A stretch of 64,000 nt of DNA, taken from contig CAZAOT010000003.1 in the NCBI GenBank assembly GCA_964487045.1, positions 136,983 through 200,982 of the forward strand, read 5' to 3'. Both the position numbers and the translations under genes were made by a program. Below are positions 1 to 64,000 of this stretch, in pieces. Within the stretch, counting starts at the first letter, position 1, and every line of letters starts with the position of its first letter. Below the pieces are notes generated by a model. It was not told the origin of the DNA and made no database searches. It saw only the letters and a list, made by a program, of their open reading frames with translations. This DNA is from an uncultured Candidatus Saccharibacteria bacterium (GTDB lineage: Bacteria > Patescibacteriota > UBA1384 > DTJR01).

Positions 1-22
1 AAACATTTAGGGAGTTAAAAAT

Positions 23-1012
23 ATGAATACAAAATCAAATAATAAAATTAAGTTCAATGATAAAGTGAAGCTAATTATCTCAGATGTAGATGAGACGATT
101 GCTGATGTCTATAAAAAAGCTGATAGTAGGATGATCGGTGAACTAGATAAACTTTTGAGCGAAGGGAAAGTAATTTTTATGATTTCTGGTCATTCGGCAA
201 AAGGTATTCATGAAAGAATTCTCGCTGGAAGCAATCCAGAAAATCGGAAACGAATTTTGATCGGTCATTGCAGCGGAGTTGAAGTCTTTGGATACGATGA
301 TGAAGGAAACTTAAACGAACAACCATTTTATAGTTTATATAATGAGAAGCTAGACGAAAATCAAAAATCAAAGCTTAGGCAAATTGTCGAGCAAGTAGTG
401 GAGGAATTTTCTCTAATAGTTTATCCGACCAGCGAAGTGGAGGAGTTTGTGATAAAGAGTGAAGGCAACCCACTTGCGATTATGTTAGATGATCGTGGTC
501 CGCAGATTACTTTTGAAGTTATCAATGGCCATGATTTATCTAAAGACCAGGCTGAACAATTGCCATTTAAAATTACTGAAGGTGAACATGGATGGGACAT
601 AAGAGATGTTTTAAAATTAAGATTTGAGCAATTACTCCAAGAGGCACAGATCCCAGTAGATCCCAGGAAAGCAGGAGTTTTTGCACTTGACCTTGCAGTT
701 AGCGGAGTGTCAAAAACTACCGCGGTAAAGTATGTTATAGAAAATAACGAATTACTGAATCGATTAGGTCTAGAGCCAAAGATTTTAAAAGATCCCTCTT
801 CAGTAGAGGTTTGGGGTGATAAGTTTTCCGAAAAAAGAGGCGGAACAGACAGGCACATAAGCGAAGGACTACCTAAGGATGTTCGATCAGTCGATTTTAG
901 ACAAGAGGATCCAAGCGAATTTCCTGAAGGTTATAATATCGTAGTTTGGAGCGGCGAAAGGCATCTGCATGATGGTTTGTTGGAATATCTAGAGTCAAGG
1001 CATGATGGATAA
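23..1012 (+). CDS. HAD-superfamily hydrolase (phosphatase-like)
   Basis: 329-aa ORF with an N-terminal DVDETIAD motif (HAD motif I, DxDxT). No stronger family assignment is possible from sequence alone. Confidence 0.5.
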   Translation: MNTKSNNKIKFNDKVKLIISDVDETIADVYKKADSRMIGELDKLLSEGKVIFMISGHSAKGIHERILAGSNPENRKRILIGHCSGVEVFGYDDEGNLNEQPFYSLYNEKLDENQKSKLRQIVEQVVEEFSLIVYPTSEVEEFVIKSEGNPLAIMLDDRGPQITFEVINGHDLSKDQAEQLPFKITEGEHGWDIRDVLKLRFEQLLQEAQIPVDPRKAGVFALDLAVSGVSKTTAVKYVIENNELLNRLGLEPKILKDPSSVEVWGDKFSEKRGGTDRHISEGLPKDVRSVDFRQEDPSEFPEGYNIVVWSGERHLHDGLLEYLESRHDG

Positions 1013-1811
1013 AATATTAATCACAGCCTATGATGGTCCGGATTTGGATGGGTCAGCGTGCGCTTTCGCTTACGCAGAATTAATCAATGCTCTTGGCGGA
1101 GACGCTACTGCGGCAGTTTTTGGCAATCTTAGACTAGAGGCTCAGTTTGCGTTTGATAAAGTAGGGGCAAAAATAATTAATGGATCCAAATTAAAAAAAT
1201 CAATTAACAAAATAATTTTAGTCGATGCTTGCGAAATAAAAGGCATCTCGTCAGAAATAGATCCGCTCAAAGTCATAGAAGCAATTGATCACCGCGCGGT
1301 CAATCAAGCAAAAGAGGAATTCCCAAATGCCTCTATTCAGATTGAACTAGTCGGCTCTTGTGCGACTTTAATCACAGAAAAATTTATTAAAAACAAAATT
1401 CAACCTTCACGGAAATCATCTACACTATTATATCTTGCGATCGCTTCGAACACGATAAATTTTAAGAATAATGTAACAACTGATAGGGACATTAAATCAG
1501 CCAAATATTTAAAAGAAATATCGAAAGTAGATGATGAGCTAGTCTTTGAAATGTTTGCTCATCAATCAAAGTTGTCCGGAACCATCAGAGAAATTTTTGA
1601 GCGAGATAAGTGGAGTAATCATGTGGCTGGTAAAGTTTTCTCAATATTTCAGTTTGAAATTATCGGAGTAGAAAAATTTGTAAAAGATAATTTTAATGAA
1701 ATTGTCGATTCTCTGAAAGAAGTAATGATGGAAGAAAAGTTTGATTTTACGCTGGCTACTTTTGTTGACTTGGAAAAAAGCTCGAAATACTTTTGTAGTT
1801 CCAGGCGATAA
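1002..1811 (+). CDS. putative DHH-superfamily phosphoesterase-like protein
   Basis: 269-aa ORF overlapping the upstream gene's stop. It has an N-terminal DGPDLDGSACAFAY and later IDHR motifs reminiscent of DHH phosphoesterases. The assignment is weak. Confidence 0.3.
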   Translation: MMDKILITAYDGPDLDGSACAFAYAELINALGGDATAAVFGNLRLEAQFAFDKVGAKIINGSKLKKSINKIILVDACEIKGISSEIDPLKVIEAIDHRAVNQAKEEFPNASIQIELVGSCATLITEKFIKNKIQPSRKSSTLLYLAIASNTINFKNNVTTDRDIKSAKYLKEISKVDDELVFEMFAHQSKLSGTIREIFERDKWSNHVAGKVFSIFQFEIIGVEKFVKDNFNEIVDSLKEVMMEEKFDFTLATFVDLEKSSKYFCSSRR

Positions 1812-1921
1812 AGTGGGGAATATATTTGAAAAGATTCTGGGGGTGAAATTTGAAAACAATATTGCTCATCTACCAAAGATTTTGATGCGTAAAGAAATAA
1901 TGCCAAAAATAAAAGAGTATT

Positions 1922-2230
1922 TTGAGGAAAATGAATAAATATCAAAAGCAAGTGGATAAGTGGTTTAAAGAAGAGGATTGGAAGTACTGGCATCCGCTTG
2001 GGCAAATGGCTGCGATGATGGAAGAAACTGGAGAGTTAGCTAGAATTGTAAATCATCTTTATGGTGAGAAGCCGAAAAAGTCGACCGAGAAGAAACAGGA
2101 GCTAGAAAGTGAGATCGGAGATGTTTTATATGTTTTAATTTGTTTAGCCAATACAGCTAATATCGACCTTGATAAAGCAATTGAAAAAACAATTAAAAAA
2201 GTGACCACGAGAGACAAGGGTAGATATTGA
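1922..2230 (+). CDS. MazG-like nucleotide pyrophosphohydrolase
   Basis: 102-aa ORF with EETGELA and EIGDVLYVLICLAN helices typical of the MazG NTP-PPase fold. Confidence 0.7.
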   Translation: MRKMNKYQKQVDKWFKEEDWKYWHPLGQMAAMMEETGELARIVNHLYGEKPKKSTEKKQELESEIGDVLYVLICLANTANIDLDKAIEKTIKKVTTRDKGRY

Positions 2231-2471
2231 TCTTTGTGACTAACAAAATATGACCCCAAAGGGGTCGTCTCGTTGGTGGGAGGGCGTTTTTGAGGTGGTA
2301 CTCAAAAACTAATGTTGTGGACGAGAAAGGCAGTATGAGAGGACTCGGTCACCGGTCGATTTCTCCTGAAATAAAAATGTCCAACTTCGCCATAAGGCTA
2401 CGCTGGACAAACTTCTTTACTATACTTCGGTGGCTCGCCAAGCGAAGCCACAATTTTATTGTGGCGAAGTT

Positions 2472-2489
2472 TGGTGGGCGGGAGAGGAC
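2472..2489. repeat. 18-bp direct repeat of the tRNA-Leu 3' end (tggtgggcgggagaggac); putative att-site copy at the element's left boundary
   Basis: Exact 18-nt match to 5574-5591. This is the reverse complement of the CCA end, discriminator, acceptor stem and start of the T-stem of the tRNA at 5574-5659. Confidence 0.7.
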
Positions 2490-2614
2490 CCCCTCTCAGT
2501 CAAAATCTGCTGATTTTGCTTCGAGGCTGGCCTCGTGCCGTCGCACTCCGGCCTTCGAGTCCTCTTTCCTATCAATAGTTCAAAAAACTGCGCCTGTTGG
2601 CGCATTTCTTTGCT

Positions 2615-2708
2615 TGGTGGTGCATAATGGAAATTGTTCGAACGCATTTCGCCGGCGAAGCCGGCGTGAAAAACACCCCCGAAAATTCCCGACTGAATTC
2701 TGAACTTT
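2615..2708 (+). repeat. inverted repeat A, + copy (TGGTGG core plus 88-bp arm)
   Basis: Positions 2621-2708 are 100% identical to the reverse complement of 3881-3968. The arm contains the hairpin CGCCGGC-GAA-GCCGGCG. Confidence 0.9.
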
Positions 2709-2781
2709 GACAATTTCAACTTTTTAGTGAGCAAAGCTCACTAGAGAAATCTTACCAGATTTCTCTCTTGGCGGCAAATTC

Positions 2782-3813
2782 CTAACCGTAATTTTTGATT
2801 AGTTTTTTCGAGAACCAATGATATTTTCCGAGACCTACCAAAAAACTCAGTAAAGTGTTGGAAAGTCGGTTATTAAGCTTAGTCAAAAAATTCGCGGACG
2901 AAAGGACCCTCTCGTGTCTGCGCTTAATCCTTAAAATTTCAGCAATGCCTTCGCATTTGTATTTAGGATTTACAATTCTATGTGCGACATCTCTTCCCGA
3001 AACTAAACCAAAATAAATTCCTTCACCAGTCAATCCAGAGGCAAAACCACCAGCGTCACCAACAAGAAATTTATTTCCAAATTCAAACCCTTGATAATCA
3101 AAATTTATTGTCCAACCTTGCAATTTTGAACCTTGAATATCGATTTGTTTATCGGCTAGCCATCGATGAAATGCTTTCTGCAGAGTTGAAGGTCTGAAAC
3201 TTCTTGTATCCTGACAGCAGCCAACCGAAGTATAGCCTTTATGTGGGAAAATCCACGAATATCCGCTTCCAAAAAGACTGGTATCAACATGATACTCCAT
3301 ATTTTTCAAATTTTTAGGAATAAAATATTGAATTGCCATGAGAAATTTATTGTTTTTCAAACCAAGCGATTTTCTGACGAGCGAGTTGCTTCCGTCTGCT
3401 CCAACTAAATACTTGAATGAAATTTTTTTACCGTCGGCTACGACAAAGTTGGTGCCGATTTCGGTTACATTACAACAAGTCTTAACAGTTGTTTTTGTGG
3501 AGAGTTTATTGGCTAAAAATTTGCCTAATTTGCCCCGATCAATCGTTCCCACGAAAGGAATACTGCCATTTGAAATTTTTACATTTTTTTCTTTTGAGGA
3601 AGCTATGACTTCAGAGAATAAAATTTCAGCAGTATCAAGTGGAATGTTTAAATTTTCAATTTTCGTTGTCAGCCCGCCAGCACAAACCTTTGGGCCAATC
3701 TCATTGTTTTTTTCTAGCAACAAAACCGTCATTTCTGACTTTTGCAATTCAATAGCACAGCTTAACCCAGCTGGCCCAGCGCCAACAATAATTACATCGT
3801 ATCCATCTATCAT
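2782..3813 (-). CDS. FAD-dependent oxidoreductase, geranylgeranyl reductase family
   Basis: 343 aa. The N-terminal GxGxxG Rossmann motif (DVIIVGAGPAGLSCA) and overall layout resemble the geranylgeranyl reductase / FixC family. The gene is flanked by the inverted repeat A pair. Confidence 0.7.
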   Translation of the reverse strand: MIDGYDVIIVGAGPAGLSCAIELQKSEMTVLLLEKNNEIGPKVCAGGLTTKIENLNIPLDTAEILFSEVIASSKEKNVKISNGSIPFVGTIDRGKLGKFLANKLSTKTTVKTCCNVTEIGTNFVVADGKKISFKYLVGADGSNSLVRKSLGLKNNKFLMAIQYFIPKNLKNMEYHVDTSLFGSGYSWIFPHKGYTSVGCCQDTRSFRPSTLQKAFHRWLADKQIDIQGSKLQGWTINFDYQGFEFGNKFLVGDAGGFASGLTGEGIYFGLVSGRDVAHRIVNPKYKCEGIAEILRIKRRHERVLSSANFLTKLNNRLSNTLLSFLVGLGKYHWFSKKLIKNYG

Positions 3814-3880
3814 AAAAATTTTCTTTTACAAAACAATGATTCGAGCCGATATTTTTGAACAGGTTTCTTTGGCAGTTTTG

Positions 3881-4067
3881 AAAGTTCAGAATTCAGTCGG
3901 GAATTTTCGGGGGTGTTTTTCACGCCGGCTTCGCCGGCGAAATGCGTTCGAACAATTTCCATTATGCACCACCATTTCGGAAAGAGCAAGTTTTCGGTTT
4001 GCGCCTCGCTTCGCTCGGCGACAAGTTTGTAGGGAATTTTCGGAACAATTTGCCACTTTCGATTTTG
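3881..4067 (-). repeat. central inverted copy of repeat A (3881-3968), CCACCA core (3969-3974) and repeat B (3975-4067)
   Basis: Reverse complement matches A at 2621-2708 (88/88) and B at 5481-5573 (93/93). The junction is the same 6-bp core as at the other sites. Confidence 0.9.
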
Positions 4068-4121
4068 AATGCATTTGTAAAAGAAAATTTTTATGAAATT
4101 TAGGAATAAATAAGGAGGAAA

Positions 4122-5675
4122 ATGAAATACATAATTTATGCCAGAAAAAGCACGGAAGAAGACGACAGACAAATTTTGAGTATTGAAGCGCAGCTTCATG
4201 AACTTTCTGAATTTGCCGCCAAAGAAAAACTTGAAATTGTCGCTTCTTTTCAGGAAGCCAAAACTGCCAAAAAACCTGGGCGAACAAAGTTCGCTGAAAT
4301 GTTAGAAATGATTGAGAAAGGAAAAGCGGACGGAATACTCTCGTGGCATCCTGATAGGTTGGCAAGAAATAGTGTTGACGGCGGGAAGATTATTCATTTA
4401 GTCGACCAAGGTAAAATCAAATCCTTGAAGTTCCCAACATTTTGGTTTGAACCAACTCCGCAAGGACTTTTTATGCTCCAAATTGCTTTTGGTCAAAGTA
4501 AATACTATGTCGATAACTTACGAGAAAATGTCACACGAGGTATGAATCAAAAAGTTAGAAATGGTGTTTGGCCATGTCTTGCTCCAATCGGTTATTTGAA
4601 TAATCCAAAAACCAGAGGAATTGATTTGAATAAAAAAAGGTCATTAATTGTGAAGAAAATGTTTGAGCTTTACGCTAGTGGAAAATACAATCTTCGGGAA
4701 TTAACCGATTGGGCGAAAGACAATAACTTCAAAAGCAATTTAGGAAGACCACTCACACCAGGGAAAATTCAAAAGATTCTCCAAAATGTTTTTTACCTTG
4801 GTCTTATGAAATACAATGGAGAAATCCATGAGGGAACTCACAGGCCGATAATCTCAAAGAAACTTTTTGATAAGGTTCAGCAAGTGATGAAAGAAAAAGG
4901 CAAACCGCATAAACAGAAAAAGCATCATTTTGCTTTTCTTGGTTTAATGAAATGCAAAAGTTGTGGTTGCTCAATTACTGCCGAAATTCAAAAAGGTCAT
5001 AATTATTATAGATGCACCAAGAAAAAGCAAAAGTGCAACGAAAAGTATATGCGAGAAGAATCACTTGTTGAACAAATTCATGAGTACCTGCAAAAAGTTT
5101 CTTTGCCCCGCCAAGACACCGAAAAGGTTTTGTTTGAGCTTCAGAAGGAAGAAACTCAAGCAAAAGAACAAGCCAAAACTTCCGTTCAATTTCTCAAAGT
5201 AAAACTTGGACAAACCGAAAAACAACTTGAAAAATTACTCGATGTTTATTTGAACGAGGTAATTACAACCGAAGAATATACTTTGCGAAAACAAAAATTA
5301 TTAAGCGAAAAACTTTCACTCAATGAGCAAATCAAAGATTTTGAACAAAAAGGCTTGTCTTGGCTCGAACCGGCCAGAGAGTTCGTTTTATCACTTGCCA
5401 AAGCTGATAAACTAAAAAATTCTGGAAATTATCCAGAAATTCTAACATTTCTCAAAAATATCGGCTCGAACCATTATCTACAAAATCGAAAGTGGCAAAT
5501 TGTTCCGAAAATTCCCTACAAACTTGTCGCCGAGCGAAGCGAGGCGCAAACCGAAAACTTGCTCTTTCCGAAATGGTGGGCGGGAGAGGACTCGAACCTC
5601 CACGCTTTTAGGGCACTAGCTCCTAAGGCTAGCGTGTATACCAATTTCACCACCCGCCCGACTGCATTATTATAG
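4122..5675 (+). CDS. large serine recombinase (resolvase/invertase N-terminal domain, recombinase domain, zinc ribbon and coiled coil)
   Basis: The N-terminus IYARKSTEEDDRQ carries the catalytic Ser in the R-x-S context. It also has GILSWHPDRLAR, a Cys-rich zinc ribbon (CKSCGCS...YYRCTKKKQKC) and C-terminal coiled-coil segments. The ORF has no stop until 5675, so its last roughly 65 codons run through repeat B and the antisense tRNA; the true C-terminus is uncertain. Confidence 0.85.
   Translation: MKYIIYARKSTEEDDRQILSIEAQLHELSEFAAKEKLEIVASFQEAKTAKKPGRTKFAEMLEMIEKGKADGILSWHPDRLARNSVDGGKIIHLVDQGKIKSLKFPTFWFEPTPQGLFMLQIAFGQSKYYVDNLRENVTRGMNQKVRNGVWPCLAPIGYLNNPKTRGIDLNKKRSLIVKKMFELYASGKYNLRELTDWAKDNNFKSNLGRPLTPGKIQKILQNVFYLGLMKYNGEIHEGTHRPIISKKLFDKVQQVMKEKGKPHKQKKHHFAFLGLMKCKSCGCSITAEIQKGHNYYRCTKKKQKCNEKYMREESLVEQIHEYLQKVSLPRQDTEKVLFELQKEETQAKEQAKTSVQFLKVKLGQTEKQLEKLLDVYLNEVITTEEYTLRKQKLLSEKLSLNEQIKDFEQKGLSWLEPAREFVLSLAKADKLKNSGNYPEILTFLKNIGSNHYLQNRKWQIVPKIPYKLVAERSEAQTENLLFPKWWAGEDSNLHAFRALAPKASVYTNFTTRPTALL
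5481..5579 (+). repeat. inverted repeat B, + copy (93-bp arm plus TGGTGG core) abutting the tRNA 3' end
   Basis: Positions 5481-5573 are 100% identical to the reverse complement of 3975-4067. The core at 5574-5579 is the tRNA ...ACCA end on the opposite strand. Confidence 0.9.
5574..5659 (-). tRNA. tRNA-Leu (anticodon TAG), type II with long variable arm
   Basis: I folded this by hand from the reverse complement. It has a 7-bp acceptor stem (GGGCGGG/CCCGCCC), anticodon stem CTAGC/GCTAG with loop CTTAGGA (anticodon TAG), a roughly 15-nt variable arm, T-arm GGAGG-TTCGAGT-CCTCT and an encoded CCA. Confidence 0.85.
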
Positions 5676-5722
5676 GTTAAAATTTAAAATTTGTCTATAA
5701 GAAGGAGTATTTATTGCCCTAA

Positions 5723-6298
5723 TTGATTTATTCTGTTACGATTTTTTATGATATGGATAAAGAAACATCTAATCAGGAAAATCTATCAAAGCAGTCAGGC
5801 GAAAAAGATCTGATTATTTTTAGGCAAAGTCGTGATCGACTTTATCTTGATTTAGCAATTGTCGCTCTGGCATTTATCGGTCTTTGTATAATGTTCTATA
5901 GTTCGACTTTCTTTAATCCAATAGTTTTGATTATTTTATTTTTCATCATTATCTTAGTCTGTATTACTGTTTATGTATCATGGTATTTTACTATATTTAA
6001 AATTACTACTATCAGGGTTGAATATAAATCCGGATTAATTTCTAAGATAGAAGAAGAAATCGCTCTTGAGGATATTCAGACTGTTGATACTGTCCAGTCT
6101 TTAATAGGTCGCCTTTTGAATCATGGTGATATCAAAATCGAGTCGGCTGGTAATAACATTATTATTTTAAAAAATGTACATAATGCTCATAATCTTGCCC
6201 ATCAGATAGCAACCTTGTCACTCAATTATAATAAGTCTGTCGAAATTGATGACGATCATGTTCCATTCGATAAAGATATCGATAAAACTTATCGGTGA
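5723..6298 (+). CDS. membrane protein with bacterial PH (YdbS/YdbT-like, DUF304) domain
   Basis: Two N-terminal transmembrane helices are followed by a roughly 80-aa segment (IRVEYKSGLISK...GDIKIESAGNNIIILKNV) with the bPH_2 pattern. Confidence 0.5.
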   Translation: MIYSVTIFYDMDKETSNQENLSKQSGEKDLIIFRQSRDRLYLDLAIVALAFIGLCIMFYSSTFFNPIVLIILFFIIILVCITVYVSWYFTIFKITTIRVEYKSGLISKIEEEIALEDIQTVDTVQSLIGRLLNHGDIKIESAGNNIIILKNVHNAHNLAHQIATLSLNYNKSVEIDDDHVPFDKDIDKTYR

Positions 6299-6710
6299 GA
6301 TCTCTTCTTTTTTCGCTCGATAGTTTTGAGTCTAGCTGCGTTTCTCTCGAGTAGCGACGTAGCATCAGCTAGTGATAGTTCGTCTACTTTTTCTTTCATC
6401 TTAAGAGCTGCATCCTTGATTGCCTCGATAGCTCTTTGCTCATCAATTGATTCAGCAAATTCGGCTGTCTGGACAAAGGCTACAATTTTTTCTGGACTAA
6501 CTGTTATGAAACCAGCGCCCACGGAAAGAAGTTTTTCTTCTGACTTATGTTCTATTTTTAATACACCAGGAGAGATCAAGCTGACAATTGGTAAGTGATC
6601 GGCCATGATTCCTACCTCGCCTTGTGGCGTAGGAAGGCTAACATACTGAGCCTCTCCTTCAAATAAAACTGCATCTGGTGAAGATAGTGTGAAGTGAAAA
6701 GTTTTGGCCA

Positions 6711-6711
<1 letters not shown>
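6289..6711 (-). CDS. atpC: F0F1 ATP synthase subunit epsilon
   Basis: 140 aa. It is the last gene of the atp operon and has the typical N-terminal beta-sandwich sequence (LPTPQGEVGIMADHLP). Confidence 0.85.
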
Positions 6712-8985
<2,274 letters not shown>

Positions 8986-8987
8986 GG

Positions 8988-10586
8988 TTATTTTGTTTCT
9001 TCTTTAGCTTCTTCTATTTCTTTTTCTTTATGTTGTTCAATTGCCTGAGAGATAATCTCTGTCAATTTTTCACCGTCTTTATCATCGAAGTCGCCAGTTT
9101 CATCGATCTTCTTAAGGATTTCTTTTCCTCTGGCATTTACCGCTTGGATGATAGAAGTCTCCGCATATTTAATCTTGTCAACCGGAACCTCATCAAGTAG
9201 TCCATTTGTAGCAGCGAAAAATATTGCAACTTCATCGGTAACCGGTAGCGGCTCGGCTTGCGGTTGTTTTAGAAGTTCGGTGAATCTTCTACCTCTTTCG
9301 ATCTGTTTTTTGGTAGTATCGTCAACATCTGAGCCAAATTGCGCAAATGATTCGAGCTCTCTGAATTGTGCTAAGTCGAGCTTTAGCTTTCCGGCAACTT
9401 TTTTCATTGCTTTAATTTGAGCAGCACCACCGACTCTAGAAACTGACAATCCGACGTTGACCGCTGGTCTAATACCTTTGTAGAAGAGATCTGGTTCAAG
9501 ATAAATCTGTCCGTCAGTGATTGAGATTACGTTGGTTGGAATATACGCTGAAATATCTCCCGCTTGGGTTTCGATAATTGGTAGTGCGGTTAAACTTCCA
9601 CCACCGCTGTCTTTGTTGAGTTTGGCTGCTCGCTCCAAAAGTCTTGAATGAAGATAGAAAACATCACCAGGATAAGCTTCTCTTCCGGGAGGTCTTCTAA
9701 GCAAAAGTGATATTTCTCGATAGGCCCAAGCCTGTTTTGTAAGATCATCATAAATAATCAACACGTCTCGCCCCTCTTCCATGAAGTACTCACCCATTGC
9801 ACAACCAGAGTATGGCGCGAGAAAGTTAAGTGGGGCAGGATCGGAGGCAGTTGCGCAGACTACAATTGTGTAATCCATTGCTCCAACTTCCTCTAGTTGA
9901 GCGACAATTTTAGCAATCTTAGACTTTTTCTGACCAATCGAAACATAAATACAAATTGGTCGTTTCTTTTCGTCTACTTGTTTTTGGTTGATGATTGTAT
10001 CAATCGCGATTGTAGTTTTTCCGGTACCGCGGTCTCCAATAATAAGCTCTCTTTGGCCTCGTCCAATTGGAATAATTGAGTCAATTGCCTTAATACCAGT
10101 TTGTAGTGGTTGGCGTACACCTTCTCTAGTGATAACACCAGGAGCTACTCTTTCTACCTCCATCATTTTTTCAGCTTTGATTGGTCCCTTATCATCGATT
10201 GGACTGCCAAGTACATCCACAACCCTTCCGATCAAGCCTTTACCGGCAGGAACTTTCAAGACCTCGCCGCTAGGAGTAACTTCATCAGAAGATGAAATTT
10301 TTTCGAACTGACCAAGTACTACCGCGCCAATCATTCCTTCTTCTAGTGAGAGTGCCATCGCTGGAACGGAGCCTTCTTTGGTTTTGATGTTTAGGAGTTC
10401 ACCGAATTTTGTTCCTCCTAGTCCTAAGATTCTTGCAACACCGTCGGCAACTTCAGCAACCTCGCCGACACTTCGGGTTTTGACTTCTTCGTCAAAGTTT
10501 AAAATTTCTTTCTTAAGCTGATCGACTAAATCACTCATAGTCACCTTCCAGTTGATTCTTTTATTTTTTCTAATTTGCCTCTCCAT
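8988..10586 (-). CDS. atpA: F0F1 ATP synthase subunit alpha
   Basis: 532 aa with P-loop GDRGTGKT. Confidence 0.97.
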
Positions 10587-10930
10587 GAGAGGTCTAAAAT
10601 TCCATCGCCTAATTTTATCTTCAATCCTCCAAGCAATTTTTTATCGACTTCATATCTTGGAAGAATTTTTGAATCTAATTTTTTTATTAGCTTTTCTTCA
10701 AGTATCTGTTTCTCGGAACCAGTTAGCTCGTGAGCAGAGGTGATCAGAACAATGATTTCTTTGTTTGATTTAGCTCTTATCTCTCTAATTAGGCTGATCA
10801 TTTCTTCGAGGCGGGAAATTTTCTTTTGTTTCTGCAATTCAAACCAGAGCGATTTAGCAAGTTGCTCGATGTTATCATCGCTTAGTTTTCCCGCCGCAAT
10901 TGTAGCAATGTCGTTTACTGTTCGCTTCAT
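10541..10930 (-). CDS. atpH: F0F1 ATP synthase subunit delta (short form)
   Basis: 129 aa. The C-terminal [21 protein letters not shown] matches the delta/OSCP C-terminus and the operon position fits. It is shorter than the usual roughly 180 aa. Confidence 0.7.
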
Positions 10931-11412
10931 TATTTCACTTTATCTATAGCTTTTTGAATGCTGGTTTTATCAACTTCTGATTCCATGACTTTTTCACTGA
11001 TCAAGAGAGCTAGGTCGGTGATTTCTTTCTTAGCTTTTTCGACTATTTTCTCTTGTTCGGCTAAGGCTTGTTTTCGAGATGATTCGATAATCTCGGCTGC
11101 CTTATCTTGTGCTTCTTGGATTTTCTTTTGCGTTTCTTCACCAATTTCTTTCTTGGCCGAGGCAACGATTTTTTCGCTTTCGCTCGAGGCTTTTGAAAGA
11201 AGTTTTTTACTTTCCTCGCTTGCTTGCTCTAAGCGTTTTCGAGCCTCTTCAGAATCCTTCAAGCCCTGCTCTATTTTTTTCTTTCTGTCTGAGAGCATGT
11301 TGACGATCGGGCCATAAAGAAATTTTCGAAGTAGCAAGAATAAGATCAAGAAGTTGATAACTTGAGCGATTAGAAGCTTCCAGTCAATTCCTAAGCTTTC
11401 TAGTGCTTCCAT
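10930..11412 (-). CDS. atpF: F0F1 ATP synthase subunit b
   Basis: 160 aa with an N-terminal transmembrane helix and a long charged coiled coil, in the expected operon position. Confidence 0.85.
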   Translation of the reverse strand: MEALESLGIDWKLLIAQVINFLILFLLLRKFLYGPIVNMLSDRKKKIEQGLKDSEEARKRLEQASEESKKLLSKASSESEKIVASAKKEIGEETQKKIQEAQDKAAEIIESSRKQALAEQEKIVEKAKKEITDLALLISEKVMESEVDKTSIQKAIDKVK

Positions 11413-11414
11413 CT

Positions 11415-12435
<1,021 letters not shown>

Positions 12436-12436
<1 letters not shown>

Positions 12437-12681
12437 TAGTCTAATTTATCTATTTCTTTAGTCAGGTTTTTGGTCATTTTTCTAATCCATAATATCGTTA
12501 TTATAAGTGCGAGAGAGGCTCCGATGACTAGTAACCAAGGAGTTGTACCAAGCTGGTTATCAACAATTTTTCCGCCGTAAGCCAACAAAACAAGAGGCAA
12601 AACTGTTGCTAAGGCAACCTTACCAAGAAACTTCAAAGAAAAAAAGAGTCGTTTTTTCATAAATATGGCTCCTAAGCGCAA
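12436..12681 (-). CDS. AtpI/AtpZ-like small membrane protein (atp operon leader gene)
   Basis: 81 aa with two transmembrane helices. It is the first gene of the atp operon and directly abuts atpB. Confidence 0.5.
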
Positions 12682-12704
12682 GATATCAAAAATATAAAAA
12701 AGGT

Positions 12705-12729
12705 CAATCCTGCGAGGATTGACTCTTGA
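12705..12729. promoter_or_regulatory. perfect 9-3-9 palindrome GTCAATCCT-GCG-AGGATTGAC in the divergent atp/rsmI intergenic region
   Basis: Seen directly in the sequence between the atp operon start (12681, minus) and rsmI (12761, plus). It is a candidate operator or bidirectional element. Confidence 0.35.
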
Positions 12730-12760
12730 AGAAAGGGGGGCGGTTTGGTAGGCTTCTTTT

Positions 12761-13420
12761 ATGTTATATATAGTAGCTTCCCCAATTGGAAATCTTTCCG
12801 ATATTTCTTCACGAGCTTTAGAGACTTTAAAATTAGTTGACTATATTGCTTGTGAGGATACGAGGCGAACAGCAAAACTACTTAATCATTATGGCATCTC
12901 AAAAAAGATGGTTTCGCTTCATCAGCACACAAGTAACTATAAGCTCGCCCAAATAGCCGATGATTTGGATTCTGGCTTGGATATCGCTTACCTATCTGAT
13001 GGTGGAACTCCAAATCTTTCTGACCCGGGAGCGAAATTAAATGAGCTTGCTCTCGCAAAAGGGGTTCGAGTAGTACCGATTCCAGGTCCAAGCCCACTTT
13101 TGGCGCTTATATCTGTTGCTTCATTTGCTTGTTCTGATTTCAGATTTATTGGTTTTTTCCCAAAGAAGAAGGGGAGGGAGACCATGGCAAAGCAGATGGC
13201 TTTATCTAAACCCCCAATTTTCTTCTTTGAGTCACCTAATCGTATAATGAAAACCATTTCCCTTCTTCGTGAGAAAGCTCCCAATAAGAAACTCTTGGTT
13301 GGGCGTGAGCTAACGAAGGTTTTTGAGCAAATTATAGTACTTGATTTATCGGAAAATAATGTTGATAATATAGTTAACATACCTGAAAAAGGGGAGTTTG
13401 TCTTAGCAATATTTGAATAG
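12761..13420 (+). CDS. rsmI: 16S rRNA (cytidine1402-2'-O)-methyltransferase
   Basis: Tetrapyrrole-methylase fold with the N-terminus LYIVASPIGNLSDIS...CEDTRRT, characteristic of RsmI. Confidence 0.85.
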   Translation: MLYIVASPIGNLSDISSRALETLKLVDYIACEDTRRTAKLLNHYGISKKMVSLHQHTSNYKLAQIADDLDSGLDIAYLSDGGTPNLSDPGAKLNELALAKGVRVVPIPGPSPLLALISVASFACSDFRFIGFFPKKKGRETMAKQMALSKPPIFFFESPNRIMKTISLLREKAPNKKLLVGRELTKVFEQIIVLDLSENNVDNIVNIPEKGEFVLAIFE

Positions 13421-13480
13421 GTATTGCAAAGGCATTTAGCAATTAGCTATAATTGATATGTTTATAGATTAAGGAGGGCC

Positions 13481-16400
13481 ATGAAGAGAAAGTTCTCTAT
13501 TCAAAAAGGTTTTGTTTATGGTGTGACTGCAATCGCAGTGCTTGCTGTCGCCGTCGGACTTGTAGTAAGGTTTTCATCAGTCTCAGCCGATATAGCTGCT
13601 GATTCTAATGCGGACGCGGTATCGGAGTGTTATCAGAGCTATACCTCATGGCCATATAATGTCAGCAACAGATGCTATGAAACAATGGCTGCGGCTTGCA
13701 CTAGAACTGAAAGACTAGCAACTAAGACCCAAGCGACACCTACCACTGAAGAAAAAAGGGTCTATGGTGACAAGGTTCAGGCGTGGGATGTAGGCATTAA
13801 TAACGGAAATAGAAATGCAAAATTCCGACTATTGATAAATGCAAAACGAACCGGAACCACTGGCCCGGTCAGGTTTGATTTTGCTTTGCAGCCGACCATG
13901 ACCAATTGGGGCGGTAATTCAGATAGAATTTATATTATCTTTGGTGACGGCCTTGGCTATAAAAAAACATATAATTATATCGCGAAAAACACGGTTTGGT
14001 CGTCTTATATAAATAAAGAAATTTCGACTGGAAGTGTTAATATAATGTTCAGAGGAAAGAATGAAGATGGATGTATAAAGAGCGTTCTGAACATTTCTCA
14101 AGCTTTGGCTACCCCTACCCCGTCTCCTTCTCCTTCAGTAAGTCCTTCGCCAAGCCCATCTCCTTCCTCAACACCAACTCCTGATCCAAATTTACTTAGT
14201 GGTTTGAAGGGTTGTTATTATAATGGCAAGACCTTTGGTTCATTGCAGACCAACCGAAATGAAAATCTGAACTTCATCTGGGGTTCTGGTCCGGCTACTA
14301 CTAAAACAACTGCTGATAATTTCGCAGTACGATGGGAAGGTTATATCATTCCTAAATATACTGAAGCCTATACATTTAAGCTGAACTATGATGATGGCGC
14401 TAGAATTTGGATTGGTGGCAATCAATACATTAACGATTGGAATAATGGCAATACCAGAAGTAAGACTTCCCCGGCCATTTCGATGCAAGCAGGTGTGGCC
14501 GTACCGATCAAGATAGAGTATTTCGATAATACTGGTAATGCTGAGGCTCAACTTTCGTGGAAGAGTGCGCAACAAGCCGAGCAAGTGATTCCTGCCAGTA
14601 ACTTAAAGCACCATAAGGACTATATTTGTGCTGCAGGTTCTCAAACTTCAACTCCAACCCCAAGTCCATCACCCTCCAGAACTCCTTCGGTGACAACATC
14701 AAGTCTTGCTTCGGTAGTCCCGATCTTCTCAGCTACACTAGGCACAGCTGCAAGCTCAGATGGCAAAGGAGTAACTTTTACAGGTACTATTAATCCTATT
14801 GTTACTGGCTCAATACCAAATACAAATTACACCTTCTGGTGGAATTGTAACTCAGCAAAGACAACATATAGTACTATATATGCAGAATGCGGAGCTCCAG
14901 AGACCGTAGGTGTATCTCCTACCACTGATATGAAGGCGAATGGACGAAGGTTTTTGAACCTGAATGTTAATTCCAAATCGGCGACACGTAATTTCTCGAC
15001 TGCCATAAGAGGCAATACAGCACTTCTGTTGATCGAGAGAAATGGCAAGACGGCTGTGGCAAAATCAGTCTATAACTTCACGCCTGCTCTTCCATCGCAA
15101 ACCCCTGTAATCAGTGTTGCTCCAAGCGTTGCGCCAAGTCCAAGCATTGCGCCTCCTACAAGAACTCCAGTCCCAGCACTCTCGGTTAACCCAGTAGTTA
15201 GTATTGATACAACAAAGCTCAGAGATGGTCTCAAGGCTGATTACTTCAAAGGAACTGATCTAAAGGATGAGAATTTGACAACAACCAAGCTCGAGAAGAA
15301 CATCAACTTCAACTGGGGTGGGGTGGCACCAGCGACCGGAGTACCTGCAAGCGGTTTCTCCACCAGATTTACATCAAAAGTACTAGCTCCAGCAACAGGT
15401 GATTACTCAATCGGATTTAATCACAACGATGGCGTGAGGGTCTGGCTTGGTGGAAGATTGATAATTGATCAATGGAAGGATTGGGATGCTACCAAGTGTG
15501 CAGCCGATACTTCAAAGTGTGTTCTGGATGCTCAGGTATACAAAGCATCAGCTAAGGTGCGCCTTGAGCAGGGTAAGTACTATGATCTTAAGGTTGAGCA
15601 TTATGATAAGAATGGAAGAGCAGTCCTAAAGATGTTCTGGAAGAGGCCATCCTCAACTACTGGTGAAGTTGTAAGTCAGAGTGTTTTCTTCACTCCATAT
15701 AACCCAAATCCTCCATACGGCGGAGGAACTGGATTGATGGGAAGTTATTATGCAACCGCGAACTTAACAGATCTAAAGATGCGAAGAACAGATAGAGTAG
15801 TAAATTTCAACTGGGGTGCTAACGGACCTGCAACTCAGTGGAAAGACAAGTTCTCGGCTAGATGGGAAGGTTTTGTGCAGCCTCGATTTACCGAAAAATA
15901 CACTTTCATAGTTCAGGTAAATGATGGTGCGAGACTCTGGATCGATGGGAAGCAAGTTATCAACAAGTGGACTGACTCTGCAACAACAGCAACTTATACT
16001 GCCGATGTGAGCTTAACTGCCGGTAAGAAATATCCAATAAAGCTTGAAATGTACGAAAATACAGGAGATGCAGTGGTTATACTCAGATGGAAGAGCGCTA
16101 GTGAAAAAATAAATGATGTTCCAGCGGCTGCACTGTTCCCAATTGCAGTCCCAACTCCATCACCAACTCCTTCAAGAACAGTGAGTACAATCCCATCTAT
16201 CACTCCTTCTAGAACGGCATCAGTTGTACCGTCACCATCACCATCACCATCGCCATCCCTCTCCCCTGTTGACCATATTACTAAAACCTTCCAGCCAGGA
16301 TTCACCGGTATCTACATCCCTGACGCTGAGAAGCCACAGTTTACAAGCGCGTTAGCTGAGAAAGGATTGAGTCTCTACCAATATGGTCCGCTAGTCTATG

Positions 16401-16873
16401 ACAACAGCACACCTCCTAGAAAGACTTGGCTGACGGCAATCAATGTGTTCAATCATAAGATCGGATACTACGTTAAGAACCCAGGTACAAATGCAGTGAC
16501 TGTTGATCTACGATTTGACACACAACCTGAGGAAGCAGCTGATATGATGGTGTACAAGGGTTGGAACTTGCTTGCTAATTCCTCAACTACAGACAAGAAG
16601 CTTTCCGATCTAGTGTACGAGAAGAGAATCTGTACTGACGAGAGCGCTTCTGCTGGATGTGATGGCTACTCTGCAACCGTAAACTTCGGCAATCTCTCGT
16701 ATGGTTGGAAGGGTCAAGGAAAAGCTGCATATACTATTATTCATGAACTAAATGATCCTAGGGCAACCGATCAGACAGAAGAGCCATTCAAAGATATAAA
16801 TGTTAATTACGAAGGAATCGACAACGTAAAAATTTCCGCTGGTAAACTCTTCTGGATCTACTTCTTCGACTAA
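13481..16873 (+). CDS. large secreted/cell-surface protein with three PA14 domains and Pro/Ser/Thr-rich linkers
   Basis: 1130 aa with an N-terminal hydrophobic anchor or signal. There are three PA14-like modules (approximately 14170-14590, 15200-15690 and 15720-16120) with the pattern F..RW.G.I.P....Y.F....DDG.R.WI.G. Linkers of the PTPSPSPS type separate them. Confidence 0.8.
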   Translation: MKRKFSIQKGFVYGVTAIAVLAVAVGLVVRFSSVSADIAADSNADAVSECYQSYTSWPYNVSNRCYETMAAACTRTERLATKTQATPTTEEKRVYGDKVQAWDVGINNGNRNAKFRLLINAKRTGTTGPVRFDFALQPTMTNWGGNSDRIYIIFGDGLGYKKTYNYIAKNTVWSSYINKEISTGSVNIMFRGKNEDGCIKSVLNISQALATPTPSPSPSVSPSPSPSPSSTPTPDPNLLSGLKGCYYNGKTFGSLQTNRNENLNFIWGSGPATTKTTADNFAVRWEGYIIPKYTEAYTFKLNYDDGARIWIGGNQYINDWNNGNTRSKTSPAISMQAGVAVPIKIEYFDNTGNAEAQLSWKSAQQAEQVIPASNLKHHKDYICAAGSQTSTPTPSPSPSRTPSVTTSSLASVVPIFSATLGTAASSDGKGVTFTGTINPIVTGSIPNTNYTFWWNCNSAKTTYSTIYAECGAPETVGVSPTTDMKANGRRFLNLNVNSKSATRNFSTAIRGNTALLLIERNGKTAVAKSVYNFTPALPSQTPVISVAPSVAPSPSIAPPTRTPVPALSVNPVVSIDTTKLRDGLKADYFKGTDLKDENLTTTKLEKNINFNWGGVAPATGVPASGFSTRFTSKVLAPATGDYSIGFNHNDGVRVWLGGRLIIDQWKDWDATKCAADTSKCVLDAQVYKASAKVRLEQGKYYDLKVEHYDKNGRAVLKMFWKRPSSTTGEVVSQSVFFTPYNPNPPYGGGTGLMGSYYATANLTDLKMRRTDRVVNFNWGANGPATQWKDKFSARWEGFVQPRFTEKYTFIVQVNDGARLWIDGKQVINKWTDSATTATYTADVSLTAGKKYPIKLEMYENTGDAVVILRWKSASEKINDVPAAALFPIAVPTPSPTPSRTVSTIPSITPSRTASVVPSPSPSPSPSLSPVDHITKTFQPGFTGIYIPDAEKPQFTSALAEKGLSLYQYGPLVYDNSTPPRKTWLTAINVFNHKIGYYVKNPGTNAVTVDLRFDTQPEEAADMMVYKGWNLLANSSTTDKKLSDLVYEKRICTDESASAGCDGYSATVNFGNLSYGWKGQGKAAYTIIHELNDPRATDQTEEPFKDINVNYEGIDNVKISAGKLFWIYFFD

Positions 16874-16892
16874 GCTCTAAGGAAGGTATCAA

Positions 16893-18365
16893 TTGGGCAG
16901 AAACTCAGCAAATATTCTAGCTTTAGGTTGGCTGATTACGCTGCTCGGCGTGGTAGGTCTAGGGTTGACTTTAACCCTAGACCTATCTTCGTCAAAGGTG
17001 AGTAGTGGCTATTCATCTGGCAAATGCGTAACCGGAAAGTCATTCTATAAGAGATCCGATTTAACTAAGATTGAGAAAGAGCAATTTTCTTCTAATGCAT
17101 CTGGCTATGAAATAATCGGTACGAGCGGTGTAAAATATCGCTTAATTCTTGACTACCGCGTCAATGGTGCTTCTAGGGACCGATTGCAAACAAGAACATT
17201 TATTTCTTCAGACAACTTTCCTTCGCCTTTAAAATTAAAATTACTTATTAATAGTGCAATAGTTAGCCAGTCAGACATTAGTAGCAACACACCTTATTAC
17301 TATTTTGCAAAAGAATTTCCCTTAGAAGCAAAAAAAATTGCCTATGCAGCATCTCTTTATATCGGCGAAAATTGCGAATTTTCATCGGATGAACTTGTAT
17401 CGATCGATGAATTGTACGAATATGGCCAGAAGGTAGACAATTGGCCTGAAAATGCCGACATTCTTGCAAATTTCAAAAATCAGAATATTAGCCTTGTCAC
17501 AGGAGAGAATCTTGTCAGTTTCGATGATTGGACATACTTAGCGGGGCTCATCGATCGCGGTATAGAAATAAACTATTTTTCGCCCCGAGCGAATAAATGG
17601 CTGAAAATGTCAAAGAAAAACGCAATTGCTTATCCTGGGCGTATTTATAAACTTAAAAATTCATCTAGCTCTACTTTGACATTTAAAACCCCTAGCTTCA
17701 GAGTGCCTGATGATCTGAATTCCCAGGCTCTAGAACAAGGATGGAATCTTATGAATCTTAAAGGACAGAGTCCAAATGATAATAAATTTTATCTTAATCC
17801 TGATCCAATCAACCTTATTAGTGAAAAGCAGAAAACACTTAGTGAATTGATTAGCAGCAAGCTAATCACGGCTATTTTTAAGCAAGATAATGATAACCAA
17901 GATAATGTCTCTCTCGAGGAAAGTCAGACTAAGATTAAACAAGGAAAATACTGGCTTAAGCTCACCAGTGAGGCCGATACTAGCTTCAAGATGCCAAACC
18001 TAATTCTTAATATTGAAGGATCGGGTAATAGTTTTTCCTCAAATCAAGTTCCACTAAAATTGACTGTTGAAAATAAGGACTCAGCCAGCCATTTTGTTGT
18101 CTCTTCTGACGTGCTTGATCCTTGTCAAATCGGCATAAAAGTCAAAGATAATAGGGGTAAAATTGTCTATGATAGTTTTTCCTCTAGGGTCTGTCCTCTC
18201 TGGCCAAATATGGAAGAGCTTAAAGTTAACGAAAAAAAGGAATATAATTATCTATGGGAGGCGCCAAAAGGTATTAAGGGCGATTATACCCTGGAGGCTT
18301 ATTTCAATTATTCTCGTCTTCCAGGCAATAAAATAATCAAAAAATCGTCCCTAACATTCAAATGA
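16893..18365 (+). CDS. membrane-anchored hypothetical protein (surface-protein operon)
   Basis: 490 aa with a TTG start and N-terminal transmembrane helix. It lies immediately downstream of the PA14 protein and I recognise no known domain. Confidence 0.5.
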   Translation: MGRNSANILALGWLITLLGVVGLGLTLTLDLSSSKVSSGYSSGKCVTGKSFYKRSDLTKIEKEQFSSNASGYEIIGTSGVKYRLILDYRVNGASRDRLQTRTFISSDNFPSPLKLKLLINSAIVSQSDISSNTPYYYFAKEFPLEAKKIAYAASLYIGENCEFSSDELVSIDELYEYGQKVDNWPENADILANFKNQNISLVTGENLVSFDDWTYLAGLIDRGIEINYFSPRANKWLKMSKKNAIAYPGRIYKLKNSSSSTLTFKTPSFRVPDDLNSQALEQGWNLMNLKGQSPNDNKFYLNPDPINLISEKQKTLSELISSKLITAIFKQDNDNQDNVSLEESQTKIKQGKYWLKLTSEADTSFKMPNLILNIEGSGNSFSSNQVPLKLTVENKDSASHFVVSSDVLDPCQIGIKVKDNRGKIVYDSFSSRVCPLWPNMEELKVNEKKEYNYLWEAPKGIKGDYTLEAYFNYSRLPGNKIIKKSSLTFK

Positions 18366-18742
18366 AAAGAAAATCAAGGTTTAATTCATTCTATGCGGTA
18401 GTTTTTCTCGGAGTATTAGTTTTAGTGGTCTACTTTGTTGCTAGAAGTTTTCTAATATCGGCCGATCAATCAGACTCCTTCTATTACGCTAATCCGTTAA
18501 AAGTCGGTGACAATCAATTTATAACAACTAAGGCGATCGATTTATCTCAAAGGATAATTGGTATTAATGGGAGTTTGATTACAGTTGACGAAGCTAAAAG
18601 AAGAGGGGTGATAGAGGGGATTTTTAGTGAAGATGGTGGTGAATTTAGCTCAAATAGCTTGCTTGTTGATAATTCATCTTTTATAATAAAAGTACGCGAT
18701 ATTAGTGTGTCTCCAGCATTATTTTTGGAGGGGATAAGGTGA
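18362..18742 (+). CDS. membrane-anchored hypothetical protein
   Basis: 126 aa with an N-terminal transmembrane helix. Its start overlaps the previous stop. Confidence 0.45.
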   Translation: MKRKSRFNSFYAVVFLGVLVLVVYFVARSFLISADQSDSFYYANPLKVGDNQFITTKAIDLSQRIIGINGSLITVDEAKRRGVIEGIFSEDGGEFSSNSLLVDNSSFIIKVRDISVSPALFLEGIR

Positions 18743-19785
18743 ATAACGAAAAATTAGAAACCGGAGTTTCAGGGAAGAAGAATACTTCCAAAGTTTTGTT
18801 TATAGTTCTTGGGCTATTAGTGCTTGGTATTATTTCGCTTTTTGCTGGAGCCAAAATCTTCTCCAGACTGTCTATTTCGGCAGATACTTTGCCACCGATT
18901 CCTGGTGATCCGTTGAGTGAAGCATCGACTACGAGTACTCCAAGCTCAACAGCTGTGGCATCTTCTACCACTTCTCGTACCTCAACAGCAACTACTACGG
19001 TGAGCGTTTCTGGAACTTCTACTCCTCCAGGACCAGGAGACCCAACAGGACCCCCAATAAATCTCACTATTAAGGCTGGCTGGAGTATGATTTCTGGAAC
19101 AACATTATTCAACTTCGATGTCTCACCAATCACTCAAAAAGGAATTTACTTCTATTCTTACAATGATCCATATTTATCAAATAGAAACTGGATTGTTTCC
19201 TCACCCACATGTGCATCTCAGACTGACTTTTTCTGTACCTCTTTAAACCAGAAGTTCTCTCCGCTTCCCTATACAGGTTATTTTATCTATAATCCTGGCT
19301 CTCAGGTGACCGTTACCCTAAATCAAGTCAGCAGACTGACCCTGAGTCCTGACAATGCTATTTATGGCCGTGGATGGCACCTGGTGCAATGGACTGGCTC
19401 TGCGGCTACAAAGGCAGAGTTAATGAAACTCGCATCGGTGTACTATAGTAGTCAGCAAGCCGGCGCGAATAGTGTGAGCTCTAGTAGTTTCGAAAATTTA
19501 GCCAAGGAAGAGTCTCACCAGATCAGCAATAAGATATATGTTGTCCTTGACTCGTCGAGCATTTCATCCTCAACCGTTAAAGAACTCTCCGATACAGATT
19601 CATCAACAACAATAAGCAAGATTCCACAAAATAGTTATTTCTGGGTTTATTTGCGAAGAACCAAAGATAGGGCAAATAAGATAGTTGTTCCATATTCTGT
19701 AAGTGACTTTTTCCCGCCATCCTTACCTAACCAACCTGCTATAAATAACAATATATTACCTCCGGTTCCCCCCACTCCAAATTAA
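18739..19785 (+). CDS. membrane-anchored Ser/Thr-rich hypothetical protein
   Basis: 348 aa with an N-terminal transmembrane helix and an S/T-rich linker. Its start overlaps the previous stop. Confidence 0.45.
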   Translation: MNNEKLETGVSGKKNTSKVLFIVLGLLVLGIISLFAGAKIFSRLSISADTLPPIPGDPLSEASTTSTPSSTAVASSTTSRTSTATTTVSVSGTSTPPGPGDPTGPPINLTIKAGWSMISGTTLFNFDVSPITQKGIYFYSYNDPYLSNRNWIVSSPTCASQTDFFCTSLNQKFSPLPYTGYFIYNPGSQVTVTLNQVSRLTLSPDNAIYGRGWHLVQWTGSAATKAELMKLASVYYSSQQAGANSVSSSSFENLAKEESHQISNKIYVVLDSSSISSSTVKELSDTDSSTTISKIPQNSYFWVYLRRTKDRANKIVVPYSVSDFFPPSLPNQPAINNNILPPVPPTPN

Positions 19786-20567
19786 TGGATCTAATCGACA
19801 CTCACTGCCATCTTAACTTCAAGGCTTTTGACGCTGATTTCTTGGAGGTTGCTGAGCAATCTAGGCAAAAAGGAGTTAAGAAGCTTATACTTGTTGGTTC
19901 CGATCCAAAGACATCCCTAGAAGCACTAGAGAGGGCTAAGGAAATAAATGTAGTTCTACCCGAATTTGCATGCTCAGCAGTAGGAATTCACGCCATCCAC
20001 ACCGATAGGGTTGATTTTGCATCAATTGAAAAATTAGCCACCGACCCATTGGTGATTGCGATTGGAGAAAGCGGATTAGATTTCTTTCACGATAAGGAGC
20101 GCAAAACAGAAGAAAAGCAGATAGATCTCTTTAAGAGGCATATTGAGTTAGCGATAAGCTTAGATAAACCACTGATTATTCATAATCGCCAAGCAGACGA
20201 AAGAGTTCGTGAGATAATCGATCAGTATCCAGAACTTAAAAAAGCCGTTCTGCATTGCTTCGGAGCCGACCATAATATGGCCTCTTGGGCCGTCGAAAAA
20301 GGTTTTTATTTATCTTTTACCGGCAATATTACTTATGGCAATAAAAAGATCAAAAAAGCGATAGAGCGCACGCCAATAGAGCGGATTATGGTAGAAACTG
20401 ATGCGCCGTACAACGTTCCTGAACCTTTGAGAAGTGAGGGCGTTACTAAATGCGAGCCTTACATGGCAGAGGAAGTAATTAAGAAGATTGCTTTGGTTAA
20501 GAACATCGATTTTGAAGAAGCTGGTAAGCAGATCCATAAGAACTCAATAGATTTCTTTAATTTATAA
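19785..20567 (+). CDS. tatD: TatD-family metal-dependent DNase/hydrolase
   Basis: The N-terminus MDLIDTHCHLNF and the TatD motif pattern run throughout. Confidence 0.9.
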   Translation: MDLIDTHCHLNFKAFDADFLEVAEQSRQKGVKKLILVGSDPKTSLEALERAKEINVVLPEFACSAVGIHAIHTDRVDFASIEKLATDPLVIAIGESGLDFFHDKERKTEEKQIDLFKRHIELAISLDKPLIIHNRQADERVREIIDQYPELKKAVLHCFGADHNMASWAVEKGFYLSFTGNITYGNKKIKKAIERTPIERIMVETDAPYNVPEPLRSEGVTKCEPYMAEEVIKKIALVKNIDFEEAGKQIHKNSIDFFNL

Positions 20568-20657
20568 AAAGAAACAGCACGAAATTAAGATCTAGGGTAT
20601 TAAGATTGCAAAAGATTTTTAAATTTTTTTATATTGCTAATATTTTAATACTTACCC

Positions 20658-20685
20658 TTGACTTTTTGGAAATGTTATGTACAAT
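20658..20685 (+). promoter_or_regulatory. sigma70-like promoter, TTGACT -35 / 16-nt spacer / TACAAT -10
   Basis: A near-consensus hexamer pair is seen directly, upstream of the 72-aa gene and iscS. Confidence 0.5.
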
Positions 20686-20724
20686 GTTATGTAAGCCTGT
20701 GTAAATACAGGTTCAACTAACAAA

Positions 20725-20943
20725 TTGCTTATGAAAACCATCAATATCAATCAACTTCAGTCGCAAGTGTCAAGAATTATGAAGGATGTTGAGGGAGGGG
20801 AAAGCTACGAAGTCATGAGATATTCACGGCCAATTGCTGTGATTAGACCAAAAAAAGAAGAAAAAGGCGCCTCTGGATGTGCCGAGTGTCTTCTTAAGAT
20901 CGAAGAATTATCTAACAAAATCGAAAATCTAAAAAATGCCTAA
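20725..20943 (+). CDS. Phd/YefM-family antitoxin-like small protein (orphan)
   Basis: 72 aa. The N-terminal INQLQSQVSRIMKDVEGGESYEVMRYSRPIAVIRP fits the Phd/YefM pattern. No toxin partner is adjacent. Confidence 0.45.
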   Translation: MLMKTININQLQSQVSRIMKDVEGGESYEVMRYSRPIAVIRPKKEEKGASGCAECLLKIEELSNKIENLKNA

Positions 20944-22081
20944 ACGAAAGATTTATCTAGATTATGCTTCTACCACTCCGGTAGATCCGAGAGTACTTAA
21001 GGCCATGTTGCCTTATTTTTCGCAAAGGTTTGAAAATCCTTCTTCTATTTATTCAAGTGGACTAGAAATTTCAGATGTTCTTGTCAAGGCGCGAAATTCA
21101 GTTGCTCAATTTCTTGGTTGCCTTCCGGAAGAAGTGATTTTTACTTCCGGTGGAACTGAATCGGACAATTTAGCGATTTTCGGATATCTTGAACGATTTG
21201 ATAGCGGACATATTGTAACTTCTGAGATTGAGCATCCAGCCGTTTATGAAGTATTCAAAAAGTTAGAAACCAAAAGATTCAGGGTTACTTATCTTAAACC
21301 AGATAAAAATGGTTTGATCTCTCCTACGGATTTATCAAAGGCGCTTAAAAAAGATACTTTGCTTGTGTCGATTATGTATGCTAACAACGAAATTGGCACA
21401 ATTCAGCCGATCAAGGAATTTGCGAAGGTACTCAGCGATCATAAGGCCATTCTTCACACCGATGCTTGCCAAGCTTCATTGTATTTACCAATGGACGTCA
21501 AAAAACTAGGTGTTGATATGCTTTCTTTAAACGGATCAAAAATATATGCTCCAAAGGGTGTCGGAGTTCTTTATAAAAAGTCTGACTTGAAAATTTCAAG
21601 TCAGATAATTGGTGGTGAGCAGGAAAATAACCTAAGAGCCGGAACCGAGAATGTACCGGCGATTGTCGGGCTGTCAAAGGCTCTCGAGCTAATTTCTTCT
21701 AAAGAATCGGCGCGTGAGCTAAAGCTTCGTGATTATTTAATTAAGAAGCTTAAGAGTAATAAATCAATTTCTTTTAATGGTTCGCTTAATAAGCGCTTAC
21801 CTAATAATATTAATTTTTCAATAAATGGAATCGAGGGAGAATCGGTTTTGCTTGATCTTGATAAACAGGGGATTTTAATCTCAACCGGATCAGCCTGCTC
21901 GAGCAAAAGCTTAAAACCTTCGCGGGTTATTGCTTCAATTAGAGATGAAAAAACTGCTCACGAATCAATCAGGGTAACCTTGGGACGCTTTACCACTAAG
22001 GCAGAACTTGATATATTCATTAGCGCCTTAAACAAAACCATCAAAAGATTTTTAGAAATGAGCCCATATGGCAGAAGTTAA
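20936..22081 (+). CDS. iscS: cysteine desulfurase (NifS/IscS family, class V aminotransferase)
   Basis: N-terminal YLDYASTTPVDPRV and a PLP-binding region. It is followed by a scaffold gene. Confidence 0.9.
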   Translation: MPKRKIYLDYASTTPVDPRVLKAMLPYFSQRFENPSSIYSSGLEISDVLVKARNSVAQFLGCLPEEVIFTSGGTESDNLAIFGYLERFDSGHIVTSEIEHPAVYEVFKKLETKRFRVTYLKPDKNGLISPTDLSKALKKDTLLVSIMYANNEIGTIQPIKEFAKVLSDHKAILHTDACQASLYLPMDVKKLGVDMLSLNGSKIYAPKGVGVLYKKSDLKISSQIIGGEQENNLRAGTENVPAIVGLSKALELISSKESARELKLRDYLIKKLKSNKSISFNGSLNKRLPNNINFSINGIEGESVLLDLDKQGILISTGSACSSKSLKPSRVIASIRDEKTAHESIRVTLGRFTTKAELDIFISALNKTIKRFLEMSPYGRS

Positions 22082-22484
22082 AGAAACTACAGGTCAGAAT
22101 TTTATCTATTCTCAGATCGTTGAGGATCACTTTTTTAATCCCAGAAATGTCTTAAAAAGCGAAAAACAAGCCAATAATTTTGATTCAATTGGCGAAATTG
22201 GCTCACCTGCTTGTGGCGATGTGATGAGAGTATATTTAAAAATTGAAGACAATAAAATAGTTGATTTTAAGTGGAAGACTTTTGGCTGTGCCAGCGCTAT
22301 TGCTGCTACTTCGATTCTCTCTGAAATGGCAATAGGGATGAACATCGATGATGCCTACCTTATAACTGCAAACGATATTACTGAAGCTCTAGGCGGCCTA
22401 CCAAAGAGAAAAATCCATTGCTCAGTTCTCGGCGATCAAGCATTAAGGCTTGCAATCGATAATTATAAAAAGTCTAATTCTTAA
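22068..22484 (+). CDS. iscU: Fe-S cluster assembly scaffold protein (IscU/NifU-like)
   Basis: GSPACGDVMRVYLKI and FKTFGCASAIAATS motifs carry the conserved Cys ligands. Confidence 0.85.
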   Translation: MAEVKETTGQNFIYSQIVEDHFFNPRNVLKSEKQANNFDSIGEIGSPACGDVMRVYLKIEDNKIVDFKWKTFGCASAIAATSILSEMAIGMNIDDAYLITANDITEALGGLPKRKIHCSVLGDQALRLAIDNYKKSNS

Positions 22485-22526
22485 AGAACTCTTTATACTT
22501 ATCATCTTCTGATTTATACTATAAAG

Positions 22527-23417
22527 GTGATAATTTTTGATTTACTCGTACTTATAATCTTTCTTTCTTGTTATTTAGCAATCAGAAAGAAAAATCAATT
22601 TAATATATTCTCCGGAGCTGTCGCAATTTTGCTTGCAGATGTTGGAGCATCGATGATTGCGAAGCCAATTTTTAATCTCCTTTTAAAAAGTGGTTGGCAA
22701 AGTGAGTCTTATGTTACTGCTCTAATTTATCTAGTAATAATAATTTTACTTTGGGGTTTAATCTACGCGATAATCTCTAGTTTCAATATCAATTTTTCAA
22801 ATAATATTTCAAGGGTTATGGCGCTAGTAAGCGCCCTTCTAATATCTGTTGGGGTTGCCATTGCAGCTTGTTTTATTGCCAGCAATATAACTTCGAGTAG
22901 TAGTAATATTTATACTTGCCGCCTTTGCGCTAAAGCTATAAATTTTTATCTTCCTGAAGATCGTCGAGCGGCATTTGTGCCAGCTAATATGCAGGAAGTT
23001 TATAATTTGCCCAAAGATGCAAAAATAATCTATGAGGATACATCAGCTAAAGCAGAGCTTTTGCAGCTGGTCAATAACGAGAGGCTAAATGACCAAAGGC
23101 CAATACTTGTGGAAGACTTACGTCTAGCTGATTTGGCTCAAAACTATGCGAATTCGATGGTGGGATCATTGCGTTTTTCCCATATAGATGCTAATAATAA
23201 TACTCCGGACGTGAGAGCTAGACTTAGCAATATTGAATATGTCTTTTTAGGAGAGAACTTGGCAATCGCGCCAACGATTAAAATGGCCCACGATTCGCTG
23301 ATGGCTTCTCAGAATCATCGAAGTAATATTCTTTCTTCAAAATTTCAAAAGATAGGAGTCTCCTGCTATATGCTTTCAACCGGGTCATATATAATTGTTG
23401 AGGAATTTTCAAATTGA
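22527..23417 (+). CDS. membrane protein with C-terminal CAP (SCP/PR-1-like) domain
   Basis: TTG start and several transmembrane helices. The C-terminal HRSNILSSKFQKIGVSC and LGENLA motifs are typical of the CAP domain. Confidence 0.5.
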   Translation: MIIFDLLVLIIFLSCYLAIRKKNQFNIFSGAVAILLADVGASMIAKPIFNLLLKSGWQSESYVTALIYLVIIILLWGLIYAIISSFNINFSNNISRVMALVSALLISVGVAIAACFIASNITSSSSNIYTCRLCAKAINFYLPEDRRAAFVPANMQEVYNLPKDAKIIYEDTSAKAELLQLVNNERLNDQRPILVEDLRLADLAQNYANSMVGSLRFSHIDANNNTPDVRARLSNIEYVFLGENLAIAPTIKMAHDSLMASQNHRSNILSSKFQKIGVSCYMLSTGSYIIVEEFSN

Positions 23418-24181
23418 TTAAGTTACTGGGTCAACCAATTGCAGATGAGATCAAAGCGGATCTTATGAAGCGCTCTAAGCCAGAGGGTGTATTAGCAGTT
23501 GTCCAAATCGGTGATGATCCGGTTAGTTCTTTGTATATAAAAAAGAAACAAGAATTTGCCAAAGAAGTTGGAGTTAAGCTAGAGGTGATTAGCTCTACAG
23601 CTGAGTCAGCTAAGTTGGATGTAGAAAATTTAGCAACAAGAGGCGATATTAAAGGAATAATTATCCAGTTGCCAATTCCAGCGTCAATTGATCGTGAGGA
23701 GATTCTTAGGTTGATACCAAAGGAAAAAGATGTTGATGGCTTCAGGTATATTATCGGTGACGATTATATATCTACTCCGCCAACGGTTCTTGCAATTGAC
23801 GAGGTGTTTAAGCATTATGACATATCGCTTGAAAGCGGGGTTTTAATTGTGGGGGGAGGCTTCTTGGTTGGTAAGCCACTTTATAAGTTTTTGAAAGAAA
23901 AAGGAATCAGTGTTTTTGAACTAGGCAAAGGGGATGATGATTATGAACAAACTTTGAAAAGCCATAAGGTTGTGGTTGTCGCTACTGGTGGAGGACGCTA
24001 TTTTGAACAATCTGAGTTTCAGGAAAATAGCTATGTTATCGATGCATCGACCGTTCAGGAGGAGAATAAAATTAGAGGAGATGTTTCAGCAGAAGGCAAT
24101 TTAATTAATCTTTGTCCGGTTCCTGGTGGAGTCGGACCAATAACAGTATCGATGCTTTTTAAAAATTTTTTTGATCTATAA
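23414..24181 (+). CDS. folD: bifunctional methylenetetrahydrofolate dehydrogenase/cyclohydrolase
   Basis: 255 aa with the C-terminal PVPGGVGPITVSML motif. Confidence 0.8.
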   Translation: MIKLLGQPIADEIKADLMKRSKPEGVLAVVQIGDDPVSSLYIKKKQEFAKEVGVKLEVISSTAESAKLDVENLATRGDIKGIIIQLPIPASIDREEILRLIPKEKDVDGFRYIIGDDYISTPPTVLAIDEVFKHYDISLESGVLIVGGGFLVGKPLYKFLKEKGISVFELGKGDDDYEQTLKSHKVVVVATGGGRYFEQSEFQENSYVIDASTVQEENKIRGDVSAEGNLINLCPVPGGVGPITVSMLFKNFFDL

Positions 24182-24219
24182 AATTAGAAAAAATATAAAC
24201 TACCTGCTAAACTAGGCGT

Positions 24220-25386
24220 ATGAATAAGTTGCAAAGAGCTCGTTTTTTATTTGTCATTTCGCTAGCTTTAGCAATTGGAGTTTCCGCTGGCTCAGGATTT
24301 ATTGCAGGTGAATATTACCAGAAAAAAATTGCATCCAAGCAAACATTAGACGGAGTTGATTTTAAGATTTTTTGGGACGCATACAACGAACTGAAGCAAA
24401 AATATGTTGGTCAGGTTGATCCGCAGAAGTATCTCTACGGAGCTATAAACGGAGGCTATTCCTCTACCGGCGATCCTTATACTATTTTTATGCCACCGGA
24501 GTTGTCAGATGAATTCCAGAAAGATCTTTCTGGCGAACTTGAGGGGGTTGGGTTAAAGCTTGGCACTCTTGATTCGCTTCCGACAGTTATTGCTCCAATT
24601 GCAGACTCTCCGGCCGATAAAGCAGGTATAAAGCCTAAGGATAAGATTTTGAAAGTTGATGATTTTGTGACTGAAAATAAAATCCTTGATGAAGTAGTCA
24701 GCAAGATTAGAGGTAAGGCTGGCACGAAAGTTAAGCTATTAATTTTAAAAGCTGGTACAAGTGATACCAAAGAAGTGGAATTAACTAGAGAAAAAATTGA
24801 AGTTAAAAGCGTTGAAGTAAAATACATAGGCGATACGGCGGTCATAGCTATAAATGAATTTGGTACGTATTCATCACAGGAATTTGAAAAAATTTACAAA
24901 GAAGCATCGGCTAAGCCTGTTAAAAAGGTTGTTCTAGATATGAGGGGAGATCCTGGTGGACTGCTAAATAGCGCGGTTGAAATTGCTGAATATTTCTTGA
25001 AGGAAGGTCAGACGATCGTTATTGAACAGGGCAATAATGTGCGTCAGGAGGAGAAGGTTAGAACGGAGCGCGGATGGCAGGATATAAAACTTTCAGTACT
25101 GGTAGATGAGGGAAGTGCCTCGGCAAGTGAGATATTAGCTGGCGCAATCAAGGACAATAATCGGGGTAAGATAATTGGCTTGAAGACATTTGGCAAAGGA
25201 ACGGTCCAGGAGTTGTCGCCATTTCCAGATGGAAGCTCATCTAAGATTACTATTTCCAAATGGCTTACGCCAAAGGGTACTGATATAAATAAAGATGGTA
25301 TCGAACCTGATATAAAGGTTGATGCGTCTGATAATCCTAATTTCGACAGCAATGATCCTCAGCTAAATAAAGCTTTGAGTAACTAA
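24220..25386 (+). CDS. ctpA: carboxyl-terminal processing protease (S41 family) with PDZ domain
   Basis: GVGLKLG PDZ domain plus the S41 motifs DMRGDPGGLL and LVDEGSASASE. Confidence 0.85.
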   Translation: MNKLQRARFLFVISLALAIGVSAGSGFIAGEYYQKKIASKQTLDGVDFKIFWDAYNELKQKYVGQVDPQKYLYGAINGGYSSTGDPYTIFMPPELSDEFQKDLSGELEGVGLKLGTLDSLPTVIAPIADSPADKAGIKPKDKILKVDDFVTENKILDEVVSKIRGKAGTKVKLLILKAGTSDTKEVELTREKIEVKSVEVKYIGDTAVIAINEFGTYSSQEFEKIYKEASAKPVKKVVLDMRGDPGGLLNSAVEIAEYFLKEGQTIVIEQGNNVRQEEKVRTERGWQDIKLSVLVDEGSASASEILAGAIKDNNRGKIIGLKTFGKGTVQELSPFPDGSSSKITISKWLTPKGTDINKDGIEPDIKVDASDNPNFDSNDPQLNKALSN

Positions 25387-25441
25387 CAAGCACGATTCTT
25401 GCTATAATAATATTGTGGTATGATTACTTAGAGGAGGGCTA

Positions 25442-26731
25442 ATGGCCGATAATTTAAATGTACAAAACGATCCTGGACAAGCTTCAGGAGCAGGAAGTTC
25501 ACCACTTGGGAGCGAACCAACTAATTCACCGTTAGAACAGTCTAGCGTTCCCCAGGGGGCTCCACCAGAGCAACCGATGGGGCAAGCTGCTCCACCGGTT
25601 GAATCTCAGAATTTAGGGGAATCGTCTACTCCACCGAATACTGATGAGTTTTTAAATTCTATCTTGCAGCAACAGCCACAAGCACCGGCCACTCCAGATG
25701 TTTCAGCTCCTCCAGTTTCCCCCGATGCTCCTCCTGTAGCTCCAGGTGCTGCTGGTCCAATCCCAACCGAACCGGCCCCTCCACTTAATAATCCCTTGGA
25801 ACCTCAGGTGCCTGAACCAGGACCAATTAATAATCCTCTCCAACCACAGGAAAATCCTATGCCAGAGCCACCTGCACCTGCACCCGAACCAGCTCCGGCT
25901 CCAATGCCTGAACCAACACCAATGGAGCCGCCTGCTCCGGAGATGCCTGCTGAGCCTCCCGTTATGAATCAACCTTCTGGCGGTCTTTCTGATGGGGTTT
26001 CGCTAGATGGTGTGCAATCTGCACCGACTCCGGCTGCTCCTCAGCCACCAGCTGACGGTTCAGTTTCTACGAATATGTTTTCTCAAACACCTCAGGCAAG
26101 TGGTGGCTCAGGAATGAAGAAGCTGATTTTGATCGTTCTGGCTTTAATCGTCCTGGGTGGAGGCTATTATGCATACACCGTTTTTATGGGTGGTAGCTCA
26201 ACAAGCAATTCCGCTACTAAGAGTGTAACTCCTGGAGCAACCAAGACATCATCTTCTTCAACGGCCACAAATGCCAAGGACTCTCAGCGAAAAACAGACC
26301 TAGCGGTTATAAAAGATGCTTTGATGAATTATTATGCCGGAAGCAACCAATATCCTGTTGCTGCTCAGCTGACAATGCTTAATGTCGCTGGTAATATTTT
26401 GGAACAGCAACTTATACCTAATTTCTTAGCCAAGCTTCCTTCTGACCCTGACTCTACGAAAGCATACGGCTATAAGTCAGACGGAATGACCTTTACTCTT
26501 AGCGCCGTTCTTGACAATAGTAGTGATCCTGATGCAGTATTAGAGAACGGAAAGGCAATCTACCAATTAACCTCGAGCAGTTCTTCGGCGACAGGAGCAT
26601 CAGCTTCGGCTAGCTCTTCAATCGTAGTTAGCACACCATCAACTTTCGCTCCTTCGGCAGGAACAGTAGATGATGCGCAGACTGCAACAGCAACCTCTAA
26701 CGTTCCGCCAACCCTAAATAGCAACTTTTAA
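25442..26731 (+). CDS. proline-rich membrane protein with pilin-like (prepilin/pseudopilin beta-domain-like) C-terminus
   Basis: 429-aa ORF. About 220 aa of Pro-rich low complexity precede a transmembrane helix (MKKLILIVLALIVLGG, internal Met at 26114). This is followed by KTDLAVIKDALMNYYAGSNQYP...LPSDPDSTKAYGYKSDGMTFTLSAVLDN, which resembles type IV pilin / GspG C-domains. The start site is uncertain. Confidence 0.4.
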   Translation: MADNLNVQNDPGQASGAGSSPLGSEPTNSPLEQSSVPQGAPPEQPMGQAAPPVESQNLGESSTPPNTDEFLNSILQQQPQAPATPDVSAPPVSPDAPPVAPGAAGPIPTEPAPPLNNPLEPQVPEPGPINNPLQPQENPMPEPPAPAPEPAPAPMPEPTPMEPPAPEMPAEPPVMNQPSGGLSDGVSLDGVQSAPTPAAPQPPADGSVSTNMFSQTPQASGGSGMKKLILIVLALIVLGGGYYAYTVFMGGSSTSNSATKSVTPGATKTSSSSTATNAKDSQRKTDLAVIKDALMNYYAGSNQYPVAAQLTMLNVAGNILEQQLIPNFLAKLPSDPDSTKAYGYKSDGMTFTLSAVLDNSSDPDAVLENGKAIYQLTSSSSSATGASASASSSIVVSTPSTFAPSAGTVDDAQTATATSNVPPTLNSNF

Positions 26732-26742
26732 AAAGGTATAAA

Positions 26743-27306
26743 ATGAATATAGTTTGGGTTATCCTAATTGTTATAGGGATTATCGTTCTCTATCTCGTCT
26801 TTGCCTATAATTCACTTATTACTCTAAAGACCCGTGCGGAAGAAGCATGGAGTGATATTAGTGTTCAGTTGAAAAGGCGATATGATCTGATTCCAAATCT
26901 TGTAGCTTCAGTAAAAGGCTATGCGAAGCATGAGAAAGAATTATTTGAGAATGTTACTAAGGCCAGAGTTTCGGCGATGGAAGCTAAGGATATTAAGGAC
27001 AAGGAGAAAGCTGAGAACCAACTTTCGGAAAGTCTTAAATCAATTTTTGCAGTTGCAGAAAATTATCCCAACCTTCGTGCAAATGAAAACTTTTTAGCGC
27101 TGCAGGGAGAGCTAACTGACACTGAAAACAAGATAGAAGCTTCAAGGCGATTTTATAATGCCAATGTCAGAGACCTCAATATTAGAATCCAATCCTTTCC
27201 TAGTAATATAATTGCGAATATGTTCAAGTTTGAATCAAAGCAGTTATTTGAAGTCGAGGCCAGTCAAAAAGAAGCGATCGAAAAAGCACCAAAAGTTGAG
27301 ATTTAG
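26743..27306 (+). CDS. lemA: LemA-family membrane protein
   Basis: N-terminal transmembrane helix followed by YNSLITLKTRAEEAWSDISVQLKRRYDLIPNLV, which is diagnostic of LemA. Confidence 0.85.
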   Translation: MNIVWVILIVIGIIVLYLVFAYNSLITLKTRAEEAWSDISVQLKRRYDLIPNLVASVKGYAKHEKELFENVTKARVSAMEAKDIKDKEKAENQLSESLKSIFAVAENYPNLRANENFLALQGELTDTENKIEASRRFYNANVRDLNIRIQSFPSNIIANMFKFESKQLFEVEASQKEAIEKAPKVEI

Positions 27307-27309
27307 TAA

Positions 27310-27786
27310 ATGAAGAAGATAATTATTATTGCAGGCGCTCTGATAGTAATTGTTGGAGGGTTCTTTCTGATAAGAAGTAATTCTTCTAATTCTTCAAAGA
27401 AATACAGTGAAAATATAACCGATGAAGGATTTAGTATCTCGACTGGTGGTGGCTCAATTAGTGGCAAATATGAAGATCCAGACAAGCTTAACCTCGGTTT
27501 GAGTGTCTACTCGGGAGCGATTCTCGCTGGAGATCAAAAGTCGGCCGGAAATTTTAACCTTAATGGTGTCAAGCTTACTTCGGCTACATATCAGACTGAT
27601 GATTCTAGGGAGAAGGTGGAGGATTTCTATGCTAAACAATTTGGTTCTGACCTGCAGAAAGGCGAGATAATCAGTGGAGATAAAACATATAAATTATTTA
27701 AGTCAAAGACAAATGCCAATTCTGCAATGGTTAATATATGGACTCAAGACAATATAACCTATTTCACAATCTTTAAAACGAGCTAA
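27310..27786 (+). CDS. membrane-anchored hypothetical protein
   Basis: 158 aa with an N-terminal transmembrane helix. Confidence 0.4.
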   Translation: MKKIIIIAGALIVIVGGFFLIRSNSSNSSKKYSENITDEGFSISTGGGSISGKYEDPDKLNLGLSVYSGAILAGDQKSAGNFNLNGVKLTSATYQTDDSREKVEDFYAKQFGSDLQKGEIISGDKTYKLFKSKTNANSAMVNIWTQDNITYFTIFKTS

Positions 27787-27793
27787 GCAAAAT

Positions 27794-28672
27794 ATGTACA
27801 ACCAGATAAGCGCTAACAAACGCAATTCAATTTTGATAATTTTCATTTTCTTGATCTTCGTAATTTTTGTTGGTTACTTTCTATCTAGATATTATAATTC
27901 TCCAGGTATTTTGGCGTTCGCAGTGATTTTTTCGATCGTTCAAGCTTTAGTTTCGTATTATCAATCAGATAAAATTGCCTTGTTGGCTGCTGGCGCAGTT
28001 GAAGCGCCAAGGGATAAATATATTGAGCTTCATCGGATAGTCGAGAATCTCTCGATTACTTCCGGAATTGTTCAGCCGAGAATTTACATAATTAATGATC
28101 TCTCGCCAAATGCTTTTGCGACAGGACGAGATCCTAAGCACTCAGCTTTGGCAGTCACGACAGGACTGCTTGAAAAGCTTAACAAGACTGAGCTTGAAGG
28201 TGTAATCGCTCATGAACTTAGTCATATCGGTAACTATGACATCAGACTGATGACAATCGTTGTAGTTTTGGTTGGAATTATTGCCCTTATCTCTGATTGG
28301 GGTATGAGGGCATTTTTTTGGCGAGATCGAGATGAAAATTCCAATTCTGGCTATATGGTTTTAATCGCTCTCGCACTGTATATTTTTGCACCTATTTCGG
28401 CGATGCTTATTCAGCTTGCTGTTTCTAGAAAGCGAGAATACTTGGCTGACGCTTCAGGAGTGCTTCTGACCAGATATCCTGAAGGCTTGGCCTCGGCTCT
28501 TGAAAAATTGGCTTCTTCGAAGCCACTCACTCGTCAAAATAGAGCAATTGCTCACTTATATATATCTGAGCCATCGGGCAATAATAAAAAAGAGCAGTCT
28601 TGGCTCGTGACTGCTTTCTCGACTCATCCACCGATTCAAGACAGGATCAAAAAACTAAGAAAAATGGCCTAA
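27794..28672 (+). CDS. htpX: HtpX-like M48 zinc metalloprotease
   Basis: HELSHIGNYD zinc motif (HExxH) and a membrane topology typical of HtpX. Confidence 0.85.
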   Translation: MYNQISANKRNSILIIFIFLIFVIFVGYFLSRYYNSPGILAFAVIFSIVQALVSYYQSDKIALLAAGAVEAPRDKYIELHRIVENLSITSGIVQPRIYIINDLSPNAFATGRDPKHSALAVTTGLLEKLNKTELEGVIAHELSHIGNYDIRLMTIVVVLVGIIALISDWGMRAFFWRDRDENSNSGYMVLIALALYIFAPISAMLIQLAVSRKREYLADASGVLLTRYPEGLASALEKLASSKPLTRQNRAIAHLYISEPSGNNKKEQSWLVTAFSTHPPIQDRIKKLRKMA

Positions 28673-28679
28673 AAAGGGA

Positions 28680-29070
28680 AAGACCCGGGCGAGGCCGGGT
28701 CTGGTGAAGTCGTGATGCCTGGTCTAACCAGGCCTGGTTTGGTGAAACGCCCTGGGGAGGGCTTTCGAACGGTCGTCCTTGTTCCCTAGCGATCATGCCG
28801 GGTCAAGGGGTTGCAGGCGTTGAGCATATCTACTGGCGATCCGGTGTTCTTACCCGGGCGCTTTCGGTGCTCGCGGCACAGCGTGCGGCCTGAGGCCGCT
28901 TTGTGATGTAGCCTCGAGAGGCTACTATGGGTTCGGCTGCATGTTCTTCGTCTTGCGCGCGTGTCCTACCGGACTTACATGCCACGCCCTGAAAGCCAGG
29001 GCTTCGAACGCCACGCTCCGCATGATGCGGAGGTTCAACTTGTCCCACAGAGACAGCTAGCCCTCCCCAA
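28680..29070 (-). ncRNA. rnpB: probable RNase P RNA (bacterial type A-like)
   Basis: A roughly 390-nt GC-rich (about 60%) block in an AT-rich genome with no credible ORF. The minus strand carries, in canonical order, AAGUCCGG (P4 5' strand; rc of 28969-28976), CCAUAG, GAAAGCGCCCGGGUAAGA (cf. GGUAAGAGCGCACC) and CAGACCCGGCCU (cf. ACAGAACCCGGCUUA; P4 3' strand) about 280 nt downstream. A hairpin plus U-tract follows at the 3' end. Confidence 0.55.
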
Positions 29071-29115
29071 GGCTTAAACATATAGTATTACAACTCTTTA
29101 ATTTGTCAAGACCCT

Positions 29116-29124
29116 TGATATAAT
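29116..29124 (+). promoter_or_regulatory. extended -10 element TGATATAAT upstream of ligA
   Basis: TGnTATAAT ends 6 nt before the ligA ATG and no Shine-Dalgarno sequence lies between them. This suggests a leaderless or very short-leader transcript. Confidence 0.35.
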
Positions 29125-29130
29125 GGCCAT

Positions 29131-31152
29131 ATGGAAAAGGAAGAAGCCAAAAGTAGAATTGAGGTCTTAAAAAAAGAAATCGACCAAAATCGATATCTTT
29201 ATCATGCTCTCGATAAGCCTCGAGTATCAGATGCTGTTGATGATTCGCTAAAGAGAGAATTAGCAAAATTAGAAGAGCAATATCCTGAGCTAATAACTAT
29301 TGATTCTCCTACTCAGCGTGTTGGAGGAAAAGCACTGGATAAATTTGCAAAACTGACCCATAAAAAACCAATGCTATCGTTAAACGACGTTTTTTCAGCA
29401 GAAGAATTCAAGGCTTGGGAAGACAGGATTGCTAAGTTAGTTGGCAGAGACAAGATCAGCCAAGCTGGATATTACGGGGAAGTTAAGATGGATGGACTAG
29501 CCGTTACGCTTCTTTATGAAAATGGTATTTTTGTCCAAGGGGCCACGAGAGGTGATGGAAAAATTGGGGAGGATGTCACAAACAATTTGAAAACAATTGA
29601 ATCGATTCCGCTTAAATTGCGAGCATTAGCGAGTCATCCCGAACTTGTTTCGGGATCTTTAGAGATCCGTGGGGAAATCTATATCGATAAAAAAGATTTT
29701 GAGGATATTAACGATTTACAGAGAAAAAATGGTGGTCAAGTTTTTGCTAATCCAAGAAATTTAGCAGCAGGATCTATCCGTCAGCTCGACCCTAAAATTG
29801 CTGCTTCTCGTAAATTAAAGTTTATGATGTATGCTATTTCGACCGATCTTGGCGCACAAAAGCACTCTGAGGAGCATGAGATCGCAAGCCAACTTGGCTT
29901 TAACGCAAATATTAAAACAAACAAAATTTGTTTAAGCGCTGAAGAAGTAATTGATTTTTATGGTGAGCTTTCAAAAAAACGAGAAGATTTACCCTATCAG
30001 ATAGATGGTTTGGTTATCGGTGTAAATGATAAGAAAGTATTTGAAAGACTTGGCGTCGTTGGAAAAGCGCCCCGCGGCCAGATTGCTTTTAAATTTGCAG
30101 CCGAGGAAGCAACAAGCGTTATCAAAGACATAATTGTACAAGTGGGGAGAACCGGCAAGCTTACTCCGGTTGCTGTTATGGAGCCGACCGTAGTTGCCGG
30201 GTCAACCGTCTCGCGGGCGACACTACACAATGCTGATGAAATCAAAAGGAAAGATATCAAAATTGACGACACGGTGATTATTAGAAAAGCTGGTGACGTG
30301 ATCCCGGAGGTTGTGGAGCCAATTACCAGAATGCGCACTGGTAAAGAGCAAGAATTTAAGATGCCGAGCTGTTGTCCGATTTGCGGTGGTAAAGTAATCA
30401 AACGCGAAGGGGAAGTTGACTGGTATTGCTCTGATCGAAACTGCTCGGTAAGGGAGCTTAGACAGCTTAATCATTTTGTTTCTAAAGGTGCCTTTGAAAT
30501 AGATGGCCTTGGCCCGAAAATTGTAGAGCAGCTAGTGGCCGAAGGCCTAATCAAAGATGCTTCAGATATTTTCGAACTGACAGAAGGCGATTTACAGCCA
30601 CTTGAAAGATTTGCCGAAAAGTCTGCCCAAAATTTAGTTGAATCAATCCAGTCATCGAAAGAGATTGATCTAGATAGATTTATTTATGCACTTGGAATTA
30701 GACATGTTGGTGATCAGATGGCTACCGACTTAGCTAAACAATTTGGAAATTTACATGATTTTGTTTCATGCAAAAAAGAGGACTTAGATAAAATGTATGG
30801 AATAGGGGAGAAGGTGGCTAGCTCGGTAATAGAATTTTTGTCTGACGAGAAAGGTAAGCAATTAATCGCAAATCTGATTGATAAGGGTGTGAAGGTTAAT
30901 AATTATCACTCCCCTGTCAGAAAAAATGTTTTAAACGGAAAGAGCTTTGTTGTCACTGGTTCGCTCGAATCTATGGCTCGAGATGAAGCTCATAAGAAAA
31001 TAATTCAGCTAGGTGGGGTCATTTCTTCTTCGGTAAGTTCAAAAACAGATTATTTGGTAGCCGGAGAAGATCCCGGCTCAAAACTCGAAAAGGCTCAAAA
31101 GTTCGGTACTAAAATTTTGAGCGAAAAAGAATTTTTAGATCTGGTTAAATAA
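29131..31152 (+). CDS. ligA: NAD-dependent DNA ligase
   Basis: 673 aa with an adenylation-domain KxDG motif (EVKMDGLAV), the Zn finger CCPICGGKV...C..C, HhH and a C-terminal BRCT domain. Confidence 0.95.
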   Translation: MEKEEAKSRIEVLKKEIDQNRYLYHALDKPRVSDAVDDSLKRELAKLEEQYPELITIDSPTQRVGGKALDKFAKLTHKKPMLSLNDVFSAEEFKAWEDRIAKLVGRDKISQAGYYGEVKMDGLAVTLLYENGIFVQGATRGDGKIGEDVTNNLKTIESIPLKLRALASHPELVSGSLEIRGEIYIDKKDFEDINDLQRKNGGQVFANPRNLAAGSIRQLDPKIAASRKLKFMMYAISTDLGAQKHSEEHEIASQLGFNANIKTNKICLSAEEVIDFYGELSKKREDLPYQIDGLVIGVNDKKVFERLGVVGKAPRGQIAFKFAAEEATSVIKDIIVQVGRTGKLTPVAVMEPTVVAGSTVSRATLHNADEIKRKDIKIDDTVIIRKAGDVIPEVVEPITRMRTGKEQEFKMPSCCPICGGKVIKREGEVDWYCSDRNCSVRELRQLNHFVSKGAFEIDGLGPKIVEQLVAEGLIKDASDIFELTEGDLQPLERFAEKSAQNLVESIQSSKEIDLDRFIYALGIRHVGDQMATDLAKQFGNLHDFVSCKKEDLDKMYGIGEKVASSVIEFLSDEKGKQLIANLIDKGVKVNNYHSPVRKNVLNGKSFVVTGSLESMARDEAHKKIIQLGGVISSSVSSKTDYLVAGEDPGSKLEKAQKFGTKILSEKEFLDLVK

Positions 31153-31213
31153 TTAGATACTATTTATTTTACTCCTGTTTTAAGGTAAGCTAAGACTAAT
31201 AAAAAGGAGTCTT

Positions 31214-32911
31214 TTGGCTCAAAAAAAATCTTGCAAACATTGCAAAAAAGAATTTGTTGTTGAAGATTGGGATATCAATTTTTTAAAAAAGATTTCTCCC
31301 ACTTTTGCAGGGCAAACTTTCGAAATACCCCTTCCAAGCCTATGCCCAGAGTGCAGAGAGATAAGGCGAGAACTTCTGAGAAATGAAAGAGTTCTATATA
31401 AAAGAAAGTCTGATAAGTCTGGCGAAGAGACAATTTCTTGTTTTTCACCAGATAAGGATTTGATTGTATATTCACCCCAGGAGTGGTGGGCGGACGATTG
31501 GGACGCATCCGATTATGGTGTCGAATTTGATAAAAATAAAACATTTTTTGACCAGTATATGGAGCTTTATAAAAAAGTTCCGAAGCTTGCGCTTTCAAAT
31601 ACAAACAATGAAAATACTGAATTTGGTAATTATATAGATGGCGTGAAGGACTGCTATATGTCTTTTACCTGCTATTTCGGAAGCGAAAAAGTCCTTTATT
31701 CGTATGTTTCTTATTCAGACAAGAACTGCGTGGATATGACATTCAGCGAAGAAAATGAAAATTGCTACTATCTTTACAATTCAACGAAAAATTATAACTG
31801 CTATTTTTGCGACAATATACATAATTCGAGAGATTGTCGGTTTTCTTTCGACCTGATCGGGTGCAGTGACTGTTTGTTTTGTTCTAACTTACGCAGAAAG
31901 CAGTATTGTATTTCAAACAAGCAGTATTCACGTGATGAGTATTTGGAAAAAATTAAAGAATATAATTTTGGGTCTTATGCCAAAACCAAAGAGTATCAGG
32001 AAAAACTTGCTCAAATCAAAAAAGATTCGATTGTTAAATTTGCTAATTTCGTAAATTGTGAGAATTGCAGCGGGGATGACAATATAAACTGCTCTAATGC
32101 GATAAAGTGTTTTGGTTGCAATGATGTGCAAGACTCTAAATATACTTATCGAGCTGTGCATATGAAGGATGCGATGGACTTTATGTGCGGTGGCGCCGAA
32201 AGTGTTTATGAGGTTTCCAATATCGGCTATGGGATTGGATTCTATTTCTGCGAGCACTGTATCACTGGCAACAATCTTTTCTACTGCAGACATTGTATGA
32301 ATTGTAACGATTGTTTCGGCTGTGTTGGTTTGAGCCGCAAGCAATATTGTATTTTAAACAAACAATATTCTAAAGAAGACTATGAAAAAAAAGTAGCAGA
32401 AATCATAGGATTCATGAGCGGAAATGGCGAATGGGGAGAAATGTTCCCGATCGACAAAAATGTCTTTGCTTACAATGAGACCTTGGCCAACGACAATTTT
32501 CCAAAAACAAAAGAAGAAGCCTTGGCCTTCGGGTGTAAGTGGCAAGACAATGATTATTCGCTCAAGCATGACGGACCTTTTTACGAGCCTAAAGATGATA
32601 TTGCAGACTATAAAAATGACGAGACTGAAAGACAAAAGTTACTTTCTGGAATATTGAAATGCGAAGTATCGGGCAAGCCTTATAAGATCGTGCCACAAGA
32701 GTTAGCTTTTTATCTCGAACACAATCTTCCGGTTACGAGAAAGCATTTCGATATTAGATTTAAAGAGAGACTGGAAAAGCGTAATCCAAGGACTCTTTAT
32801 CATCGTCAGTGTATGAACGAAGATTGCGAAAATAAATTTGAAACAACCTATGCGCCAGATAGACCAGAAAAAGTATTTTGTGAATCATGTTATCAAAAGG
32901 AGCTAACGTGA
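31214..32911 (+). CDS. Cys-rich multi-zinc-ribbon protein, paralog 1 of a 5-gene tandem family
   Basis: 565 aa with an N-terminal CxxC...CPxC ribbon, repeated CxxC blocks and a C-terminal ...KFETTYAPDRPEKVFCESCYQKE. It is homologous to the four genes that follow. Confidence 0.8.
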   Translation: MAQKKSCKHCKKEFVVEDWDINFLKKISPTFAGQTFEIPLPSLCPECREIRRELLRNERVLYKRKSDKSGEETISCFSPDKDLIVYSPQEWWADDWDASDYGVEFDKNKTFFDQYMELYKKVPKLALSNTNNENTEFGNYIDGVKDCYMSFTCYFGSEKVLYSYVSYSDKNCVDMTFSEENENCYYLYNSTKNYNCYFCDNIHNSRDCRFSFDLIGCSDCLFCSNLRRKQYCISNKQYSRDEYLEKIKEYNFGSYAKTKEYQEKLAQIKKDSIVKFANFVNCENCSGDDNINCSNAIKCFGCNDVQDSKYTYRAVHMKDAMDFMCGGAESVYEVSNIGYGIGFYFCEHCITGNNLFYCRHCMNCNDCFGCVGLSRKQYCILNKQYSKEDYEKKVAEIIGFMSGNGEWGEMFPIDKNVFAYNETLANDNFPKTKEEALAFGCKWQDNDYSLKHDGPFYEPKDDIADYKNDETERQKLLSGILKCEVSGKPYKIVPQELAFYLEHNLPVTRKHFDIRFKERLEKRNPRTLYHRQCMNEDCENKFETTYAPDRPEKVFCESCYQKELT

Positions 32912-34629
32912 ATATTTGCAAAGTATGTAACAAGCAATTCGAAGTTACCAAGGAAGACGAAAAGTTTCTTGAGAAAATATCCCCTAGTTTCGACGAAGAG
33001 ATATTTCTAATTCCTCCCCCAACCCTTTGCCCTGATTGCAGGAATAAAAGGAGACTGGGAGTTAGAAATGTTGTAAATCTTTACAAGCGTAAATGCGATC
33101 TTTGCTCAAAAGAAGTTGTTTCGATGTATTCGCCTGACAAGACGGACATTAAAGTCTATTGCTCTTCTTGTTGGTGGTCGGATAAATGGGACTATAGTGA
33201 TTATGCGAAAGACTATGATCCATCTAGAAGCTTTATTGAGCAGTTAACTGAGCTTAAGAAGGAAGTACCAGCTCCTGCGCTCCTTCACGTTAATTCAGAA
33301 AATAGCGAATATATAAATTTTTCAAACGACAACAAAAATTGCTATCTAGTTTTCTTAGCCGGAAGAAATGAAGATGTATATTATGGATACTGGGCGGAAG
33401 ATAGCAGAAATTGTGTTGATACATCGTTTAGTGCTTATTGCGAAATGTGCTACGAGGGAGTGCTGCTTGGAAATTGTTATAATGTCCACTGGTCAATAAA
33501 TTGTGGTACTTGTAGGGATTCATATTTTATTGAAGACTGCGCAGATTGTAGTGATTGCATATTGTGCAGCGGACTTCTAAAGAAGCAGTATTGCTATAAA
33601 AACAAACAACTATCGAGAGAAGAGTACGAAAAGGTTAAGACGGATTTTCTTGCCAATCTAGAAACAAATCTAGATGATTATAAACAAAAATTCCGACAAG
33701 TAGTCCTGTCCCAACCAAAAAAATACTCCCAAATGCTCCGTAGCGAAGATTGTTCTGGCGATAATATTTTTGATTCTAAAGGCTGTAATAATTGTTTTAG
33801 AGTATCTAAGAGTGAAGATTGCAAGTATTGTTATGATTTAGTTAGCGGAAAAGATTCATACGATGTAACGGGTTTTGGAATTCCGATTGAGCTGGTTTAT
33901 GAATCTCAGAATATTGGATTGGGTTCGGCTAGATGCGCTTTTATTAGTTTTGCTTACCAGCTAAGTGACTCTTATTACTGTGAACATTGTTATTATTCCA
34001 GAAATTTATTTGGTTGCGTTGGGGCTAAAAATCATGCAGAGTTTTGTATTCTTAATAAAAAATATTCCAAAGAAGAATATGATAAATTAGTCCAAAAAAT
34101 TATCGCTGACATGCAGAAAAGAGGAGAGTGGGGAGAATTTTTCCCATCTAGCTTCTCTGCATTTGGCTACAATGAAACTTTGGCGAATGAGTATTATCCT
34201 CTTGCAAGAGAAGAAGCAGAAAAATTAGGTTATAAATGGCAAGAAGTAACCGGAGATGTGCAATATGACGGCGAAGCGTATAATCCTGTTTCGATAGAGC
34301 GTTATAAGACAGATGAGCAAGAAAGAAATAAGCTTCTTGGGAGTGTATTAAAATGTATTAAGTCTGGAAGGCCTTTCAAAATAATGCCCCAGGAGCTACT
34401 TTTTTATATCAGGCATAATATTCCAATTCCTAGAGTACACTATGCTGTCAGGATGACCGATCGTCTTAACTCGATTAACAAAAATGAGCTTTTTCACCGC
34501 CAGTGTATGTGCGAAGAGGTAAATCATAACCACGAAGGAAGGTGCGCGAAAGAATTTGAAACATCTTATTCGCCAAATAGCCAAGAAAAAGTTTATTGCG
34601 AAGATTGTTATTGGGAGAAGTATAGATGA
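32887..34629 (+). CDS. Cys-rich multi-zinc-ribbon protein, paralog 2
   Basis: 580 aa with the same architecture. Its start overlaps the previous stop. Confidence 0.8.
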   Translation: MLSKGANVNICKVCNKQFEVTKEDEKFLEKISPSFDEEIFLIPPPTLCPDCRNKRRLGVRNVVNLYKRKCDLCSKEVVSMYSPDKTDIKVYCSSCWWSDKWDYSDYAKDYDPSRSFIEQLTELKKEVPAPALLHVNSENSEYINFSNDNKNCYLVFLAGRNEDVYYGYWAEDSRNCVDTSFSAYCEMCYEGVLLGNCYNVHWSINCGTCRDSYFIEDCADCSDCILCSGLLKKQYCYKNKQLSREEYEKVKTDFLANLETNLDDYKQKFRQVVLSQPKKYSQMLRSEDCSGDNIFDSKGCNNCFRVSKSEDCKYCYDLVSGKDSYDVTGFGIPIELVYESQNIGLGSARCAFISFAYQLSDSYYCEHCYYSRNLFGCVGAKNHAEFCILNKKYSKEEYDKLVQKIIADMQKRGEWGEFFPSSFSAFGYNETLANEYYPLAREEAEKLGYKWQEVTGDVQYDGEAYNPVSIERYKTDEQERNKLLGSVLKCIKSGRPFKIMPQELLFYIRHNIPIPRVHYAVRMTDRLNSINKNELFHRQCMCEEVNHNHEGRCAKEFETSYSPNSQEKVYCEDCYWEKYR

Positions 34630-36323
34630 TAAATAAAGTTTGCAAACAATGCAGCACAGAATTCGAAGTAACTGACACTGATTTAGATTTTTATAAAAAA
34701 ATCGCTCCTACTTTTGATGGCAAGACTTTTGAAATTCCTACTCCAACATTGTGTCCTGATTGTAGGAGACAGAGAAGGATAGCTTGGAGAAATGTTGGAA
34801 ACTTTTATGTCAGAAAAAGCGATTTGTCTGGCCGACAAATAATTTCCTGTGTTGCTCCTAACTCAAAATTCAAAATTTATCACAATGATGAGTGGATGTC
34901 CGATAAATTTGATCCCTACGAATATGGCCGGGATTTTGATTTTTCTACGCCATTTTTTGAGCAATTGCACGAGCTTAGCTTAGAGGTACCGAGACCTCAT
35001 ATGAATTCCGCTCGTAATGAGAATAGTGAATATATAAATAATTCTTCGGACTGCAAAAATTGTTACTTAATAGAAAATTCTACCGAAGCTGAGGATTCAC
35101 TTTATTCTTTAGGCCTTTTTTATTCCAAAGATTGCGTTGATTGTTTTAAAGCGTTTAAAAGTGAAAACTGCTACGAATGTATTAATATTGAGAAGTGCTA
35201 CGGCTGCCATTTTTGCAAAGACTGTGTCAACTGTTCCGAATCATTTCTACTCGAAGATTGCACTGGGTGTAGAAATTGTTATGGTTGTACGAATTTATCA
35301 AATAAGCAGTATTGGATATTTAACGAGCAAAAAACAAAAGAGGAATTCGAAAAGTTTAAACAAATTTTTCTTGAATCTGATATCTCAGAGCGCTCCAAGC
35401 TGATTGATAAGATTAGTGATCTCAGGTCTGATTTACCCAAAAAATTCGCACATGTTCTATCAAATGAAAATTGTAGAGGCGATTATATTTTTCACTCAAA
35501 AAAATCAGATGGTTTTTTTCTCGATAATTGTGAAGATGTGAGCGATTCTACAAACTTGAGTTATTGTAAGGATTATTTCGATGTTGACTATTGGGGTGAT
35601 AATTCCGAAGTCTGTTATGAATCGGCCGAAATAGGAACTCAAGCCCATAACATTTTATTTTCCAGAAAATGTCATGGCAATATTCGCAATATTTACTACT
35701 CGCTTGACTGTTGTTTTGGGTCGCATGACTTGTTCGGATGCTGCGGGATCAAGCATGGAGAGTATTCAATTTTGAACAAAAAGTATTCATCTGAAGAATA
35801 TGAAAAAATGGTTGCTCGAATAATCGAGCATATGCAAAAAAATGGCGAGTGGGGTGAATTCTTCCCATACAAAATGAGCCAATTTGCTTATAACGAGACC
35901 TCGGCGATGGATTATTTTCCATTAACTAAAGAAGAGGTTTTGAAATTAGGATCTTATTGGCAGGATCAATCATCTGATCAAAAATATAATGACGAAGGAT
36001 ATAAGCCACTTGAGATCGGTCAGTATGCAGTTCAGGAAAAAGCTGATGAATTATTAAAGTCTGTATTAGTCTGCGCCAAATCATCTAGGCCATATAAAAT
36101 CCAGCCACAAGAGCTAGCTTTTTATCTTAAGCATAACTTGCAAATTCCTATCTTACATCCAGATGAAAGATATAAGTTACGTTTTAATCAAATCAATCCT
36201 CAAAAAACATGGCATAGAAAGTGTATGAACGAAGGCTGTAATAACGAATTCGAAACAACATATTCCCCTGATCGTCCAGAAAAAGTCTATTGCGAAGATT
36301 GTTATCAAAAGGCGGTATTGTGA
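34626..36323 (+). CDS. Cys-rich multi-zinc-ribbon protein, paralog 3
   Basis: 565 aa with the same architecture and a 4-nt overlap with paralog 2. Confidence 0.8.
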   Translation: MINKVCKQCSTEFEVTDTDLDFYKKIAPTFDGKTFEIPTPTLCPDCRRQRRIAWRNVGNFYVRKSDLSGRQIISCVAPNSKFKIYHNDEWMSDKFDPYEYGRDFDFSTPFFEQLHELSLEVPRPHMNSARNENSEYINNSSDCKNCYLIENSTEAEDSLYSLGLFYSKDCVDCFKAFKSENCYECINIEKCYGCHFCKDCVNCSESFLLEDCTGCRNCYGCTNLSNKQYWIFNEQKTKEEFEKFKQIFLESDISERSKLIDKISDLRSDLPKKFAHVLSNENCRGDYIFHSKKSDGFFLDNCEDVSDSTNLSYCKDYFDVDYWGDNSEVCYESAEIGTQAHNILFSRKCHGNIRNIYYSLDCCFGSHDLFGCCGIKHGEYSILNKKYSSEEYEKMVARIIEHMQKNGEWGEFFPYKMSQFAYNETSAMDYFPLTKEEVLKLGSYWQDQSSDQKYNDEGYKPLEIGQYAVQEKADELLKSVLVCAKSSRPYKIQPQELAFYLKHNLQIPILHPDERYKLRFNQINPQKTWHRKCMNEGCNNEFETTYSPDRPEKVYCEDCYQKAVL

Positions 36324-37966
36324 AAAAATGCATAAATTGCAGTGCTCAATATGATGTGACCGACCAAGAAAAATCTTTTCTAAAAAAGATGGATTTGCCA
36401 GAGCCGAAAATTTGTCCGGAGTGTAGGTCGCAGCGAAGATGGGCGCTAAGAAATCAAAGCACTCTGTATAAAAGAAAGTGTGATTTTACCGGTAAGGAAA
36501 TGGTCTCGCTATATGCATCTGATTCAAAGCATAAAGTTTATGCTGAAGATATTTGGTGGTCTGACAAGTGGGATGCCATGGATTATGGCAGAGATTTTGA
36601 TTTTTCGCGGCCGTTTTTTGAGCAATTCAGAGAGTTGCAGTTAGATGTTCCAAGAAGGGGGATGCATCAAGATGGAACAAATGAGAACTGCGAATATATA
36701 ACTTTCGGAATGGGAAATAAAAATTGCTACTTGGCATTTGCGTGTTTCAATTGTGAAAACACTTACTTTTCATTTTTTTCGCTAATGTCTAAGGAAACGA
36801 TTGATTGTCTTTTAGCAATAAGCGGCGAGCTTTTGTATGAATGTATCCACTGCGACAAATGTTATAAATCGTCATATTTAAAAAATTGTTCAAGCTGCAC
36901 TGAATGCTATCTGATGGAAGACTGTAGCGGTTGTAGCAACTGCATTGGATGCAAAAATGTTAATAATAAGCAGTATTATATTTACAACAAACCAGCGACG
37001 AAAGAAGAATTCGAATTCTTAAAACAGAAACTCGAGACGGGTGGTATGAAAAAAGAGAAGGAAAAATTTGATAAGTGGAAGCTAAGTGTTCCAAATAGAT
37101 TTGCTCATATCATAGCCTCACAAGATAGTGATGGGGACTACATCTACAATGGAAAGAATTGTCATAATTGTTTTGGAATTTTGATACAAGGCGCGGAGGA
37201 TAGTGCTAATTGTCAGATGAGCGGTGCGCAGGCTAAAGAAATGTTTGATTGTTCGATGGCGGGGCAGGGAAGCGAACTAATATATGAGATGCAAGCAACT
37301 AGTGGTGCATACCATAGTGCATTTGTTAATTTCTGTAGGTTTTCCAAATTTGTTTATTATTGTGATTGCATCAGCAATTGCGAGGAGTGTTTTGGATGTG
37401 TTGGGCTGAGCAATAAAAAATATTGCATTTTAAATAAACAATATTCCAAAGAAGAGTATGAGGAATTGAAACCAAAGATTGTTGAGCATATGAAAAAAAC
37501 TGATGAATGGGGAGAGAATTTTCCGCTTAAAAATTCACCTTTTCCATACAATGATACGTTGGCGCAAAATTATTATCCGCTAACAAAAAACGAAGCAGAA
37601 AAACTTGGCTTGAATTGGAAGGATCCTGAAGACAATAAGACGATCAAACAAACGGTGAAGGTCGATCCTAATATTGATAATGTAGATGAAAAAATATTGA
37701 ATGCTGTATTGTGTTGTAATAAATGTGGCAAAAACTATAAAATTATTCCCCAGGAATACAGGCTTTATAAGATGCTCAAAGTTTCAATCCCTGACCATTG
37801 TCCGTCTTGCAGATATCAGGAAAGAATTGATCAATTTAAGATTTCTAAATTATATGACCGAGAGTGTATGAACGCGGGTTGTAAAAATAAGTTCAAAACT
37901 CTTTATTCCAAAGAGAGTCCCGAAATAGTCTATTGTGAAAGTTGTTATCAAAGAATAATAATATAG
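36290..37966 (+). CDS. Cys-rich multi-zinc-ribbon protein, paralog 4
   Basis: 558 aa with the same architecture. It overlaps paralog 3. Confidence 0.8.
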   Translation: MRRLLSKGGIVKKCINCSAQYDVTDQEKSFLKKMDLPEPKICPECRSQRRWALRNQSTLYKRKCDFTGKEMVSLYASDSKHKVYAEDIWWSDKWDAMDYGRDFDFSRPFFEQFRELQLDVPRRGMHQDGTNENCEYITFGMGNKNCYLAFACFNCENTYFSFFSLMSKETIDCLLAISGELLYECIHCDKCYKSSYLKNCSSCTECYLMEDCSGCSNCIGCKNVNNKQYYIYNKPATKEEFEFLKQKLETGGMKKEKEKFDKWKLSVPNRFAHIIASQDSDGDYIYNGKNCHNCFGILIQGAEDSANCQMSGAQAKEMFDCSMAGQGSELIYEMQATSGAYHSAFVNFCRFSKFVYYCDCISNCEECFGCVGLSNKKYCILNKQYSKEEYEELKPKIVEHMKKTDEWGENFPLKNSPFPYNDTLAQNYYPLTKNEAEKLGLNWKDPEDNKTIKQTVKVDPNIDNVDEKILNAVLCCNKCGKNYKIIPQEYRLYKMLKVSIPDHCPSCRYQERIDQFKISKLYDRECMNAGCKNKFKTLYSKESPEIVYCESCYQRIII

Positions 37967-38277
37967 GAGATGCAGTGAATAATATTAAAACCGCAATAAT
38001 TAACTCGCTTGGCGTGTTCGCTTATGTTGTAGCTATCGCGACTGTGATGAATAACGCCGAAAAACTTTTCGGAAAGGAAGATACAATTGCGACCGGTATC
38101 GCTTTTCTTATGTTATTTACCCTCTCGGCAGGTGTCGTAGGATCATTGATTGTTGGTAAGCCAATATTTATGTATCTCGATGGCAAGAAAAAGGAAGCGG
38201 TTAGTCTTCTCGCTTGGACACTCGGATGTATAGCGGTAATCACATTAATTGTTTTGCTTTATCTTGGGCTTAGATAA
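37942..38277 (+). CDS. small membrane protein (3 predicted transmembrane helices) embedded in the paralog array
   Basis: 111-aa hydrophobic ORF that overlaps the paralog 4 stop and abuts the paralog 5 start. Confidence 0.5.
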   Translation: MLSKNNNIGDAVNNIKTAIINSLGVFAYVVAIATVMNNAEKLFGKEDTIATGIAFLMLFTLSAGVVGSLIVGKPIFMYLDGKKKEAVSLLAWTLGCIAVITLIVLLYLGLR

Positions 38278-40001
38278 TGGCTACATTAAAATCTTGCAAA
38301 CAGTGTAACTCCAGTTATGAAATTGGAGATTGGGATAAGGAATTTCTTAGCAAAATTTCCCCTACTTTTGATGGCAAGACTTTTGAAATACCGGAGCCGG
38401 AGCTCTGCCCAGAATGTCGGAGGCAGAAAAGATTGATGTGGAGGAACAATAGATCGTTATATAGTCGCAAATGCGATATGTGCTCAAAGCAGATAATTAC
38501 TACCTTCTCTCCAGACAAGCCGTTTGCTGTATTTTGCCAAGATTGCTGGTGGTCGGACAAGTGGAATCCTGAGGACTATGGACAAGATTTCGATTTTAAT
38601 AAAACATTTACTGAACAGTTTGCGGATGTTATGAAAAAAACACCGCGGATAGCACTCATGAATAAGAATTCTGAAAATAGCGAATACTGCCATTATGCTG
38701 GAAACAATAAAAATTGTTATCTGTGCTTCGCTGGCTCTTGGAATAATGAAAACTGTTCTTATGGATATAGATTTGGGGGTTGCAAGGATTGTTTTGACTG
38801 TCACTTTTTAGAAAAATCAGAACTTTGTTATCAAATATTTCATGGGGCAAATAATTTTAAGTGTGCCTTTTGTGATTATATTTATGACTCCAGCGAGTGT
38901 TATTTCTCTTATGATTTGAAAGGGTGTAAAAATTGCATATTCTCGACTGGTTTGAGAAATAAGGCTTATTTTGCATTCAATAAACCGTGCACAAAAGAAC
39001 AATTCGAAGAACTTAAAATGCACATGGAAAGTAATACATCTATAGCGAGAGCCCTAGCAAAATTTGATGCAATAAAAAGAGAAGCGCCTAAGGTGCCAGT
39101 AGTTCAGTTAAAGTGTGAAGATTGTGAGGGTGATAATCTGAGCGGGTGTAAATCCTTGAGAGAAGCATTTGATATTAATGATATGGAGAGTGGTAAGTAT
39201 GTATTAATTGGAGCTTTATCTAAGGATGTGATGGATTGCACGGCAGTTGGCCTTGGCGAAACACAACTTTGTTATTATTGTATGTCGGTCGGCGACAGTG
39301 CATATAATTGCCTTTTCTCAAATGGTATTTGGTCTTCAAGAAACATTATTTACTGTGACTCTATAATCAGCTGCGAAGATTGCTTTGGCTGCGCATCTAT
39401 CAAAAAACAAAATCATTGTATTTTAAATAAAAAATATTCAGAGCAAGAATATGTGCAGATAGTCGCTAAAATTATTGAACATATGAAGGCTAATGGAGAA
39501 TGGGGAGAATATTTAGATAATATGCTCTGCCCATACTATTATAATGAAACTTTTGCTCATGAGTTTTATCCTCTACAGCAATCTGGTGCTGAAAAAATTG
39601 GTTGTAGTTGGCAAACAAAGGATTATTCTCCAGAATACAAAGGAGAGAGCTATGTTGCAGACGACAGCATCCTAGCATTTCAAGACGTGAATAAGGCCGA
39701 AGAGCTGATCAAAGGAATTATAAAATGTGAAGTAACTGGTAAGCCCTTCAAAATCACGCCGAGTGAATTAGCTTTTCATGTAAAACAAAGGATTGCTCTT
39801 CCACTCAAACATCCAAATGTACGATTCGAAGAAAGATTCGCCAAGCTAAACTTTCCCAAGCTTAGTGAAGGTGAATGCTGTTGCGATCAGCAAGGGCATA
39901 GCCACGATGGTAAATGCCAAAATAAGTTTAAGACAACCTATCCACCAGAAAAGAAGGAAAAAGTTTTCTGTGAGTCATGCTATCAAAAAGAAATATTGTA
40001 G
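38277..40001 (+). CDS. Cys-rich multi-zinc-ribbon protein, paralog 5
   Basis: 574 aa with the same architecture. The C-terminus is ...KFKTTYPPEKKEKVFCESCYQKE. Confidence 0.8.
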   Translation: MATLKSCKQCNSSYEIGDWDKEFLSKISPTFDGKTFEIPEPELCPECRRQKRLMWRNNRSLYSRKCDMCSKQIITTFSPDKPFAVFCQDCWWSDKWNPEDYGQDFDFNKTFTEQFADVMKKTPRIALMNKNSENSEYCHYAGNNKNCYLCFAGSWNNENCSYGYRFGGCKDCFDCHFLEKSELCYQIFHGANNFKCAFCDYIYDSSECYFSYDLKGCKNCIFSTGLRNKAYFAFNKPCTKEQFEELKMHMESNTSIARALAKFDAIKREAPKVPVVQLKCEDCEGDNLSGCKSLREAFDINDMESGKYVLIGALSKDVMDCTAVGLGETQLCYYCMSVGDSAYNCLFSNGIWSSRNIIYCDSIISCEDCFGCASIKKQNHCILNKKYSEQEYVQIVAKIIEHMKANGEWGEYLDNMLCPYYYNETFAHEFYPLQQSGAEKIGCSWQTKDYSPEYKGESYVADDSILAFQDVNKAEELIKGIIKCEVTGKPFKITPSELAFHVKQRIALPLKHPNVRFEERFAKLNFPKLSEGECCCDQQGHSHDGKCQNKFKTTYPPEKKEKVFCESCYQKEIL

Positions 40002-40047
40002 GAGTATAATATAAGAAAATAATGTCCTTTGGGGCAAAGGAGGGGTT

Positions 40048-40305
40048 GTGAAATTGAGTACGTTGTCATTTGCGGTCACTGGCGGGATCTTTATGGCGGT
40101 TTGCATGGCAGCTGTCACGGTTGCAAGCAGACTAGGAATCGATGGAGCACATGCCATCACAAATGGGATGACTAAAGTCATGGGAAATTTTGGATACAGT
40201 GTCTCGTGGCTAGGTCTATTTATGGGAATATTGCTTGGGTTTATAAAAGGTTTTGTTTTATTTGGATTGTTTTCGGTGATCTACAATTCCATGGTGGAAA
40301 AATAA
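40048..40305 (+). CDS. small membrane protein (2 transmembrane helices)
   Basis: 85-aa hydrophobic ORF immediately after the paralog array. A GGAGG Shine-Dalgarno lies upstream. Confidence 0.45.
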   Translation: MKLSTLSFAVTGGIFMAVCMAAVTVASRLGIDGAHAITNGMTKVMGNFGYSVSWLGLFMGILLGFIKGFVLFGLFSVIYNSMVEK

Positions 40306-40375
40306 ATTAAACCTATTTAATCTTGCCGGATTACTCCTTAAGTGCTAGAATAAATTAAGGAATTAATCAATTATT

Positions 40376-40696
40376 ATGCTTTCAAAAGATGATGTTTTAG
40401 CTGTGGCGAAGCTGTCACGGTTAGAGCTAACAGAACCTCAAATCGAAAAGTTTGGAACTCAGCTCTCAAATGTGCTTGAGCTTTTTGATGAGCTTAAGAG
40501 TGTTGATACAGAAAATACACTTGAAACTTCACAGGTTACTGGCCTTAAAAATATTACTCGCGAGGATGCAGTTTTCTACGATGATGATCTGCGACCATCT
40601 AGCACAGATGAGCTTTTGAAGAATGTTCCTGTCAGACGGGAAAATAATATTATTGTTCCGAAGATAATTGATTCAAGCGGGGCGGGTGAGAAATGA
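40376..40696 (+). CDS. gatC: Asp/Glu-tRNA amidotransferase subunit C
   Basis: 106 aa. The N-terminus LSKDDVLAVAKLSRLELTEPQIEKF is the GatC signature and it is followed by gatA. Confidence 0.85.
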   Translation: MLSKDDVLAVAKLSRLELTEPQIEKFGTQLSNVLELFDELKSVDTENTLETSQVTGLKNITREDAVFYDDDLRPSSTDELLKNVPVRRENNIIVPKIIDSSGAGEK

Positions 40697-42165
40697 ATTT
40701 ATTTGATCTTACTATAGATGAGGCTCAGCTTAAGCTTGCTGCTGGTGAAATTACCTCAGTAGATCTAACTAAATCAGTGCTGGAAAGAATTGAATCTGTT
40801 GATGATAAGGTAAAAGCTTTTCTGAAGGTTTTGAAGGATGATGCCTTAAAACAAGCTTCTGAGTCTGATCTAAGACGAAAAGAAGGAAAGACACTTGGAA
40901 AGCTAGATGGTATTCCTATTTCGCTCAAGGATCTTATTTGTTTGAAAAACTGCGAGACGACAGCTTCCTCGAATATTTTAAAAGGCTTTGTTCCCCCTTA
41001 CGATGCAACTATTGTAAATAAATTAAAAAAAGCTGGAGCGGTAATTGTTGGTAAAACAAATCTAGACGCATTTGCTCATGGATCTTCTACTGAAAACTCC
41101 GATTTTTTTACAACCAGAAATCCTTGGGATTTAGACAGGGTGCCAGGAGGATCTTCTGGCGGATCAGCTGCTTCGGTGGCTTCTGGAGAAGCGCTTGCTT
41201 CAATTGGTACTGACACTGGAGGTTCAATCAGGCAGCCAGCATCACTTTGCGGTGTGGTTGGGTTAAAGCCAACTTACGGACGTGTATCTAGAAACGGAGT
41301 GATTGCAATGGCCTCTTCACTTGACGTTGTCGGCCCTTTTACTAAAACAGTTATGGACAATGCAATTATGCTAGAGGTAATAGCTGGTAAGGATCAGCTT
41401 GATTCGACTACGCTTGATAGCGAGGTTCCGTCTTATAGTGACCAGATCAAGGTAGTTAGTGGTATCAAGGTTGGAGTTCCGAAAGAATATTTTGCTGAAG
41501 GTACTGACCCTGATGTACTGGAGAGTATAAATAAAGCGATAGAAATTTTGAAAAATAAAGGTTGTGAGATTGTTGATATTTCCTTGCCTTCTACAAACTA
41601 CGCCCTTTCTGTTTACTATATTTTGCAGCCAGCGGAAGTAAGCTCTAATCTGGGTCGATATGATGGAATCAGATATGGATTTTCGACTCTGAGGGACAAT
41701 CAAGATCAAAGTTTAGAAGATGTTTACTTTTCATCACGTGGCATGGGATTTGGTGATGAAGCAAAGAGAAGAATAATGCTAGGCTCTTACGTATTGTCGG
41801 CGGGCTACTATGATGCTTATTACAAGAAAGCAATGAAACTGCGTACGATAGTGAAAAAAGATTTTGACCAAGCTTTTGAAAAAGTAGATGTAATTCTTAC
41901 TCCAGTTTCTCCAACTCCAGCATTTAAGGCTGGGGAAAAGTCTGATGATCCAGTTAAAATGTATTTATCAGATATATTCACCGTTCCGATTAATCCAGCC
42001 GGTGTTCCTGCGATGTCTCTTCCCGTTGGTTTTGTAGAGCGCGACGGTAGAGAGCTTCCGGTTGGTCTTCAGATCATTGCTCCACAGCTTGCAGAGCAAA
42101 TAATCTTTGATACTGCATTCACGATCGAGCAAGAACTTAAATTAGATAAAAAACCTCAATTATGA
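40693..42165 (+). CDS. gatA: Asp/Glu-tRNA amidotransferase subunit A (amidase signature family)
   Basis: 490 aa with the amidase signature GGSSGGSAA and the catalytic Ser-cisSer-Lys region. Confidence 0.9.
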   Translation: MNLFDLTIDEAQLKLAAGEITSVDLTKSVLERIESVDDKVKAFLKVLKDDALKQASESDLRRKEGKTLGKLDGIPISLKDLICLKNCETTASSNILKGFVPPYDATIVNKLKKAGAVIVGKTNLDAFAHGSSTENSDFFTTRNPWDLDRVPGGSSGGSAASVASGEALASIGTDTGGSIRQPASLCGVVGLKPTYGRVSRNGVIAMASSLDVVGPFTKTVMDNAIMLEVIAGKDQLDSTTLDSEVPSYSDQIKVVSGIKVGVPKEYFAEGTDPDVLESINKAIEILKNKGCEIVDISLPSTNYALSVYYILQPAEVSSNLGRYDGIRYGFSTLRDNQDQSLEDVYFSSRGMGFGDEAKRRIMLGSYVLSAGYYDAYYKKAMKLRTIVKKDFDQAFEKVDVILTPVSPTPAFKAGEKSDDPVKMYLSDIFTVPINPAGVPAMSLPVGFVERDGRELPVGLQIIAPQLAEQIIFDTAFTIEQELKLDKKPQL

Positions 42166-42590
42166 GCTACAAAAATAAAAATAACTCTGGTGGTCCAAAC
42201 TTCTTATACTTTATCGAAAAAGGTGTTGAAGCTTTAGTTGGCAAGTTATTTGCTAAGACGTCCTTTGATGTTTTTCCAAGCGGTGAATTAGAGGAGCGCT
42301 GGAGAGAGATAGAAAGCCTTGATCCGAAATATTCGATTATCGAGGCAGATAAGCTTGTCGATAATGTTTTGAGGCGCGCGGGTTTGCAAGGCAATAGTAT
42401 GGCCGACAGACTCAGAAAAACTGAAAAGCTTGTTGTAAGAAAGGTTTACCAGGAAATGTGGGAAGCACACAAGCTGAGAAACCAAATTGTTCATGAGGTT
42501 GACTATTATGTCAGCGCCGATGCTTCTAGGGTAGCTCTGTGGCAGATGAAAAGATATTTAATAACACTTGGAGCGTTTAAGGATGAGTGA
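42162..42590 (+). CDS. hypothetical protein inserted between gatA and gatB
   Basis: 142-aa ORF overlapping both neighbours. I recognise no domain. Confidence 0.4.
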   Translation: MSYKNKNNSGGPNFLYFIEKGVEALVGKLFAKTSFDVFPSGELEERWREIESLDPKYSIIEADKLVDNVLRRAGLQGNSMADRLRKTEKLVVRKVYQEMWEAHKLRNQIVHEVDYYVSADASRVALWQMKRYLITLGAFKDE

Positions 42591-43944
42591 TTTTAAAACA
42601 ACAATCGGTTTAGAAATCCATGTACAGCTCAAGACCAAGAGTAAGATGTTTTGTATGTGCTCAAATGATGCAGAAGGCAAAGAACCGAATACTACCGTAT
42701 GTCCTGTGTGTCTGGGAATGCCTGGCACCCTACCGGTCACGAACGTGAAAGCACTAGAGCTAGTTACTAAAATTGGATTGGCGCTAGGATCGAAAATTGC
42801 TGAAGTTTCTTGGTTTGATCGAAAACATTATTTTTATCCTGACCTACCAAAGGGTTATCAGATAAGCCAGTATCAAAACCCGTTTTGTGAAGGCGGAAAA
42901 CTTGAAGTATCGGGTAAGGAGATTAGATTTAACCGCGTTCACTTAGAGGAGGATGCAGGTAAGTTGGTTCATCCAGCTGGAAGCCAGGTTTCACATGTCG
43001 ATTTGAATCGTGCTGGTACTCCTCTTGCAGAAATCGTAACCGAGCCTGATCTTGAAAGCCCTTCGCAGGCAAAAGAATTTTTACAGGAACTCAGAGATCT
43101 TCTTAGATCAATCGGAGTAAGCGACGCAGACATGGAGAAAGGGCACTTACGATGTGACGCAAATATTTCTGTAACGAAAGATGGCAAGATGTCGCCAATT
43201 GTAGAAATTAAAAATCTTAACTCATTTAAATTTGTTGAAAAAGCTTTGGCTTACGAAGAAAAAAGAATTACCGAAGACTGTGAAAATTGGCCTGAAAAAA
43301 ATACGAAATTAACTAGAGGTTTTGACTCAAATAAGGGCACTACATACTCGCTTAGGGAGAAAGAAGAAGCTAAGGATTATCGATATTTTCCAGAGCCTGA
43401 TATTCCACCGATCGAACTTAGTAAAATTCTTGATCTAGAAAAGTTAAGAAGCGAAATCGGCTTATTGCCACAGCAGGCTAAATCAGAGCTTGCGCAATTA
43501 GGTCTTGATCCGCAACTGGCAAAATTAGTTTCAAACAACGCTGATCTTATGCAGAAGCTTAGTGAAGTCAAAAAAATCATTCCGCTTTCTGCTAAGTTGG
43601 TGAAGACTTTAATAAATGATAAATCAGCAAGTCAATTGCCTGTAGAGCAGATTGTGGATCTAAATGCTTTGCTTGATGGAGAAATTCCATCTAATTTGCT
43701 AAGGGATATTATCAAGCAGTCTCTCGAAACTGGCAAGCTACTTTCTGAAATTTCAATTGTAGAAGAAGACTCTTCCGATATAATCCAGAAAGTCTTGTTT
43801 GAAAATGAAGATGCCGTGATAAAATATAAATCAGGAAAACAAGAAATCATTGGTTTTCTGATCGGACAGGTCATGAAGGAAGGAAAAGGAAAAATAAATC
43901 CAAATACCGTTCGCGAAGAGATAATCAAAAAAATCAAAGAGTAA
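42568..43944 (+). CDS. gatB: Asp/Glu-tRNA amidotransferase subunit B
   Basis: N-terminus MSDFKTTIGLEIHVQL and the GatB fold, with a C-terminal GatB/YqeY domain. Confidence 0.9.
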   Translation: MERLRMSDFKTTIGLEIHVQLKTKSKMFCMCSNDAEGKEPNTTVCPVCLGMPGTLPVTNVKALELVTKIGLALGSKIAEVSWFDRKHYFYPDLPKGYQISQYQNPFCEGGKLEVSGKEIRFNRVHLEEDAGKLVHPAGSQVSHVDLNRAGTPLAEIVTEPDLESPSQAKEFLQELRDLLRSIGVSDADMEKGHLRCDANISVTKDGKMSPIVEIKNLNSFKFVEKALAYEEKRITEDCENWPEKNTKLTRGFDSNKGTTYSLREKEEAKDYRYFPEPDIPPIELSKILDLEKLRSEIGLLPQQAKSELAQLGLDPQLAKLVSNNADLMQKLSEVKKIIPLSAKLVKTLINDKSASQLPVEQIVDLNALLDGEIPSNLLRDIIKQSLETGKLLSEISIVEEDSSDIIQKVLFENEDAVIKYKSGKQEIIGFLIGQVMKEGKGKINPNTVREEIIKKIKE

Positions 43945-43991
43945 AAATTAAGAATTGAATTTAGTCTAATTTAAAAGAAAGGGAAGTAAAA

Positions 43992-44285
43992 ATGGCAGAG
44001 CAAGAAAAACCGAAACTTACCCGCCGAGCAAAATTAGCCAGAGAGCTAAATGCTCAATTTATTGAGACTTTGTCCACTCTCTTAACAACCGCTTTTGGTC
44101 TAGTTGCAGCATTTGCCTGGAACGAACTCGTTAAGTCCGTCATTAGTAAGTACATAGCCCCCGGTTCAACTATAATCTCTCAGTTAGTTTATGCTGCACT
44201 GGTTACATTACTAGCTGTATTGATATCGTTTCAACTTGGCAAGCTTGCTGCTATCTATAAAGTTGACTCAGAAGAAGACAAATAA
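43992..44285 (+). CDS. small membrane protein
   Basis: 97 aa with two hydrophobic helices and a charged N-terminus. Confidence 0.4.
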   Translation: MAEQEKPKLTRRAKLARELNAQFIETLSTLLTTAFGLVAAFAWNELVKSVISKYIAPGSTIISQLVYAALVTLLAVLISFQLGKLAAIYKVDSEEDK

Positions 44286-44346
44286 TTAATTTCAGCTTAT
44301 TTTCAGCTGACAAATATTATAATTTTAATAATTAGGGGTTACTAAA

Positions 44347-45573
44347 ATGGATCAAGGAGCAGATGTGCAAAACTCTCAAAATTCTCAAAGCAGGCCGCTG
44401 GTTATATTCTTACTAATTATTAGTTTTTTGGCTGGGATTATCGGCGGTATTGGTGGGATGGCGGTACTGGCGACTTCAACGAGCTTGCAAAAAACTCTAG
44501 GAATTGAAAACAAAAATGGTGCTTTATCATTTCCTGATCAGGGTAGGGTAGAGAATGTCACGGTCAAAGAGGATTCTTCCGTCATTACCTCAGTGAAGAA
44601 GGTTTCACCTTCTGTAGTCAGTGTAGTTTTCACAAAGGATGTAGAAGTATTTAATCCTTTTGGGTTTGGATTTGGCGCAAATCAGCCTGCCACGCAGCAA
44701 CAGCAGGGTGGTGGAACCGGATTTATCATGACTTCGGATGGTCTAATTGCGACTAATAAGCATGTAGCTAATGTTTCCGGAGCGAAATACTCGGTAATTA
44801 CTCAGGATGGAAAGAAATATGATGCGCAGGTTAAATCTGTTGATCCAATTAACGACTTTGCAATCCTAAAGATTGAAGCTAGCAATTTGCCAACTGTAGA
44901 GTTTGGTAATTCAGATGATTTGGAAATTGGCCAGAGAATAATTGCCATCGGTAACGCGCTTGGAGAATTTCAAAATACCGTTACTGTCGGTGTGATCTCT
45001 GGCAAGGAAAGATCTATTACAGCAAGCGATTCTAGTGGAACAAGCGGTGAGGACTTGTATGGATTACTTCAAACTGACGCTGCCATTAATGAAGGGAATT
45101 CAGGAGGTCCACTGGTCAACTTAAAGGGACAGGTGATTGGTATCAACACTGCCACAGCTTCCAAGGGACAGGCTGAGGGGCTGGGTTTTGCAATACCAGT
45201 AAATTCTATAAAATATGCGATCGATTCCATCAAGAAAAATGGCAAAATTGTAAGACCTTATATTGGTGTCGTAACCGTCGCGGTTGATAAAAAAATTGCT
45301 GCAATGAAAGGCTTGAAAGATGCTAAGGGGGCCTTGGTATATGGCGACCCAACTCGAAATATTAGTGCGGTTGTCAAAGATTCACCTGCTGATAAAGCCG
45401 GGATCAAAGAAGGTGACGTTATTTTGAAAGTGAATAATGATGAGATTGGCGAGAACAAGAGTTTGCCTTCGGTCCTGTCTAAATACCAACCGGGTGAAGA
45501 AATCACCCTAACAATTCTAAGAGATAATAACGAGATGAAGATTAAGATTAAGCTCGGAGAGGTTTCTTCATAG
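44347..45573 (+). CDS. htrA: HtrA/DegP-family serine protease with PDZ domain
   Basis: N-terminal transmembrane anchor, a trypsin-like domain with GNSGGPL and a C-terminal PDZ domain. Confidence 0.9.
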   Translation: MDQGADVQNSQNSQSRPLVIFLLIISFLAGIIGGIGGMAVLATSTSLQKTLGIENKNGALSFPDQGRVENVTVKEDSSVITSVKKVSPSVVSVVFTKDVEVFNPFGFGFGANQPATQQQQGGGTGFIMTSDGLIATNKHVANVSGAKYSVITQDGKKYDAQVKSVDPINDFAILKIEASNLPTVEFGNSDDLEIGQRIIAIGNALGEFQNTVTVGVISGKERSITASDSSGTSGEDLYGLLQTDAAINEGNSGGPLVNLKGQVIGINTATASKGQAEGLGFAIPVNSIKYAIDSIKKNGKIVRPYIGVVTVAVDKKIAAMKGLKDAKGALVYGDPTRNISAVVKDSPADKAGIKEGDVILKVNNDEIGENKSLPSVLSKYQPGEEITLTILRDNNEMKIKIKLGEVSS

Positions 45574-45574
45574 G

Positions 45575-46060
45575 ATGCGCCAAGCGCTCTATCTAGTAGG
45601 TGTAATTGTATTATTTGCGTTCGCTGTGTTTATATTCGCATTCCCATCGACTATTGCGGGTTTAGTGGAGGAGAAAAAAATTAGCTTCAAGCAAGATATC
45701 TCGACTCAAGAATCTACTCGTTATAAACCTCTTGGAATAGTTAAATTGGATGGCAATTCTGGCGAGTCGCTGGTATTTAAAATTCAAGTTTTGAACGTTT
45801 CGGCTAGTAATCTTGATCAATTATATTTGGTAAGTGATGGTCTTAGCTCAAGTTCATCTAAAATAGAAAGTAGCCAGATTATTACTTCGCCCGCAGTTGG
45901 CAATTATGCTTTTGATCTGCCTGTGAAGGCAAGTAAGTCGTTTGATTTCACGATTAAATTAAAAGATGAACCGAAAGGCGAATATAAAGGATTCATTGAA
46001 GCGGTAGATTCGAAGAGAAACAAGCTTGGAGAATTTGAGGTTGATCTAATTATTACCTAG
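45575..46060 (+). CDS. membrane-anchored hypothetical protein
   Basis: 161 aa with an N-terminal transmembrane helix. Confidence 0.4.
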   Translation: MRQALYLVGVIVLFAFAVFIFAFPSTIAGLVEEKKISFKQDISTQESTRYKPLGIVKLDGNSGESLVFKIQVLNVSASNLDQLYLVSDGLSSSSSKIESSQIITSPAVGNYAFDLPVKASKSFDFTIKLKDEPKGEYKGFIEAVDSKRNKLGEFEVDLIIT

Positions 46061-46853
46061 AGATTAGCGCGATTCGCGGGAAGTCGTTAAGGTCGTTAAT
46101 AATGCTGGCTTGAAAGCCATACTCTTTGGCGCATTCTTTGATTAATTTATCTTGGTTGTATCCGATCTCGAAAATAGCCTGGCCACTTTCGGATAAATGA
46201 TCTGGCAGAGCGCTAATTGTTTTTTGGATTAATTCAAAACCATTCTTTCCCCCAACTAGAGATATTCTTGGGTCAGCAAGATTTTCAAGGTCTTCGTCCA
46301 GAGGATCGATATAGGGGAGATTGGCACATATAAGATCAAATTTCCCCGTGATGTTTTCGAGCAAATTACTTTTGCGAAGCGTAAGCTCAGTTTTATGCTT
46401 TTGCGCATTATTTTTTGCTACCGCCAAAGCTTCATCTGATATATCACTAGCCATTACTTTGGCGAGGGGATAGAGCTTTTTTAGCGTAATTGCGATTATT
46501 CCAGAGCCTGTACCAACGTCTAGTATCGAAGCTTTAGAGTTATGATCTAAAAATTTTTTGGCCTCATCAATTAATAATTCTGTTTCGGGGCGGGGGATAA
46601 GGACATTCTCATCAACATAAAATTCATTGTTATAAAACCAGGCTTTTTTAAAAATATACTGCGGGGGAGTGCCAGCGGATACTTGTTTTTCAATTAATTT
46701 AAATTTATTAAATTGCGCATCGTCGAGGAGGAGGTCAGGGTAATTAGTCAGTAATTCTTGCGAAGATAAATTAAGAAACTCCCCTGCTGTATAATCAAAT
46801 TCTGCTGGGGGGAGAGGGGAAAGTTTTTTTAGTTCTAAGAGCTTAACTTTCAT
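46053..46853 (-). CDS. prmC: release factor glutamine N5-methyltransferase (HemK/PrmC)
   Basis: SAM-binding motif LDVGTGSGIIAI and an N[LP]PY-type motif (ANLPYI). It lies immediately downstream of prfA. Confidence 0.75.
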   Translation of the reverse strand: MKVKLLELKKLSPLPPAEFDYTAGEFLNLSSQELLTNYPDLLLDDAQFNKFKLIEKQVSAGTPPQYIFKKAWFYNNEFYVDENVLIPRPETELLIDEAKKFLDHNSKASILDVGTGSGIIAITLKKLYPLAKVMASDISDEALAVAKNNAQKHKTELTLRKSNLLENITGKFDLICANLPYIDPLDEDLENLADPRISLVGGKNGFELIQKTISALPDHLSESGQAIFEIGYNQDKLIKECAKEYGFQASIINDLNDFPRIALISR

Positions 46854-47745
46854 CTGCTGATTTCAGGATTTCATCTATCGCCTGTTCGCGCTCAACTTTT
46901 TTAAGTTCGTCGATGATAATATTTACATCACCATCGAGAATCTTTTGCATATTATTCCAGCTCTTTGGAATGCGGTGGTCAGTTATGCGGTCTTGGGGGT
47001 AATTGTAAGTTCTAATTTTGTCAGAGCGGTCGCCTGATTTAACCATAGAGAGGCGAAGCTCTTTGGCGGAAGCTAACTTTTCGTCATATTCTTTCTGCCA
47101 AAGTTTTGCCCGCAAGACACCCATTGCTTTATCTTTGTTCTTAAGCTGAGATCTTTCGTCCTGGCAAGTAACTACGATTCCGGATGGTTTGTGGGTAATT
47201 CTAACAGCAGAGTCGGTAGTATTAACTGATTGTCCCCCGTGTCCACCGGAACGATATACATCGATCTTTAAATCTTCCGCTCGTATATTTACTTCAGTTT
47301 CGGGAACCTCTGGCATTACGACGACGGTAGCAGCTGAAGTATGGATCCTCCCCTGCTTTTCGGTTTTTGGAACTCTTTGTACGCGGTGGACGCCAGCTTC
47401 ATATTTTAAAATTCCGTACGCATTTTCAGCATTAATCGTAGCGCTAAATTGTTCCGTTCCACCAATTGAGTTTTCTTTATTTTCGTTAATTGATACTTTC
47501 CAGCCTTGTCTTTCTGCGAATTTTAAATACATGCGCGCTAGTTCTGCGGCAAAAAGCTCTGCCTCTTCCCCTCCTGTGCCAGCTCTAATCTCTACAATAG
47601 CATTAGAGTGATCTTCTTTTTTCGGAGGGAGTATCTGATCAACTAGTTTATCGATTTCTTCTTGTATTAAAACCTTGAAGTCTTCGTCCGAACTTGAAGA
47701 AAGCATTTCGAGGTGCGCCTTAAGATCATTTATTTTTGGATCCAT
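46843..47745 (-). CDS. prfA: peptide chain release factor 1
   Basis: GGQ motif (GGHGGQSVNTTDSAVRITH) and an RF1-type PxT tripeptide (PKTE). Confidence 0.9.
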   Translation of the reverse strand: MDPKINDLKAHLEMLSSSSDEDFKVLIQEEIDKLVDQILPPKKEDHSNAIVEIRAGTGGEEAELFAAELARMYLKFAERQGWKVSINENKENSIGGTEQFSATINAENAYGILKYEAGVHRVQRVPKTEKQGRIHTSAATVVVMPEVPETEVNIRAEDLKIDVYRSGGHGGQSVNTTDSAVRITHKPSGIVVTCQDERSQLKNKDKAMGVLRAKLWQKEYDEKLASAKELRLSMVKSGDRSDKIRTYNYPQDRITDHRIPKSWNNMQKILDGDVNIIIDELKKVEREQAIDEILKSADES

Positions 47746-47816
47746 AATTTCATTTTAATATTATTTAGTACAAAAAAACTAGCCTTCAAAAAGCTAGTTT
47801 TTTCATTTTTGATTTT

Positions 47817-48116
47817 TTAACCTTCTTTTTCTGGGGTTTCTGCTTCTTCTTTGGTTTCAGCTTTTTCTGTTTTTGGTTTTGCAGATCTCTTAGCGGCTTG
47901 CTGCTTCATCTCTTCAAATTTCTTAAGTCGAGCCTGGAAACGATCGACTCTTCCAGCTGTATCGACAATTCTCTTGTTTCCGGTGTATAGCGGGTGGCAA
48001 GAAGAACAGATTTCGACTTTAATATCTGGAATTGTTGATCCAACCTCAAAATCAGCGCCGCAAGAGCACTTCACTTTTGTTTTGTCGTAATATTGGGGGT
48101 GTAAATTTTTCTTCAT
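47817..48116 (-). CDS. rpmE: 50S ribosomal protein L31
   Basis: MKKNLHPQYY...CSCG...CSSCHPLYTG matches L31. The six-frame ORF extends 47 codons upstream (to 48257) but those have no L31 homology, so the internal Met is the likely start. Confidence 0.75.
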   Translation of the reverse strand: MKKNLHPQYYDKTKVKCSCGADFEVGSTIPDIKVEICSSCHPLYTGNKRIVDTAGRVDRFQARLKKFEEMKQQAAKRSAKPKTEKAETKEEAETPEKEG

Positions 48117-48438
48117 TTTTTTTAAAATATTTGGGTGAATTCTTGCCCTGCCAAAGCATGTACGTGTCGTATTTAGATGTAACCCAATCGACCGTAAATG
48201 CGCCGGCGGGTCGTTTTCATACTTAAGATATAATACCAGAATAATTTTGTTTTTCAATACTCTCAGAGCATCATGTCTTAGCTATTGATTTTTCCTGTCT
48301 TTTAGGGTTTAATAATCAAAGACGCTGCCCCGTTAGATGGGGGAATTTTTTAAGCGATCAAAGTAAAGAAAATAAAACGTCCTGATTAAGTGTAATAACT
48401 TATTAAGCATCTAACTGGACAATTAAGAGGAAAATCTC

Positions 48439-49209
48439 ATGGCTGACAAAGCTGATATCAAGGAGTTATTTAAGGCGGGGGCCCATTTTGGTCACCAGAA
48501 ATCGAAAACCGATGCTCGCTCCGGTGAGTATATTTATACGTTTAAAAATAAAATTGCCGTTATTGATCTGTCAAAAACACAAACTTTGATCAACGACGCT
48601 TTGAATTTCATCAGCAAAGAAGCACAAAACGGTGCACTCTTTTTGTTCGTAGGAACCAAGCTTCAAGCTCAAGAGGCAGTTAAGAAGAACGCTGTGGAAC
48701 TTGAGATGCCATATATCATCGAAAGATGGCCAGGTGGACTTCTAACTAACTTCGATGTCGTTTCTAAGAGTATTAAGAGATTAGTCAAAACCGAAAAAGA
48801 ATTGGCCGAAGGTAAATATGACCATTTGACAAAAGCTGAGCGCGTCAAGATGGAGAAAGATCTTAAGAAATCAGAATTAGTTTTTGGTGGACTAAGAACT
48901 TTGGACAGGATGCCTAGCGCTGTGATAGTAGTTGACGCTAGCAAAGAAATGATTGCTATCAAGGAGGCTAAGGTTAAAGGCATTCCGGTTATTGCTCTTT
49001 GTGACACAAACTCGAATCCTCGTGAAATTGACTTACCGATTGTTTCAAATGATGATTCTAAATCAACTATTGAATTAATTCTCGGTATGATTGCCAAGAC
49101 TGTAAAAGAAAATTACAAACCTCGAGTTAAAGAAGAGACTGAAGAAAGAGTCGAAAAAGCTATCGAAAAGGGCAAAAAATTTACTGACAAAAAAAATGAT
49201 AAAAAATAA
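48439..49209 (+). CDS. rpsB: 30S ribosomal protein S2
   Basis: The N-terminus LFKAGAHFGHQ and the S2 fold run throughout. Confidence 0.95.
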   Translation: MADKADIKELFKAGAHFGHQKSKTDARSGEYIYTFKNKIAVIDLSKTQTLINDALNFISKEAQNGALFLFVGTKLQAQEAVKKNAVELEMPYIIERWPGGLLTNFDVVSKSIKRLVKTEKELAEGKYDHLTKAERVKMEKDLKKSELVFGGLRTLDRMPSAVIVVDASKEMIAIKEAKVKGIPVIALCDTNSNPREIDLPIVSNDDSKSTIELILGMIAKTVKENYKPRVKEETEERVEKAIEKGKKFTDKKNDKK

Positions 49210-49210
49210 T

Positions 49211-49353
49211 CCCGTCACTTTTCAACCTCTCGAAATATTCTCAATCTGAGAAATTTGCGACCCTGCCTACCGGCAGGTAGGTAGGTTTCCAAAGTGAGGG
49301 ACTTCCGGAATTGCTTCCTGCCCTGGAGCGCAATTCTCGGAGCGGGAGAAAAT
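49211..49353 (+). promoter_or_regulatory. conserved structured leader element (copy 1), upstream of tsf
   Basis: It shares the GGGACTTCCGGAATTGCTTCCTGCC.TGGAGCGCAATTC.CGGAGCGGGAG core and the upstream GTCACTTTT...AAAGTGA stem with the copy at 55641-55765. Confidence 0.6.
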
Positions 49354-49797
49354 ATGGAAAAAATTAAAGAACTTAGAGAAAAAACTGGCGCAGGAGTAAT
49401 GGATATCAAGAAAGCGCTAGATGAAGCAAACGGTGACGCTGCCAAAGCAGAGGAATTATTGAAGGCCCGCGGAGCTATGATTGCCGAAAAGAAAGCCGAT
49501 CGAGAAACTGCTCAAGGACTAATTGATAGTTATGTCCATCTTGGTAAAATCGGTGTGCTTGTAGAAGTAAACTGCGAAACTGACTTTGTTGCTCGAAATG
49601 AAGACTTTAAGAAATTCGTTCATGAACTAGCTCTTCAGGTTGCTCAATCAGAATCTGAGACTGTTGAAGACTTGCTAAAGGAAGAATATTTTCGCTCTGC
49701 AGACCAGAAAGTCGATGACTTGCTTAAGGAGCAAATCGGAAAAATCGGAGAGAATATCAAGATCAAACGATTCGTTAAATATACTCTCGGGGAATAA
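49354..49797 (+). CDS. tsf: elongation factor Ts (short form)
   Basis: MEKIKELREKTGAGVMDIKKAL is the EF-Ts N-terminal UBA-like domain. The start is taken at the ATG that follows the conserved leader, 60 nt into the six-frame ORF. Confidence 0.85.
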   Translation: MEKIKELREKTGAGVMDIKKALDEANGDAAKAEELLKARGAMIAEKKADRETAQGLIDSYVHLGKIGVLVEVNCETDFVARNEDFKKFVHELALQVAQSESETVEDLLKEEYFRSADQKVDDLLKEQIGKIGENIKIKRFVKYTLGE

Positions 49798-49799
49798 TT

Positions 49800-50501
49800 A
49801 TGGATCTAAAGTATAAGAGGGTTCTTCTGAAACTATCAGGAGAAGCTTTTGGTGATGAAGAAAATAAATTATTTGATTTTACCAAAATTGAAAGTGTTGC
49901 TGGATTAATTGGCGAGCTTCAAAAAGCAGGCGTAGAGGTAGCGATCGTTAACGGAGCGGGCAATATTTTTAGAGGGGCAAGAAATGGTCAAATCGATAGA
50001 GTTGACGCGGATTTTGTTGGCATGACAGCCACTATGGTTAATTCTCTTGTTCTTCAGGCAACTTTGAAGAAGCTAGAGATTGTTCAGTCAATTTATTCCG
50101 TTTTGCCGATTAAAAAATTAATTCCGGAATACTCATCTGAGCAGGCGAAAGAAGACTTAAATTCTGGCAAAGTAGTTATACTAACCGGCGGCGACGGGGA
50201 ACCATACTTTACTAATGACACTGCTGGGGTCAAGCGCGGGGTGGAGCTTGATTGCGAATTGATCATCAAGGCCTCAACCGTAGACGGTGTCTATTCGGAT
50301 GATCCTAAAACCAATCCCGATGCCCAGAAGTTTGATGAAATTTCCTATCTAGATGTTTTGGAAAAAGATCTCAAAGTTATGGACAAAGCGGCAATCGAGA
50401 TAGCAAGAGATAACAATCTAAAAATAATTGTTACAAAATTCGACAAAGAATCTGTTCTTAGTGCCTTAAGTGGCGAAAAGATCGGAACTCTAATTAGCTA
50501 A
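49800..50501 (+). CDS. pyrH: UMP kinase
   Basis: KRVLLKLSGEAF N-terminus and an amino-acid-kinase fold. The tsf-pyrH order is conserved. Confidence 0.9.
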   Translation: MDLKYKRVLLKLSGEAFGDEENKLFDFTKIESVAGLIGELQKAGVEVAIVNGAGNIFRGARNGQIDRVDADFVGMTATMVNSLVLQATLKKLEIVQSIYSVLPIKKLIPEYSSEQAKEDLNSGKVVILTGGDGEPYFTNDTAGVKRGVELDCELIIKASTVDGVYSDDPKTNPDAQKFDEISYLDVLEKDLKVMDKAAIEIARDNNLKIIVTKFDKESVLSALSGEKIGTLIS

Positions 50502-50518
50502 ATATTTTAAAAAGACAA

Positions 50519-50537
50519 GGTCCAGCTGCGCTGGACC
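50519..50537 (-). terminator. hairpin GGTCCAGC-TGC-GCTGGACC, with a U-tract on the minus strand
   Basis: Perfect 8-bp stem. On the minus strand it is followed by TTGTCTTTTTAAAATATTT. It lies between pyrH and the convergent GC-rich gene. Confidence 0.6.
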
Positions 50538-50565
50538 TTGGAAAGAAGTTGCTTCTGGCGGAGGG

Positions 50566-50895
50566 TTAGCGCCAGGCGCTGGGATTGTTGTGAAGCCGGG
50601 TTGCTCGCTGCAGAATCATGTTGTAGACGAACGCTCGACACTTGGGGTTCTTGGCGATGGTGGCGTGGTAGCGAGCCATGAAGCTCTCGACAATCTCCCA
50701 GACCAGAGCATCGTGCTCACCGACATCATCAACTTGGCAGTCGGGGCACCCACCATCGAGCTCCTCATCGAGAAGCCTGGCGATGCCATCCAGGAGACTA
50801 TCGGCGATGGTAGTTGCTTCAGGCGAGGGTGTCCCACCATGCATCCTCATGGTGAGGTCGAGCAGTTTGGCGGCAGCTTCACTCATAGTTACCAT
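50566..50895 (-). CDS. hypothetical protein encoded in a GC-rich insertion
   Basis: 109-aa ORF in a roughly 400-bp segment of about 58% GC. The overlapping ORFs on other frames are typical high-GC shadows. It has its own terminator. Confidence 0.5.
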   Translation of the reverse strand: MVTMSEAAAKLLDLTMRMHGGTPSPEATTIADSLLDGIARLLDEELDGGCPDCQVDDVGEHDALVWEIVESFMARYHATIAKNPKCRAFVYNMILQRATRLHNNPSAWR

Positions 50896-51138
50896 CTCCC
50901 TGGTGGTCTAGAGAACTATGCGAGAATTTTATACTTCAAGCTGCGTAAAGTCAAGATGTGATATTTTATTATTGTAAAAAACCCCTATTTTGGTAAATTG
51001 ATAATAGGAGAAAATTAAGTAGTCCCAGCAACAAATTATCGAATGCTTCACGTCGAATGTTGATATTTATTAACTGATTGAATATTCGCCGAGTACCACC
51101 TCGGCAAAGCATTCGTGTTACGCTTCGGAAATTGTTGC

Positions 51139-51192
51139 GGGACTTCCGGAATTGCTTTCGTCGAGGAGCGCAATTCACGGAGCGGAGGAATT
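51139..51192 (+). promoter_or_regulatory. conserved structured leader element (copy 2, core only), upstream of frr
   Basis: GGGACTTCCGGAATTGCTTTCGTCGAGGAGCGCAATTCACGGAGCGGAGGAATT immediately precedes the ATG. Confidence 0.6.
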
Positions 51193-51750
51193 ATGTATCA
51201 AACAGAAATGAAAATCATGAAACAGAAGTTTGAGCAGGTTATTGAAAAAATCAGAGAAGACTTCAAGGGAATTAGAACTGGGCGGGCTTCGAGTGGCTTG
51301 GTGGAGAATATTTCCGTGACCTATTATGGGCAGACCACTCCTCTAAAACAGATGGCGAATATTACCACACCTGATGCTGCTCTTATTGTTATCCAGCCTT
51401 GGGACAAAAATTCGCTTGGCGATATTGAGCTTGCGATCAGAAATTCAGACCTAAATTTGTCACCAACCAATGACGGCAATGTTGTAAGAATTAGTCTTCC
51501 TCCTATGACCGAAGAAAGAAGGTTGGAATTGATTAGAAGCATTTCTAAAAAGGGTGAAGAAGCTAGAATTGCGCTTCGAAATGTCAGGCAAGACGCATGG
51601 GAATCTATTCAGAAAATGCAAAAAGAAGGAAGTATTACTGAAGATGATAAATATTCGGCTGAAGAGGAGATCAATAAGATAATTTCTGAATTCAACAAAA
51701 AAATTGAAGAAGCGCTCAAAGAAAAAGAATCTGAGATTAAATCAATCTAA
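51193..51750 (+). CDS. frr: ribosome recycling factor
   Basis: RRF fold with ...EDFKGIRTGRAS... The start is taken at the ATG that follows the conserved leader. Confidence 0.9.
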   Translation: MYQTEMKIMKQKFEQVIEKIREDFKGIRTGRASSGLVENISVTYYGQTTPLKQMANITTPDAALIVIQPWDKNSLGDIELAIRNSDLNLSPTNDGNVVRISLPPMTEERRLELIRSISKKGEEARIALRNVRQDAWESIQKMQKEGSITEDDKYSAEEEINKIISEFNKKIEEALKEKESEIKSI

Positions 51751-52802
51751 TGTTTATTATTACTCTCATCGCATTTCTGATCATACTTGGTCTGTTGATA
51801 TTTGTTCATGAGGCTGGGCATTTTATCGCTGCTAAATTATCAGGTGTAAAAGTTGAAGAATTTGCTTTTGGATTTCCTCCAAGGCTTGTTTGCAAGAAAC
51901 GTGGCGATACGAACTACTGTATCAACCTCTTTCCTGTTGGTGGTTATGTTAAGATGCTTGGGGAGGACGAGGATAGTGAATCACCCCGATCATTTTCTAA
52001 GAAAAAAGCCCGCTTCAGATTAATTATTATTGTTGCGGGTGTAATCATGAACTTCATCCTGGGAGGGATTTTGCTTTCTATTGGTTATGGAATTGGCATG
52101 TCCCCGATCTCAGTTCCCGATAGTCAGTTCTCAGGAGGGAAGACCAACCAAGTCGTAATCGCTGGGGTAAATAAAAATTCTCCAGCAGAACTTGCCGATC
52201 TGAAGCCTGGAGACATTGTTCAGGGATTTGTGGATATAGAAGAATTTGCTTCTTATACAAAAGCAAATTTAAATAATAAAATTACTTTATCGATCGATAG
52301 AGGCGGTAAGCAAATTGAAAAAAATATTAGTGTTTCAAGTGATGCGAGTGCACCGATTGGGGTTGGCTTAGTCAATGTAGCAAAGGTTAAGTTATCATTT
52401 TTTGCCGCGATCTACTTTGGTTTTAAAGACATGGTTTTGACGAGTAAGAATATCGTTGTTGCTTTGTATCTGATCGTAGTGGGTCTGTTTACTACTGGAA
52501 AAGTTGGCGAAGCTGTTTCTGGGCCGGTTGGAATATTCAACATCACTGGCCAGGCGGTAAAGCTTGGTTTTATCTATATTCTGCAATTGGCAGCGCTTTT
52601 GTCCATTAATCTCGGTATAATAAACTTAGTACCTTTTCCTGGTCTAGACGGCTCAAGAGCCTTGATAGTTTTCTTAGAGGGAGTGTTCAGGAAAAAGGTA
52701 ATTAAGAGTGAAGTCGAGTCGTATCTTCATATGATCGGCTTCATCATACTGATCCTTCTGATAGTTCTGATAACATTTAAGGACATAATTGCGTTAATTT
52801 AA
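51750..52802 (+). CDS. rseP: RIP metalloprotease RseP (site-2 protease, M50)
   Basis: HEAGHFIAAK (HExxH), an internal PDZ domain and a polytopic membrane topology. Confidence 0.85.
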   Translation: MFIITLIAFLIILGLLIFVHEAGHFIAAKLSGVKVEEFAFGFPPRLVCKKRGDTNYCINLFPVGGYVKMLGEDEDSESPRSFSKKKARFRLIIIVAGVIMNFILGGILLSIGYGIGMSPISVPDSQFSGGKTNQVVIAGVNKNSPAELADLKPGDIVQGFVDIEEFASYTKANLNNKITLSIDRGGKQIEKNISVSSDASAPIGVGLVNVAKVKLSFFAAIYFGFKDMVLTSKNIVVALYLIVVGLFTTGKVGEAVSGPVGIFNITGQAVKLGFIYILQLAALLSINLGIINLVPFPGLDGSRALIVFLEGVFRKKVIKSEVESYLHMIGFIILILLIVLITFKDIIALI

Positions 52803-52818
52803 GGAAAGCGGAGGGGAG

Positions 52819-53622
52819 TTGGGGAAAGCTCTAATAGTTGGTAACTGGAAGATGAATCTTACCTTATCGGACTCGTTGGTATTGACTAAATCGATATATA
52901 AAAATACATCTTTGTATAAAAATATTGAAGTTGCTCTTGCACCTGCGTCGATATTTATATTTCCAATTGCTCAGAATTTGCGCGGTAAAAGAGAAAATTT
53001 TAGCCTAGCCTGTCAAAATGTCATGTATGAAAATAGCGGCGAGTTCACTGGTGAAATTTCTCCCCTGATGGTTAAAAATCTTTGCTCATATGTGATTATC
53101 GGTCATAGCGAGCGGCGAAAATATTTCAATGAAAATGCTTCAGTTATAAATGCGAAACTTAAAGCAACACTTAAAAATAATCTCAAAGCAATTGTTTGTG
53201 TTGGTGAGCAAGAGCGTTATCATCTCGAGGATCATTTTGACTATGAGGTGAAAAGGATGCAAAAGAAAGGCGGCATCCTCGCCGATTTAGAAGAAATTTT
53301 TAGCTCGATTGATAAAAATGATTTTAAAAATATTACGATTGCATATGAGCCGGTTTGGGCGATTGGCACTTCCAATGCTTCTTCCGGAGCTTATAGCGCC
53401 TCCATTTCCTATATCATTAAAAGTCACTTAAAAGAGAGATTTTCAGATTCGGCTGAGACAATTAAAATCCTCTATGGTGGTTCGGTAAATAAGGCCAATG
53501 CGGCAGAATTTCTAATTCAGCCTAATATTGATGGCTTGCTGGTTGGCGGCGCAAGTTTGAAGGCGAGTGAATTTAGTACCATATGCAAGGTTGCAAGCCA
53601 GCTTAAAAAAGATATAACTTAA
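52819..53622 (+). CDS. tpiA: triosephosphate isomerase
   Basis: N-terminus LIVGNWKMN and catalytic AYEPVWAIGT. It has a TTG start. Confidence 0.9.
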   Translation: MGKALIVGNWKMNLTLSDSLVLTKSIYKNTSLYKNIEVALAPASIFIFPIAQNLRGKRENFSLACQNVMYENSGEFTGEISPLMVKNLCSYVIIGHSERRKYFNENASVINAKLKATLKNNLKAIVCVGEQERYHLEDHFDYEVKRMQKKGGILADLEEIFSSIDKNDFKNITIAYEPVWAIGTSNASSGAYSASISYIIKSHLKERFSDSAETIKILYGGSVNKANAAEFLIQPNIDGLLVGGASLKASEFSTICKVASQLKKDIT

Positions 53623-53625
53623 ATC

Positions 53626-54744
53626 ATGGATAATTTTCGAAGAATACTCAGGGTTCCTCCGCACAAAACGCTTCGTCGAGTAGATTTTCGCGGCAAGAGG
53701 GTTCTCGTTAGGGTGGATCTAAATGTACCAGTTGAAAATGGAGTGATTCAGGATCCTCGTCGGATTGAAGCAGCAATCCCTACAATTAAAAAAATCATCG
53801 AACGGGGTGCTGAGGAAGTTAATATCATTACTCATTTTGGCAGACCTCAAGGATCAGATAAGGAATTCTCAACAGAAAAATTAGCTAACGCCCTCGGGAT
53901 TTTACTTCGTGCCAGAGATAAGGCCCAGAGGCAAACTACAGATCTAAATTCCCCTGCTTTGAAAACTTTTTACCGCATTACCCAAAATATTAATTTATTT
54001 GAAAACCTACGTTTTGATCCAGGTGAAGAAAAAAATTCCAAAGATTTTGCTAAAGAACTTTCCTCGCTCGGTGATGTTTTTGTACAGGATGCTTTCGCCA
54101 ATATTCATCGCGAACATGCTTCGATGATGGCGATTTGCGATGAACTGCCAATTTTTGTTGGACTGCTGGTCGAGCGTGAGATCAACTCACTATTTAAGAT
54201 TTTATATAATCCCGAGCATCCATTCGTAGCAATTATCGGTGGAGCTAAAATAGAAGATAAACTTGGTGTTATCACTTCACTTTCCGCAAAGGCTGATGCG
54301 GTGCTGGTTGGCGGAATGACTGCGAACGAGTGGGTGATGGACAAACATCCTGTTTCAAAAAACATTTATCTCCCAAGTGATGGAGTAAATAAAAACGGAG
54401 CAATTGTTCCGATAAATCCTGAAACTGCACGTGAGGGAGTGTTTGATATCGGCCCTGAGACAATCATGCTTTATAAAAGCATTCTCTCTTCGGCTAAAAC
54501 CATCTTTTGGAATGGTAACCTGGGTATGACTGAAAATAGAAAATTTGTTCATGGTACAAATGAGATTGCGAGATATCTTTGTAAATTAAAGGCGGAGAAG
54601 GTTGCTTCTGGCGGCAATACAGCCGAAGCAATTCACGAGTTAAATTTGGAAACGATGTTTGATTTTATATCAACTGGTGGAGGGGCAACTTCTGATCTTA
54701 TCGCGGGCAGAAAAATGCCGGTGATTGATAAGTTGCTTTCATAA
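53626..54744 (+). CDS. pgk: phosphoglycerate kinase
   Basis: RVDLNVP N-terminal motif and a two-domain PGK layout. Confidence 0.9.
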   Translation: MDNFRRILRVPPHKTLRRVDFRGKRVLVRVDLNVPVENGVIQDPRRIEAAIPTIKKIIERGAEEVNIITHFGRPQGSDKEFSTEKLANALGILLRARDKAQRQTTDLNSPALKTFYRITQNINLFENLRFDPGEEKNSKDFAKELSSLGDVFVQDAFANIHREHASMMAICDELPIFVGLLVEREINSLFKILYNPEHPFVAIIGGAKIEDKLGVITSLSAKADAVLVGGMTANEWVMDKHPVSKNIYLPSDGVNKNGAIVPINPETAREGVFDIGPETIMLYKSILSSAKTIFWNGNLGMTENRKFVHGTNEIARYLCKLKAEKVASGGNTAEAIHELNLETMFDFISTGGGATSDLIAGRKMPVIDKLLS

Positions 54745-55576
54745 AATGAGTCTCAAAAACATTTTGCAAGAAGCATACAAGGATCATTTTGCGATTGGTG
54801 GATTTAATTTTTTCAATTACGAGTCGGCGTTAGCTGTGGCTCGGGCTGCTAAAAATCAAAAAAAACCAGCGATAATGATGGTCAGCGAAAAGTCTATTGA
54901 ATATTACGGACTTGATAATCTTATTTTTGCTTTCAACAAGGTCAAGAAAATTACTGAAGCGGAAGTATTTTTGCATTTAGATCATGGGAGCGACTTGGCG
55001 CTGATCCGCGAGGCCATCCGCGAAGGCTTTGACTCGGTAATGTTTGATGGATCTTCGCTTCCACTTGACCAAAATATAGAGCTATCGAAGGAGCTTAGAA
55101 AAGAAGCTCATAAAAAAAGTGTAGTTTTTGAAGCGGAGATAGGCCATATTGGTGGGCAAGAGGATTTTGTAAAAAGTGAAAATTTTAAGACGAATCCAGC
55201 TGAAGCACTGATGTTTTATGAAAAGGTTTTGCCTGACACTCTGGCAGTAGCGATCGGTAATGTTCACGGAGTCAGGACGACAGACGAGCAACTCGACTTT
55301 TCGCTGCTTGCCAAAATTCAAGATACGATCAAATCACCAATCGTTCTGCATGGCTGTTCCAACCGATCAATCAGAGAATATCAAGTTGCTATTTCAGAAG
55401 GGGTGGTAAAAATAAATATTGATACAGAGCTCAGGCAGGCGTTTGTCGAAGGTATAAAACATGCAACCAAAAAAGAGACTGACCCTCGGGAAATTTTAAA
55501 CATTGCGAGCGAATTTATTACCAAAAGAACTGAAGAAAAGATAGAACTATTTTCAAAAGGGTGCTGTTCTAGGTAG
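54725..55576 (+). CDS. fba: class II fructose-bisphosphate aldolase
   Basis: AIGGFNFFNYES...HLDHG motifs of class II (zinc) aldolases. Confidence 0.85.
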   Translation: MISCFHKMSLKNILQEAYKDHFAIGGFNFFNYESALAVARAAKNQKKPAIMMVSEKSIEYYGLDNLIFAFNKVKKITEAEVFLHLDHGSDLALIREAIREGFDSVMFDGSSLPLDQNIELSKELRKEAHKKSVVFEAEIGHIGGQEDFVKSENFKTNPAEALMFYEKVLPDTLAVAIGNVHGVRTTDEQLDFSLLAKIQDTIKSPIVLHGCSNRSIREYQVAISEGVVKINIDTELRQAFVEGIKHATKKETDPREILNIASEFITKRTEEKIELFSKGCCSR

Positions 55577-55640
55577 GGGATTAGCTTTTCTACGATTGAA
55601 ATTGGGAGGGGTTTCTGTTATATTCCAAAAGTAAATTAAT

Positions 55641-55765
55641 ATCCCAGTCACTTTTCACCCTCTCGCAATATTCTTAATTTAAGAAATTTGCGAATATGGA
55701 TCAAAGTGACGGGACTTCCGGAATTGCTTCCTGCCTTGGAGCGCAATTCACGGAGCGGGAGCATT
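55641..55765 (+). promoter_or_regulatory. conserved structured leader element (copy 3), upstream of tig
   Basis: Near-identical to copy 1, but lacks the 28-nt insertion that copy 1 carries. It ends at the tig ATG. Confidence 0.6.
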
Positions 55766-56962
55766 ATGCAAACAGAGAAAAAGCAAATTTCAAAAAACAG
55801 AGTCAAAATATCCATTACTGTACCAGCTTCAAAGATCGAAGAATATTTTGAATCACATTACAATAGAATGGCCGAGTCAGTTACTTTACCAGGTTTCAGA
55901 CCAGGAAAAGCTCCGAGAGTAATGACGATTGAAGCTATCGGGCAGGCCAGGCTTGCCAACATGACACTCGAGCAAGCAATTGATGAAGCCTACCGCGATG
56001 CCTTGGCTGAGCACAAGACTTATCCTGTTACTCCACCAGCCGTTTCGATCAGCAAGCACCCAAAGCTTGATGGTAATGGCGAAGAAAATGATCTAGTTTT
56101 TGAAGTCGAATTTGATATTTTGCCAGAGGCTAAAATCGGCGATTATAAAAAAGTTAAGCTTCCAAAATCTGAAACCTCAACTGAAGTAACCGATGAAGAA
56201 GTTGAAAAAGTTGTTGATTATCTCAGACGTCAAGCAGCCGAATTAAAAGATCTTGATCGAGAAGCTAAGTCGGGCGACTGGGCTGACATCTCATTTGAAG
56301 GAAGTATTAAGGGTGTTGTAAAAGAAAAATTGACCAGCCCGTCACTTCCAATGGTCATCGGCGAAACTAAGATGATTCCTGGATTTGAAGAGGAAATTAT
56401 TGGTATGAAGAAGGGCGAAGAAAAAGAATTTGAGCTTAGTTTCCCGAAAGATTTTCCTGATAAGGAATTCGCTGGTGAAAAAGTTAAATTCAAGGTTAGC
56501 CTTAAGGAAATTAAGGAAATCAAACTACCAAAAGTTGACGGCGAATTTCTATCACGCTTTGGCCTAAAGAGCGAAAAAGAATTTAAGGGCAACGTCAAAA
56601 AAGGCCTAGAAGACGAGAAAAAAGAGCAGGTAAGACAGGAGCGAGTGAGCGCTCTTAGCGAGCAACTGATCAAGATGATAAAAGTTGAAATTCCAAAGAG
56701 CTTGATCGAAAACGAATCAGCTAGAATGAAGAATATGCTTATTTCAGATCTCTCAAACAAGCAGATGACGCTAGATCAGTATATTGAGAGTTTAAAAATC
56801 ACTCAAAAGAAATTCGATGAAGATTTGATCGAACAAGCTAAGCGAAATATTATGCTTGGTGTTGCGGTTGGAGAGATTGCCAAGAAAGAAAACATCGAGA
56901 TCAACTCTCAGGAAGGTACTCGAAGAGTATTCGATTATCTTATCGAACTAGCTACTAAGTAA
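55766..56962 (+). CDS. tig: trigger factor
   Basis: MQTEKKQISKNRVKISITVPA N-terminus, a PPIase middle domain and a C-terminal arm. The start is taken at the ATG after the leader. Confidence 0.9.
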   Translation: MQTEKKQISKNRVKISITVPASKIEEYFESHYNRMAESVTLPGFRPGKAPRVMTIEAIGQARLANMTLEQAIDEAYRDALAEHKTYPVTPPAVSISKHPKLDGNGEENDLVFEVEFDILPEAKIGDYKKVKLPKSETSTEVTDEEVEKVVDYLRRQAAELKDLDREAKSGDWADISFEGSIKGVVKEKLTSPSLPMVIGETKMIPGFEEEIIGMKKGEEKEFELSFPKDFPDKEFAGEKVKFKVSLKEIKEIKLPKVDGEFLSRFGLKSEKEFKGNVKKGLEDEKKEQVRQERVSALSEQLIKMIKVEIPKSLIENESARMKNMLISDLSNKQMTLDQYIESLKITQKKFDEDLIEQAKRNIMLGVAVGEIAKKENIEINSQEGTRRVFDYLIELATK

Positions 56963-57886
56963 TTAGAACTTAATCTTAAAATTTCCTAAGCCGGTCTCGA
57001 AAATACGAACCGATCTTCCCGAGTATTTTTCAGGAGAGAATTTATAGATTCCTGGACTCATCAAAATTATAATCGTGCCAGTTTTTGATGTCGTGATTTT
57101 TTTGAGTGGTTCTCGATTGCGTCCAAAAACTTCAATTATCTCGTTTTTGAGAAGACGATTCTTAAAGCTGCGAGTTTCGATAAATCTTGTCAGGCGATAA
57201 TATCTCCAGAGTAAATATCCACTTGCGCTAGTAAGTAGCAAAACAACTAGCTGAATTGCCAATTCTAATTCAAGAAAATTAAGAAAATACACCGACAAGC
57301 TAGATATAAATAATATTAAAGTGAGAGTAAGTATCACGTAGGCTAAATTACCCAATCCTCTTGCCTCTATCACATCTTCGCTCGCCTTAAGCTGTAGATC
57401 AAAATCTAATTTTTCTTTGCCGACTTCGAACTCATCAGTAGAAGCTGAAATATATCCGAATCTGCTAAGTGTGATTGAGTATTTGCCTTGAGTGAGTTTT
57501 ACTCCAAACCGACTGGTCCAGGGATAAACAATTTTGTTTATCTTTTCGCCCTGGTAAATAGTGCATTTAGTGAATCCGAGTGGTCTTCCGAGCTGATCTT
57601 CGATATTGAAAAGAATATTTTTTTTCTTAAAATCTAATTTGGGTTTTAGAAAATTTAACCTAAGGTCAGGGGATTTTTTGTAAATAAAATAAAAAAACAA
57701 ATTTATTAGTCCGACGAGCAGGGCATAACTAAGCAAAAAAATTAACAAAATTTTAACATTTTGCATCTGGTCAGCGCTTGATTGTAGGGTTTTGAGCTGA
57801 TCTGATGGTGCAACTAATAAAGAATACATAAGCTCATTATAGCTTATTATCACGTTGGTTCTAAGATTTGATAAAATTATAATCAA
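56963..57886 (-). CDS. polytopic membrane protein, hypothetical
   Basis: 307 aa with several hydrophobic helices. It is convergent with tig. Confidence 0.45.
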   Translation of the reverse strand: MIIILSNLRTNVIISYNELMYSLLVAPSDQLKTLQSSADQMQNVKILLIFLLSYALLVGLINLFFYFIYKKSPDLRLNFLKPKLDFKKKNILFNIEDQLGRPLGFTKCTIYQGEKINKIVYPWTSRFGVKLTQGKYSITLSRFGYISASTDEFEVGKEKLDFDLQLKASEDVIEARGLGNLAYVILTLTLILFISSLSVYFLNFLELELAIQLVVLLLTSASGYLLWRYYRLTRFIETRSFKNRLLKNEIIEVFGRNREPLKKITTSKTGTIIILMSPGIYKFSPEKYSGRSVRIFETGLGNFKIKF

Positions 57887-57965
57887 CCTATCGTTAGCAG
57901 CTAGATGGGTACTCTATCGTTCATGGCTGTTTTGGGCAGTCTTAGCAGACTGCCTGTTCTGTGTC

Positions 57966-58115
57966 TTGATTAATTTTTATAAATATGCTAATATTGGGCC
58001 AGCAGGTTATCTTGGCACCCCGCCACGGATGACTGCATTCGGAACCCTCCCTTAGACGCATAGGGCGTCGCACATGCCCGGGGCGGTGCCAGACTGGCCG
58101 CCCTTCTTTTTTTTG
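57966..58115 (+). ncRNA. candidate small RNA with its own promoter and intrinsic terminator (unidentified)
   Basis: TTGATT -35 (57966-71), a 17-nt spacer and TAATAT -10 (57989-94). A roughly 110-nt GC-rich transcript follows, ending in the hairpin GGGCGG...CCGCCC plus T9 (58079-58114). The 5' end (GCCAG...GGCACCCCGCC) can pair with the 3' end (GGGGCGGUGCCAGACUGGC). Confidence 0.4.
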
Positions 58116-58179
58116 TGTCAAGTAGACTTGACTATGGGGTGGGTTTAGTGGTTAAATCGAAACACTAACAAAGGAGCAT

Positions 58180-58755
58180 ATGAGTTATTTAGTTCCAACC
58201 GTCATTGAGAAGTCTCAGTTCGGTGAGCGTGCCTATGATATTTATTCGCGACTTCTTAAGGAAAGAATAATTTTCTTGGGTGGCCCGATAGATGATGTAG
58301 TTGCCAATCTTATAATTGCTCAACTGCTTTTTTTGCAAAGTGAATCTGACAAAGAAGATATAAAATTTTACATCAACTCCCCTGGTGGTTCGGTGACTGC
58401 AACACTTGCAATTTACGACACTATGAAGCACGTCAAGTGCGATGTCTCGACTGTCTGTATTGGTCAAGCGGCTTCGGGTGGAGCGGTGCTTCTCGCTGGT
58501 GGGGAAAAAGGCAAAAGATTTGCCCTTAAAAATTCTCGAGTGATGATTCACCAGCCCCTTGGTGGAGTAGAGGGCCAGGCGACTGATATATTGATTCACG
58601 CTGAAGAAATTATAAAAATTAAAGATCGCTTAAATGAAATCCTATCTGAGGAAACCGGTAAGACGAAGAAGATAGTCGAAGCTGATACGGAGCGCGATCG
58701 CTTCATGACTTCCGACGAAGCTAAAAAATATGGACTAATTGACAAGGTAATATAA
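58180..58755 (+). CDS. clpP: ATP-dependent Clp protease proteolytic subunit
   Basis: 191 aa with a catalytic Ser region [14 protein letters not shown] and His MIHQP. Confidence 0.95.
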
Positions 58756-59831
58756 TGGCAATTGATCCAAGAACAACCAAACTAGCAAAATTAGTAGTAA
58801 ATTATTTTTTGCGTGTTAAGCACGACACTAATGTTGTGATTTCCGGCTCGACGGAGGCAAGTGATTTTATCCGGGCGCTCTATAAAGAAGTGCTTGAAGC
58901 TGGTGCTCATCCAATTCCAAGAGTTTCGCTTCCTGGGCTAGGGTCAATTTTCTACAAATACGCCAAAGAGCACCACATCAAAAATTTTCCGAAAATTTTT
59001 GACTATACCGCTAAGAATGTTCAGTACTATATCGGAATTTCTACCGAGTCAAACACTAGAGAGATGACTTCAGTCGATCCAAAAAAACTTTCGCAAAGAG
59101 AAGCAGTAGTAAGGCCGATTACTAATTATATTGTTAATGAACGTGCCAAGATAAGACGCAGCACCGTTGGTTATCCTTGCGTCGCATTGGCGCAAGAGGC
59201 TGAGATGTCACTCGACGAATACGAAGATTTTGTCTTTGATGCAGTGCTTCAGGACTGGGAAAAATTAGGCAAAAAAATGTCGAGCGTACTTAAGGCTTTC
59301 AGGAAAGGCAAACATGTTCATCTGCTAGGGCATAATGTTGATCTTCAGTTTGATATTCATGGTGATAAAGCCAGTGATGATCTTGAGGGAGATAATATTC
59401 CTTGCGGAGAGATTTTTATGGCGCCAGTGAGAGAAAGCCTAGAGGGATTTATAAAATTTGATTATCCAGCGATCGAGGCAGGCAAGGAAGTAACTGATAT
59501 TTTCTTAGAGTTCAAAAAAGGAAAAGTCGTCAAATACGATGCCACTAAGCACAAAGATTTCTTGAAGGAAATGCTAGAAACTGACAAGAATTCTTCATAT
59601 GTCGGCGAGTTTGGGATTGGCATGAATCCAAAAGTTACAAAATTTACCAAAAATTTACTTTTTGACGAGAAGATCGGTGGCACTATTCACCTGGCACTTG
59701 GTATGGCCTACAAAGAAAATGGTGGGGGAAATGATTCGGCGATTCACTGGGATATTGTAAAGGACATGAAAAAAGCTCAAATTATCCTGGATGGAAAAGT
59801 AGTTCAAGACAAAGGTAAGTGGCTGATCTAA
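58755..59831 (+). CDS. M29-family aminopeptidase (AmpS/PepS-like)
   Basis: 358 aa. N-terminal LAKLVVNYFLRVK and C-terminal IHLALG...AIHWDIV are typical of thermophilic metalloprotease M29. Confidence 0.75.
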   Translation: MAIDPRTTKLAKLVVNYFLRVKHDTNVVISGSTEASDFIRALYKEVLEAGAHPIPRVSLPGLGSIFYKYAKEHHIKNFPKIFDYTAKNVQYYIGISTESNTREMTSVDPKKLSQREAVVRPITNYIVNERAKIRRSTVGYPCVALAQEAEMSLDEYEDFVFDAVLQDWEKLGKKMSSVLKAFRKGKHVHLLGHNVDLQFDIHGDKASDDLEGDNIPCGEIFMAPVRESLEGFIKFDYPAIEAGKEVTDIFLEFKKGKVVKYDATKHKDFLKEMLETDKNSSYVGEFGIGMNPKVTKFTKNLLFDEKIGGTIHLALGMAYKENGGGNDSAIHWDIVKDMKKAQIILDGKVVQDKGKWLI

Positions 59832-59954
59832 TAGCCTAAATTAGCGGTAAGACACTTGATCTATAAGGGGAAAAATGCTACATTTCGCACATAAGCGGGA
59901 GGGTATTTCCGTTTATGTTTTTGTTGAAAACTAGGCAAGGGAGGAGGTAAGCCT

Positions 59955-61663
59955 ATGTTGATTGGGGAGCCAGAGTCTAGTGTCGGGCGATTAGTCGAAT
60001 CAGCGAGGGAAGGCAATAGATTAGCCTTTAATCAGCTGATGTCGAACTTTCATGACTGTCTCTACAACTATATTGCAAGGATGGTTCATGACCCGATCGA
60101 AGCTGAAGACATTACGCAGGAGGCTTTCATCAAGGCTTACCGCAATCTTCCCGGCTTTAGGGGGGCGTCAACTTTTCAGACCTGGCTTTATCGTATTGCC
60201 AGTAATCTGATAATCGATTCGTTCAGGCGCCGAAAGAAAAGAGAAAACACCTGTTCTCTCGATGCTCCGCTCGACACCGAAGAAGGAAGTATGGCGCGTG
60301 AGCAGGAAGACTCTCATGAACCAGGGCCGCAGCGAAGTCTAGAAGTAGACGAGCTGCGACGGCAGGTGCATAAAGCGATAAGGCAGCTCAGTCAAAGCTT
60401 AGGAGGGTGATGATACTTTACGAGCTGCAAGGGCTGTCTTACGAGGAGATTGCCGATGTTGTCGGTTGTCCCCTTGGTACGGTTAAGAGTCGTATATTCA
60501 ACGCTCGTGTTTCACTTCGCATTGTTCTTGAAGCAACACAGGCAAGAAGGGAGGAAGATGACTTGGCGCTACGACCAGTTGCAGGAAAGGCCGTTGATCA
60601 CGAGGCGAAGTTTTCAAGCTTTGCCAAGCAAGTCAAGGACCACATTGGTACCCTGGCAGCAGATCGTGGTTATGTCGGCCTAGACATCAATGCTTTGTGG
60701 CAACAAACATGTCGGCATATCGTTGCTGGACTGGATGCTGCTACGAGGCTGACACCTGTGCAAACATTGTCATTGCTCAAACTAGCCGCGACCCACGTCG
60801 TAGATATTGAAGGAGAGAAAGCCAAGCTACTTGGCGACATTTCTTTGGGTCAAGACGAGTCTGTAGTCGTAAGCGGTAGTGGGTCGTTTGACGACCAAGT
60901 TATCCAGCTACCGAACGCCCAGGCTCTGCTAGATGCGTTGCCAGCGGATGTTGGGCCAGCGTATGGGCTTAGGGTTTGGTGCGGTCTTAGTCACAAAAAG
61001 ATCGCCACAACCCTTGGTATTGAGCCTAACACTGTTCGAAGTAAGCTTTCCAAGGCACGCGAACTTTTGATCGAAGCGCTTAGCAAGGAGGCAGATCAAC
61101 TAGGCGCGGCAGTCCATGCTACGCTCGAGGCAGGAGGTGAAGGGTTGAGTAAGGTCAAGGGCGCCGAAGTGGGTAGCGAAGAAGCAGTCGCGTTCATCGC
61201 TGACAAGATCGGGCTGGCTGATCATCAGCTCGAGGTCGCCGAGGTCTGGGACTCGCTCGTGAAGATCGTCCCTGAACCGGCACCGCAACCCGCGGCTGCT
61301 CCGCCTGTCGCAGCCCCGGCCGTTCCCGCTACACCGCCTGCACCTGTCGCTCCGGCGACCATGCCGGTTCTTCCGACTCAGGCTGTTGCGGCTGCGCATC
61401 TGGGTCGGCAGATGACTGAGCTGGAGCTCGCTGTTGGCTTCGTCATCGTGCAGTCTGCGCTGGTGAAGGATGACGATGTGATCTTCCGCTTCCTGCGCAC
61501 ACGCCAGGATGTCCTGGCTGATCTGGTGCAGTTTGCCAACGATCAGTTCGGGGATCAGCCTGCTTCCGAGGCGCAGATCGAAAACCTGATCGCGGAGGTT
61601 GGCAAGTTCGTGCGTCACGTTATACCTGGTCAGCCTGTGGCTGACCAAGCCGAATCCGCCTAG
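59955..61663 (+). pseudogene. ECF-type sigma factor disrupted by a frameshift (region 2 in 59955-60410, region 4 at the start of 60407-61663), with a long C-terminal extension containing a second region-4-like HTH
   Basis: ORF1 has the ECF sigma70_r2 sequence ...DITQEAFIKAYRNL...TWLYRIASN. ORF2 begins MILYELQGLSYEEIADVVGCPLGTVKSRI (region 4.2) in a different frame. A second LPxxxxxxLxxxxGLSHKKIATTLGIEPNTVRSKLSKAR lies about 170 aa later. The segment is about 60% GC. Confidence 0.55.
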
Positions 61664-61760
61664 CGCTTCGCGCTAGATCGGCTCTACGGGGCCCTGTCAG
61701 ACGACAGGGTCCCGTTTTCTTTATCTTGAGAATTCAGGCCTAAAGGATTAGAATAGTCAC

Positions 61761-62246
61761 ATGGAAAATTTTTTAGATTTAGTTAAGAAAAGGCATTCGG
61801 TTAGAGTTTTTGACGCAAAACAAATTCCTCAAGATGATATCAAATATATTCTTGAGGCGGCTCAGTTTGCGCCAAGTGCATTTAACGCGCAGAATTTTAA
61901 GTTTATCGTTACTACTGATCGCGGAAAAATTAAAAAAATTGCCGAAGCGACAGAGATGGTCTTTATCGCTAATGCTCCGGCGGTAGTAATTGCGATCGGC
62001 ACTGACGAGGACAATAAATATAATATTGTTGATGTTTCGATTGCGCTTGACCACCTACAGCTTGCGGCAGCAGAGAAAGAAATTGGGTCATGTTGGATCG
62101 GTACGCTTGGGCATTGGCATGTCGAAGAGGCGCTGAATATTTCAGAATTTGAAAAAGTTTATGCTGTCATGCCACTTGGCTACGACGCTGGAAAATTGAT
62201 GCCTAAGAAGCGCAAAGAATTCGACGAACTTTTTGTTATTGAATAA
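61761..62246 (+). CDS. nitroreductase-family protein
   Basis: 161 aa. KRHSVRVF and FAPSAFNAQ motifs fit the NADH/FMN nitroreductase fold. The gene is AT-rich. Confidence 0.75.
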   Translation: MENFLDLVKKRHSVRVFDAKQIPQDDIKYILEAAQFAPSAFNAQNFKFIVTTDRGKIKKIAEATEMVFIANAPAVVIAIGTDEDNKYNIVDVSIALDHLQLAAAEKEIGSCWIGTLGHWHVEEALNISEFEKVYAVMPLGYDAGKLMPKKRKEFDELFVIE

Positions 62247-62263
62247 AATTCCAAGGAGGGGCA

Positions 62264-62710
62264 ATGGCTTGTGAATGTGGGGTAAATCAAGTGAATGCTA
62301 AAGTGGGTAGAGTCAATGCACTCTGGACTTTGGCCTTAGCGCTCGCAATTTGGTACACGCCTTACTGGTGGTTGTGCTTCGTGCTTTTGGCTGACTTTTT
62401 TATCAAAGGAGCTTTTCATCCAAAATACTCGCCGTTTAGTCGGCTTTGGGGGTATCTACTTAATCTGATTCATGAAAAACCAAGATTAATTTTCGCTCCG
62501 CCAAAATTATTTGCTAACAAAGTCGGCCTAGCATTTTCGATTGCGATTACGGTCAGTCTAGTCGGAGGATATTATACGGCTGCGGAAATATTTACAATAA
62601 TCCTCGGAATTTTCGCATTTCTAGAATTTGCTTTTGAGTTTTGCATGGGATGCTGGGTGTATAATTTGTACTATCAAATTGTAGGTTCTCCGAAAATAAA
62701 AAAAGACTAA
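62264..62710 (+). CDS. small polytopic membrane protein (DUF4395-like)
   Basis: 148 aa with four hydrophobic helices and N-terminal Cys residues. Confidence 0.4.
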   Translation: MACECGVNQVNAKVGRVNALWTLALALAIWYTPYWWLCFVLLADFFIKGAFHPKYSPFSRLWGYLLNLIHEKPRLIFAPPKLFANKVGLAFSIAITVSLVGGYYTAAEIFTIILGIFAFLEFAFEFCMGCWVYNLYYQIVGSPKIKKD

Positions 62711-62904
62711 GCAATTACAAATTTTTCAGCGAAGTATAATTCGTTCGTCATTTATGTTTCTCAGACACACTAGCTCCGTTCGGCAATGGTCTTCAAAACA
62801 TAGAATGGCTCACTTGTGAATATGTACGTGAAGTCTCGAAAAATTACTCAGTAAGCAATTTTATTGTACAAATTATAATTTTAAAAAAAGGGGGGAAGAG
62901 GAAA

Positions 62905-62930
62905 GGCCCCGAGTCGGTTGACGCGGGGCC
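62905..62930 (-). terminator. hairpin GGCCCCG...CGGGGCC with a minus-strand U-tract
   Basis: The stem is followed on the minus strand by TTTCCTCTTCCCCCCTTTTTTT. It lies downstream of the GC-rich minus-strand gene. Confidence 0.55.
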
Positions 62931-62949
62931 TTGTTGTAGCGGGGGAGGT

Positions 62950-63894
62950 CTAGGCGGCGGGATCTACGAGGATCGGAGTCATCAACCGGGTGTTCATGTT
63001 GACGATTCCTGATAGAATTTCCAGCCTATCCAGCATCTCTTGCGGGAAGTGCTGCTTGATGAGGGTGTAGCTGAACTCCCTTAGCTGCCAGGTCTTCTCG
63101 ATGGCTAGCTGCTTTTCATATCCAGCTTCGTCCCAATACACCGCAGAGGTATGCAGAACCATCCCGCCATACTCGGCGATCTCGCCGGACTTCCAGTTCT
63201 TCCACACGATGTCGGCGGCAGTCAGGATCTGGGAAGCCAGGTCCAGGTCGAATGGTCCCACGATCATGGCGGTATTGAGGCGCTCGAGCCAATCGAGCCC
63301 CTGTCCGATGGCGATGATGTACTCTCCGTGCCTGTTGTCGGTGATCTCGCGACGTGTCTCCTCGATGTAACGGATGTGTTCGAGATTACCAGTGAGCATT
63401 GGGAGTATATCGCGAGCGACCCGGTCAGTCATGTCCGGGTGGAAGAGTCGCAGAGTGTGGATCAGCTCGGCGGGTTCGACAGAGGTTACTTCGCCAAGGT
63501 CCAGGATCTGGTCTTCGCGCTTGCCGTGAATGATCAGGCGGTCGGTGTTGGTTTCGATACCTGTCATGACCGGCAGGAGCACCTGACTACCGAAAGTCCG
63601 CTCGATCTGCTGTTCAAGGTCACGAATGTGATCGCGAGCGGCTTCGACGTTGTAACCGAACCCGCGACAGCCGTGCCACTCTCCGTCGTGGATCTCGTCC
63701 TCAGGTGGTGGTGGATCGGTCTCAGAGTAGTGGTATGTCAGGAGAGCCAGACAGTCAAAACCATCATCGAAGTAGTTACGCCTGACCCAGTCGCCGACCA
63801 CCTTGTGAAGATATGGCCACCCGAGGTTGAACCTCCCGCCGATGTTGCGAAACGGCTGAAAGTATCCCTTGGGTAGGCGGGTGAAGTCATGCAT
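62950..63894 (-). CDS. hypothetical protein in a GC-rich island (possibly N-terminally truncated by the window)
   Basis: 314-aa ORF at about 60% GC with its own terminator and no recognisable domain. The reading frame may continue upstream beyond the window end. Confidence 0.5.
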   Translation of the reverse strand: MHDFTRLPKGYFQPFRNIGGRFNLGWPYLHKVVGDWVRRNYFDDGFDCLALLTYHYSETDPPPPEDEIHDGEWHGCRGFGYNVEAARDHIRDLEQQIERTFGSQVLLPVMTGIETNTDRLIIHGKREDQILDLGEVTSVEPAELIHTLRLFHPDMTDRVARDILPMLTGNLEHIRYIEETRREITDNRHGEYIIAIGQGLDWLERLNTAMIVGPFDLDLASQILTAADIVWKNWKSGEIAEYGGMVLHTSAVYWDEAGYEKQLAIEKTWQLREFSYTLIKQHFPQEMLDRLEILSGIVNMNTRLMTPILVDPAA

Positions 63895-64000
63895 CCGGAT
63901 GCGTCCATCGCTACACTTGAACGCACAGGTCCGAGTTGGGTGATGCTTGCGATAGCGACGGCGAGGGCCCGATTCGTTGGGAGAACAGAAGAGAGCGGAT

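Follow-up and report, generated by a model that had tools for sequence, protein, structure and literature searches.

The window, by which we mean the whole 64,000-nucleotide stretch of DNA analysed, carries an intact tRNA-Leu(tag) gene and, running into it, a 517-aa open reading frame (4122-5675) in which Pfam recognises the Resolvase, Recombinase and Zn_ribbon_recom domains of a large serine recombinase (LSR). A 343-aa gene with a Pfam FAD-binding match lies on the opposite strand at 2782-3813, and according to open reading frames and Pfam the pair is flanked by MazG (1931-2230) on the left and by a bPH_2 membrane protein and atp genes on the right, all as described in the initial annotation. 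GC-rich non-coding DNA, also described there, was found at 2200-2700, with a GC content of 0.46-0.53 as compared with about 0.36 around it. The same annotation drew attention to an 18-bp exact direct repeat, TGGTGGGCGGGAGAGGAC, whose second copy is the 3' end of tRNA-Leu(tag) and comprises CCA, the discriminator, the acceptor strand and the T-stem strand. Occurrence at many other positions would have weakened the case for this repeat, and there are exactly two copies in the 64-kb window, at 2472-2489 and 5574-5591, with no further match there at up to three mismatches (shuffled sequences lead one to expect 0.01). The features between the MazG flank's GC-rich DNA and the tRNA promoter region are as follows.

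2615-2708, plus strand: left arm of the inverted repeat around the cargo module, read as attL
2709-2781, minus strand: inverted copy of segment P (reverse complement of 4209-4241)
2782-3813, minus strand: cargo gene, 343-aa FAD-dependent oxidoreductase of the geranylgeranyl-reductase family (Pfam, NCBIfam)
3810-3880, minus strand: conserved upstream cassette boundary, inverted copies of c, a and Q
3881-4067, plus strand: unit U, 187 bp, read as an intact attP
4074-4096, plus strand: conserved motif c, TTTGTAAAAGAAAATTTTTATGA, upstream of the recombinase
4122-5675, plus strand: large serine recombinase open reading frame
4209-4279, plus strand: segment P-s-Q in the recombinase 5' coding region, s being the hairpin GCTTCTTTTCAGGAAGC
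5452-5475, plus strand: segment a, near the end of the confidently modelled protein
5481-5579, plus strand: right arm of the inverted repeat around the recombinase module, read as attR
5574-5659, minus strand: tRNA-Leu(tag), intact, the target gene (ARAGORN; Rfam tRNA, 58 bits)
5669-5697, minus strand: promoter-like site for the tRNA, TAGACA-17-TATAAT, 11/12 matches to the consensus, a consensus match only

The family-conserved part of the recombinase reading frame spans 4122-5579 (486 aa), and because the frame has no stop codon inside the element its last 32 codons are antisense tRNA; transcription from the promoter-like site at 5669-5697 would in turn head antisense into the recombinase gene. 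The N-terminal catalytic domain is matched by Resolvase PF00239 (84.6 bits, residues 4-150), with the serine nucleophile S10 and with R8 invariant or nearly so in 51 homologs, and is followed by Recombinase PF07508 (60 bits) and a zinc ribbon (PF13408, 29.4 bits) with an embedded coiled coil. In the predicted model, which has a mean pLDDT of only 66.6, residues 330-377 and 383-410 form long helices and the last helix covers residues 437-449, with pLDDT below 50 from residue 447. More than 7800 homologs were found, the top ones 66-91% identical. With LSRs that have been solved or curated, the protein shares only weak sequence similarity: the closest solved structure is the C-terminal domain of the A118/LI integrase (4kis/6dnw; E ~1e-7 to 4KIS), the Ccr models score far under their cutoffs (CcrB 104 bits against 900, CcrA 68 against 700, CcrC 48 against 900), as does the XisF model, and the IS607-type serine transposase model reaches 31 bits against a cutoff of 110, matching the catalytic core only, and membership in that group was rejected.

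Two perfect inverted-repeat pairs, absent from the initial annotation, organise the locus. Pair A (2615-2708/3881-3974, 94 bp, 100% identical) surrounds the cargo gene and pair B (3969-4067/5481-5579, 99 bp, 100% identical) surrounds the recombinase, so that unit U consists of the right arm of A and the left arm of B. On its left, U has a half-site that is a conserved mimic of a tRNA 3' end (GTTCGAAC, 16 nt, CACCA); the half-site on its right reads, in reverse complement, as the 3' end of the recombinase coding sequence. The crossover dinucleotide in U would be AC at 3971-3972. The left arm is read as attL, combining the conserved tRNA-mimic half-site with host flank (putative crossover dinucleotide GT at 2617-2618), and the right arm as attR, combining the element half-site with the tRNA (putative dinucleotide GT at 5576-5577). 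The element thus has two divergently transcribed modules, the recombinase and one cargo gene, each framed by an inverted repeat of roughly 100 bp because an intact second attP copy sits inverted between them. The initial annotation had called the att architecture atypical, and so it is, by virtue of this internal inverted attP and of the inverted repeats around each gene and not of the 18-mer.

Inverted repeats with arms of 100% identity call to mind chimeric fold-back joins made by the assembler, since metagenome assemblers do produce inverted chimeras and these arms are frequent contig ends. About 80 assemblies that originate from many studies and assemblers, however, share this architecture with arm sequences particular to each locus, and the arms of some loci are down to 78-89% through divergence, like real old repeats. 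The junctions of the window organism also recur in independent Logan contigs, and Logan unitigs of the same organism run 14-30 nt from unique DNA into each arm exactly as in the window. An artefact is therefore extremely unlikely.

We surveyed 83 related loci; the two-module layout is found again in about 80 Patescibacteria assemblies that are independent of one another. Of the 73 loci with flanking sequence, 61 have their recombinase 3' end overlapped by a tRNA gene, with 25 tRNA species represented. Where it could be assessed, an inverted repeat flanks the recombinase in 58 of 59 loci, with a median length of 100 nt and 99% identity; for the repeat that flanks the cargo the figures are 41 of 53 loci, 93 nt and 99%. 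The order of motifs is the same in all surveyed loci, and almost every locus of the two-module family holds a different cargo gene. These loci belong to a very large family of elements in Patescibacteria, apparently undescribed, whose LSR would insert a single cargo gene, different from case to case, at the CCA terminus of nearly every kind of tRNA gene; no published description of it was found in the literature.

To locate the crossover we compared junction triads, i.e. left junction, U and right junction, from about 40 loci. For 13 loci, identity between left junction and U stops at tRNA position 74; for 11 others, in which CA follows in the flank, it stops at position 76. Identity between right junction and U begins at position 71 in 26 loci, and the latest start, at 73, is that of L048. 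The crossover probably lies at tRNA positions 72-74, most simply at discriminator A73 and C74; its left bound depends on a single locus, L048, and L071 disagrees by 1 nt. Apart from that 1-nt deviation, the triads fit a short crossover with attL and attR as attP/attB hybrids. The core of U follows the target, being CACCA for A73 tRNAs and AGCCA for tRNA-Asn and tRNA-Gln. In all loci inspected the T-loop-like GTTCGAAC stands 16 nt before CACCA in U as against 11 nt in the tRNAs. LI integrase likewise has an outer motif shifted by 5 bp between attP and attB (PMC3783163), and the present shift, closer to the centre in attB as for a zinc-ribbon motif, is seen in one half-site only. The host-side half-site downstream of the tRNA is conserved in A-richness only.

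These data move the left end of the element. In the initial annotation the 18-bp direct repeat served as att core and the left end lay at 2472, but the family-conserved arm starts at 2615, leaving the 18-mer 125 bp outside, and four lines of evidence place the left junction at 2615-2620: the start of the conserved arm, a tRNA terminator standing outside it, the rarity of 18-mer-type repeats and the short crossover. The DNA further to the left contains the following.

2252-2266, minus strand: hairpin GACCCCAAAGGGGTC, terminator-like on this strand
2273-2355, plus strand: oldest tRNA-Leu 3'-end relic (direct reading; homology to L100 positions 2-72 and 190-234)
2472-2489, plus strand: 18-bp exact copy of the tRNA 3' end, outside the recombinase element
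2548-2575, plus strand: degenerate tRNA 3' piece, T-loop and T-stem TTCGAGTCCTCT, in opposite orientation
2579-2604, minus strand: intrinsic terminator TGCGCCAACAGGCGCA with T-run, oriented for the tRNA-Leu transcript

Unoccupied tRNA-Leu alleles, which the initial annotation had proposed to look for among relatives, are present in L100 and L091. In L100 the tRNA end adjoins a homolog of window 2245-2272, and the hairpin at 2252-2266 marks this ancestral flank, which there directly meets the tRNA-Leu 3' end. Comparison with this unoccupied relative shows 2273-5573 of the window to be accreted DNA. The oldest relic consists of TGGTGGGAGGGCG (2273-2285) and GAGAGGACTCGGTCACC (2335-2351), parted by a 49-nt hairpin-containing insert. 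The piece at 2548-2575 and the 18-mer make up a small palindromic 'T-module' that is also found in L081, L011 and L100. The terminator hairpin (2604-2589) and its T-run stand directly outside 2615; this is the terminator of tRNA-Leu itself, moved 3 kb away by the insertion. Longer zig-zag chains of alternately inverted sites were observed in L034 and in window 2472-2620.

A 3.1-kb element bounded by the 18-bp repeat, with the crossover within it in the style of a classical tRNA island, draws on an exact 18-mer far beyond chance and on the 15-18-nt tRNA 3'-end repeats of L026, L081 and L011, which are situated 140-260 bp to the left of the conserved arm. Such islands use a tyrosine integrase, and no tyrosine recombinase was found among the open reading frames and Pfam matches of 2231-5722. 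About 40 of 45 related loci moreover lack such a repeat (only 4 of about 45 have a comparable long one), conserved element sequence starts at 2615 and not at 2490, and a tRNA-oriented terminator stands between the 18-mer and the element. The flank also holds the further tRNA-end relics at 2273-2355 and 2548-2575, and L100 has similar ones beside its unoccupied tRNA. We consider this arrangement improbable to a high degree and the tyrosine-integrase island is rejected. The 18-mer at 2472-2489 is read as a relic of an earlier event, and it and the DNA at 2273-2614 would represent older tRNA-end relics driven away from the tRNA.

The recombinase could alternatively act as an invertase on the inverted repeats, flipping itself, the cargo or both, and for example placing the recombinase behind the tRNA promoter. 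Each gene is indeed bracketed by perfect inverted repeats, the recombinase frame would stay intact in either orientation because the arms are symmetric, and in L017 and L035 the recombinase is co-directional downstream of a tRNA. Many assemblies end at the arms, and the block from the hairpin to the tRNA is inverted relative to mazG between the window and L100. Cargo and recombinase nevertheless have the same orientation relative to arms and tRNA in all of about 50 two-module loci. Serine recombinases need matching non-palindromic 2-bp overlaps, whereas the cores here are inverted (TGGTGG versus CCACCA), and the protein is a 486-aa enzyme with integrase-type domains and not an invertase of about 190 aa. 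A Hin/Gin-type switch was rejected on these grounds, and there is little likelihood of an invertible switch here.

The cargo protein scores 145 bits against the NCBIfam geranylgeranyl-reductase family, just below the cutoff, and L087, a separate contig in Logan, has the same protein. From locus to locus the cargo genes bear no relation to one another (47 open reading frames matching 43 Pfam families), yet all are framed by the same segments, Q-a-c upstream and P downstream. In the window the downstream boundary is the copy of P, broken by two small hairpins (2726-2767), and the upstream boundary comprises c (3810-3832, the reverse complement of 4074-4096), a (3835-3858, approximately that of 5452-5475) and Q (3860-3880, approximately that of 4259-4279). 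Since motif c precedes the recombinase and every cargo gene, it is presumably a promoter or leader. Segment a, copied upstream of every cargo gene, is constrained at synonymous sites (0.84), and synonymous sites in P are the most constrained of the recombinase gene (0.92 versus a mean of 0.55).

This framing may indicate an integron-like platform on which the recombinase also swaps single-gene cassettes at P-s-Q, the cargo being a cassette between palindromic arms. The constraint on P is in keeping with such a role, as are L041, which has two tandem cassettes split by an intact P-s-Q, and L058, in which the arms are fused to an 80-nt palindrome without cargo. On the other hand, the P|arm and arm|Q junctions lack the 17-nt s and so are no simple 2-bp crossover products of P-s-Q, most loci have exactly one cassette, and for a serine integrase one attP/attB specificity is the norm. 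Equally, the pattern may reflect one ancient rearrangement followed by replacement of cargo through homologous exchange between the conserved frames. On balance, cassette exchange by the recombinase is rather unlikely.

The integrative element of 2615-5579 (about 2.96 kb) resembles phage LSR systems (A118/LI, Bxb1, phiC31) in its resolvase catalytic, recombinase and zinc-ribbon domains with a long helical insert, and phage-type serine integrases in its short crossover, 5-bp-shifted outer motif and hybrid attL/attR junctions. Phage LSRs differ in targeting one unique gene, whereas the target here is the generic 3' end of many tRNAs, and in lacking an intact inverted attP and 94-100-bp inverted repeats around each gene; the element's recombinase reading frame, moreover, is without its own stop codon, no phage is present, and neither of the two genes is a directionality factor.

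Tycheposons of Prochlorococcus are likewise small, cargo-carrying, site-specific elements at tRNA genes of streamlined genomes, and their islands grow away from the tRNA while partial tRNAs and degraded elements accumulate beside it (bioRxiv 10.1101/2020.12.28.424599). The relics at 2273-2614 fit such a pile-up. Tyrosine recombinases, however, occur in 910 of 937 tycheposons and related cryptic elements, each clade is tied to one tRNA and many carry replication genes (bioRxiv 10.1101/2020.12.28.424599). The present element has a serine enzyme from a family whose closely related members use 25 or more tRNAs, it carries just one cargo gene, and its inverted-repeat and internal-attP layout has no counterpart in tycheposons.

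Like the staphylococcal SCC elements (CcrAB/CcrC), the element is a chromosomal cassette of variable content, driven by an LSR, at the 3' end of a conserved housekeeping gene. Direct and inverted repeats mark the ends of SCC elements, which may also form tandem or composite arrays. Membership was rejected: Ccr models match weakly, the SCC target is rlmH and not a tRNA, and SCC elements are 20-60 kb without an internal attP. Integrons share a recombinase gene beside a site holding diverse single-gene cassettes with conserved palindromic boundaries, but they rely on a tyrosine recombinase (IntI), whose substrate is folded single-stranded attC, and they line up promoterless cassettes in arrays. 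The present element differs in having a serine recombinase and, as a rule, a single cassette (two only in L041) that bears the recombinase's upstream motif c, and in that the whole unit is mobile; membership was rejected in this case too. In Tn3/gamma-delta, res lies between divergent genes and the resolvase also represses both promoters; by analogy, the recombination site of the element would lie between two divergently transcribed genes. The yeast 2-micron plasmid is a small circle in which two inverted copies of the recombination site separate two unique segments, a layout that the predicted free circle of the element would share. The biology differs, as the small Tn3 resolvase uses directly repeated res sites and the 2-micron Flp is a tyrosine recombinase.

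Taken together, window 2615-5579 is probably an LSR integrative element inserted at tRNA-Leu by site-specific recombination with the crossover at 72-74, which supports the compact, LSR-driven element with a cargo gene at the tRNA-Leu 3' end that had been proposed. The LSR would carry out conservative recombination between the element attP and the tRNA-Leu 3' end as attB. The attB half-site would be the T-loop-to-CCA segment common to all tRNAs, which would explain the use of 25 or more tRNA species by the family, and the attP half-site a conserved mimic of this segment with GTTCGAAC 5 bp further from the crossover. The second attP half-site being the 3' end of the recombinase frame, the frame reads across attR into antisense tRNA. 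With U as an inverted attP between the modules, excision would yield a circle of about 3 kb in which attP is present twice, in inverted orientation. The suggestion of mobility holds on an evolutionary time scale, as the closest relatives are found at different tRNAs and with different cargo, and some tRNA-Leu alleles are unoccupied; for this strain, Logan contigs showed neither an excised circle nor an empty site or attB junction.

Canonical LSR integration consumes attP, and excision then needs a directionality factor. In nearly all loci, by contrast, U is intact inside the element, and no such factor is encoded, the element having two genes of which the second is variable. Canonical integration does not predict that an inverted attP stays intact in the integrated element, where, with so many tRNA targets in the genome, it should be dangerous. 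If the circle is symmetric and carries attP in two identical copies, it should also integrate in both orientations, but the alternative composite orientation was found in none of about 50 loci. The persistence of the inverted attP and the ~99% arm identity are left unexplained by site-specific integration at the tRNA.

The double inverted repeat may let one strand of the element rebuild its own attachment site, a proposal that we rate as a long shot. On a single strand, 2615-2708 would pair with 3881-3974 and 3969-4067 with 5481-5579, so that a single-stranded copy of the integrated element, for instance after DNA uptake, would fold into a dumbbell whose 187-bp stem is a complete double-stranded attP templated by U and whose loops are the recombinase and the cargo. 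The host bacteria are naturally competent and plasmid-poor. If this folding did occur, a serine recombinase would mediate excision-free, strand-specific transfer, in analogy to the folded attP of CTX phage and the attC of integrons. The lasting internal attP, the ~99% identity of the arms, the single orientation and the missing directionality factor would then be explained, and the zig-zag chains of L034 and window 2472-2620 would be by-products.

Comparison of the window with itself revealed two perfect inverted-repeat pairs, overlooked in the initial annotation, of which one (repeat A) brackets the cargo, the single exchangeable gene beside the recombinase module, and the other (repeat B) brackets the recombinase. 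The features of the interval are listed below in window coordinates.

Left flank: MazG; right flank: bPH_2 membrane protein and the atp operon
2782-3813, minus strand: cargo gene, FAD-binding, geranylgeranyl-reductase-like, 343 aa
4122-5675: recombinase ORF, 517 aa, Resolvase, Recombinase and Zn_ribbon_recom domains, ending within the tRNA
5574-5659, minus strand: tRNA-Leu(tag), the target gene, whose 3' end holds the second copy of the 18-mer
2615-2708 and 3881-3974: repeat A, 94 bp, 100% identical
3969-4067 and 5481-5579: repeat B, 99 bp, 100% identical
4074-4096: segment c, inverted copy at 3810-3832, framing the cargo
5452-5475: segment a, inverted copy at 3835-3858, framing the cargo
4259-4279: segment Q, inverted copy at 3860-3880, framing the cargo
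4209-4241: segment P, inverted copy at 2709-2781, framing the cargo

The GC-rich non-coding DNA between the 18-mer copies, the FAD oxidoreductase cargo, the large serine recombinase (LSR) running into the tRNA and the flanking genes were all located as initially described. Because the inner arms of the two repeats overlap by CCACCA (3969-3974), positions 3881-4067 form one continuous 187-bp unit, U, the halves of which recur in inverted orientation at both ends of the interval 2615-5579. The outer arms place TGGTGG at its start (2615) and at its end (5574, the CCA end of the tRNA).

The 18-bp direct repeat TGGTGGGCGGGAGAGGAC, proposed in the initial annotation as the att core, is present at 2472-2489 and 5574-5591 and at no other site in the window even with 3 mismatches allowed (0.01 expected), and a comparably long repeat occurs in only 4 of about 45 loci. 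The integrative element and its mobility were judged real, but neither the 18-mer as att core nor 2472 as left boundary could be upheld, the 18-mer lying 125 bp outside an element whose left end is at 2615-2620. A canonical intrinsic terminator on the minus strand (2604-2589 plus a T-run) is found directly outside 2615 and a strong promoter-like site (5697-5669) precedes the tRNA, so that the insertion has parted tRNA-Leu from its own terminator, a separation that argues for a true left end at 2615-2620. The 18-mer and an inverted, degenerate T-arm piece (2548-2575) together make up a small palindromic module that is also present in three related loci (L081, L011 and L100).

Unoccupied relatives, for which a search had been recommended, were found by scanning for the 3' 30-mer of the tRNA. 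In one of them, L100, the tRNA is 94% identical to that of the window, the right flank is similar, and a homolog of window 2245-2272 (hairpin GACCCCAAAGGGGTC plus GTCTCGT) directly precedes the tRNA 3' end; in the window the same sequence is followed by a degenerate relic of a tRNA end (2273-2285). All of 2273-5573 is thus accreted DNA, made up of the 2.96-kb element and about 340 bp of relics older than it. The mazG/DHH genes of L100 are inverted and on the opposite side of the tRNA relative to the window, and hence the tRNA block has flipped between the two lineages. L100 also contains a duplication of the hairpin, GTCTCGT and the first 10 nt of the tRNA end (1-30 = 204-233), the two units enclosing a palindromic module, roughly 170 nt long, whose arms derive from tRNA. 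In look-ups with AtpC, the cargo protein and MazG, the sole matches were short Logan contigs from the organism of the window, with junctions identical to those of the window and no empty site. Two further contigs, L091 (1-125, oriented) and L096, carry a tRNA-Leu(tag) 99% identical to that of the window with no adjoining recombinase; on its 3' side lie a 37-nt palindrome and an inverted tRNA-mimic piece (GGTTCGGATTTCGTCAAACAAACGCACCA), read as a recombinase-less scaffold or scar. At the left of the window, a DHH-family ORF (1002-1811, 269 aa) is overlapped by a 65-aa ORF in another frame (1741-1938), and the pair may represent a frameshifted or split DHH/DHHA1 gene; an independent contig (L088) gives the identical 269-aa gene call.

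The recombinase homology search proposed in the initial annotation yielded >7800 homologs, with >500 matches among species-representative genomes. The protein is highly conserved, with 65-90% identity across classes. The best 120 of the >7800 homologs are 66-91% identical to it and, wherever the source is named, derive from Patescibacteria/CPR assemblies. An origin from phage was rejected, the family being nearly absent from viral contigs (2 partial matches in 2.9 million). We fetched and mapped 83 related loci. Of the 73 loci with enough flank, 61 have a tRNA gene on the minus strand that overlaps the 3' end of the recombinase, and 25 tRNA species serve as targets (Leu, Ala, Arg, Lys, Tyr, Asn, Gln, Met, Val, Gly, Ile and Phe). 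Of 59 testable loci, 58 have repeat B, with a median length of 100 nt and 99% identity; repeat A occurs in 41 of 53, with a median length of 93 nt and likewise 99% identity. All loci carrying both modules have the constant order arm-P-cargo-c-a-Q-arm/arm-c-recombinase(P,Q,a)-arm-tRNA, with uniform orientation of the cargo and recombinase genes. The arms are 99% identical inside one locus and only 64-68% identical between loci, which indicates concerted evolution or regeneration of the arms. Distant recombinases (46-48% identical) in loci L004 and L043 are likewise surrounded by inverted repeats, of 136-144 bp, and adjoin tRNA-Ala.

The cargo genes are mutually unrelated: the 47 ORFs fall into 43 Pfam families, including PsbP-like, methyltransferase, NAD(P)H-hydrate dehydratase, NUDIX, radical SAM, HTH and HD proteins, with a mean identity of ~13% to the window cargo protein. 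Two copies within one genome (L066 and L067) share 89% identity over the recombinase region and differ in cargo. Public contigs often end in or beside the element (L021, L022, L035, L049, L054, L058, L064, L079, L083 and others; L054 spans 1.47 kb and is labelled with 116x coverage), consistent with an element present in multiple copies, at which assemblies of these genomes break.

For each locus, U and the left and right junctions were compared in tRNA-sense orientation and the boundaries of identity were counted. The left junction is identical to U through tRNA position 74 in 13 loci, 75 in 2 and 76 in 11, the last being loci in which the host flank happens to continue CA; beyond the boundary lies unrelated host DNA. 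The right junction follows the tRNA to about position 71-73 and is identical to U thereafter. In locus L048, where the tRNA end reads ...GCGTACCA and U reads ...CAGCACCA, identity begins at A73. These boundaries place the exchange point within tRNA positions 72-74, and the crossover would most simply be the dinucleotide A73-C74 (G73-C74 for tRNA-Asn and tRNA-Gln); a single locus, L071, deviates by one from this placement. A crossover in the T-loop CG was rejected, since the 3' halves of the tRNAs are complete and specific to the target. We consider it likely that 2615-5579 is an LSR element that crosses over at tRNA positions 72-74 with U as its attP, the inserted DNA amounting to 2,959 bp. 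The corresponding sites are as follows.

3881-4067: U (attP), crossover dinucleotide 3971-3972
2615-2708: attL, crossover dinucleotide 2617-2618
5481-5579: attR, crossover dinucleotide 5576-5577

The attB junction before insertion would read ...GCGCATTTCTTTGCT followed directly by TGGTGGGCGGGAG. The core of U follows the target: A73 tRNAs go with CACCA, the G73 species tRNA-Asn and tRNA-Gln with AGCCA, and tRNA-Ala and tRNA-Val with xCCACCA; the window has CCACCA. Strong conservation across the family marks the left half of U (GAAATGCGTTCGAACTATTTCAAGAATACTGCACCA), which mimics a tRNA 3' end, with a T-loop-like GTTCGAAC located 16 nt before CACCA; in real tRNAs this spacing is 11 nt for the equivalent motif. 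On the host side, the half-site downstream of the tRNA displays A-richness only. A 5-bp motif shift between attP and attB has been described for the sites of LI integrase (Rutherford et al., PMC3783163).

The window recombinase is an LSR by every domain test applied, with A118/LI integrase as the closest solved structure, and scores far under the cutoffs of the curated CcrA/B/C, XisF and IS607 models. No stop codon closes its ORF within the element, and the tails of homologous proteins are translated antisense tRNA (e.g. ...DSN...). The arm-encoded tail, residues 447-486, is unstructured in the structure model (pLDDT 25-37), and for this reason the arm need not belong to the functional protein. 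An exact-protein look-up of the 517-aa ORF gave no match because contigs break in the arms. Synonymous-site conservation of the gene peaks at P (0.92) and a (0.84) against a gene mean of 0.55, and the arm hairpin is also among the most constrained synonymous sites. A perfect 15-bp inverted repeat within the gene (4855-4869 and 5091-5105, CAAAGAAACTTTTTG and CAAAAAGTTTCTTTG), present also in locus L003, coincides with further peaks on both arms (0.81 and 0.79 vs the mean of 0.55), suggesting that a DNA or RNA structure is conserved inside the coding sequence. When 1900-6000 was scanned against Rfam at E<=1, the tRNA alone was matched; the GC-rich arms and relics fit no known RNA family.

The actual architecture is more unusual than initially proposed. 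Canonical serine-integrase integration uses up attP. Here an intact, inverted attP stays inside the integrated element, implying that the free form is a circle of about 3 kb in which attP occurs twice, in inverted orientation, a layout that would be like that of the 2-micron plasmid. Only one composite orientation has been seen, although a circle with two attP sites should integrate both ways. We considered a smaller recombinase circle (c to a) inserting into palindromic pads, an idea based on the a-c junction retained in the cargo module; the junction sequences are too diverged for a crossover to be placed. An IS-like reading of the recombinase module, with inverted repeats at its termini and a duplicated target, was rejected: the 6-nt cores at its ends are inverted rather than direct, and CCACCA/TGGTGG does not match a symmetric attP that has a direct 2-bp overlap. 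The unexplained features are compatible with a role in exchanging cassettes or with an intermediate folded from a single strand, and prove neither.

Several loci depart from the common arrangement. L017 (7800-9600) and L035 (7800-9506) have a recombinase module without a cargo module; a complete plus-strand tRNA-Ala(cgc) abuts the left arm, so that a real tRNA stands where the tRNA-mimic half-site would be, and beyond the right arm comes an inverted piece of a tRNA 3' end, ~40 nt long. L041 (2300-4760, minus strand) has two tandem cargo cassettes with P, the hairpin s and Q intact between them, each cassette comprising a conserved Q-a-c leader, gene, terminator hairpin and P, in an array that has no left arm. 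In L058 the cargo position is occupied by an empty palindrome. Attachment sites of the attP type are found on both sides of the recombinase, in longer module chains, in L034, L022 and L001, where the right junction (L034 5700-6796, L022 9455-9532, L001 11458-11520) is a second type of tRNA-mimic half-site (TGGTG..TACCAAGCTCGAACCTATTTTC) and there is no tRNA. In L034 the next features after this half-site are a small HTH gene flanked by repeats and the beginning of a further serine recombinase, which shows that chains can exceed two modules. The 865-aa protein P0011, in which a distant full-length serine recombinase is fused via its tail (...FPYNLLAANGGAAS...) to a 5'-truncated family recombinase beginning at AFGQSKYY, probably represents one element inserted into another.

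Among known systems, serine-integrase integrative elements work alike, and tycheposons offer an ecological likeness, their described pattern of island growth matching the relics and element of the window. Membership tests placed the window element outside tyrosine-integrase tRNA islands, Hin-type switches, integrons and SCC elements. Full-text searches covering serine recombinases and tRNA in Patescibacteria/CPR, and LSRs at tRNA genes, gave no description of the element. The retained inverted attP, the homogenised 100-bp arms and the stop-less ORF are not predicted by current models of serine-integrase directionality, and the family provides a clean natural case of the 5-bp attP/attB rule. 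It is also a natural serine integrase with a structure-constrained target found in every genome (tRNA T-loop to CCA), and a compact integrase with so simple and ubiquitous a landing site may hold practical interest. Patescibacteria (CPR) have tiny genomes, and their routes of gene gain are poorly understood; as this abundant family brings a different single gene each time, it may be a main vehicle of gene flux in these organisms.

Follow-up and report, generated by a model that had tools for sequence, protein, structure and literature searches.

To date, several recombination systems have been described with which a small element integrated at a tRNA gene can be compared. Phage serine integrases, such as those of phiC31, Bxb1, A118/LI, and TP901-1, act on the attachment sites attP, attB, attL, and attR. 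The pair attP and attR is not recombined by canonical large serine recombinases (LSRs), which for attL with attR require a directionality factor. In the model of the A118/LI integrase, attP-type and attB-type half-sites carry an outer recognition motif in registers that lie ~5 bp apart. The enzymes Hin, Gin, Cin, and Pin are small serine invertases of ~190 amino acids with a C-terminal helix-turn-helix, which use 26-bp sites and a Fis-bound enhancer. IS607 has an N-terminal MerR-like DNA-binding domain, and TnpX and TndX use many GA sites and have no fixed target.

The window, i.e., the whole 64-kb stretch of DNA analyzed here, contains at positions 2615–5579 a 2.96-kb insert that separates tRNA-Leu(UAG) from the tRNA's own terminator. 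This insert is probably one integrated copy of a site-specific element of ~3 kb from Patescibacteria (candidate phyla radiation, CPR), introduced by an LSR in the manner set out below. Only two genes, a cargo gene and a recombinase gene, lie between its outer junctions J1 and J3, and they diverge. The family of such elements is very large and very common, is confined to Patescibacteria, and is apparently so far undescribed; full-text literature searches found no account of it.

The insert is organized around three junctions and two pairs of repeated arms. J1 (core TGGTGG, 2615–2620, plus strand) joins the host flank, with its terminator, to arm A and would be of the attL type, whereas J3 (core TGGTGG, 5574–5579, plus strand) joins arm B to the tRNA and would be of the attR type. 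At J2 (core CCACCA, 3969–3974) the minus strand reads arm B, core, and arm A, an inverted junction of the attP type. Arm A occurs as a trailer-side copy, the P'-type half-site (2621–2711, plus strand), and as an inverted leader-side copy (3878–3968, minus strand). Arm B, which is common to J2 and J3, occurs as a coding copy (5481–5573, plus strand) and as a non-coding inverted copy upstream of the recombinase gene (3975–4067, minus strand). The initial annotation had reported perfect inverted repeats meeting at a shared core, and direct comparison bears this out: positions 2621–2708 and the reverse complement of 3881–3968 are identical at 88/88 positions, positions 5481–5573 and the reverse complement of 3975–4067 at 93/93, and the core recurs at all three junctions. 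With the core included, the identical runs extend to 97 nt for arm A (2615–2711/3878–3974) and 99 nt for arm B (5481–5579/3969–4067), with blastn E-values of 1e-46 and 1e-49 within the window. Its suggestion that the central B/A site is attP-like and stands beside attL-like and attR-like sites agrees exactly with this anatomy, and the layout is family-wide. Since the attP-type J2 lies inverted between both genes, each gene is bracketed by inverted repeats of ~100 bp. No third copy of either arm was found by blastn within the 64-kb window, and the absence of other copies rejects a high-copy genomic repeat family unrelated to the recombinase. An exact-match search of JGI metagenomes for the arm A of this window gave 0 matches.

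The core at J3 corresponds to the CCA end of the tRNA, the discriminator base, and the last bases of the acceptor stem. The gene, tRNA-Leu(tag), is intact at 5574–5659 on the minus strand (ARAGORN; Rfam, 58 bits), its CCACCA 3' end being the core, and it forms the target half-site; the Rfam search matched tRNA only and nothing else. A promoter-like site, TAGACA-17-TATAAT, lies upstream of it by consensus match (5669–5697, minus strand). Directly outside J1, a terminator scan detected a hairpin followed by a T-run (2589–2604, minus strand), which is the predicted displaced native terminator of tRNA-Leu, i.e., the host half of attL. Many related loci have equivalent hairpins with T-runs at their flanks, the sequences of which are not conserved from genome to genome, and the host-side flank is apparently irrelevant to target recognition. 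Farther out, an 18-nt copy of the tRNA-Leu 3' end (TGGTGGGCGGGAGAGGAC; J0, 2472–2489, plus strand), an exact 18/18 match to 5574–5591, may be the relic junction of an older insertion. To the left of J0, only a weak match resembling arm B is present (13/14 nt; 3/500 shuffles reach an equal score).

The recombinase gene (4122–5675, plus strand) is an ORF of 517 amino acids whose identification as a serine recombinase from the initial annotation was confirmed by Pfam, which detected Resolvase, Recombinase, and Zn_ribbon_recom domains. The resolvase-type catalytic domain spans residues 4–150 (PF00239, E = 9e-24) and contains the Arg/Ser nucleophile motif as YARKST at residues 6–11; the C-terminal domains of LSRs are also present (PF07508, E = 3e-16; PF13408, E = 1e-6), and the RD-ZD chains of A118 integrase, 4kis and 6dnw, match with E = 3e-7 in the PDB. 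The set of domains, a resolvase catalytic domain, a recombinase domain, and a zinc ribbon with coiled coil, is thus like that of phage serine integrases, and the short core, apparently without target duplication, and the 5-bp motif shift between element and host half-sites likewise resemble theirs. Identity to any phage or plasmid recombinase is only 25–31%, and the viral contigs searched yielded only two N-terminal recombinase fragments. Unlike phage serine integrases, the element targets the CCA end of many tRNA genes and not a protein-coding gene, has arms of ~100 bp, retains a second, inverted attP-type site when integrated, and carries one cargo gene, not a phage. Moreover, no directionality-factor gene is found between J1 and J3, where there are only two genes, the second of which differs in every locus.

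A further difference from phage serine integrases is that the attP of the element shares sequence with the 3' end of the recombinase gene, and the protein tail accordingly changes with the junction. The coding copy of arm B doubles as about the last 32 conserved codons of the gene (codons 454–484); residues 1–486 are conserved, and the last 31 residues are an antisense translation of tRNA-Leu. Homologues number at least 7,800 proteins, with at least 500 confirmed matches in each of two contig collections. They are conserved up to the core and diverge after W[CW] into antisense-tRNA tails or arm-A tails. The tail peptide encoded by arm A is conserved, with a stop within 5 nt of the arm boundary in 31 of 43 loci. 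Arm A may encode a functional recombinase tail, or the constraint may act at the level of DNA; conservation of the peptide fits either.

In a census of 160 related loci from genomes and metagenomes, more than 90% show the four-arm layout, adjoining 13 tRNA types, with the cargo differing each time. In 110/142 loci (13 isotypes), the recombinase gene ends directly at the 3' end of a tRNA; the inverted arm B copy lies upstream of that gene in 125/129, the inverted arm A copy abuts this B copy in 114/123, and the partner copy of arm A was found in 76/80. Recombinases at least 90% identical adjoin six or more different tRNAs, a mark of mobility. Bases common to all three junctions amount to only 4–8 nt (GTGC, GTGG, TGGTGG, and others), which fits a crossover at a 2-bp dinucleotide without target duplication, the exact dinucleotide being putative. 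In the tRNA half-site, the T-loop motif CGAAC is at position 20 from the core start (58/59 loci); in arm A, it lies at position 25, in the same register in 46/46 loci, and is followed by the GC hairpin. The motif in arm A is therefore exactly 5 bp further from the core, as in the ~5-bp register feature of LSRs, and half-sites of the attP and attB types would be expected to differ by such a shift. Of the GC-rich hairpins reported in both arms, the one in arm A (CGCCGGC-GAA-GCCGGCG) is strong and is kept in about 90% of 98 distinct arms, whereas arm B has no significant hairpin.

The repeats evolve in concert. Their median identity is 98–100% within a locus and ~70% between loci, and in one pair of strains carrying the same recombinase, conversion of the inverted arm A copy is seen; this supports the earlier view that perfect identity reflects ongoing exchange. 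In L003 and L044 the J2 core is lost and the remaining repeats are still 100% identical, showing that arm identity is independent of an active J2.

The cargo gene (2782–3813, minus strand; 343 amino acids) encodes a FAD-binding oxidoreductase according to the ORF list and Pfam (FAD_binding_3 and related families), in keeping with its first description as an oxidoreductase gene. It is co-directional with tRNA-Leu, and its end lies at the displaced terminator of the tRNA. From one locus to another the cargo genes show no relation, and nearly every related locus has a different one. Their scaffold, in contrast, is conserved and resembles parts of the recombinase gene. The trailer (2712–2781, minus strand; alignment to 4209–4242) is made from a stretch with homology to about codons 29–39 of the recombinase gene (GAATTTGCCGCCAA...GAAATTGTC), interrupted by hairpins in the window; it is conserved in the window, L001, and L002 despite differing cargo genes, and inverted-repeat matches across the family fall on recombinase codons 28–40. 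The leader (3810–3880, minus strand) comprises a copy of the recombinase leader motif M (TTTGTAAAAGAAAATTTTTATGA; 4074–4096, plus strand) at 3810–3832 and a copy of recombinase codons KNIGSNH at 3835–3858 (23/23 and 23/24 matches), followed at 3860–3880 by a fragment resembling recombinase codons 46–52. It, too, is conserved across the family.

Several other systems share individual features with this element. Tyrosine-integrase islands in tRNA genes (Islander, PMC4383910) are alike in their insertion at the 3' part of the tRNA gene and in serial insertions at one tRNA with relic fragments of the tRNA end, here J0. Unlike these islands, the element has a serine recombinase and a crossover at the extreme CCA/discriminator end, lacks a long duplicated tRNA segment, and measures 3 kb. 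Inverted recombination sites also bracket DNA in the Hin/Gin/Cin/Pin segments, and the recombinase gene lies inside its own segment, as with hin; the element differs in its 486-aa LSR, in sites that are hybrids of att arms, and in that inversion is a rare, candidate event. With 486 conserved residues, LSR domains, and arms of ~100 bp, the enzyme is not an invertase of the Hin/Gin type. Integrons and SCC (ccr) resemble the element in having one recombinase beside exchangeable, mostly single-gene cargo with conserved flanks, and SCC also in LSR insertion at the 3' end of a conserved housekeeping gene. However, the tyrosine recombinase IntI, attI, and attC of integrons are lacking, there is usually one cargo cassette, and its scaffold consists of recombinase-gene fragments. 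A serine recombinase and cargo bounded by arm A copies and a recombinase-derived leader and trailer set the element apart from integrons. In SSV1-type integrases, the attachment site also overlaps the recombinase coding sequence, and integration alters the ORF. In contrast to SSV1, the chemistry is that of a serine recombinase, the host is bacterial, and the exchange is confined to the non-conserved tail beyond residue 486, which leaves the enzyme intact. An IS607-like or TnpX-like transposon was rejected given the lack of an N-terminal DNA-binding domain and the tRNA 3'-end target in 110/142 loci, and the defining features of an insertion sequence with terminal inverted repeats are likewise absent.

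Natural variants with the recombinase cassette in the opposite orientation exist. They are few, with L091–L093 set against L094–L099, and L015, L033, and L159 in addition. Between L092 and L095, the cargo-side flank (tRNA-Gly, RbfA, IF-2) is 98.9% identical and the recombinase is 99.9% identical but inverted. L091 and L093 read tRNA, non-coding B copy, recombinase, coding B copy, arm A with leader, and cargo; in L015, L033, and L159, the tRNA likewise abuts the non-coding B copy. These are not simple flips: in L092 a degenerate arm A and leader precede the recombinase, and within both L091 and L093 the two B copies, one coding and one non-coding, disagree in the 35 nt closest to the core. Because of these irregularities, the variants may be homologous-recombination mosaics or partly chimeric assemblies.

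According to the explanation that we favor as probable, the LSR would insert the element exactly at the discriminator/CCA position at the 3' end of the tRNA gene, leaving the tRNA intact, and arms A and B would be its two attachment-site arms. J2 would be a spare, complete B/A attP-type junction, inverted in the region of ~300 bp between the diverging genes, and frequent exchange or gene conversion between inverted copies would keep the arms identical. In the usual state, the recombinase gene is antisense to the tRNA. Inversion of its cassette, through J2 × J3 or homologous exchange between the B copies, would place it downstream of the tRNA in the same direction and replace the tRNA-antisense tail with one encoded by arm A. 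The recombinase itself may catalyze this inversion, which might serve as an on/off or directionality switch; as to the purpose of the inverted site, we infer that J2 could double as an operator. Against this explanation count the fact that conservative recombination at the core cannot alone homogenize the arms and the canonical LSR rules taken together with the lack of a directionality-factor gene. Among the proteins and contigs inspected, no excised-circle junction (B/A followed by trailer) was found. The anatomy of the element, its conservation throughout the family, the choice of target, the concerted evolution of the arms, the invariance of cargo orientation, and the occurrence of recombinase cassettes in the opposite orientation are established.

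The rival explanations differ mainly in what they make of the inverted repeats. It is possible, though not probable, that the element is static, integrating and rarely excising via J1 and J3 only. J2 would then be a duplicated binding site at which the recombinase represses two divergent promoters, like the res site between tnpA and tnpR, the inverted repeats would be a by-product of RecA-type gene conversion, and the opposite-orientation variants would be homologous-recombination mosaics or assembly chimeras, with no switch. The location of J2 in a 308-bp divergent intergenic region, the canonical orientation in >90% of loci, the mosaic nature of the variants, the survival of repeat identity after J2 core deletion (L003, L044), and the differing proximal arm parts at the host junctions of L091 and L094 all accord with such an element. 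Yet it leaves unexplained why ~100 bp per arm, with sharp conserved boundaries, is duplicated and not a site of ~50 bp, why the far A copy at J1 remains identical, and why five independent loci have the tRNA directly next to the non-coding B copy. A more elaborate proposal, which we regard as doubtful, makes the recombinase cassette a self-inverting switch controlling expression or directionality and, in parallel, the cargo cassette an exchangeable, integron-like module anchored at the tRNA. The antisense orientation with its meaningless tRNA-antisense tail would be a locked, silent state; in the other orientation, the tRNA promoter would lie upstream and the enzyme would be fused to the conserved arm-A tail (W[CW]SILELVRTHFAA...), and in the window the end of the corresponding ORF overlaps the start codon of the cargo gene as ATGA. 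No separate directionality factor would then be needed, the change of tail or orientation exerting the control, and the cargo cassette with its two ends would provide Patescibacteria with an exchangeable platform for single genes.

A double phase-variable switch, in which both cassettes flip often under recombinase control and turn cargo and recombinase on and off, would account for perfect inverted sites with a common core around both cassettes. Contigs do break at the module very often, but any 100-bp repeat is expected to break contigs. Moreover, the cargo trailer lies at the J1 arm in 93/98 loci and the leader there in 0–1/98, the cassette has the same orientation in 93–98/98, and each of the 34 clear cargo ORFs points away from the recombinase gene. 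This orientation census rejects frequent cargo inversion and renders a double switch very unlikely; the initial proposal that either cassette flips is only half supported, by the few variants of the recombinase cassette. Independent circles with palindromic sites (A'/A and B/B'), inserted serially at the tRNA end, with each perfect inverted repeat simply representing both halves of one such site, were taken seriously, since most relatives have a possible GC center: the majority-type junctions TGGT-GC-ACCA and ACT-GC-AGT contain a palindromic GC that could be the crossover. The cargo backbone also resembles a circularly permuted recombinase gene opened at codons 40–45, and a recombinase-only insertion (L057) and a cassette–recombinase–cassette layout (L082) occur. 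However, loci with GG, TC, TG, GT, and AC cores have identical architecture, and on the plus strand of this window, the cores of J1 and J3 (TGGTGG) have no dinucleotide in common with that of J2 (CCACCA). J2 is therefore an inverted site only, and neither cassette can excise alone; serial insertion is ruled out for this window by the cores and is highly improbable overall. That an assembler made the inverted duplications at a repeat is hardly credible. The window does come from a metagenome-assembled contig, and many related contigs end at the module, but the four-arm layout recurs in >110 independent contigs, which stem from various samples and assemblers, have arm sequences particular to each locus, and include a decayed copy now and then, and an artefact was rejected on the strength of these independent loci.

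The attL, inverted attP, and attR layout with identical arms makes excision without a directionality factor testable, and the three sites do the same for self-regulation through inversion of the recombinase gene. Recognition of the near-universal tRNA T-loop and CCA end by a lineage of serine integrases represents unusual biology, and such integrases may also have practical value, since any genome would offer them natural landing sites. For the Patescibacteria themselves, with their streamlined genomes, this family of elements seems to be one of the main vehicles by which single genes vary.

The element (2615–5579) consists of two cassettes, each bracketed by an inverted pair of long repeats, termed arms A and B, which meet at a short core. 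The core TGGTGG is located on the plus strand at 2615–2620 (junction J1) and 5574–5579 (junction J3), and its complement CCACCA at 3969–3974 (junction J2), where the inverted copies A′ and B′ adjoin. Arm A (2621–2708) matches the reverse complement of 3881–3968 at 88/88 positions, and arm B (5481–5573) that of 3975–4067 at 93/93; with the core included, the perfect runs are 97 nt (A) and 99 nt (B). The layout of repeats and core described in the initial annotation is borne out by these values. A blastn search of the whole 64-kb window, which returned the known copies with E values of 1e-46 and 1e-49, found no extra copies of either arm; the arms are therefore neither a dispersed repeat nor a chance match. 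GC-rich hairpins had been claimed for both arms, and a strong one is present in arm A, while arm B has none. The arm A hairpin (2650–2666) has a 7–8 bp stem and a 3-nt loop, and it follows CGAAC-CATTT in about 90% of 98 distinct arms from related loci. Its stem sequence varies among loci with the pairing preserved, and since it is not followed by a T-run, it is not an obvious terminator. A 12-mer, CCGAAAATTCCC, is common to both arms about 60 nt from the core (2679–2690 and 5505–5516, also 3899–3910 and 4032–4043), so that its copies form a direct repeat across the B|A junction; a C-rich motif with AAAAT(T)C resembles it at the equivalent place in related loci.

An intact tRNA-Leu(UAG), identified by ARAGORN and Rfam, occupies 5574–5659 on the minus strand, and its 3′ end CCACCA is the core itself. 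The ORF list and domain search place a FAD-binding oxidoreductase, the single-gene cargo, at 2782–3813 (minus) between the A copies. The other cassette encodes a large serine recombinase (4122–5675, plus) with resolvase, recombinase and zinc-ribbon domains, which also matches the RD-ZD region of A118 integrase. Its reading frame continues through arm B and the core, which supplies codons W485-W486, into the antisense strand of the tRNA. More than 7,800 homologues, almost all from Patescibacteria, are among the matches listed in a protein search. They are 65–91% identical and conserved up to the arm B/core residues (...NIGSNHILQNRQLIFSPKIPYNLVAERSEA..LTFP.W[CW]), beyond which they diverge: most tails are antisense translations of a tRNA T-arm (GRDSNPH, GEDSNLH...), and a minority are translated arm-A-like sequence (SILKIVRTHFAA...). 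Arm B is thus at once the recombinase gene's 3′ terminus and an arm of its att site, whose other arm is A. On the tRNA strand, a hairpin and then a T-run (2604–2589) sit directly left of J1, and a strong promoter-like site is found upstream of the tRNA-Leu. Hence, the 2.96-kb interval is an insertion that separates the tRNA from its own terminator.

Taken as att sites, J1 is host|A and attL-type, J3 is B|tRNA and attR-type, and J2 is an inverted B|A site of the attP type. The recombinase tail, the terminator and the tRNA anatomy thereby confirm an alternative raised in the initial annotation, namely a set of attL-, attP- and attR-like sites with a central attP. The predicted joins are GCGCATTTCTTTGCT + TGGTGG + GCGGGAG for the empty site; arm B + TGGTGG + arm A + GACAATTTC for the excised circle; 5452–5480 + arm B + TGGTGG + TGCATAATGG... 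then CAAAACTGCC for a flipped recombinase cassette; and the reverse complement of 4068–4100 + arm B + TGGTGG + GCGGGAG for a fusion of non-coding B to the tRNA. The 3′-terminal 18 nt of tRNA-Leu (TGGTGGGCGGGAGAGGAC) recur without mismatch at 2472–2489, 125 nt left of J1. The sequence preceding this copy (2400–2471) contains only a weak arm-B-like match (13/14 nt), and the copy may be an attR remnant from an earlier insertion that has since decayed. A terminator-like hairpin with a T-run (5420–5438, minus) falls within the recombinase coding sequence, on the tRNA strand some 135 nt beyond the 3′ end of the tRNA, and could stop read-through from the tRNA.

The same architecture recurs in 160 loci, 80 from species-representative genomes and 80 from metagenome contigs, which were annotated using profiles of both arms, ARAGORN and tblastn. 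A tRNA 3′ end adjoins the end of the recombinase gene in 110/142 informative loci, the tRNAs being those for Leu, Arg, Ala, Lys, Val, Gln, Tyr, Ile, Met, Gly, Asn, Phe and Glu. The inverted arm B copy is present upstream of the recombinase in 125 of 129 loci, inverted arm A adjoins it in 114 of 123, and the partner A copy lies 0.6–1.8 kb further on in 76 of 80. Within protein clusters of 90% identity, the same enzyme carries at least six different tRNA-antisense tails, indicating that the element moved recently between tRNA genes. The nearest recombinases in phage and plasmid collections share just 25–31% identity. Individual genomes hold several copies at different tRNAs (L029/L040/L046; L016/L032; L064/L065; L096), and L096 has two elements in facing orientation, separated by a cluster of four tRNA genes. 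Decayed recombinase fragments immediately outside J1, upstream of the A arm (L013, L025, L102, L145 and L150), suggest serial insertion at one tRNA, with older copies displaced and eroding.

With respect to target recognition, the T-loop-derived CGAAC starts at position 20 of the tRNA half-site in 58/59 loci, counted from the first base of the core hexamer, and at position 25 of arm A in 46/46. In the A118-integrase model of serine integrases, the outer motif lies 5 bp further out in attP than in attB half-sites. By analogy, the 5-bp shift between arm A and the tRNA would be that expected for attP versus attB half-sites. The host-side flank is a terminator, another tRNA or a gene start, without any conservation, so it is probably the tRNA half by which the target is recognised. 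J1, J2 and J3 have just 4–8 nt in common, a stretch that covaries with the tRNA end (GTGC, GTGG, GCTC, GCTG); such a short core would be compatible with a 2-bp crossover close to the discriminator base.

Nearly every locus has a different gene between its A copies. Enzymes include, besides the FAD oxidoreductase of the window, an HD phosphohydrolase, a metallophosphatase, an NAD(P)H-hydrate dehydratase, a radical SAM enzyme and methyltransferases; other cargo comprises an SRPBCC protein, an RDD membrane protein, and pilin-like and many small secreted proteins. The cargo sits in a conserved non-coding scaffold assembled from pieces of the recombinase unit. The trailer, on the J1-arm side, is homologous to recombinase codons ~29–39. 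The leader, on the J2-arm side, combines a fragment like codons 46–52 (20/21 in the window), a copy of the codons KNIGSNH(IL) (23/24) and a copy of motif M of the recombinase leader (23/23). The trailer is found at the J1 arm in 93/98 loci and the leader there in 0–1/98, and the cargo always runs in the direction of the tRNA, towards the displaced terminator. Because this orientation is fixed, the flipping of the cargo cassette envisaged in the initial annotation is not supported. Another copy of motif M, TTTGTAAAAGATAATTTTAATGAAATT, is located at 1677–1703, inside the 3′ end of a DHH-family ORF (1002–1811); it has 2 mismatches, and chance alone would give no such match. As in the cargo trailer, GAAATTGTC comes after it. 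A minus-strand ORF (3810–4199) runs through inverted B, the core and arm A. It remains open over 57 codons beyond the core, and its stop overlaps the cargo start codon at 3813 in an ATGA. The same frame in other loci encodes a conserved peptide (SILELVRTHFAACGGEE..AAEPHR), sometimes extending into KNIGSNHIL and ILGEENFLI.

Arm copies within one locus show a median identity of 98–100%, versus about 70% between loci. L003 and L044 have kept their arm identity despite deletion of the J2 core, which indicates that homogenisation does not depend on site-specific exchange at J2; its simplest cause would be homologous exchange between the inverted copies. In the contigs carrying one recombinase of the family, P0113, the A′ hairpin equals the A hairpin in one set and is the common family version in the other; this difference records a conversion event between strains.

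An overall account of the element, to which we attach somewhat better than even probability, would be as follows. The element would travel in circular form, and recombination of its B|A junction with a tRNA gene's CCA end would yield J1 and J3, with J2 retained inside. Transcription from the tRNA promoter would then be antisense across the recombinase and sense across the cargo, up to the old tRNA terminator, keeping the recombinase quiet and the cargo expressed. Inversion of the recombinase cassette would place the recombinase in the sense direction behind the tRNA and exchange its protein tail for one encoded by arm A. That this inversion acts as a switch is doubtful and rather unlikely. The opposite orientation of the recombinase cassette is found in a few loci. 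One element is canonical in L094–L099 (host | A | cargo | A′ | B′ | recombinase | B | tRNA-Leu). In L091–L093, which stem from three further samples and assemblers, this recombinase and cargo (99.6–100% identity) are ordered recombinase | B | A | leader | cargo, an arrangement encoding a 549-aa protein that runs through arm A. The cargo-side flank of L092 (tRNA-Gly, RbfA, IF-2) is 98.9% identical to that of L095, with the recombinase segment inverted. The non-coding B copy adjoins tRNA-Lys in L091 and L093, and a tRNA is likewise joined to it in L015, L033 and L159. Both orientations of the recombinase cassette are shown to occur in nature, which supports in part the cassette flip previously proposed from the sequence. 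These loci are not clean flips: a degenerate A arm and leader precede the recombinase in L092, and the B copy beside tRNA-Lys differs from the coding copy within its 35 core-proximal bases. They do not show how the opposite orientation arose.

Under the main rival explanation, J2 is just an operator or a duplication of a binding site, and the variants in orientation are mosaics produced by recombination. Alternatively, each cassette could be an independent circle with a palindromic site, as the majority cores TGGT-GC-ACCA and the cargo scaffold, with its permuted pieces of the recombinase, would favor; this is excluded for the window, since J2 (CCACCA) and J1/J3 (TGGTGG) have no same-strand dinucleotide in common.

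Several loci depart from the standard arrangement. In L001 (7756–10987), the closest long relative (recombinase 91% identical), a different A-type arm comes after the recombinase, then an OLD-family nuclease and an N6/N4 DNA methyltransferase, with no tRNA within 6 kb; this may represent a larger defence cargo or a tandem element. Among deletion derivatives, collapse of the cargo cassette in L056 (6770–6870) has left a palindrome at the GC hairpin, the recombinase cassette is directly joined to a host terminator in L057 (6840–6870), and an in-frame fusion links arm A to recombinase codon ~46 in L075 (6950–7030). About one-third of the contigs (L002–L179) end within or directly beside the module, and the P0113 recombinase occurs on more than 24 contigs, each of at most 5 kb. 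Patescibacteria assemblies break systematically at this element.

Collectively, the recombinase was tested for the domains and the half-site register of large serine recombinases and has both, and the element works like a serine-integrase island. Hin-type invertases, integrons and IS607/TnpX-type transposons were also considered, and the element is none of these. It differs from described systems in targeting the tRNA CCA end, in the overlap of its attP with the recombinase gene's own 3′ end, in the retention of an inverted attP-type site, in arms of about 100 bp held identical, and in single-gene cargo on a scaffold of recombinase fragments. No described system with these five peculiarities was found in the full-text literature searched, and we know of none that shares them. 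The interest of the element lies in its abundance, its unusual target recognition and its unexplained three-site design.

Follow-up and report, generated by a model that had tools for sequence, protein, structure and literature searches.

A tandem array of five same-strand paralogous genes, each encoding a protein of 548–574 amino acids, lies within the 64-kb window (the whole stretch of DNA that was analysed), of which it occupies 13.7%, close to the 14% originally estimated. The five ORFs stand at the positions first given for them, and one profile of the family, built in this analysis, matches all five over their full length (E values of 1e-204 to 1e-253, 675–835 bits) and no further sequence in the 64-kb window. 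There are no internal stop codons in any of the five, in agreement with the original reading, which saw none. The alignment and the structure model both took paralog 3 as their reference, and the predicted domains of this copy are included among the features below.

31214–32911, + strand: paralog 1, 565 aa; TTG start after AAGGAG; 727 bits to the family HMM; fingers A and B' intact, B and A' degenerate
32908–34629, + strand: paralog 2, 573 aa from GTG 32908 (longest ORF from ATG 32887); GTGA overlap with the paralog 1 stop, after AAGGAG; fingers A, B and B' intact, with an 8-residue His-rich insertion in B'
34626–36323, + strand: paralog 3, 565 aa; ATGA overlap; the most conserved lineage
34626–34925, + strand: paralog 3 residues 1–100, predicted finger pair A–B, from cysteine conservation, hhalign and weak zf_Tbcl/zf_Tbcl_2 matches; A is residues 1–58 (Cys6/9/43/46, basic CRxQRR...RN helix) and B, residues 59–100, is degenerate
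35016–35783, + strand: paralog 3 residues 131–386, narrow β-solenoid lined with cysteines, in two homologous halves (131–236 and 271–386) with a variable helical hairpin (237–270) between them
35784–36065, + strand: paralog 3 residues 387–480, helix and GEWGEFFP/YNETxA region, from the conservation profile and pLDDT > 90; residues 441–480 are a variable linker after this region
36066–36320, + strand: paralog 3 residues 481–565, predicted finger pair A'–B', from cysteine conservation, hhalign and co-variation, with a match like a second LIM finger (E 5e-4); A' is degenerate but keeps Cys483 and His511, and B' (Cys533/538/556/559) is invariant
36320–37966, + strand: paralog 4, 548 aa from GTG 36320 (longest ORF from TTG 36290); GTGA overlap; pI 7.5; the only paralog with an intact A' finger (CNKC...CPSC); nine loop residues missing from finger A
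37975–38277, + strand: small membrane protein, 100 aa, three hydrophobic segments; TAGGAG upstream; TAATG overlap with paralog 5
38277–40001, + strand: paralog 5, 574 aa; fingers A, B and B' intact, with a His-rich insertion in B'; identical to protein P0269 of a public assembly
40048–40305, + strand: 85-aa protein with 2–3 TM segments; GTG start after AAGGAGG; directly downstream of the array

The gene junctions overlap (GTGA, ATGA or TAATG), which supports the proposal of a single operon with translational coupling. The paralogs had been described as five consecutive genes, but paralog 4 is separated from paralog 5 by a sixth gene, coupled to both neighbours, which encodes the conserved 100-residue membrane protein with its three TM segments (GTG 37975 to TAA 38277). 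The gene caller of an independent Logan assembly predicts this gene as well, and its counterpart in the same position in the related genome L087 is 66% identical. Two of the starts first assigned are probably incorrect, although the junctions are coupled as claimed. Paralogs 2 and 4 likely begin at GTG 32908 and GTG 36320, each of which gives a GTGA overlap and has a Shine–Dalgarno-like motif upstream, and the revised proteins have 573 rather than 580 and 548 rather than 558 residues, respectively. Judged from its sequence, the locus is best explained as a six-gene translationally coupled operon comprising five ancient paralogs and one small membrane protein.

The family is uncharacterised, as had been suspected: it matched no known family or fold, with no curated family match in Pfam, NCBIfam or PADLOC and no solved-structure or viral-structure match. 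The motifs by which it was first described are all present (an N-terminal CxxC...CPxCRxxRR finger, DYGxDFDF, GEWGEFFP...YNETLA and a C-terminal EKV[YF]CExCY), while the cysteine content is 6.0–7.5% (34–43 Cys per protein) rather than 8–10%. An AlphaFold (AF2) model of paralog 3 (pLDDT 85.6, pTM 0.88), profile comparison and cysteine co-variation together define a predicted, internally duplicated architecture of fingers A–B, two β-solenoid halves, the GEWGE/YNET region and fingers A'–B'. The internal homology given by hhalign has probabilities of 99.0% for A and A', 97.7% for B and B' and 99.7% for the two solenoid halves. All five proteins are full-length family matches (∼560 aa) carrying A, B', the duplicated solenoid and the GEWGE/YNET region. 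They are best explained as cytoplasmic, with no TM or signal-like segment found in any of the five, GRAVY values of −0.56 to −0.74 and a pI of 5.3–5.9 in the four paralogs other than paralog 4.

The finger pairs at both termini are probable treble-clef-type zinc fingers. The cysteines of A (C6/C9/C43/C46) and B' (C533/C538/C556/C559) are 98–100% conserved across the family, whereas those of B (C68/C86/C89, phi 0.99–1.00) and A' (C486/C514, phi 0.98) co-vary. This pattern points to Zn(Cys)4 sites that are constant in A and B' and to facultative sites in B and A' that are all-or-none, with a predicted two zinc ions per chain in paralogs 1 and 3 and three in paralogs 2, 4 and 5. The zinc-binding reading thus holds for the terminal fingers, but the term multi-zinc-ribbon goes too far. 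A second ribbon (CDxC...CxxCWW, finger B) had been ascribed to every paralog but is intact only in 2 and 5; it is degenerate in the others, with all four cysteines lost in paralogs 1 and 3 and one left in paralog 4.

Several known zinc-binding domains resemble these fingers. In zf_Tbcl (PF13451), zf_Tbcl_2 (PF23477) and the CxxC-x17-CxxC domain (TIGR04272) there is likewise a CxxC...CxxC arrangement with a helix from the second knuckle, and the family fingers have the four-ligand CxxC...CxxC pattern of the two zf_Tbcl domains. The window proteins score 15.0–16.8 bits against gathering thresholds of 24 and 27, and sub-threshold matches are given by 28 (zf_Tbcl) and 47 (zf_Tbcl_2) of 83 family members (best E 2.3e-5). 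Unlike the family, these domains have no ∼560-residue architecture with a central solenoid, and they are themselves without assigned function. LIM proteins (CRP1, PDB 1ctl and 1b8t) also contain two adjacent zinc fingers, which together make a protein-binding module and the second of which aligns to B' (E 5e-4), but they are eukaryotic adaptors without a β-solenoid, and what they share with the family is probably common to treble-clef fingers at large. The LIM domain (PF00412), whose two contiguous fingers follow a C2HC + C2C(H/C/D) ligand pattern, was rejected as an assignment, with 17.4 bits against a cut-off of 22.9, an alignment confined to profile positions 19–57 and a PDB profile match of 35 residues.

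The solenoid cysteines behave differently from those of the fingers. They co-vary at phi ≤ 0.33 only and, because they vary independently, are not metal tetrads. A redox or metal-cluster role (Fe–S carrier or metal storage) would draw on the CxxCxxCxxC run at residues 212–221 together with C182, C372 and C381, and C182, C215, C218, C221, C372 and C381 are indeed 87–98% conserved, in proteins with a total cysteine content of 6–7.5%. However, the spacing is not that of 4Fe–4S ferredoxins (CxxCxxCxxxCP), there is no match to Fer4 or a related Pfam family, and one of the four cysteines of the run is absent from paralog 1 and two from paralog 5. Together with the independent variation of the other solenoid cysteines, this makes such a role very improbable.

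The solenoid was also compared with the narrow β-solenoids of the spruce budworm and Tenebrio antifreeze proteins (1m8n, 1ezg), the ryegrass ice-binding protein (3ult) and curli CsgA (8c50), from all of which it differs in being duplicated and set between zinc-finger modules. Sequence similarity to this group is not significant (E 4.8). The insect and plant antifreeze β-helices, which are secreted and have a regular Thr-rich ice-binding face and disulfide-bonded coils, were rejected as an assignment: the family lacks both a signal peptide and the Thr-x-Thr ladder for ice binding, and its cysteines show no paired co-variation of the kind expected of disulfides. Hexapeptide (LβH) and pentapeptide-repeat proteins differ in repeat length and cross-section, with no Pfam Pentapeptide or Hexapep match to the family, which also lacks acyltransferase and carbonic-anhydrase active-site features. 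A phage family without assigned function, phrog_15341, does match the solenoid in four paralogs (best E 6e-9), its positions 28–257 of 276 aligning to residues 132–367 of paralog 3, but it lacks the terminal finger modules and extends over the solenoid alone, and it contributes no annotation.

Residues 381–440 are the most conserved stretch family-wide, with G410 and Y422 invariant and E408, W409, N423 and E424 near-invariant. Such conservation would be consistent with an enzyme family in which the GEWGEFFP...YNETxA region and the solenoid form an active site and the paralogs differ in substrate. The TrmB-like genes that neighbour the family in other genomes, often repeated between family genes, would then encode ligand-sensing regulators of the pathways concerned; members of the TrmB family, such as archaeal TrmB, typically sense small molecules. 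Against this, no similarity to enzyme families was found in Pfam, NCBIfam or PDB, and no TrmB-like gene occurs in the window, and we regard an enzymatic function as improbable.

Pairwise identity among the five paralogs is 36–44%, the moderate level first reported, which had left open whether the duplications are old or the genes fast-evolving and diversifying. Each paralog has a 1:1 ortholog in related genomes at about 70–84% identity: paralog 1 at 74.7% in L170; paralog 2 at 69.1% in L170 and 61–62% in L085 and L087; paralog 3 at about 75–85% in all related genomes; paralog 4 at 69.6% in L007; and paralog 5 at 74, 71 and 68%, and at 73.5% in L170. These identities equal or exceed those measured between the same pairs of genomes for ligA, gatA, gatB and htpX; for paralog 3, ortholog identities of 84% and 76% stand against 40–68% for seven syntenic housekeeping genes. 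The only unsaturated pair, paralog 3 and its L085 ortholog, has a dN of 0.109 and a dS of 1.53 (dN/dS 0.07), and the paralog lineages show no trace of gene conversion or of diversifying selection. The duplications are therefore old and the paralogs are under strong purifying selection, which bears out the first of the two alternatives and refutes the second. The ratio of orthogroup to family entropy is lowest in the solenoid (0.21), where most of the 32 lineage-specific conserved positions lie; the solenoid faces differ between paralogs and are constrained within each orthologous lineage.

The family is very large and occurs almost only in CPR/Patescibacteria. The profile matches 5,902 clusters at 50% identity at E ≤ 1e-3 and 2,497 at E ≤ 1e-30, nearly all of the listed matches having 527–601 residues, and more than 585 matches in GTDB species representatives are almost all from CPR. 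Arrays hold 1–11 genes, with small membrane proteins interleaved, and in close relatives they are set among housekeeping genes. Tight translational coupling of all genes, together with strong conservation, would suit a hetero-oligomeric or filamentous assembly in which co-translated paralogs stack via their β-solenoid ends or finger modules into a cytoplasmic structure, by analogy with β-helical cytoskeletal proteins of the bactofilin type. A fixed multi-subunit assembly is unlikely, however, because copy number (2, 3, 5, 8+ or 10+) and order differ between close relatives (P1-P2-P3-P4-P5 in the window and P1-P5-P2-... in L170), an ill fit to fixed stoichiometry. The modelled solenoid ends moreover run into helices and terminal domains, and the pTM indicates a compact monomer. 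Stacking of any such kind is quite improbable.

At the level of the family, genomic neighbourhood links these proteins with two others, a soluble VirD4/TraD-like ATPase and a divergent TrmB-like regulator. Of 58 arrays, 13 are followed by a T4CP-like gene no more than 1 kb downstream, and 23 of 65 have a TrmB-like gene upstream in divergent orientation. Conversely, among 61 metagenome loci anchored on the ATPase gene, 41 have a same-strand family gene that ends no more than 600 nt upstream of it; besides family genes, only TrmB-like genes recur strongly in those loci. The ATPase resembles VirD4/TraD (PF02534, PF10412, PF12696), although it reaches the cut-off of none of the curated T4CP models; it has no TM segments and carries a DUF8128 N-domain, and neither a relaxase nor virB4 was seen nearby. 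The 64-kb window contains neither such an ATPase nor a TrmB-like gene (tblastn best E 0.45). The ATPase link may not apply to the five window proteins, because they share only 34–42% identity with the copies next to the ATPase, part of which make up a separate subfamily. Unexplained orphan T4CPs abound in Patescibacteria, where only 148 of 5,713 homologues lie near virB4 (PMC12102498).

Given this association, the proteins could be secreted or translocated host-interaction effectors that use the ATPase as the coupling protein of a type IV-like route, their solenoids disulfide-stabilised outside the cell. CPR bacteria are epibionts whose T4SS are important for growth on hosts (PMC12102498), the cysteine-rich narrow solenoid recalls secreted antifreeze proteins, and the interleaved small membrane proteins would also fit. 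Yet the solenoid cysteines lack the paired co-variation of disulfides, the proteins have no signal peptide or TM segment, and their N-terminus is itself a conserved zinc finger. The absence of TM segments from the linked ATPase, the position of most Patescibacterial T4CPs away from virB4, and purifying selection above the housekeeping level, which is atypical of host-targeting effectors, also count against translocation, and we consider it highly improbable, with a role in host interaction possible only via the ATPase link seen in other lineages. At the C-terminus the chain ends in an invariant zinc finger and not in a disordered, charged tail. Defence had also been suggested. Tandem expansion with variable copy number, the match of the linked ATPase to the PADLOC model mad8 (E 3.7e-13) and the solenoid shared with phrog_15341 would accord with an anti-phage or anti-MGE system for defence or sensing in which paralogs recognise different invaders. 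The five proteins, though, have no PADLOC match (PADLOC-DB v2 gave no family-wide match and three chance-level ones, E 0.013–0.08, on short stretches), there are no BLAST-level relatives in 50,697 phage records, and no close relatives were found on phage or plasmid records, with one marginal match in IMG/VR. With housekeeping synteny as context and old, strongly constrained lineages, the suggestion finds no support and defence is the least probable function that we weighed.

A nucleic-acid-binding function deserves more weight. The finger pairs with their conserved basic helices (CRxQRR...RN) might bind DNA or RNA, the proteins acting as regulators or, by analogy with conjugative DNA-processing modules, as DNA-processing accessories of a VirD4-like translocase. 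Equivalent arginine and asparagine residues are conserved in A (R47, R51, N56, R63) and A' (R515, R519, N524), and the constraint is comparable to that on informational genes. In conjugative T4CP modules (VirD4/TraD/TrwB), relaxosome genes lie beside the coupling protein, as in trwA-trwB-trwC of R388, where accessory proteins and relaxases are encoded beside it in the Dtr module; the family likewise stands directly upstream of the T4CP-like ATPase, on the same strand, in many relatives. Unlike such modules, the family's ATPase lacks a TM anchor and has the DUF8128 N-domain, and the window has no such ATPase. Four of the five paralogs are acidic, no HUH or other nuclease or relaxase motif and no Pfam DNA-binding match was found, and 5–11 paralogs of 570 residues would be unusual for accessory DNA-binding factors. 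Treble-clef and LIM-like fingers, moreover, bind proteins as often as nucleic acids. On balance this function is unlikely.

Our best explanation, put forward tentatively and with less than even confidence, is that the operon encodes cytoplasmic, internally duplicated zinc-finger/β-solenoid proteins that serve as binding or adaptor modules, as the conservation pattern and neighbourhood suggest. The conserved finger modules would give a shared docking or nucleic-acid-binding function, and the solenoid face of each paralog would recognise a different partner. Where an adjacent ATPase is encoded the proteins may act with this motor, for instance by choosing or presenting cargo for it; in the window organism the array would be expressed as one unit with no ATPase nearby.

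Some observations run counter to an adaptor role. The GEWGE/YNET region could be a catalytic site instead of a docking surface, about 75% of arrays have no adjacent ATPase, and in the window's relatives the array lies among housekeeping genes, the window itself having neither partner gene.

A bolder proposal, which we consider rather unlikely, is that the family is the missing partner of the orphan VirD4-like ATPases that many Patescibacteria encode, in a CPR-specific three-component machine. If so, zinc-finger/β-solenoid adaptors, each carrying a recognition face of its own, would form the repertoire with which a soluble VirD4-like motor picks its DNA or protein cargo. The TrmB-like regulator would control expression, and the machine might function in exchange with host cells or in exploiting them. 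The five window paralogs would then be one organism's adaptor repertoire, the motor being encoded elsewhere in the genome.

It is uncertain whether the 85-residue protein encoded downstream of paralog 5 is part of the array unit. It has a weak match to DUF5676 (E 0.004) and one to holin_4 (E 1.4e-7) that is below the cut-off, and the gene is also called in L169.

Five ORFs, all on the + strand and beginning at 31214, 32887, 34626, 36290 and 38277, were recovered where the original prediction had placed a same-strand paralogous array. They were identified by ORF calling and by a profile of 83 family members, which matched all five (P1 to P5) over their full length at 675–835 bits (E 1e-204 to 1e-253) and detected no further copy in the 64-kb window. 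Paralog identity, anticipated to be moderate, is 36–44% in pairwise comparison, and the motifs quoted for the family are present. The array occupies 9 kb in an ordinary CPR chromosomal setting (ATP synthase, trigger factor, HtrA, CtpA, ligA, gatCAB), and the family takes as much as 20 kb or more in relatives. The genes of the array, and the gene that comes after it, are as follows.

31214-40001, + strand: paralogs P1–P5
34626-36323, + strand: P3 (565 aa), the reference for residue numbers and for the structure model
GTG 37975 to TAA 38277, between P4 and P5: gene for a 100-aa protein with three hydrophobic segments
Directly after P5: gene for an 85-aa protein with 2–3 TM segments

The P1/P2, P2/P3 and P3/P4 junctions are GTGA, ATGA and GTGA overlaps, each preceded by a Shine-Dalgarno-like motif, so that P2 probably begins at GTG 32908 (573 aa) and P4 at GTG 36320 (548 aa). 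The P4 stop is followed by a TAGGAG motif and then by the 100-aa gene, whose end overlaps the P5 start as TAATG. This small gene is also called in an independent assembly identical to the region, and its product has 66% identity to that of a 100-aa gene 3' of a family pair in a relative. The proposal of one coupled operon is thus borne out by the overlaps, but the five genes are not consecutive since the 100-aa gene separates P4 from P5; taken together, the coupled junctions and this gene define a unit of six or more co-translated genes. Scans for promoters and terminators gave counts at the shuffle background and were uninformative.

The family had been noted as unrecognised, and neither HMM nor PDB searches placed the proteins in a known one. 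Matches in Pfam were all sub-threshold, to LIM and to finger models named 'probable treble clef', with weak zf_Tbcl_2 and zf_Tbcl matches in 47 and 28, respectively, of the 83 aligned members, and NCBIfam gave nothing but a weak CxxC-x17-CxxC match. Pfam matches of a helix to Med15 KIX were spurious. In PDB searches with a single protein and with the profile, the last finger resembled the second finger of LIM proteins over 35 residues (E 5e-4), while a match of the centre to a Tenebrio antifreeze protein was non-significant. All named homologues in large databases are labelled 'hypothetical protein', and a literature search found no description of the family. The family has no characterised relative and its fold combination has no solved or viral structural neighbour; the novelty is that of the family and its architecture and not of a demonstrated new mechanism, treble-clef fingers and β-solenoids being known fold classes.

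An AlphaFold2 model of P3 built from the 83-sequence alignment was confident (pLDDT 85.6, pTM 0.88), with values above 90 at the termini and of 68–85 in the centre. Profile-profile comparison of alignment slices paired residues 1–58 with 478–526 (probability 99.0%, E 8e-18), 58–100 with 524–565 (97.7%) and 125–236 with 268–386 (99.7%, E 1.7e-26), which shows three separate internal duplications in the protein. It follows that the domains are arranged as [A-B]-linker (DYGxDFDF)-[solenoid half 1-variable helical hairpin]-[solenoid half 2-helix]-GEWGEFFP/YNETxA region-variable linker-[A'-B'], where A, B and A', B' are the N- and C-terminal finger pairs. A rival reading is an enzyme centred on the GEWGE/YNET region, which we consider unlikely.

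The cysteine content, put forward as 8–10%, is lower at 6.0–7.5% (34–43 per protein). Finger A Cys 6, 9, 43 and 46 and finger B' Cys 533, 538, 556 and 559 are 98–100% conserved across the family. In a 271-sequence alignment, finger B Cys 68, 86 and 89 co-occur in ∼20% of members (phi 0.99–1.00) and finger A' Cys 486 and 514 in ∼21% (phi 0.98). Such all-or-none co-occurrence is the behaviour of real Zn(Cys)4 sites, and the pattern argues for two constant (A and B') and two facultative (B and A') predicted zinc sites. From site conservation and co-occurrence, two zinc ions are predicted for P1 and P3 and three for P2 and P5 (via finger B) and for P4 (via finger A'), with iron predicted for none. 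A second CDxC...CxxCWW ribbon had been described in each paralog; it is complete in P2 and P5 and in no other. The same two proteins share an 8-residue His-rich insertion within B' (EEVNHNHEGR in P2, window 34500-34560; DQQGHSHDGK in P5, 39870-39930), which could supply additional metal ligands or simply mark a subfamily.

The solenoid cysteines recur every 9–12 residues and vary nearly independently (phi ≤0.33), behaving, as judged from this alignment, like core residues and neither as coordinated tetrads nor as disulfide pairs; a stack of zinc sites formed by solenoid CxxC pairs was rejected for want of co-variation. A conserved CxxCxxCxxC run at 212–221 is what might be expected of redox or metal-cluster proteins, but P1 and P5 lack part of it, evidence against an Fe–S site common to the family, and we regard this reading as highly improbable. 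P1–P5 are predicted to be cytoplasmic because they are free of TM and signal-like segments (19-residue hydropathy peaking at ≤1.21), begin with the conserved finger and are hydrophilic (GRAVY −0.56 to −0.74). A DNA-mimic function, by analogy with pentapeptide-repeat proteins, was dropped, as four of the proteins are only mildly acidic (pI 5.3–5.9) and P4 is neutral (pI 7.5).

The family is very large. A profile search run exhaustively against 1.84 billion representatives returned 5,902 clusters (50% identity) at E ≤1e-3 and 2,497 at E ≤1e-30, and among the best 150 of the 5,902 all but one (149/150) are 527–601 aa in length and match over their full length. More than 585 stretches in GTDB species representatives encode a relative, and the best 80 are nearly all from CPR: Peregrinibacteria, Peribacteria, Gracilibacteria and Abawacabacteria, with fewer from Saccharibacteria, Nomurabacteria, Staskawiczbacteria and Berkelbacteria. 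Among the matches listed, two outliers are probably mis-binned, and of the named genomes 'candidate division WS2 bacterium ADurb.Bin280' stands nearest. Derivation from a phage or plasmid was rejected because phage and plasmid records contained no tblastn match and IMG/VR a single marginal, partial one; the phage family phrog_15341 is remotely similar to the solenoid (E 6e-9).

Tandem arrays are the rule, 80 non-redundant loci containing 94 arrays of 1–11 genes each. A hetero-oligomeric or filamentous assembly of the co-translated paralogs is another reading, although we think it quite unlikely. Small non-family genes inside arrays seem to be common and differ from lineage to lineage, examples being a 161-aa bPH_2-like protein (L005, 17307-17792) and a basic 136-aa protein (L170, 15143-15553) at loci from two relatives; in L005 two DUF2079 membrane-protein genes also interrupt the array (5170-8231). 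At two further loci, L055 (CP060226.1) and L077, the family genes are split into many short ORFs under table 11. These could be pseudogene arrays, or the genomes could read a codon differently, for instance UGA = Gly as in Gracilibacteria.

The synteny of the window (NifS/NifU, CtpA, LemA, HtpX, ligA, gatCAB) is retained in related genomes. Two family copies lie between htpX and ligA in L085 and L087/L088, and other relatives have three or more (L007), eight or more located after ligA (L170) and ten or more (L005). In the window, the htpX–ligA gap contains a ∼400-nt GC-rich island (28690-29100; 51–66% GC versus ∼38% around it) at the position of the two family genes of L085 and L087. The island, which contains neither a tRNA nor a tmRNA and has no Rfam match with E ≤0.1, folds somewhat better than shuffled sequences (z = −2.25) and may be an unannotated structured RNA. 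Since ortholog dS is mostly saturated, constraint was gauged by comparing amino-acid identities with those of housekeeping genes in the shared synteny.

Amino-acid identity of window proteins to their orthologs in related loci
P1: 74.7% (L170)
P2: 69.1% (L170); 61–62% (L085/L087)
P3: 84.2% (L085); 75–76% (L087, L007, L005)
P4: 69.6% (L007)
P5: 73.5% (L170); 74/71/68% in the protein database
ligA: 67% (L085), 61% (L087), 77.6% (L170)
gatA: 64% (L085), 64% (L087)
htpX: 62% (L085), 59% (L087)
gatB: 53% (L085), 57% (L087)
gatC: 43% (L085), 40% (L087)
LemA: 65% (L085), 68% (L087)
CtpA: 61.2% (L170)

By these identities, P3 is the most conserved gene of the neighbourhood and the other paralogs are on a par with essential genes. 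While dN/dS between paralogs is meaningless at 36–44% identity, the P3–L085 ortholog pair, the only one not saturated in dS, gave a value of 0.07 (dN 0.109, dS 1.53). All five paralogs have 1:1 orthologs, consistent with old duplications, one of the two alternatives originally offered, and gene order differs between L170 (P1-P5-P2-...) and the window (P1-P2-P3-P4-s-P5, s being the 100-aa gene). Gene conversion or cassette shuffling was ruled out, since the DNA repeats shared by the paralogs are short conserved motifs of 60–86% identity with no long common tracts. The orthologs, the housekeeping comparison and the dN/dS value together refute the description of the genes as 'diversifying, fast-evolving' and point instead to old duplications under constraint. 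A diversifying host-interaction or defence system lacks support; with no meaningful PADLOC match for P1–P5, a defence function is barely credible.

Per-column entropy was compared between the 14 sequences of the P3 orthogroup and the 255 remaining sequences of the family. The solenoid (halves 131–236 and 271–386) is variable across the family, yet it is the most conserved segment inside the orthogroup (entropy ratio 0.21), and most of the 32 positions that are conserved in the P3 lineage but variable in the family fall within it (131–199 and 320–347). The helical hairpin (237–270) and the linker (441–480) are variable in both. This pattern is the signature of a common scaffold with lineage-specific functional surfaces.

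Clustering of neighbouring ORFs across 80 family loci revealed two recurrent partners. One, found in 33 loci, is a TrmB-like winged-helix protein of ∼260 aa (PF01978, E 2e-12); its gene is divergent and upstream in 32/42 cases and in some loci appears repeatedly among the family genes. The other, found in 22 loci, is a VirD4/TraD-like ATPase of ∼750 aa (PF02534, PF10412, PF12696; DUF8128 N-domain), encoded on the same strand and downstream in 17/25 cases. Allowing for contig truncation, the ATPase gene lies ≤1 kb downstream in 13/58 arrays and the TrmB-like regulator upstream in 23/65. A reciprocal test took the ATPase as anchor in an independent scan of metagenomes (80 loci). Of the 61 loci extending 1.8 kb or more upstream, 41 had a same-strand family gene whose end lay ≤600 nt before the ATPase gene; at least one full family gene lay within 8 kb in 54/80, and the family and TrmB-like genes were the only strongly recurrent partners. 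The family is thus linked genomically to both partners, the TrmB-like regulator and the soluble ATPase of VirD4-like type. The module, exemplified by L001 (family gene, 10001-11704; ATPase, 11757-14000; divergent TrmB-like gene, 9128-9901), is also present in L089-L168 and recurs in Peregrinibacteria and Gracilibacteria. This link in relatives holds at the family level, as neither gene is present in the window; in L170, the array is preceded by a divergently oriented 256-aa gene that is not TrmB-like. Copies adjacent to the ATPase in part form their own subfamily, their nearest other-locus neighbour being likewise ATPase-adjacent in 24/52 cases versus 37/297 for other copies, and the window paralogs have only 34–42% identity to them.

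A Walker A motif (GKSGSGKS) but no TM segment is present in the ATPase, which stays below the cut-offs of all curated T4CP models (best conju_CD1115, E 4.5e-16; PADLOC mad8, 3.7e-13). Its resemblance to coupling proteins might suggest that the family members are translocated effectors, which we judge very unlikely. A survey of Patescibacteria reported 5,713 VirD4-like T4CP homologues with only 148 near virB4, leaving the 'orphan' ATPases unexplained, and the T4CP homologue of Ca. Southlakia epibionticum is not essential for epibiotic growth (PMC12102498). The present family is a candidate partner of these ATPases.

We tentatively propose, with confidence well short of even, that the proteins are binding or adaptor modules. 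The finger pairs would serve a docking or nucleic-acid-binding role common to all paralogs, the solenoid face of each paralog would recognise its own partner and, where the ATPase is adjacent, the adaptors would work with that motor. The fingers would also suit proteins devoted to nucleic-acid binding or DNA processing, which seems rather unlikely. CPR/Patescibacteria account for a large share of bacterial diversity and have genomes of ∼1 Mb; because the family is costly and conserved in a minimal genome, it must do something central to CPR organisms. With thousands of clusters and constraint at the level of DNA ligase and GatA, yet neither annotation nor structural relative, it represents a real, very large and strongly constrained part of CPR 'dark matter', for which we supply a domain map, zinc-stoichiometry predictions, likely partner-specificity positions and, in the soluble VirD4-like ATPase, a concrete and testable partner hypothesis.

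Other features of the window are as follows.

4122-5675, + strand: large serine recombinase (Resolvase + Recombinase + Zn_ribbon_recom)
5577-5659, − strand: tRNA gene overlapped by the 3' end of the recombinase gene
13481-16873: protein of 1130 aa bearing GLEYA domains and three PA14 domains

The recombinase/tRNA overlap may be the boundary of an integrated element. The PA14/GLEYA protein is likely a carbohydrate-binding surface adhesin, and a 490-aa ORF 3' of it has no Pfam match. At the end of the window, 60001-64000 has a GC content of 49–52% versus ∼40% elsewhere and encodes a 418-aa protein with an N-terminus resembling sigma-70 region 4.

Follow-up and report, generated by a model that had tools for sequence, protein, structure and literature searches.

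An undescribed structured leader element of Candidatus Berkelbacteria, placed one nucleotide before the Shine-Dalgarno sequence of unrelated genes

Background

Among the small repeats of bacterial genomes, Correia/NEMIS (Neisseria), ERIC/IRU, BOX and RUP are intergenic units, co-transcribed with the genes of their host, that can change how mRNA is processed or how stable it is. Repeats of the Correia type have terminal inverted repeats, often with a TA target duplication, and are present in tens to hundreds of copies, in both orientations and in no fixed relation to start codons. The IS200/IS605-derived PATEs and REP insert 3' of a constant 4-5-nt target, in an orientation that follows replication. 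Structured leaders proper are of several kinds. Stabiliser or insulator hairpins (the ompA 5' UTR, the processed stem-loop of cggR-gapA in B. subtilis, the aprE leader and the synthetic RiboJ) place a stable 5' structure before an exposed ribosome-binding site, and are found also at intercistronic boundaries, where they uncouple the downstream cistron; they are single-gene devices, vertically inherited or engineered, and not transferable cassettes. In a second kind a hairpin abuts the Shine-Dalgarno sequence (SD), as in the thrS operator, ribosomal-protein leaders including the rpsB-tsf S2 leader, and the MS2 operator; such operators are kept at the orthologous gene and occur in the cognate operon only. 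A third kind comprises the riboswitches and thermometers that sequester the SD.

Bacteria of the CPR/Patescibacteria have tiny, tightly packed genomes, and to our knowledge almost no RNA regulation has been characterised in them. Here we analyse a window of 64 kb (the whole stretch of DNA studied, 64,000 nucleotides), in which an earlier note had described a short structured core before three translation-associated genes, reading it as a shared regulatory leader that hides the ribosome-binding site. The three copies belong to an undescribed family of structured elements of Candidatus Berkelbacteria (CPR/Patescibacteria). Its members lengthen the leaders of core genes (rpsB, tsf, frr, tig, RNR), which otherwise measure 1-30 nt, by 125-190 nt; they always stand at a single, precise place with respect to the ribosome-binding site, and are gained or lost between close relatives.

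Results

Three copies precede tsf, frr and tig

The 19-nt core GGGACTTCCGGAATTGCTT occurs at exactly three sites in the whole 64-kb window, at 49298, 51139 and 55711 of the + strand. No further site is found in the 64 kb with up to 3 mismatches allowed (chance expectation 0.03), the two-armed pattern GGAATTGC-N8-30-GCAATTC matches the same three sites in the window, and a covariance model run without filters over the whole window returns three copies and no others; the covariance model R2 scores them at 65.9 bits (copy 1), 113 bits (copy 2) and 95.7 bits (copy 3). By Pfam, the gene order is rpsB (48439-49209), tsf, pyrH, frr, an rseP-like gene, tpiA, pgk, fba and tig, and the genes 3' of the copies encode EF-Ts (ATG at 49354), RRF (ATG at 51193) and trigger factor (ATG at 55766), exactly the three neighbours first proposed. 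Independent assemblies of the same strain, built from short reads, also contain the tsf and frr copies, and the repeat is therefore not an assembly artefact. A coding or leader-peptide reading was rejected: the distances of the three cores from the downstream ATG (56, 54 and 55 nt) put them in different frames, so the element is non-coding.

Two hairpins form a unit larger than the core

Comparison with the other members shows that the unit is larger than the core first described and starts at (G/A)UCCC, with a sharp, conserved 5' boundary next to AU-rich single strand. Family members are 125-190 nt long (about 125-175 nt in the window), lie in the mRNA sense strand and share one layout from 5' to 3': UAA or UAG 0-4 nt upstream, Domain 1, a linker of 0-1 nt, the hairpin P4, one C, the SD, and AUG after a spacer of 4-9 nt. 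Domain 1 is a single hairpin, long and irregular, closed by (G/A)UCCC...GGGA(C), whose helix P1 consists of UCCC...GGGA plus UCAC/GUGA. Its interior falls into at least two subtypes, and its tips accept insertions of 25-60 nt (tsf, frr, L010 and L019). Subtype B (the frr copy and most others) has P1b, P2 CGAAUGC/GCAUCG, a 3x3 pyrimidine loop, and then P3 ACGGAU-UAUUC-AUCCGU; the interior of subtype A (the copies at tsf and tig, and L010) differs and has UCAnCCUCU with another hairpin. The P4 consensus is UUCCG-GAAUUGC-UUCC-loop-GGAG-C-GCAAUUC-N-CGGAG, with CUUCCG/CGGAG at the base. In the window copies P4 is the stem CUUCCGGAAUUGC...GCAAUUCNCGGAG that had been proposed from the core, and it is predicted in all three.

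Copy 1, of subtype A, fills positions 49210-49353 of the + strand, between the rpsB stop codon (TAA, 49207-49209) and the tsf start codon. As judged from fold and alignment, its Domain 1 (49210-49302) has P1 CCCGUCACUUU/AAAGUGAGGG enclosing an internal hairpin and an extra hairpin, CCUGCCUACCGGCAGGUAGG, at 49262-49285; the latter had been noticed before, is present in L010 and is missing in copy 3. P4 follows at 49303-49342 (UUCCGGAAUUGCUUCC-UGCCCU-GGAGCGCAAUUCUCGGAG), and the SD GGGAG at 49344-49348 lies outside P4, 5 nt before the ATG. Copy 3 (+ strand, 55642-55765), a minimal form of subtype A, lies between the tig promoter and the tig ATG, as delimited by alignment of filled and empty sites; Domain 1 (55642-55715) has P1 CCCAGUCACUUU/AAAGUGACGGG and the hairpin CGCAAUAUUCUUA-AUU-UAAGAAAUUUGCG, P4 is predicted at 55716-55755, and the SD GGGAG at 55757-55761 ends 4 nt before the ATG. 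By alignment and fold, copies 1 and 3 have in common the roughly 70 nt upstream of the core, enclosed by CCCAGUCACUUU...AAAGUGACGGG, that the earlier note had pointed out. They are 92% identical in Domain 1, the one usable figure of a pairwise identity matrix whose values gap-rich alignments inflate.

Copy 2 (+ strand, 51022-51192), of subtype B with a long P3-loop insertion, lies between a conserved promoter block and the frr ATG, again as delimited by alignment of filled and empty sites. It is more than the core alone and has an upstream domain of its own, of the second subtype, with a compensatory closing helix CAGCAAC/GUUGCGGG. This Domain 1 (51022-51143) comprises P1 GUCCCAGCAAC/GUUGCGGGAC, P1b, P2 CGAAUGC/GCUUCG and P3, whose loop insertion of about 50 nt carries the hairpin GCCGAG/CUCGGC; P4 is predicted at 51144-51182, and the SD GGAGG stands at 51184-51188, 4 nt before the ATG. 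Promoter-like sites of the host lie upstream of copies 2 and 3 on the + strand. The block TATTGTAAAAAACCCCTATTTTGGTAAATTGATAATAGG (50970-51008), upstream of copy 2, is kept in L006 and L033, both without the element; the site TTGAAA-17-TATATT (55596-55624), upstream of copy 3, is likewise kept in relatives that lack the element and is therefore not part of it.

The Shine-Dalgarno sequence is predicted to lie outside the hairpins

The GGAG of the P4 stem had been regarded as the only SD-like sequence, from which sequestration of the ribosome-binding site was deduced. A C-GGGAG or C-GGAGG stands directly 3' of the stem, 4-6 nt before AUG. In full-length folds Domain 1 and P4 form as independent hairpins (together -42 to -78 kcal/mol, SD-AUG tail excluded), and the SD is outside both; the P4 CUUCC pairs with the proximal CGGAG with a probability of 0.86-1.00 in 14 of 15 copies, and with the true SD with a probability of at most 0.03, at 37 and at 15 C. 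When the P4+SD segment is folded in isolation, the SD-hiding register needs only 0.9-1.7 kcal/mol more than the minimum-free-energy fold in 7 of 15 copies, so that a register switch is possible there but not favoured; in tsf and tig the same register costs 4.6-8.1 kcal/mol. Opening the SD-AUG region (-13 to +3) is predicted to cost a mean of 6.4 kcal/mol in the element versus 4.7 in the native leaders of empty sites, so that no gain in predicted accessibility is seen. On these models the working, correctly spaced SD lies outside the hairpin and its sequestration is not supported; the element would neither strongly hide the SD nor make it more accessible.

Base pairing is conserved

A subtype-B alignment of 11 sequences, made by plain MAFFT from sequence only, gave an RNAalifold consensus of 39 pairs, in which 97.7% of cells are paired and 10 of the 39 pairs are compensatory, with both sides changed. 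None of 500 shuffles reaches the observed values, and sliding the 3' partners lowers the paired share to 32-53%. In the alignment of all 15 members, which is model-fitted and leans toward the structure, the paired share of cells is 97%, and 25 of 39 pairs show compensatory changes. Covariation is found mostly in P1b, P2 and P3, and between the tsf and tig copies of the window a C-G pair of the internal hairpin has become U-A. These compensatory changes, above both shuffled and slid controls, support a conserved base pairing and a structure under selection, and with the non-coding character of the unit they sustain the proposal of a conserved structured RNA in the sense strand of mRNA leaders.

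P4 is nearly invariant, and the few changes that it allows are compensatory (AAUCGC/GCGAUU in L011, UUCU/AGAG in L021); the search pattern fixed most of P4 (the outer stems), and its invariance is therefore partly ascertainment bias. With the same reservation, near-invariance across genes and genomes would be easier to reconcile with a sequence-specific partner than with a generic hairpin. At the base of P4 and in its inner stem, conserved U.G pairs (12 of 15 copies each) fit the sense strand. Strand assignment from folding energy was abandoned as non-discriminating: the two strands fold about equally well, the antisense one being more stable by 1.3 kcal/mol on average, which leaves room for a hairpin role at the DNA level.

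Members outside the window precede unrelated genes

A scan of one genome per GTDB species with the P4 pattern matched two Candidatus Berkelbacteria MAGs, besides one chance match. A metagenome scan, for which we used a degenerate P4 pattern containing neither SD nor ATG, returned 19 loci: 13 of low GC with the whole element, and 6 high-GC, coding-like chance matches. L003 and the high-GC loci L013, L017, L020, L022, L023 and L027 are pattern matches in coding-like DNA with no other feature of the element, and were discarded. Removal of duplicates left 11 independent members outside the window, all in Berkelbacteria-like DNA, to which the covariance model R1 added one divergent member, L014:2282-2398 (L014b), bringing the total to 15 with the window copies. 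L014b has a different P1 and upper P4 and keeps the layout and the ending CUUCC...GGGAG-C-GGAGG-AUG.

All 15 members have the same orientation to their gene, with the end of P4 9-16 nt before ATG, and at 11 low-GC loci a C-GGAGG-like sequence precedes the ATG. The two members in L014 lie 720 nt apart on opposite strands, each with the orientation of its own gene, so that orientation tracks the gene and not the direction of replication. Members stand either after promoter-like sites (10-25 nt past -10 boxes) or directly after the stop codon of an upstream gene, the intercistronic copies being those of tsf, L028, L016 and L025. Outside the window, the downstream genes encode or include rpsB, class II RNR, rubrerythrin, SPFH, ManC, a YARHG membrane protein, DUF4870 and DUF5654 membrane proteins, a P-loop kinase-like protein, small membrane ORFs, an 82-aa EF-Tu-domain-2-like protein and a 39-aa Cys-rich peptide. 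Only rpsB and the small EF-Tu-domain-like protein among these 12 members are translation-related; the element defines no translation-factor regulon, and the proposal of one, drawn from the three window genes, is not supported.

The family matched no recognised leader in the databases and literature searched, as had been suspected. A search of Rfam 15 with the whole window at the gathering threshold gave only a tRNA; with the tsf, frr and L014 copies at E<=10, the best matches reached 9-20 bits against thresholds of 37-167, and no ribozyme family was among them. Searches of phages and plasmids (blastn) and of viral contigs (pattern scan) gave no match to the element, and the searchable literature on Berkelbacteria RNA motifs, on structured RNA in Patescibacteria and on CPR with MITEs held nothing relevant.

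Orthologous sites are empty in close relatives

RRF homologues led to six related lineages with the same gene order, whose RRF is 89, 86, 84, 83, 83 and 78% identical. In identical synteny, the element is absent at frr in six relatives, at tig in five and at tsf in three. The rpsB-tsf gap is 1-8 nt in three relatives (L005, L006/L007 and L008/L009) versus 144 nt here; at frr and tig the promoter-like blocks and coding starts align with those of the relatives, and the element is a clean indel. A fourth site is that of an EF-like gene, filled in L019 and empty, with a conserved upstream flank, in the 80%-identical L036. Two covariance models, run also with filters off, found no member and no hidden divergent copy in about 260 kb of relatives. 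The window copies look like young insertions, because their orthologous sites are empty in close relatives. The long-B subtype with its P3 insertion lies before frr here and before the EF-like gene in L019, so that subtype and gene orthology do not go together; with the empty sites, this indicates that the element moves or is copied between leaders. The same comparison of orthologous sites argues against an ancestral leader of tsf, frr or tig.

Empty sites read TA(A/G)-GGAG, TA(A/G)-GGGA or TA(A/G)-GAAAGG, which corresponds to the extended SD UAAGGAGG. In filled sites all 15 copies have TAA or TAG 0-4 nt before UCCC, whereas the mean over shuffles is 8.5 of 15 and none of 2000 gives 15. This flank and the sequences of the empty sites place the insertion within the extended ribosome-binding site of the host, between its UAA and its GGAGG.

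Terminal inverted repeats are lacking, since the ends GTCCCATCAC and ...CACGGAGC are not reverse complements; with its junctions, the element runs from (G/A)TCCCATCAC... to ...CACGGAGC(GGAGG), and the inverted repeats present are internal (P1, P4). No target-site duplication is seen in the comparisons of filled with empty sites (tig and frr alignments, tsf comparison), and no transposase is linked or nearby. TAA or TAG always lies within 0-4 nt, yet the junction sequence varies and has no constant tetranucleotide. Presence and absence vary between close relatives, as for MITEs and Correia elements, which are also known by many copies in both orientations at sites unrelated to ATG; here there are three copies in 64 kb, in one orientation. 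The earlier note had opposed its leader to a REP- or MITE-type repeat scattered over non-leader positions: the element is indeed mobile, but it is not scattered, all copies being strictly leader-bound. Neither is it kept at orthologous genes and limited to a cognate operon, as an autoregulatory leader is, nor does it have the shared unpaired core and coherent gene set of a riboswitch, A, B and L014b differing throughout the interior of Domain 1. On inspection, an internal promoter and HDV-like or hammerhead-like cores were unsupported.

Discussion

A leader cassette and its alternatives

We tentatively propose that the element is a mobile leader cassette that acts in cis at the RNA level as a self-contained 5' module; this reading, drawn from the anatomy, seems to us the most plausible one while falling somewhat short of an even chance. 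The two stable hairpins would fold alone and could stack end to end, leaving SD and AUG outside the structure. The downstream gene would keep an independent ribosome-binding site, 10-20 nt after a promoter or directly after a stop codon (rpsB|tsf), and a structured 5' block beside AU-rich single strand may serve as a 5'-end protector or as a processing boundary for the downstream cistron. We do not think that the element senses a ligand or defines a regulon.

It is unlikely, though well worth weighing, that the element is instead a translational operator, in which a Berkelbacteria protein would bind the invariant P4 (with or without the P1/P4 junction) and, since only 1 nt separates P4 from the SD, block or trap the 30S subunit; as the cassette spread, new genes would come under the control of that protein. 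The constant abutment of P4 on the SD, in all 15 copies, accords with such a site, and so does the fact that P4, with its bulged C, bulged A/G and inner stem, varies far less than the Domain 1 stems; even the parts that the search pattern left free (inner stem and loop) are largely conserved within each subtype. The invariance of the outer stem, however, was imposed by that pattern, and in L014b, the sole member found independently of it, the upper P4 is wholly different. The downstream genes form no coherent set, and sites turn over faster than proteins of 80-90% identity diverge, which would be unusual for a regulon.

Rather unlikely, too, is selfish DNA devoid of RNA function: a small non-autonomous element whose hairpins would be recognised, as single-stranded DNA or cruciform, by a transposase or recombinase targeting TAA|GGAGG, and which would persist only where expression stays undamaged. 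The differences in presence at four orthologous sites, the independence of subtypes from genes (long-B at frr and at the EF-like gene), the equally good folding of the antisense strand and the consistent TAA or TAG of the 5' flank, with TA(A/G) before the GGAG, GGGA or GAAAGG of empty sites, all point this way. Against it stand the missing terminal inverted repeats, target-site duplication and constant junction tetranucleotide, the low copy number (1-3 per locus set, with matches in just two GTDB species representatives), the lack of a nearby transposase and of phage or plasmid matches, and the conserved U.G pairs, which would be A.C mismatches on the other strand.

A bolder idea, which we hold to be distinctly improbable, joins mobility to an RNA function: a leader-hopping RNA cassette that homes into the extended SD between UAA and GGAGG, or a new small ribozyme that cuts itself free of the upstream RNA. 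In the homing variant, the two stacked hairpins would neutralise the insertion, and the split halves of the ribosome-binding site would emerge side by side at the helix junction.

A new self-cleaving ribozyme, or a site for an RNase (III/Y/E/P), is very improbable in itself. Cleavage at UAA|UCCC would free the downstream cistron, its 5' end structured and protected, in a natural equivalent of the RiboJ insulator. The sharp 5' boundary beside AU-rich single strand would be in keeping with this, as would the copies placed directly after stop codons, the hairpin directly before the ribosome-binding site, and a sporadic, multi-gene, low-copy distribution such as known small ribozymes have; but no Rfam ribozyme family is matched even at E<=10, the interior of Domain 1 differs between A and B and offers few conserved unpaired nucleotides, a poor fit to a catalytic core, and on inspection the continuity of P1 is incompatible with an HDV-like fold.

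Least credible of all, and highly improbable, is a sensor (riboswitch, thermometer or register shift), a modified form of the ligand-binding or thermosensing leader of the earlier note, in which CUUCCG would pair with the proximal CGGAG (SD free) or the distal CGGAGG (SD hidden) and a signal would shift the register: the tandem CGGAG-CGGAGG is conserved and the hidden register is close to the minimum in the isolated segments of seven copies, but that register has next to no probability in full-length context and is costly in tsf and tig, the SD lies outside the helices, no conserved pocket or core is common to A and B, the gene set is incoherent and the element is absent from close relatives.

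What the element would mean depends on which of these readings holds. If mRNAs are stabilised or insulated, as a leader cassette would do, it would amount to a portable expression cassette of natural origin; if a protein binds it, it would show transposition building a regulon; and if it is purely selfish, it would be a repeat adapted to living inside the translation-initiation region. Should the homing or self-cutting cassette be true, it would represent a class of leader-hopping RNA that rewires translation initiation in streamlined CPR genomes. The filled and empty leaders identified here form natural pairs.

Comparison with known systems

By its predicted anatomy, the element would find its nearest functional relatives among the co-transcribed intergenic repeats and the 5'-UTR stabiliser or insulator hairpins. 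Like Correia/NEMIS, ERIC/IRU, BOX and RUP, which are dispersed units of about 100-150 nt, it forms hairpins in leaders and intercistronic spacers and varies in presence between close relatives; unlike the Correia type, it has no terminal inverted repeats or target-site duplication, is of low copy number in the DNA searched, and in 15 of 15 copies has one orientation, with its 3' end 1 nt before the SD. To the ompA, cggR-gapA, aprE and RiboJ structures it is likened by predicted anatomy alone, a stable 5' structure before an exposed ribosome-binding site. With IS200/IS605-derived PATEs and REP it shares hairpins near both ends, orientation-specific insertion and the lack of a target duplication, whereas its spacing from TAA or TAG varies over 0-4 nt and the neighbouring copies in L014 face opposite ways, each with its own gene.

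The operators that abut the SD resemble it in the position of their hairpin, and some copies even lie in rpsB, tsf and frr contexts; the element, however, is absent from orthologous sites and stands before unrelated genes. With the SD-sequestering riboswitches and thermometers it has in common a structured leader by the start codon and an anti-SD-like CUUCC paired to GGAG, but its working SD is predicted to lie outside the helices, and it has neither a ligand core across subtypes nor a coherent gene set. By the features that define them, the element does not qualify as a MITE, an autoregulatory leader or an SD-sequestering switch, and what sets it apart is the combination of mobility with a fixed position, in a single orientation, 1 nt before the SD.

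Element copies at other loci

Two members of the leader family occur on opposite strands of a single locus, L014, at 2282-2398 (+) and 3117-3242 (-), with 720 nt between them; one of the two has diverged strongly. Each points the same way as the gene that follows it, in one case a small membrane ORF and in the other a rubrerythrin gene, and these two genes are convergent. At another locus, L018, the element (5261-5380) lies 5' of an ORF encoding an acidic, Cys-rich peptide of 39 aa, MEDEDKKTTDGEDEKADDECTDEDSDCASCSGCCSSCGK, and an identical sequence is found at L024; this peptide may be metal-binding or RiPP-like. Where the element meets the coding sequence of a ManC gene, at L021, there is a tandem GAATTATGAATTATG (417-431), the second ATG of which is out of frame; the tandem may be the footprint of an insertion mechanism.

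A different hairpin, of about 40 nt (GAUUGCCACGCCGUAUAAACGGCUCGCAAU), is present in the tig leader of L045, a relative whose RRF is 84% identical to that of the window (L045:8672-8705). It occupies the same spot as the element, 3' of ...AAUAA and 5' of the Shine-Dalgarno sequence AGGAAA, and has a fold energy of -13.3 kcal/mol (z -2.2). Its outer stem, AUUGC/GCAAU, is reminiscent of P4, the hairpin of the element that adjoins the Shine-Dalgarno sequence. The L045 hairpin may be what is left of a P4-like hairpin standing alone; alternatively, the junction between UAA and the Shine-Dalgarno sequence could be a hot spot for hairpin insertions.

In the window strain itself, all four of the Logan assemblies (L029-L032) are fragmented into contigs of 2.8-3.5 kb around the tsf-frr region, and these breaks are consistent with repeat-induced assembly breaks at copies of the element.

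Other features of the window and its relatives

The 690-nt spacer between pyrH and frr carries, on the opposite strand, an ORF of 109 aa (window 50566-50895, minus strand) with no Pfam match; at the corresponding position, ORFs of 98-106 aa are also called in L030, a contig of the window strain (1504-1824), and in L033, an 83% relative (1060-1356). The sole Rfam match in the window is a tRNA of 83 nt with a long variable arm (5577-5659, minus strand). Toward the end of the window, at 60001-64000, GC content rises to 0.49-0.52, versus about 0.40 across the remainder.

Among the relatives, L006 (17544-17906) and L045 (2061-2435) carry genes at differing insertion places in an otherwise conserved frr-tig-clpP block, and these are of the 23S_rRNA_IVP or bAvd-like four-helix-bundle type.
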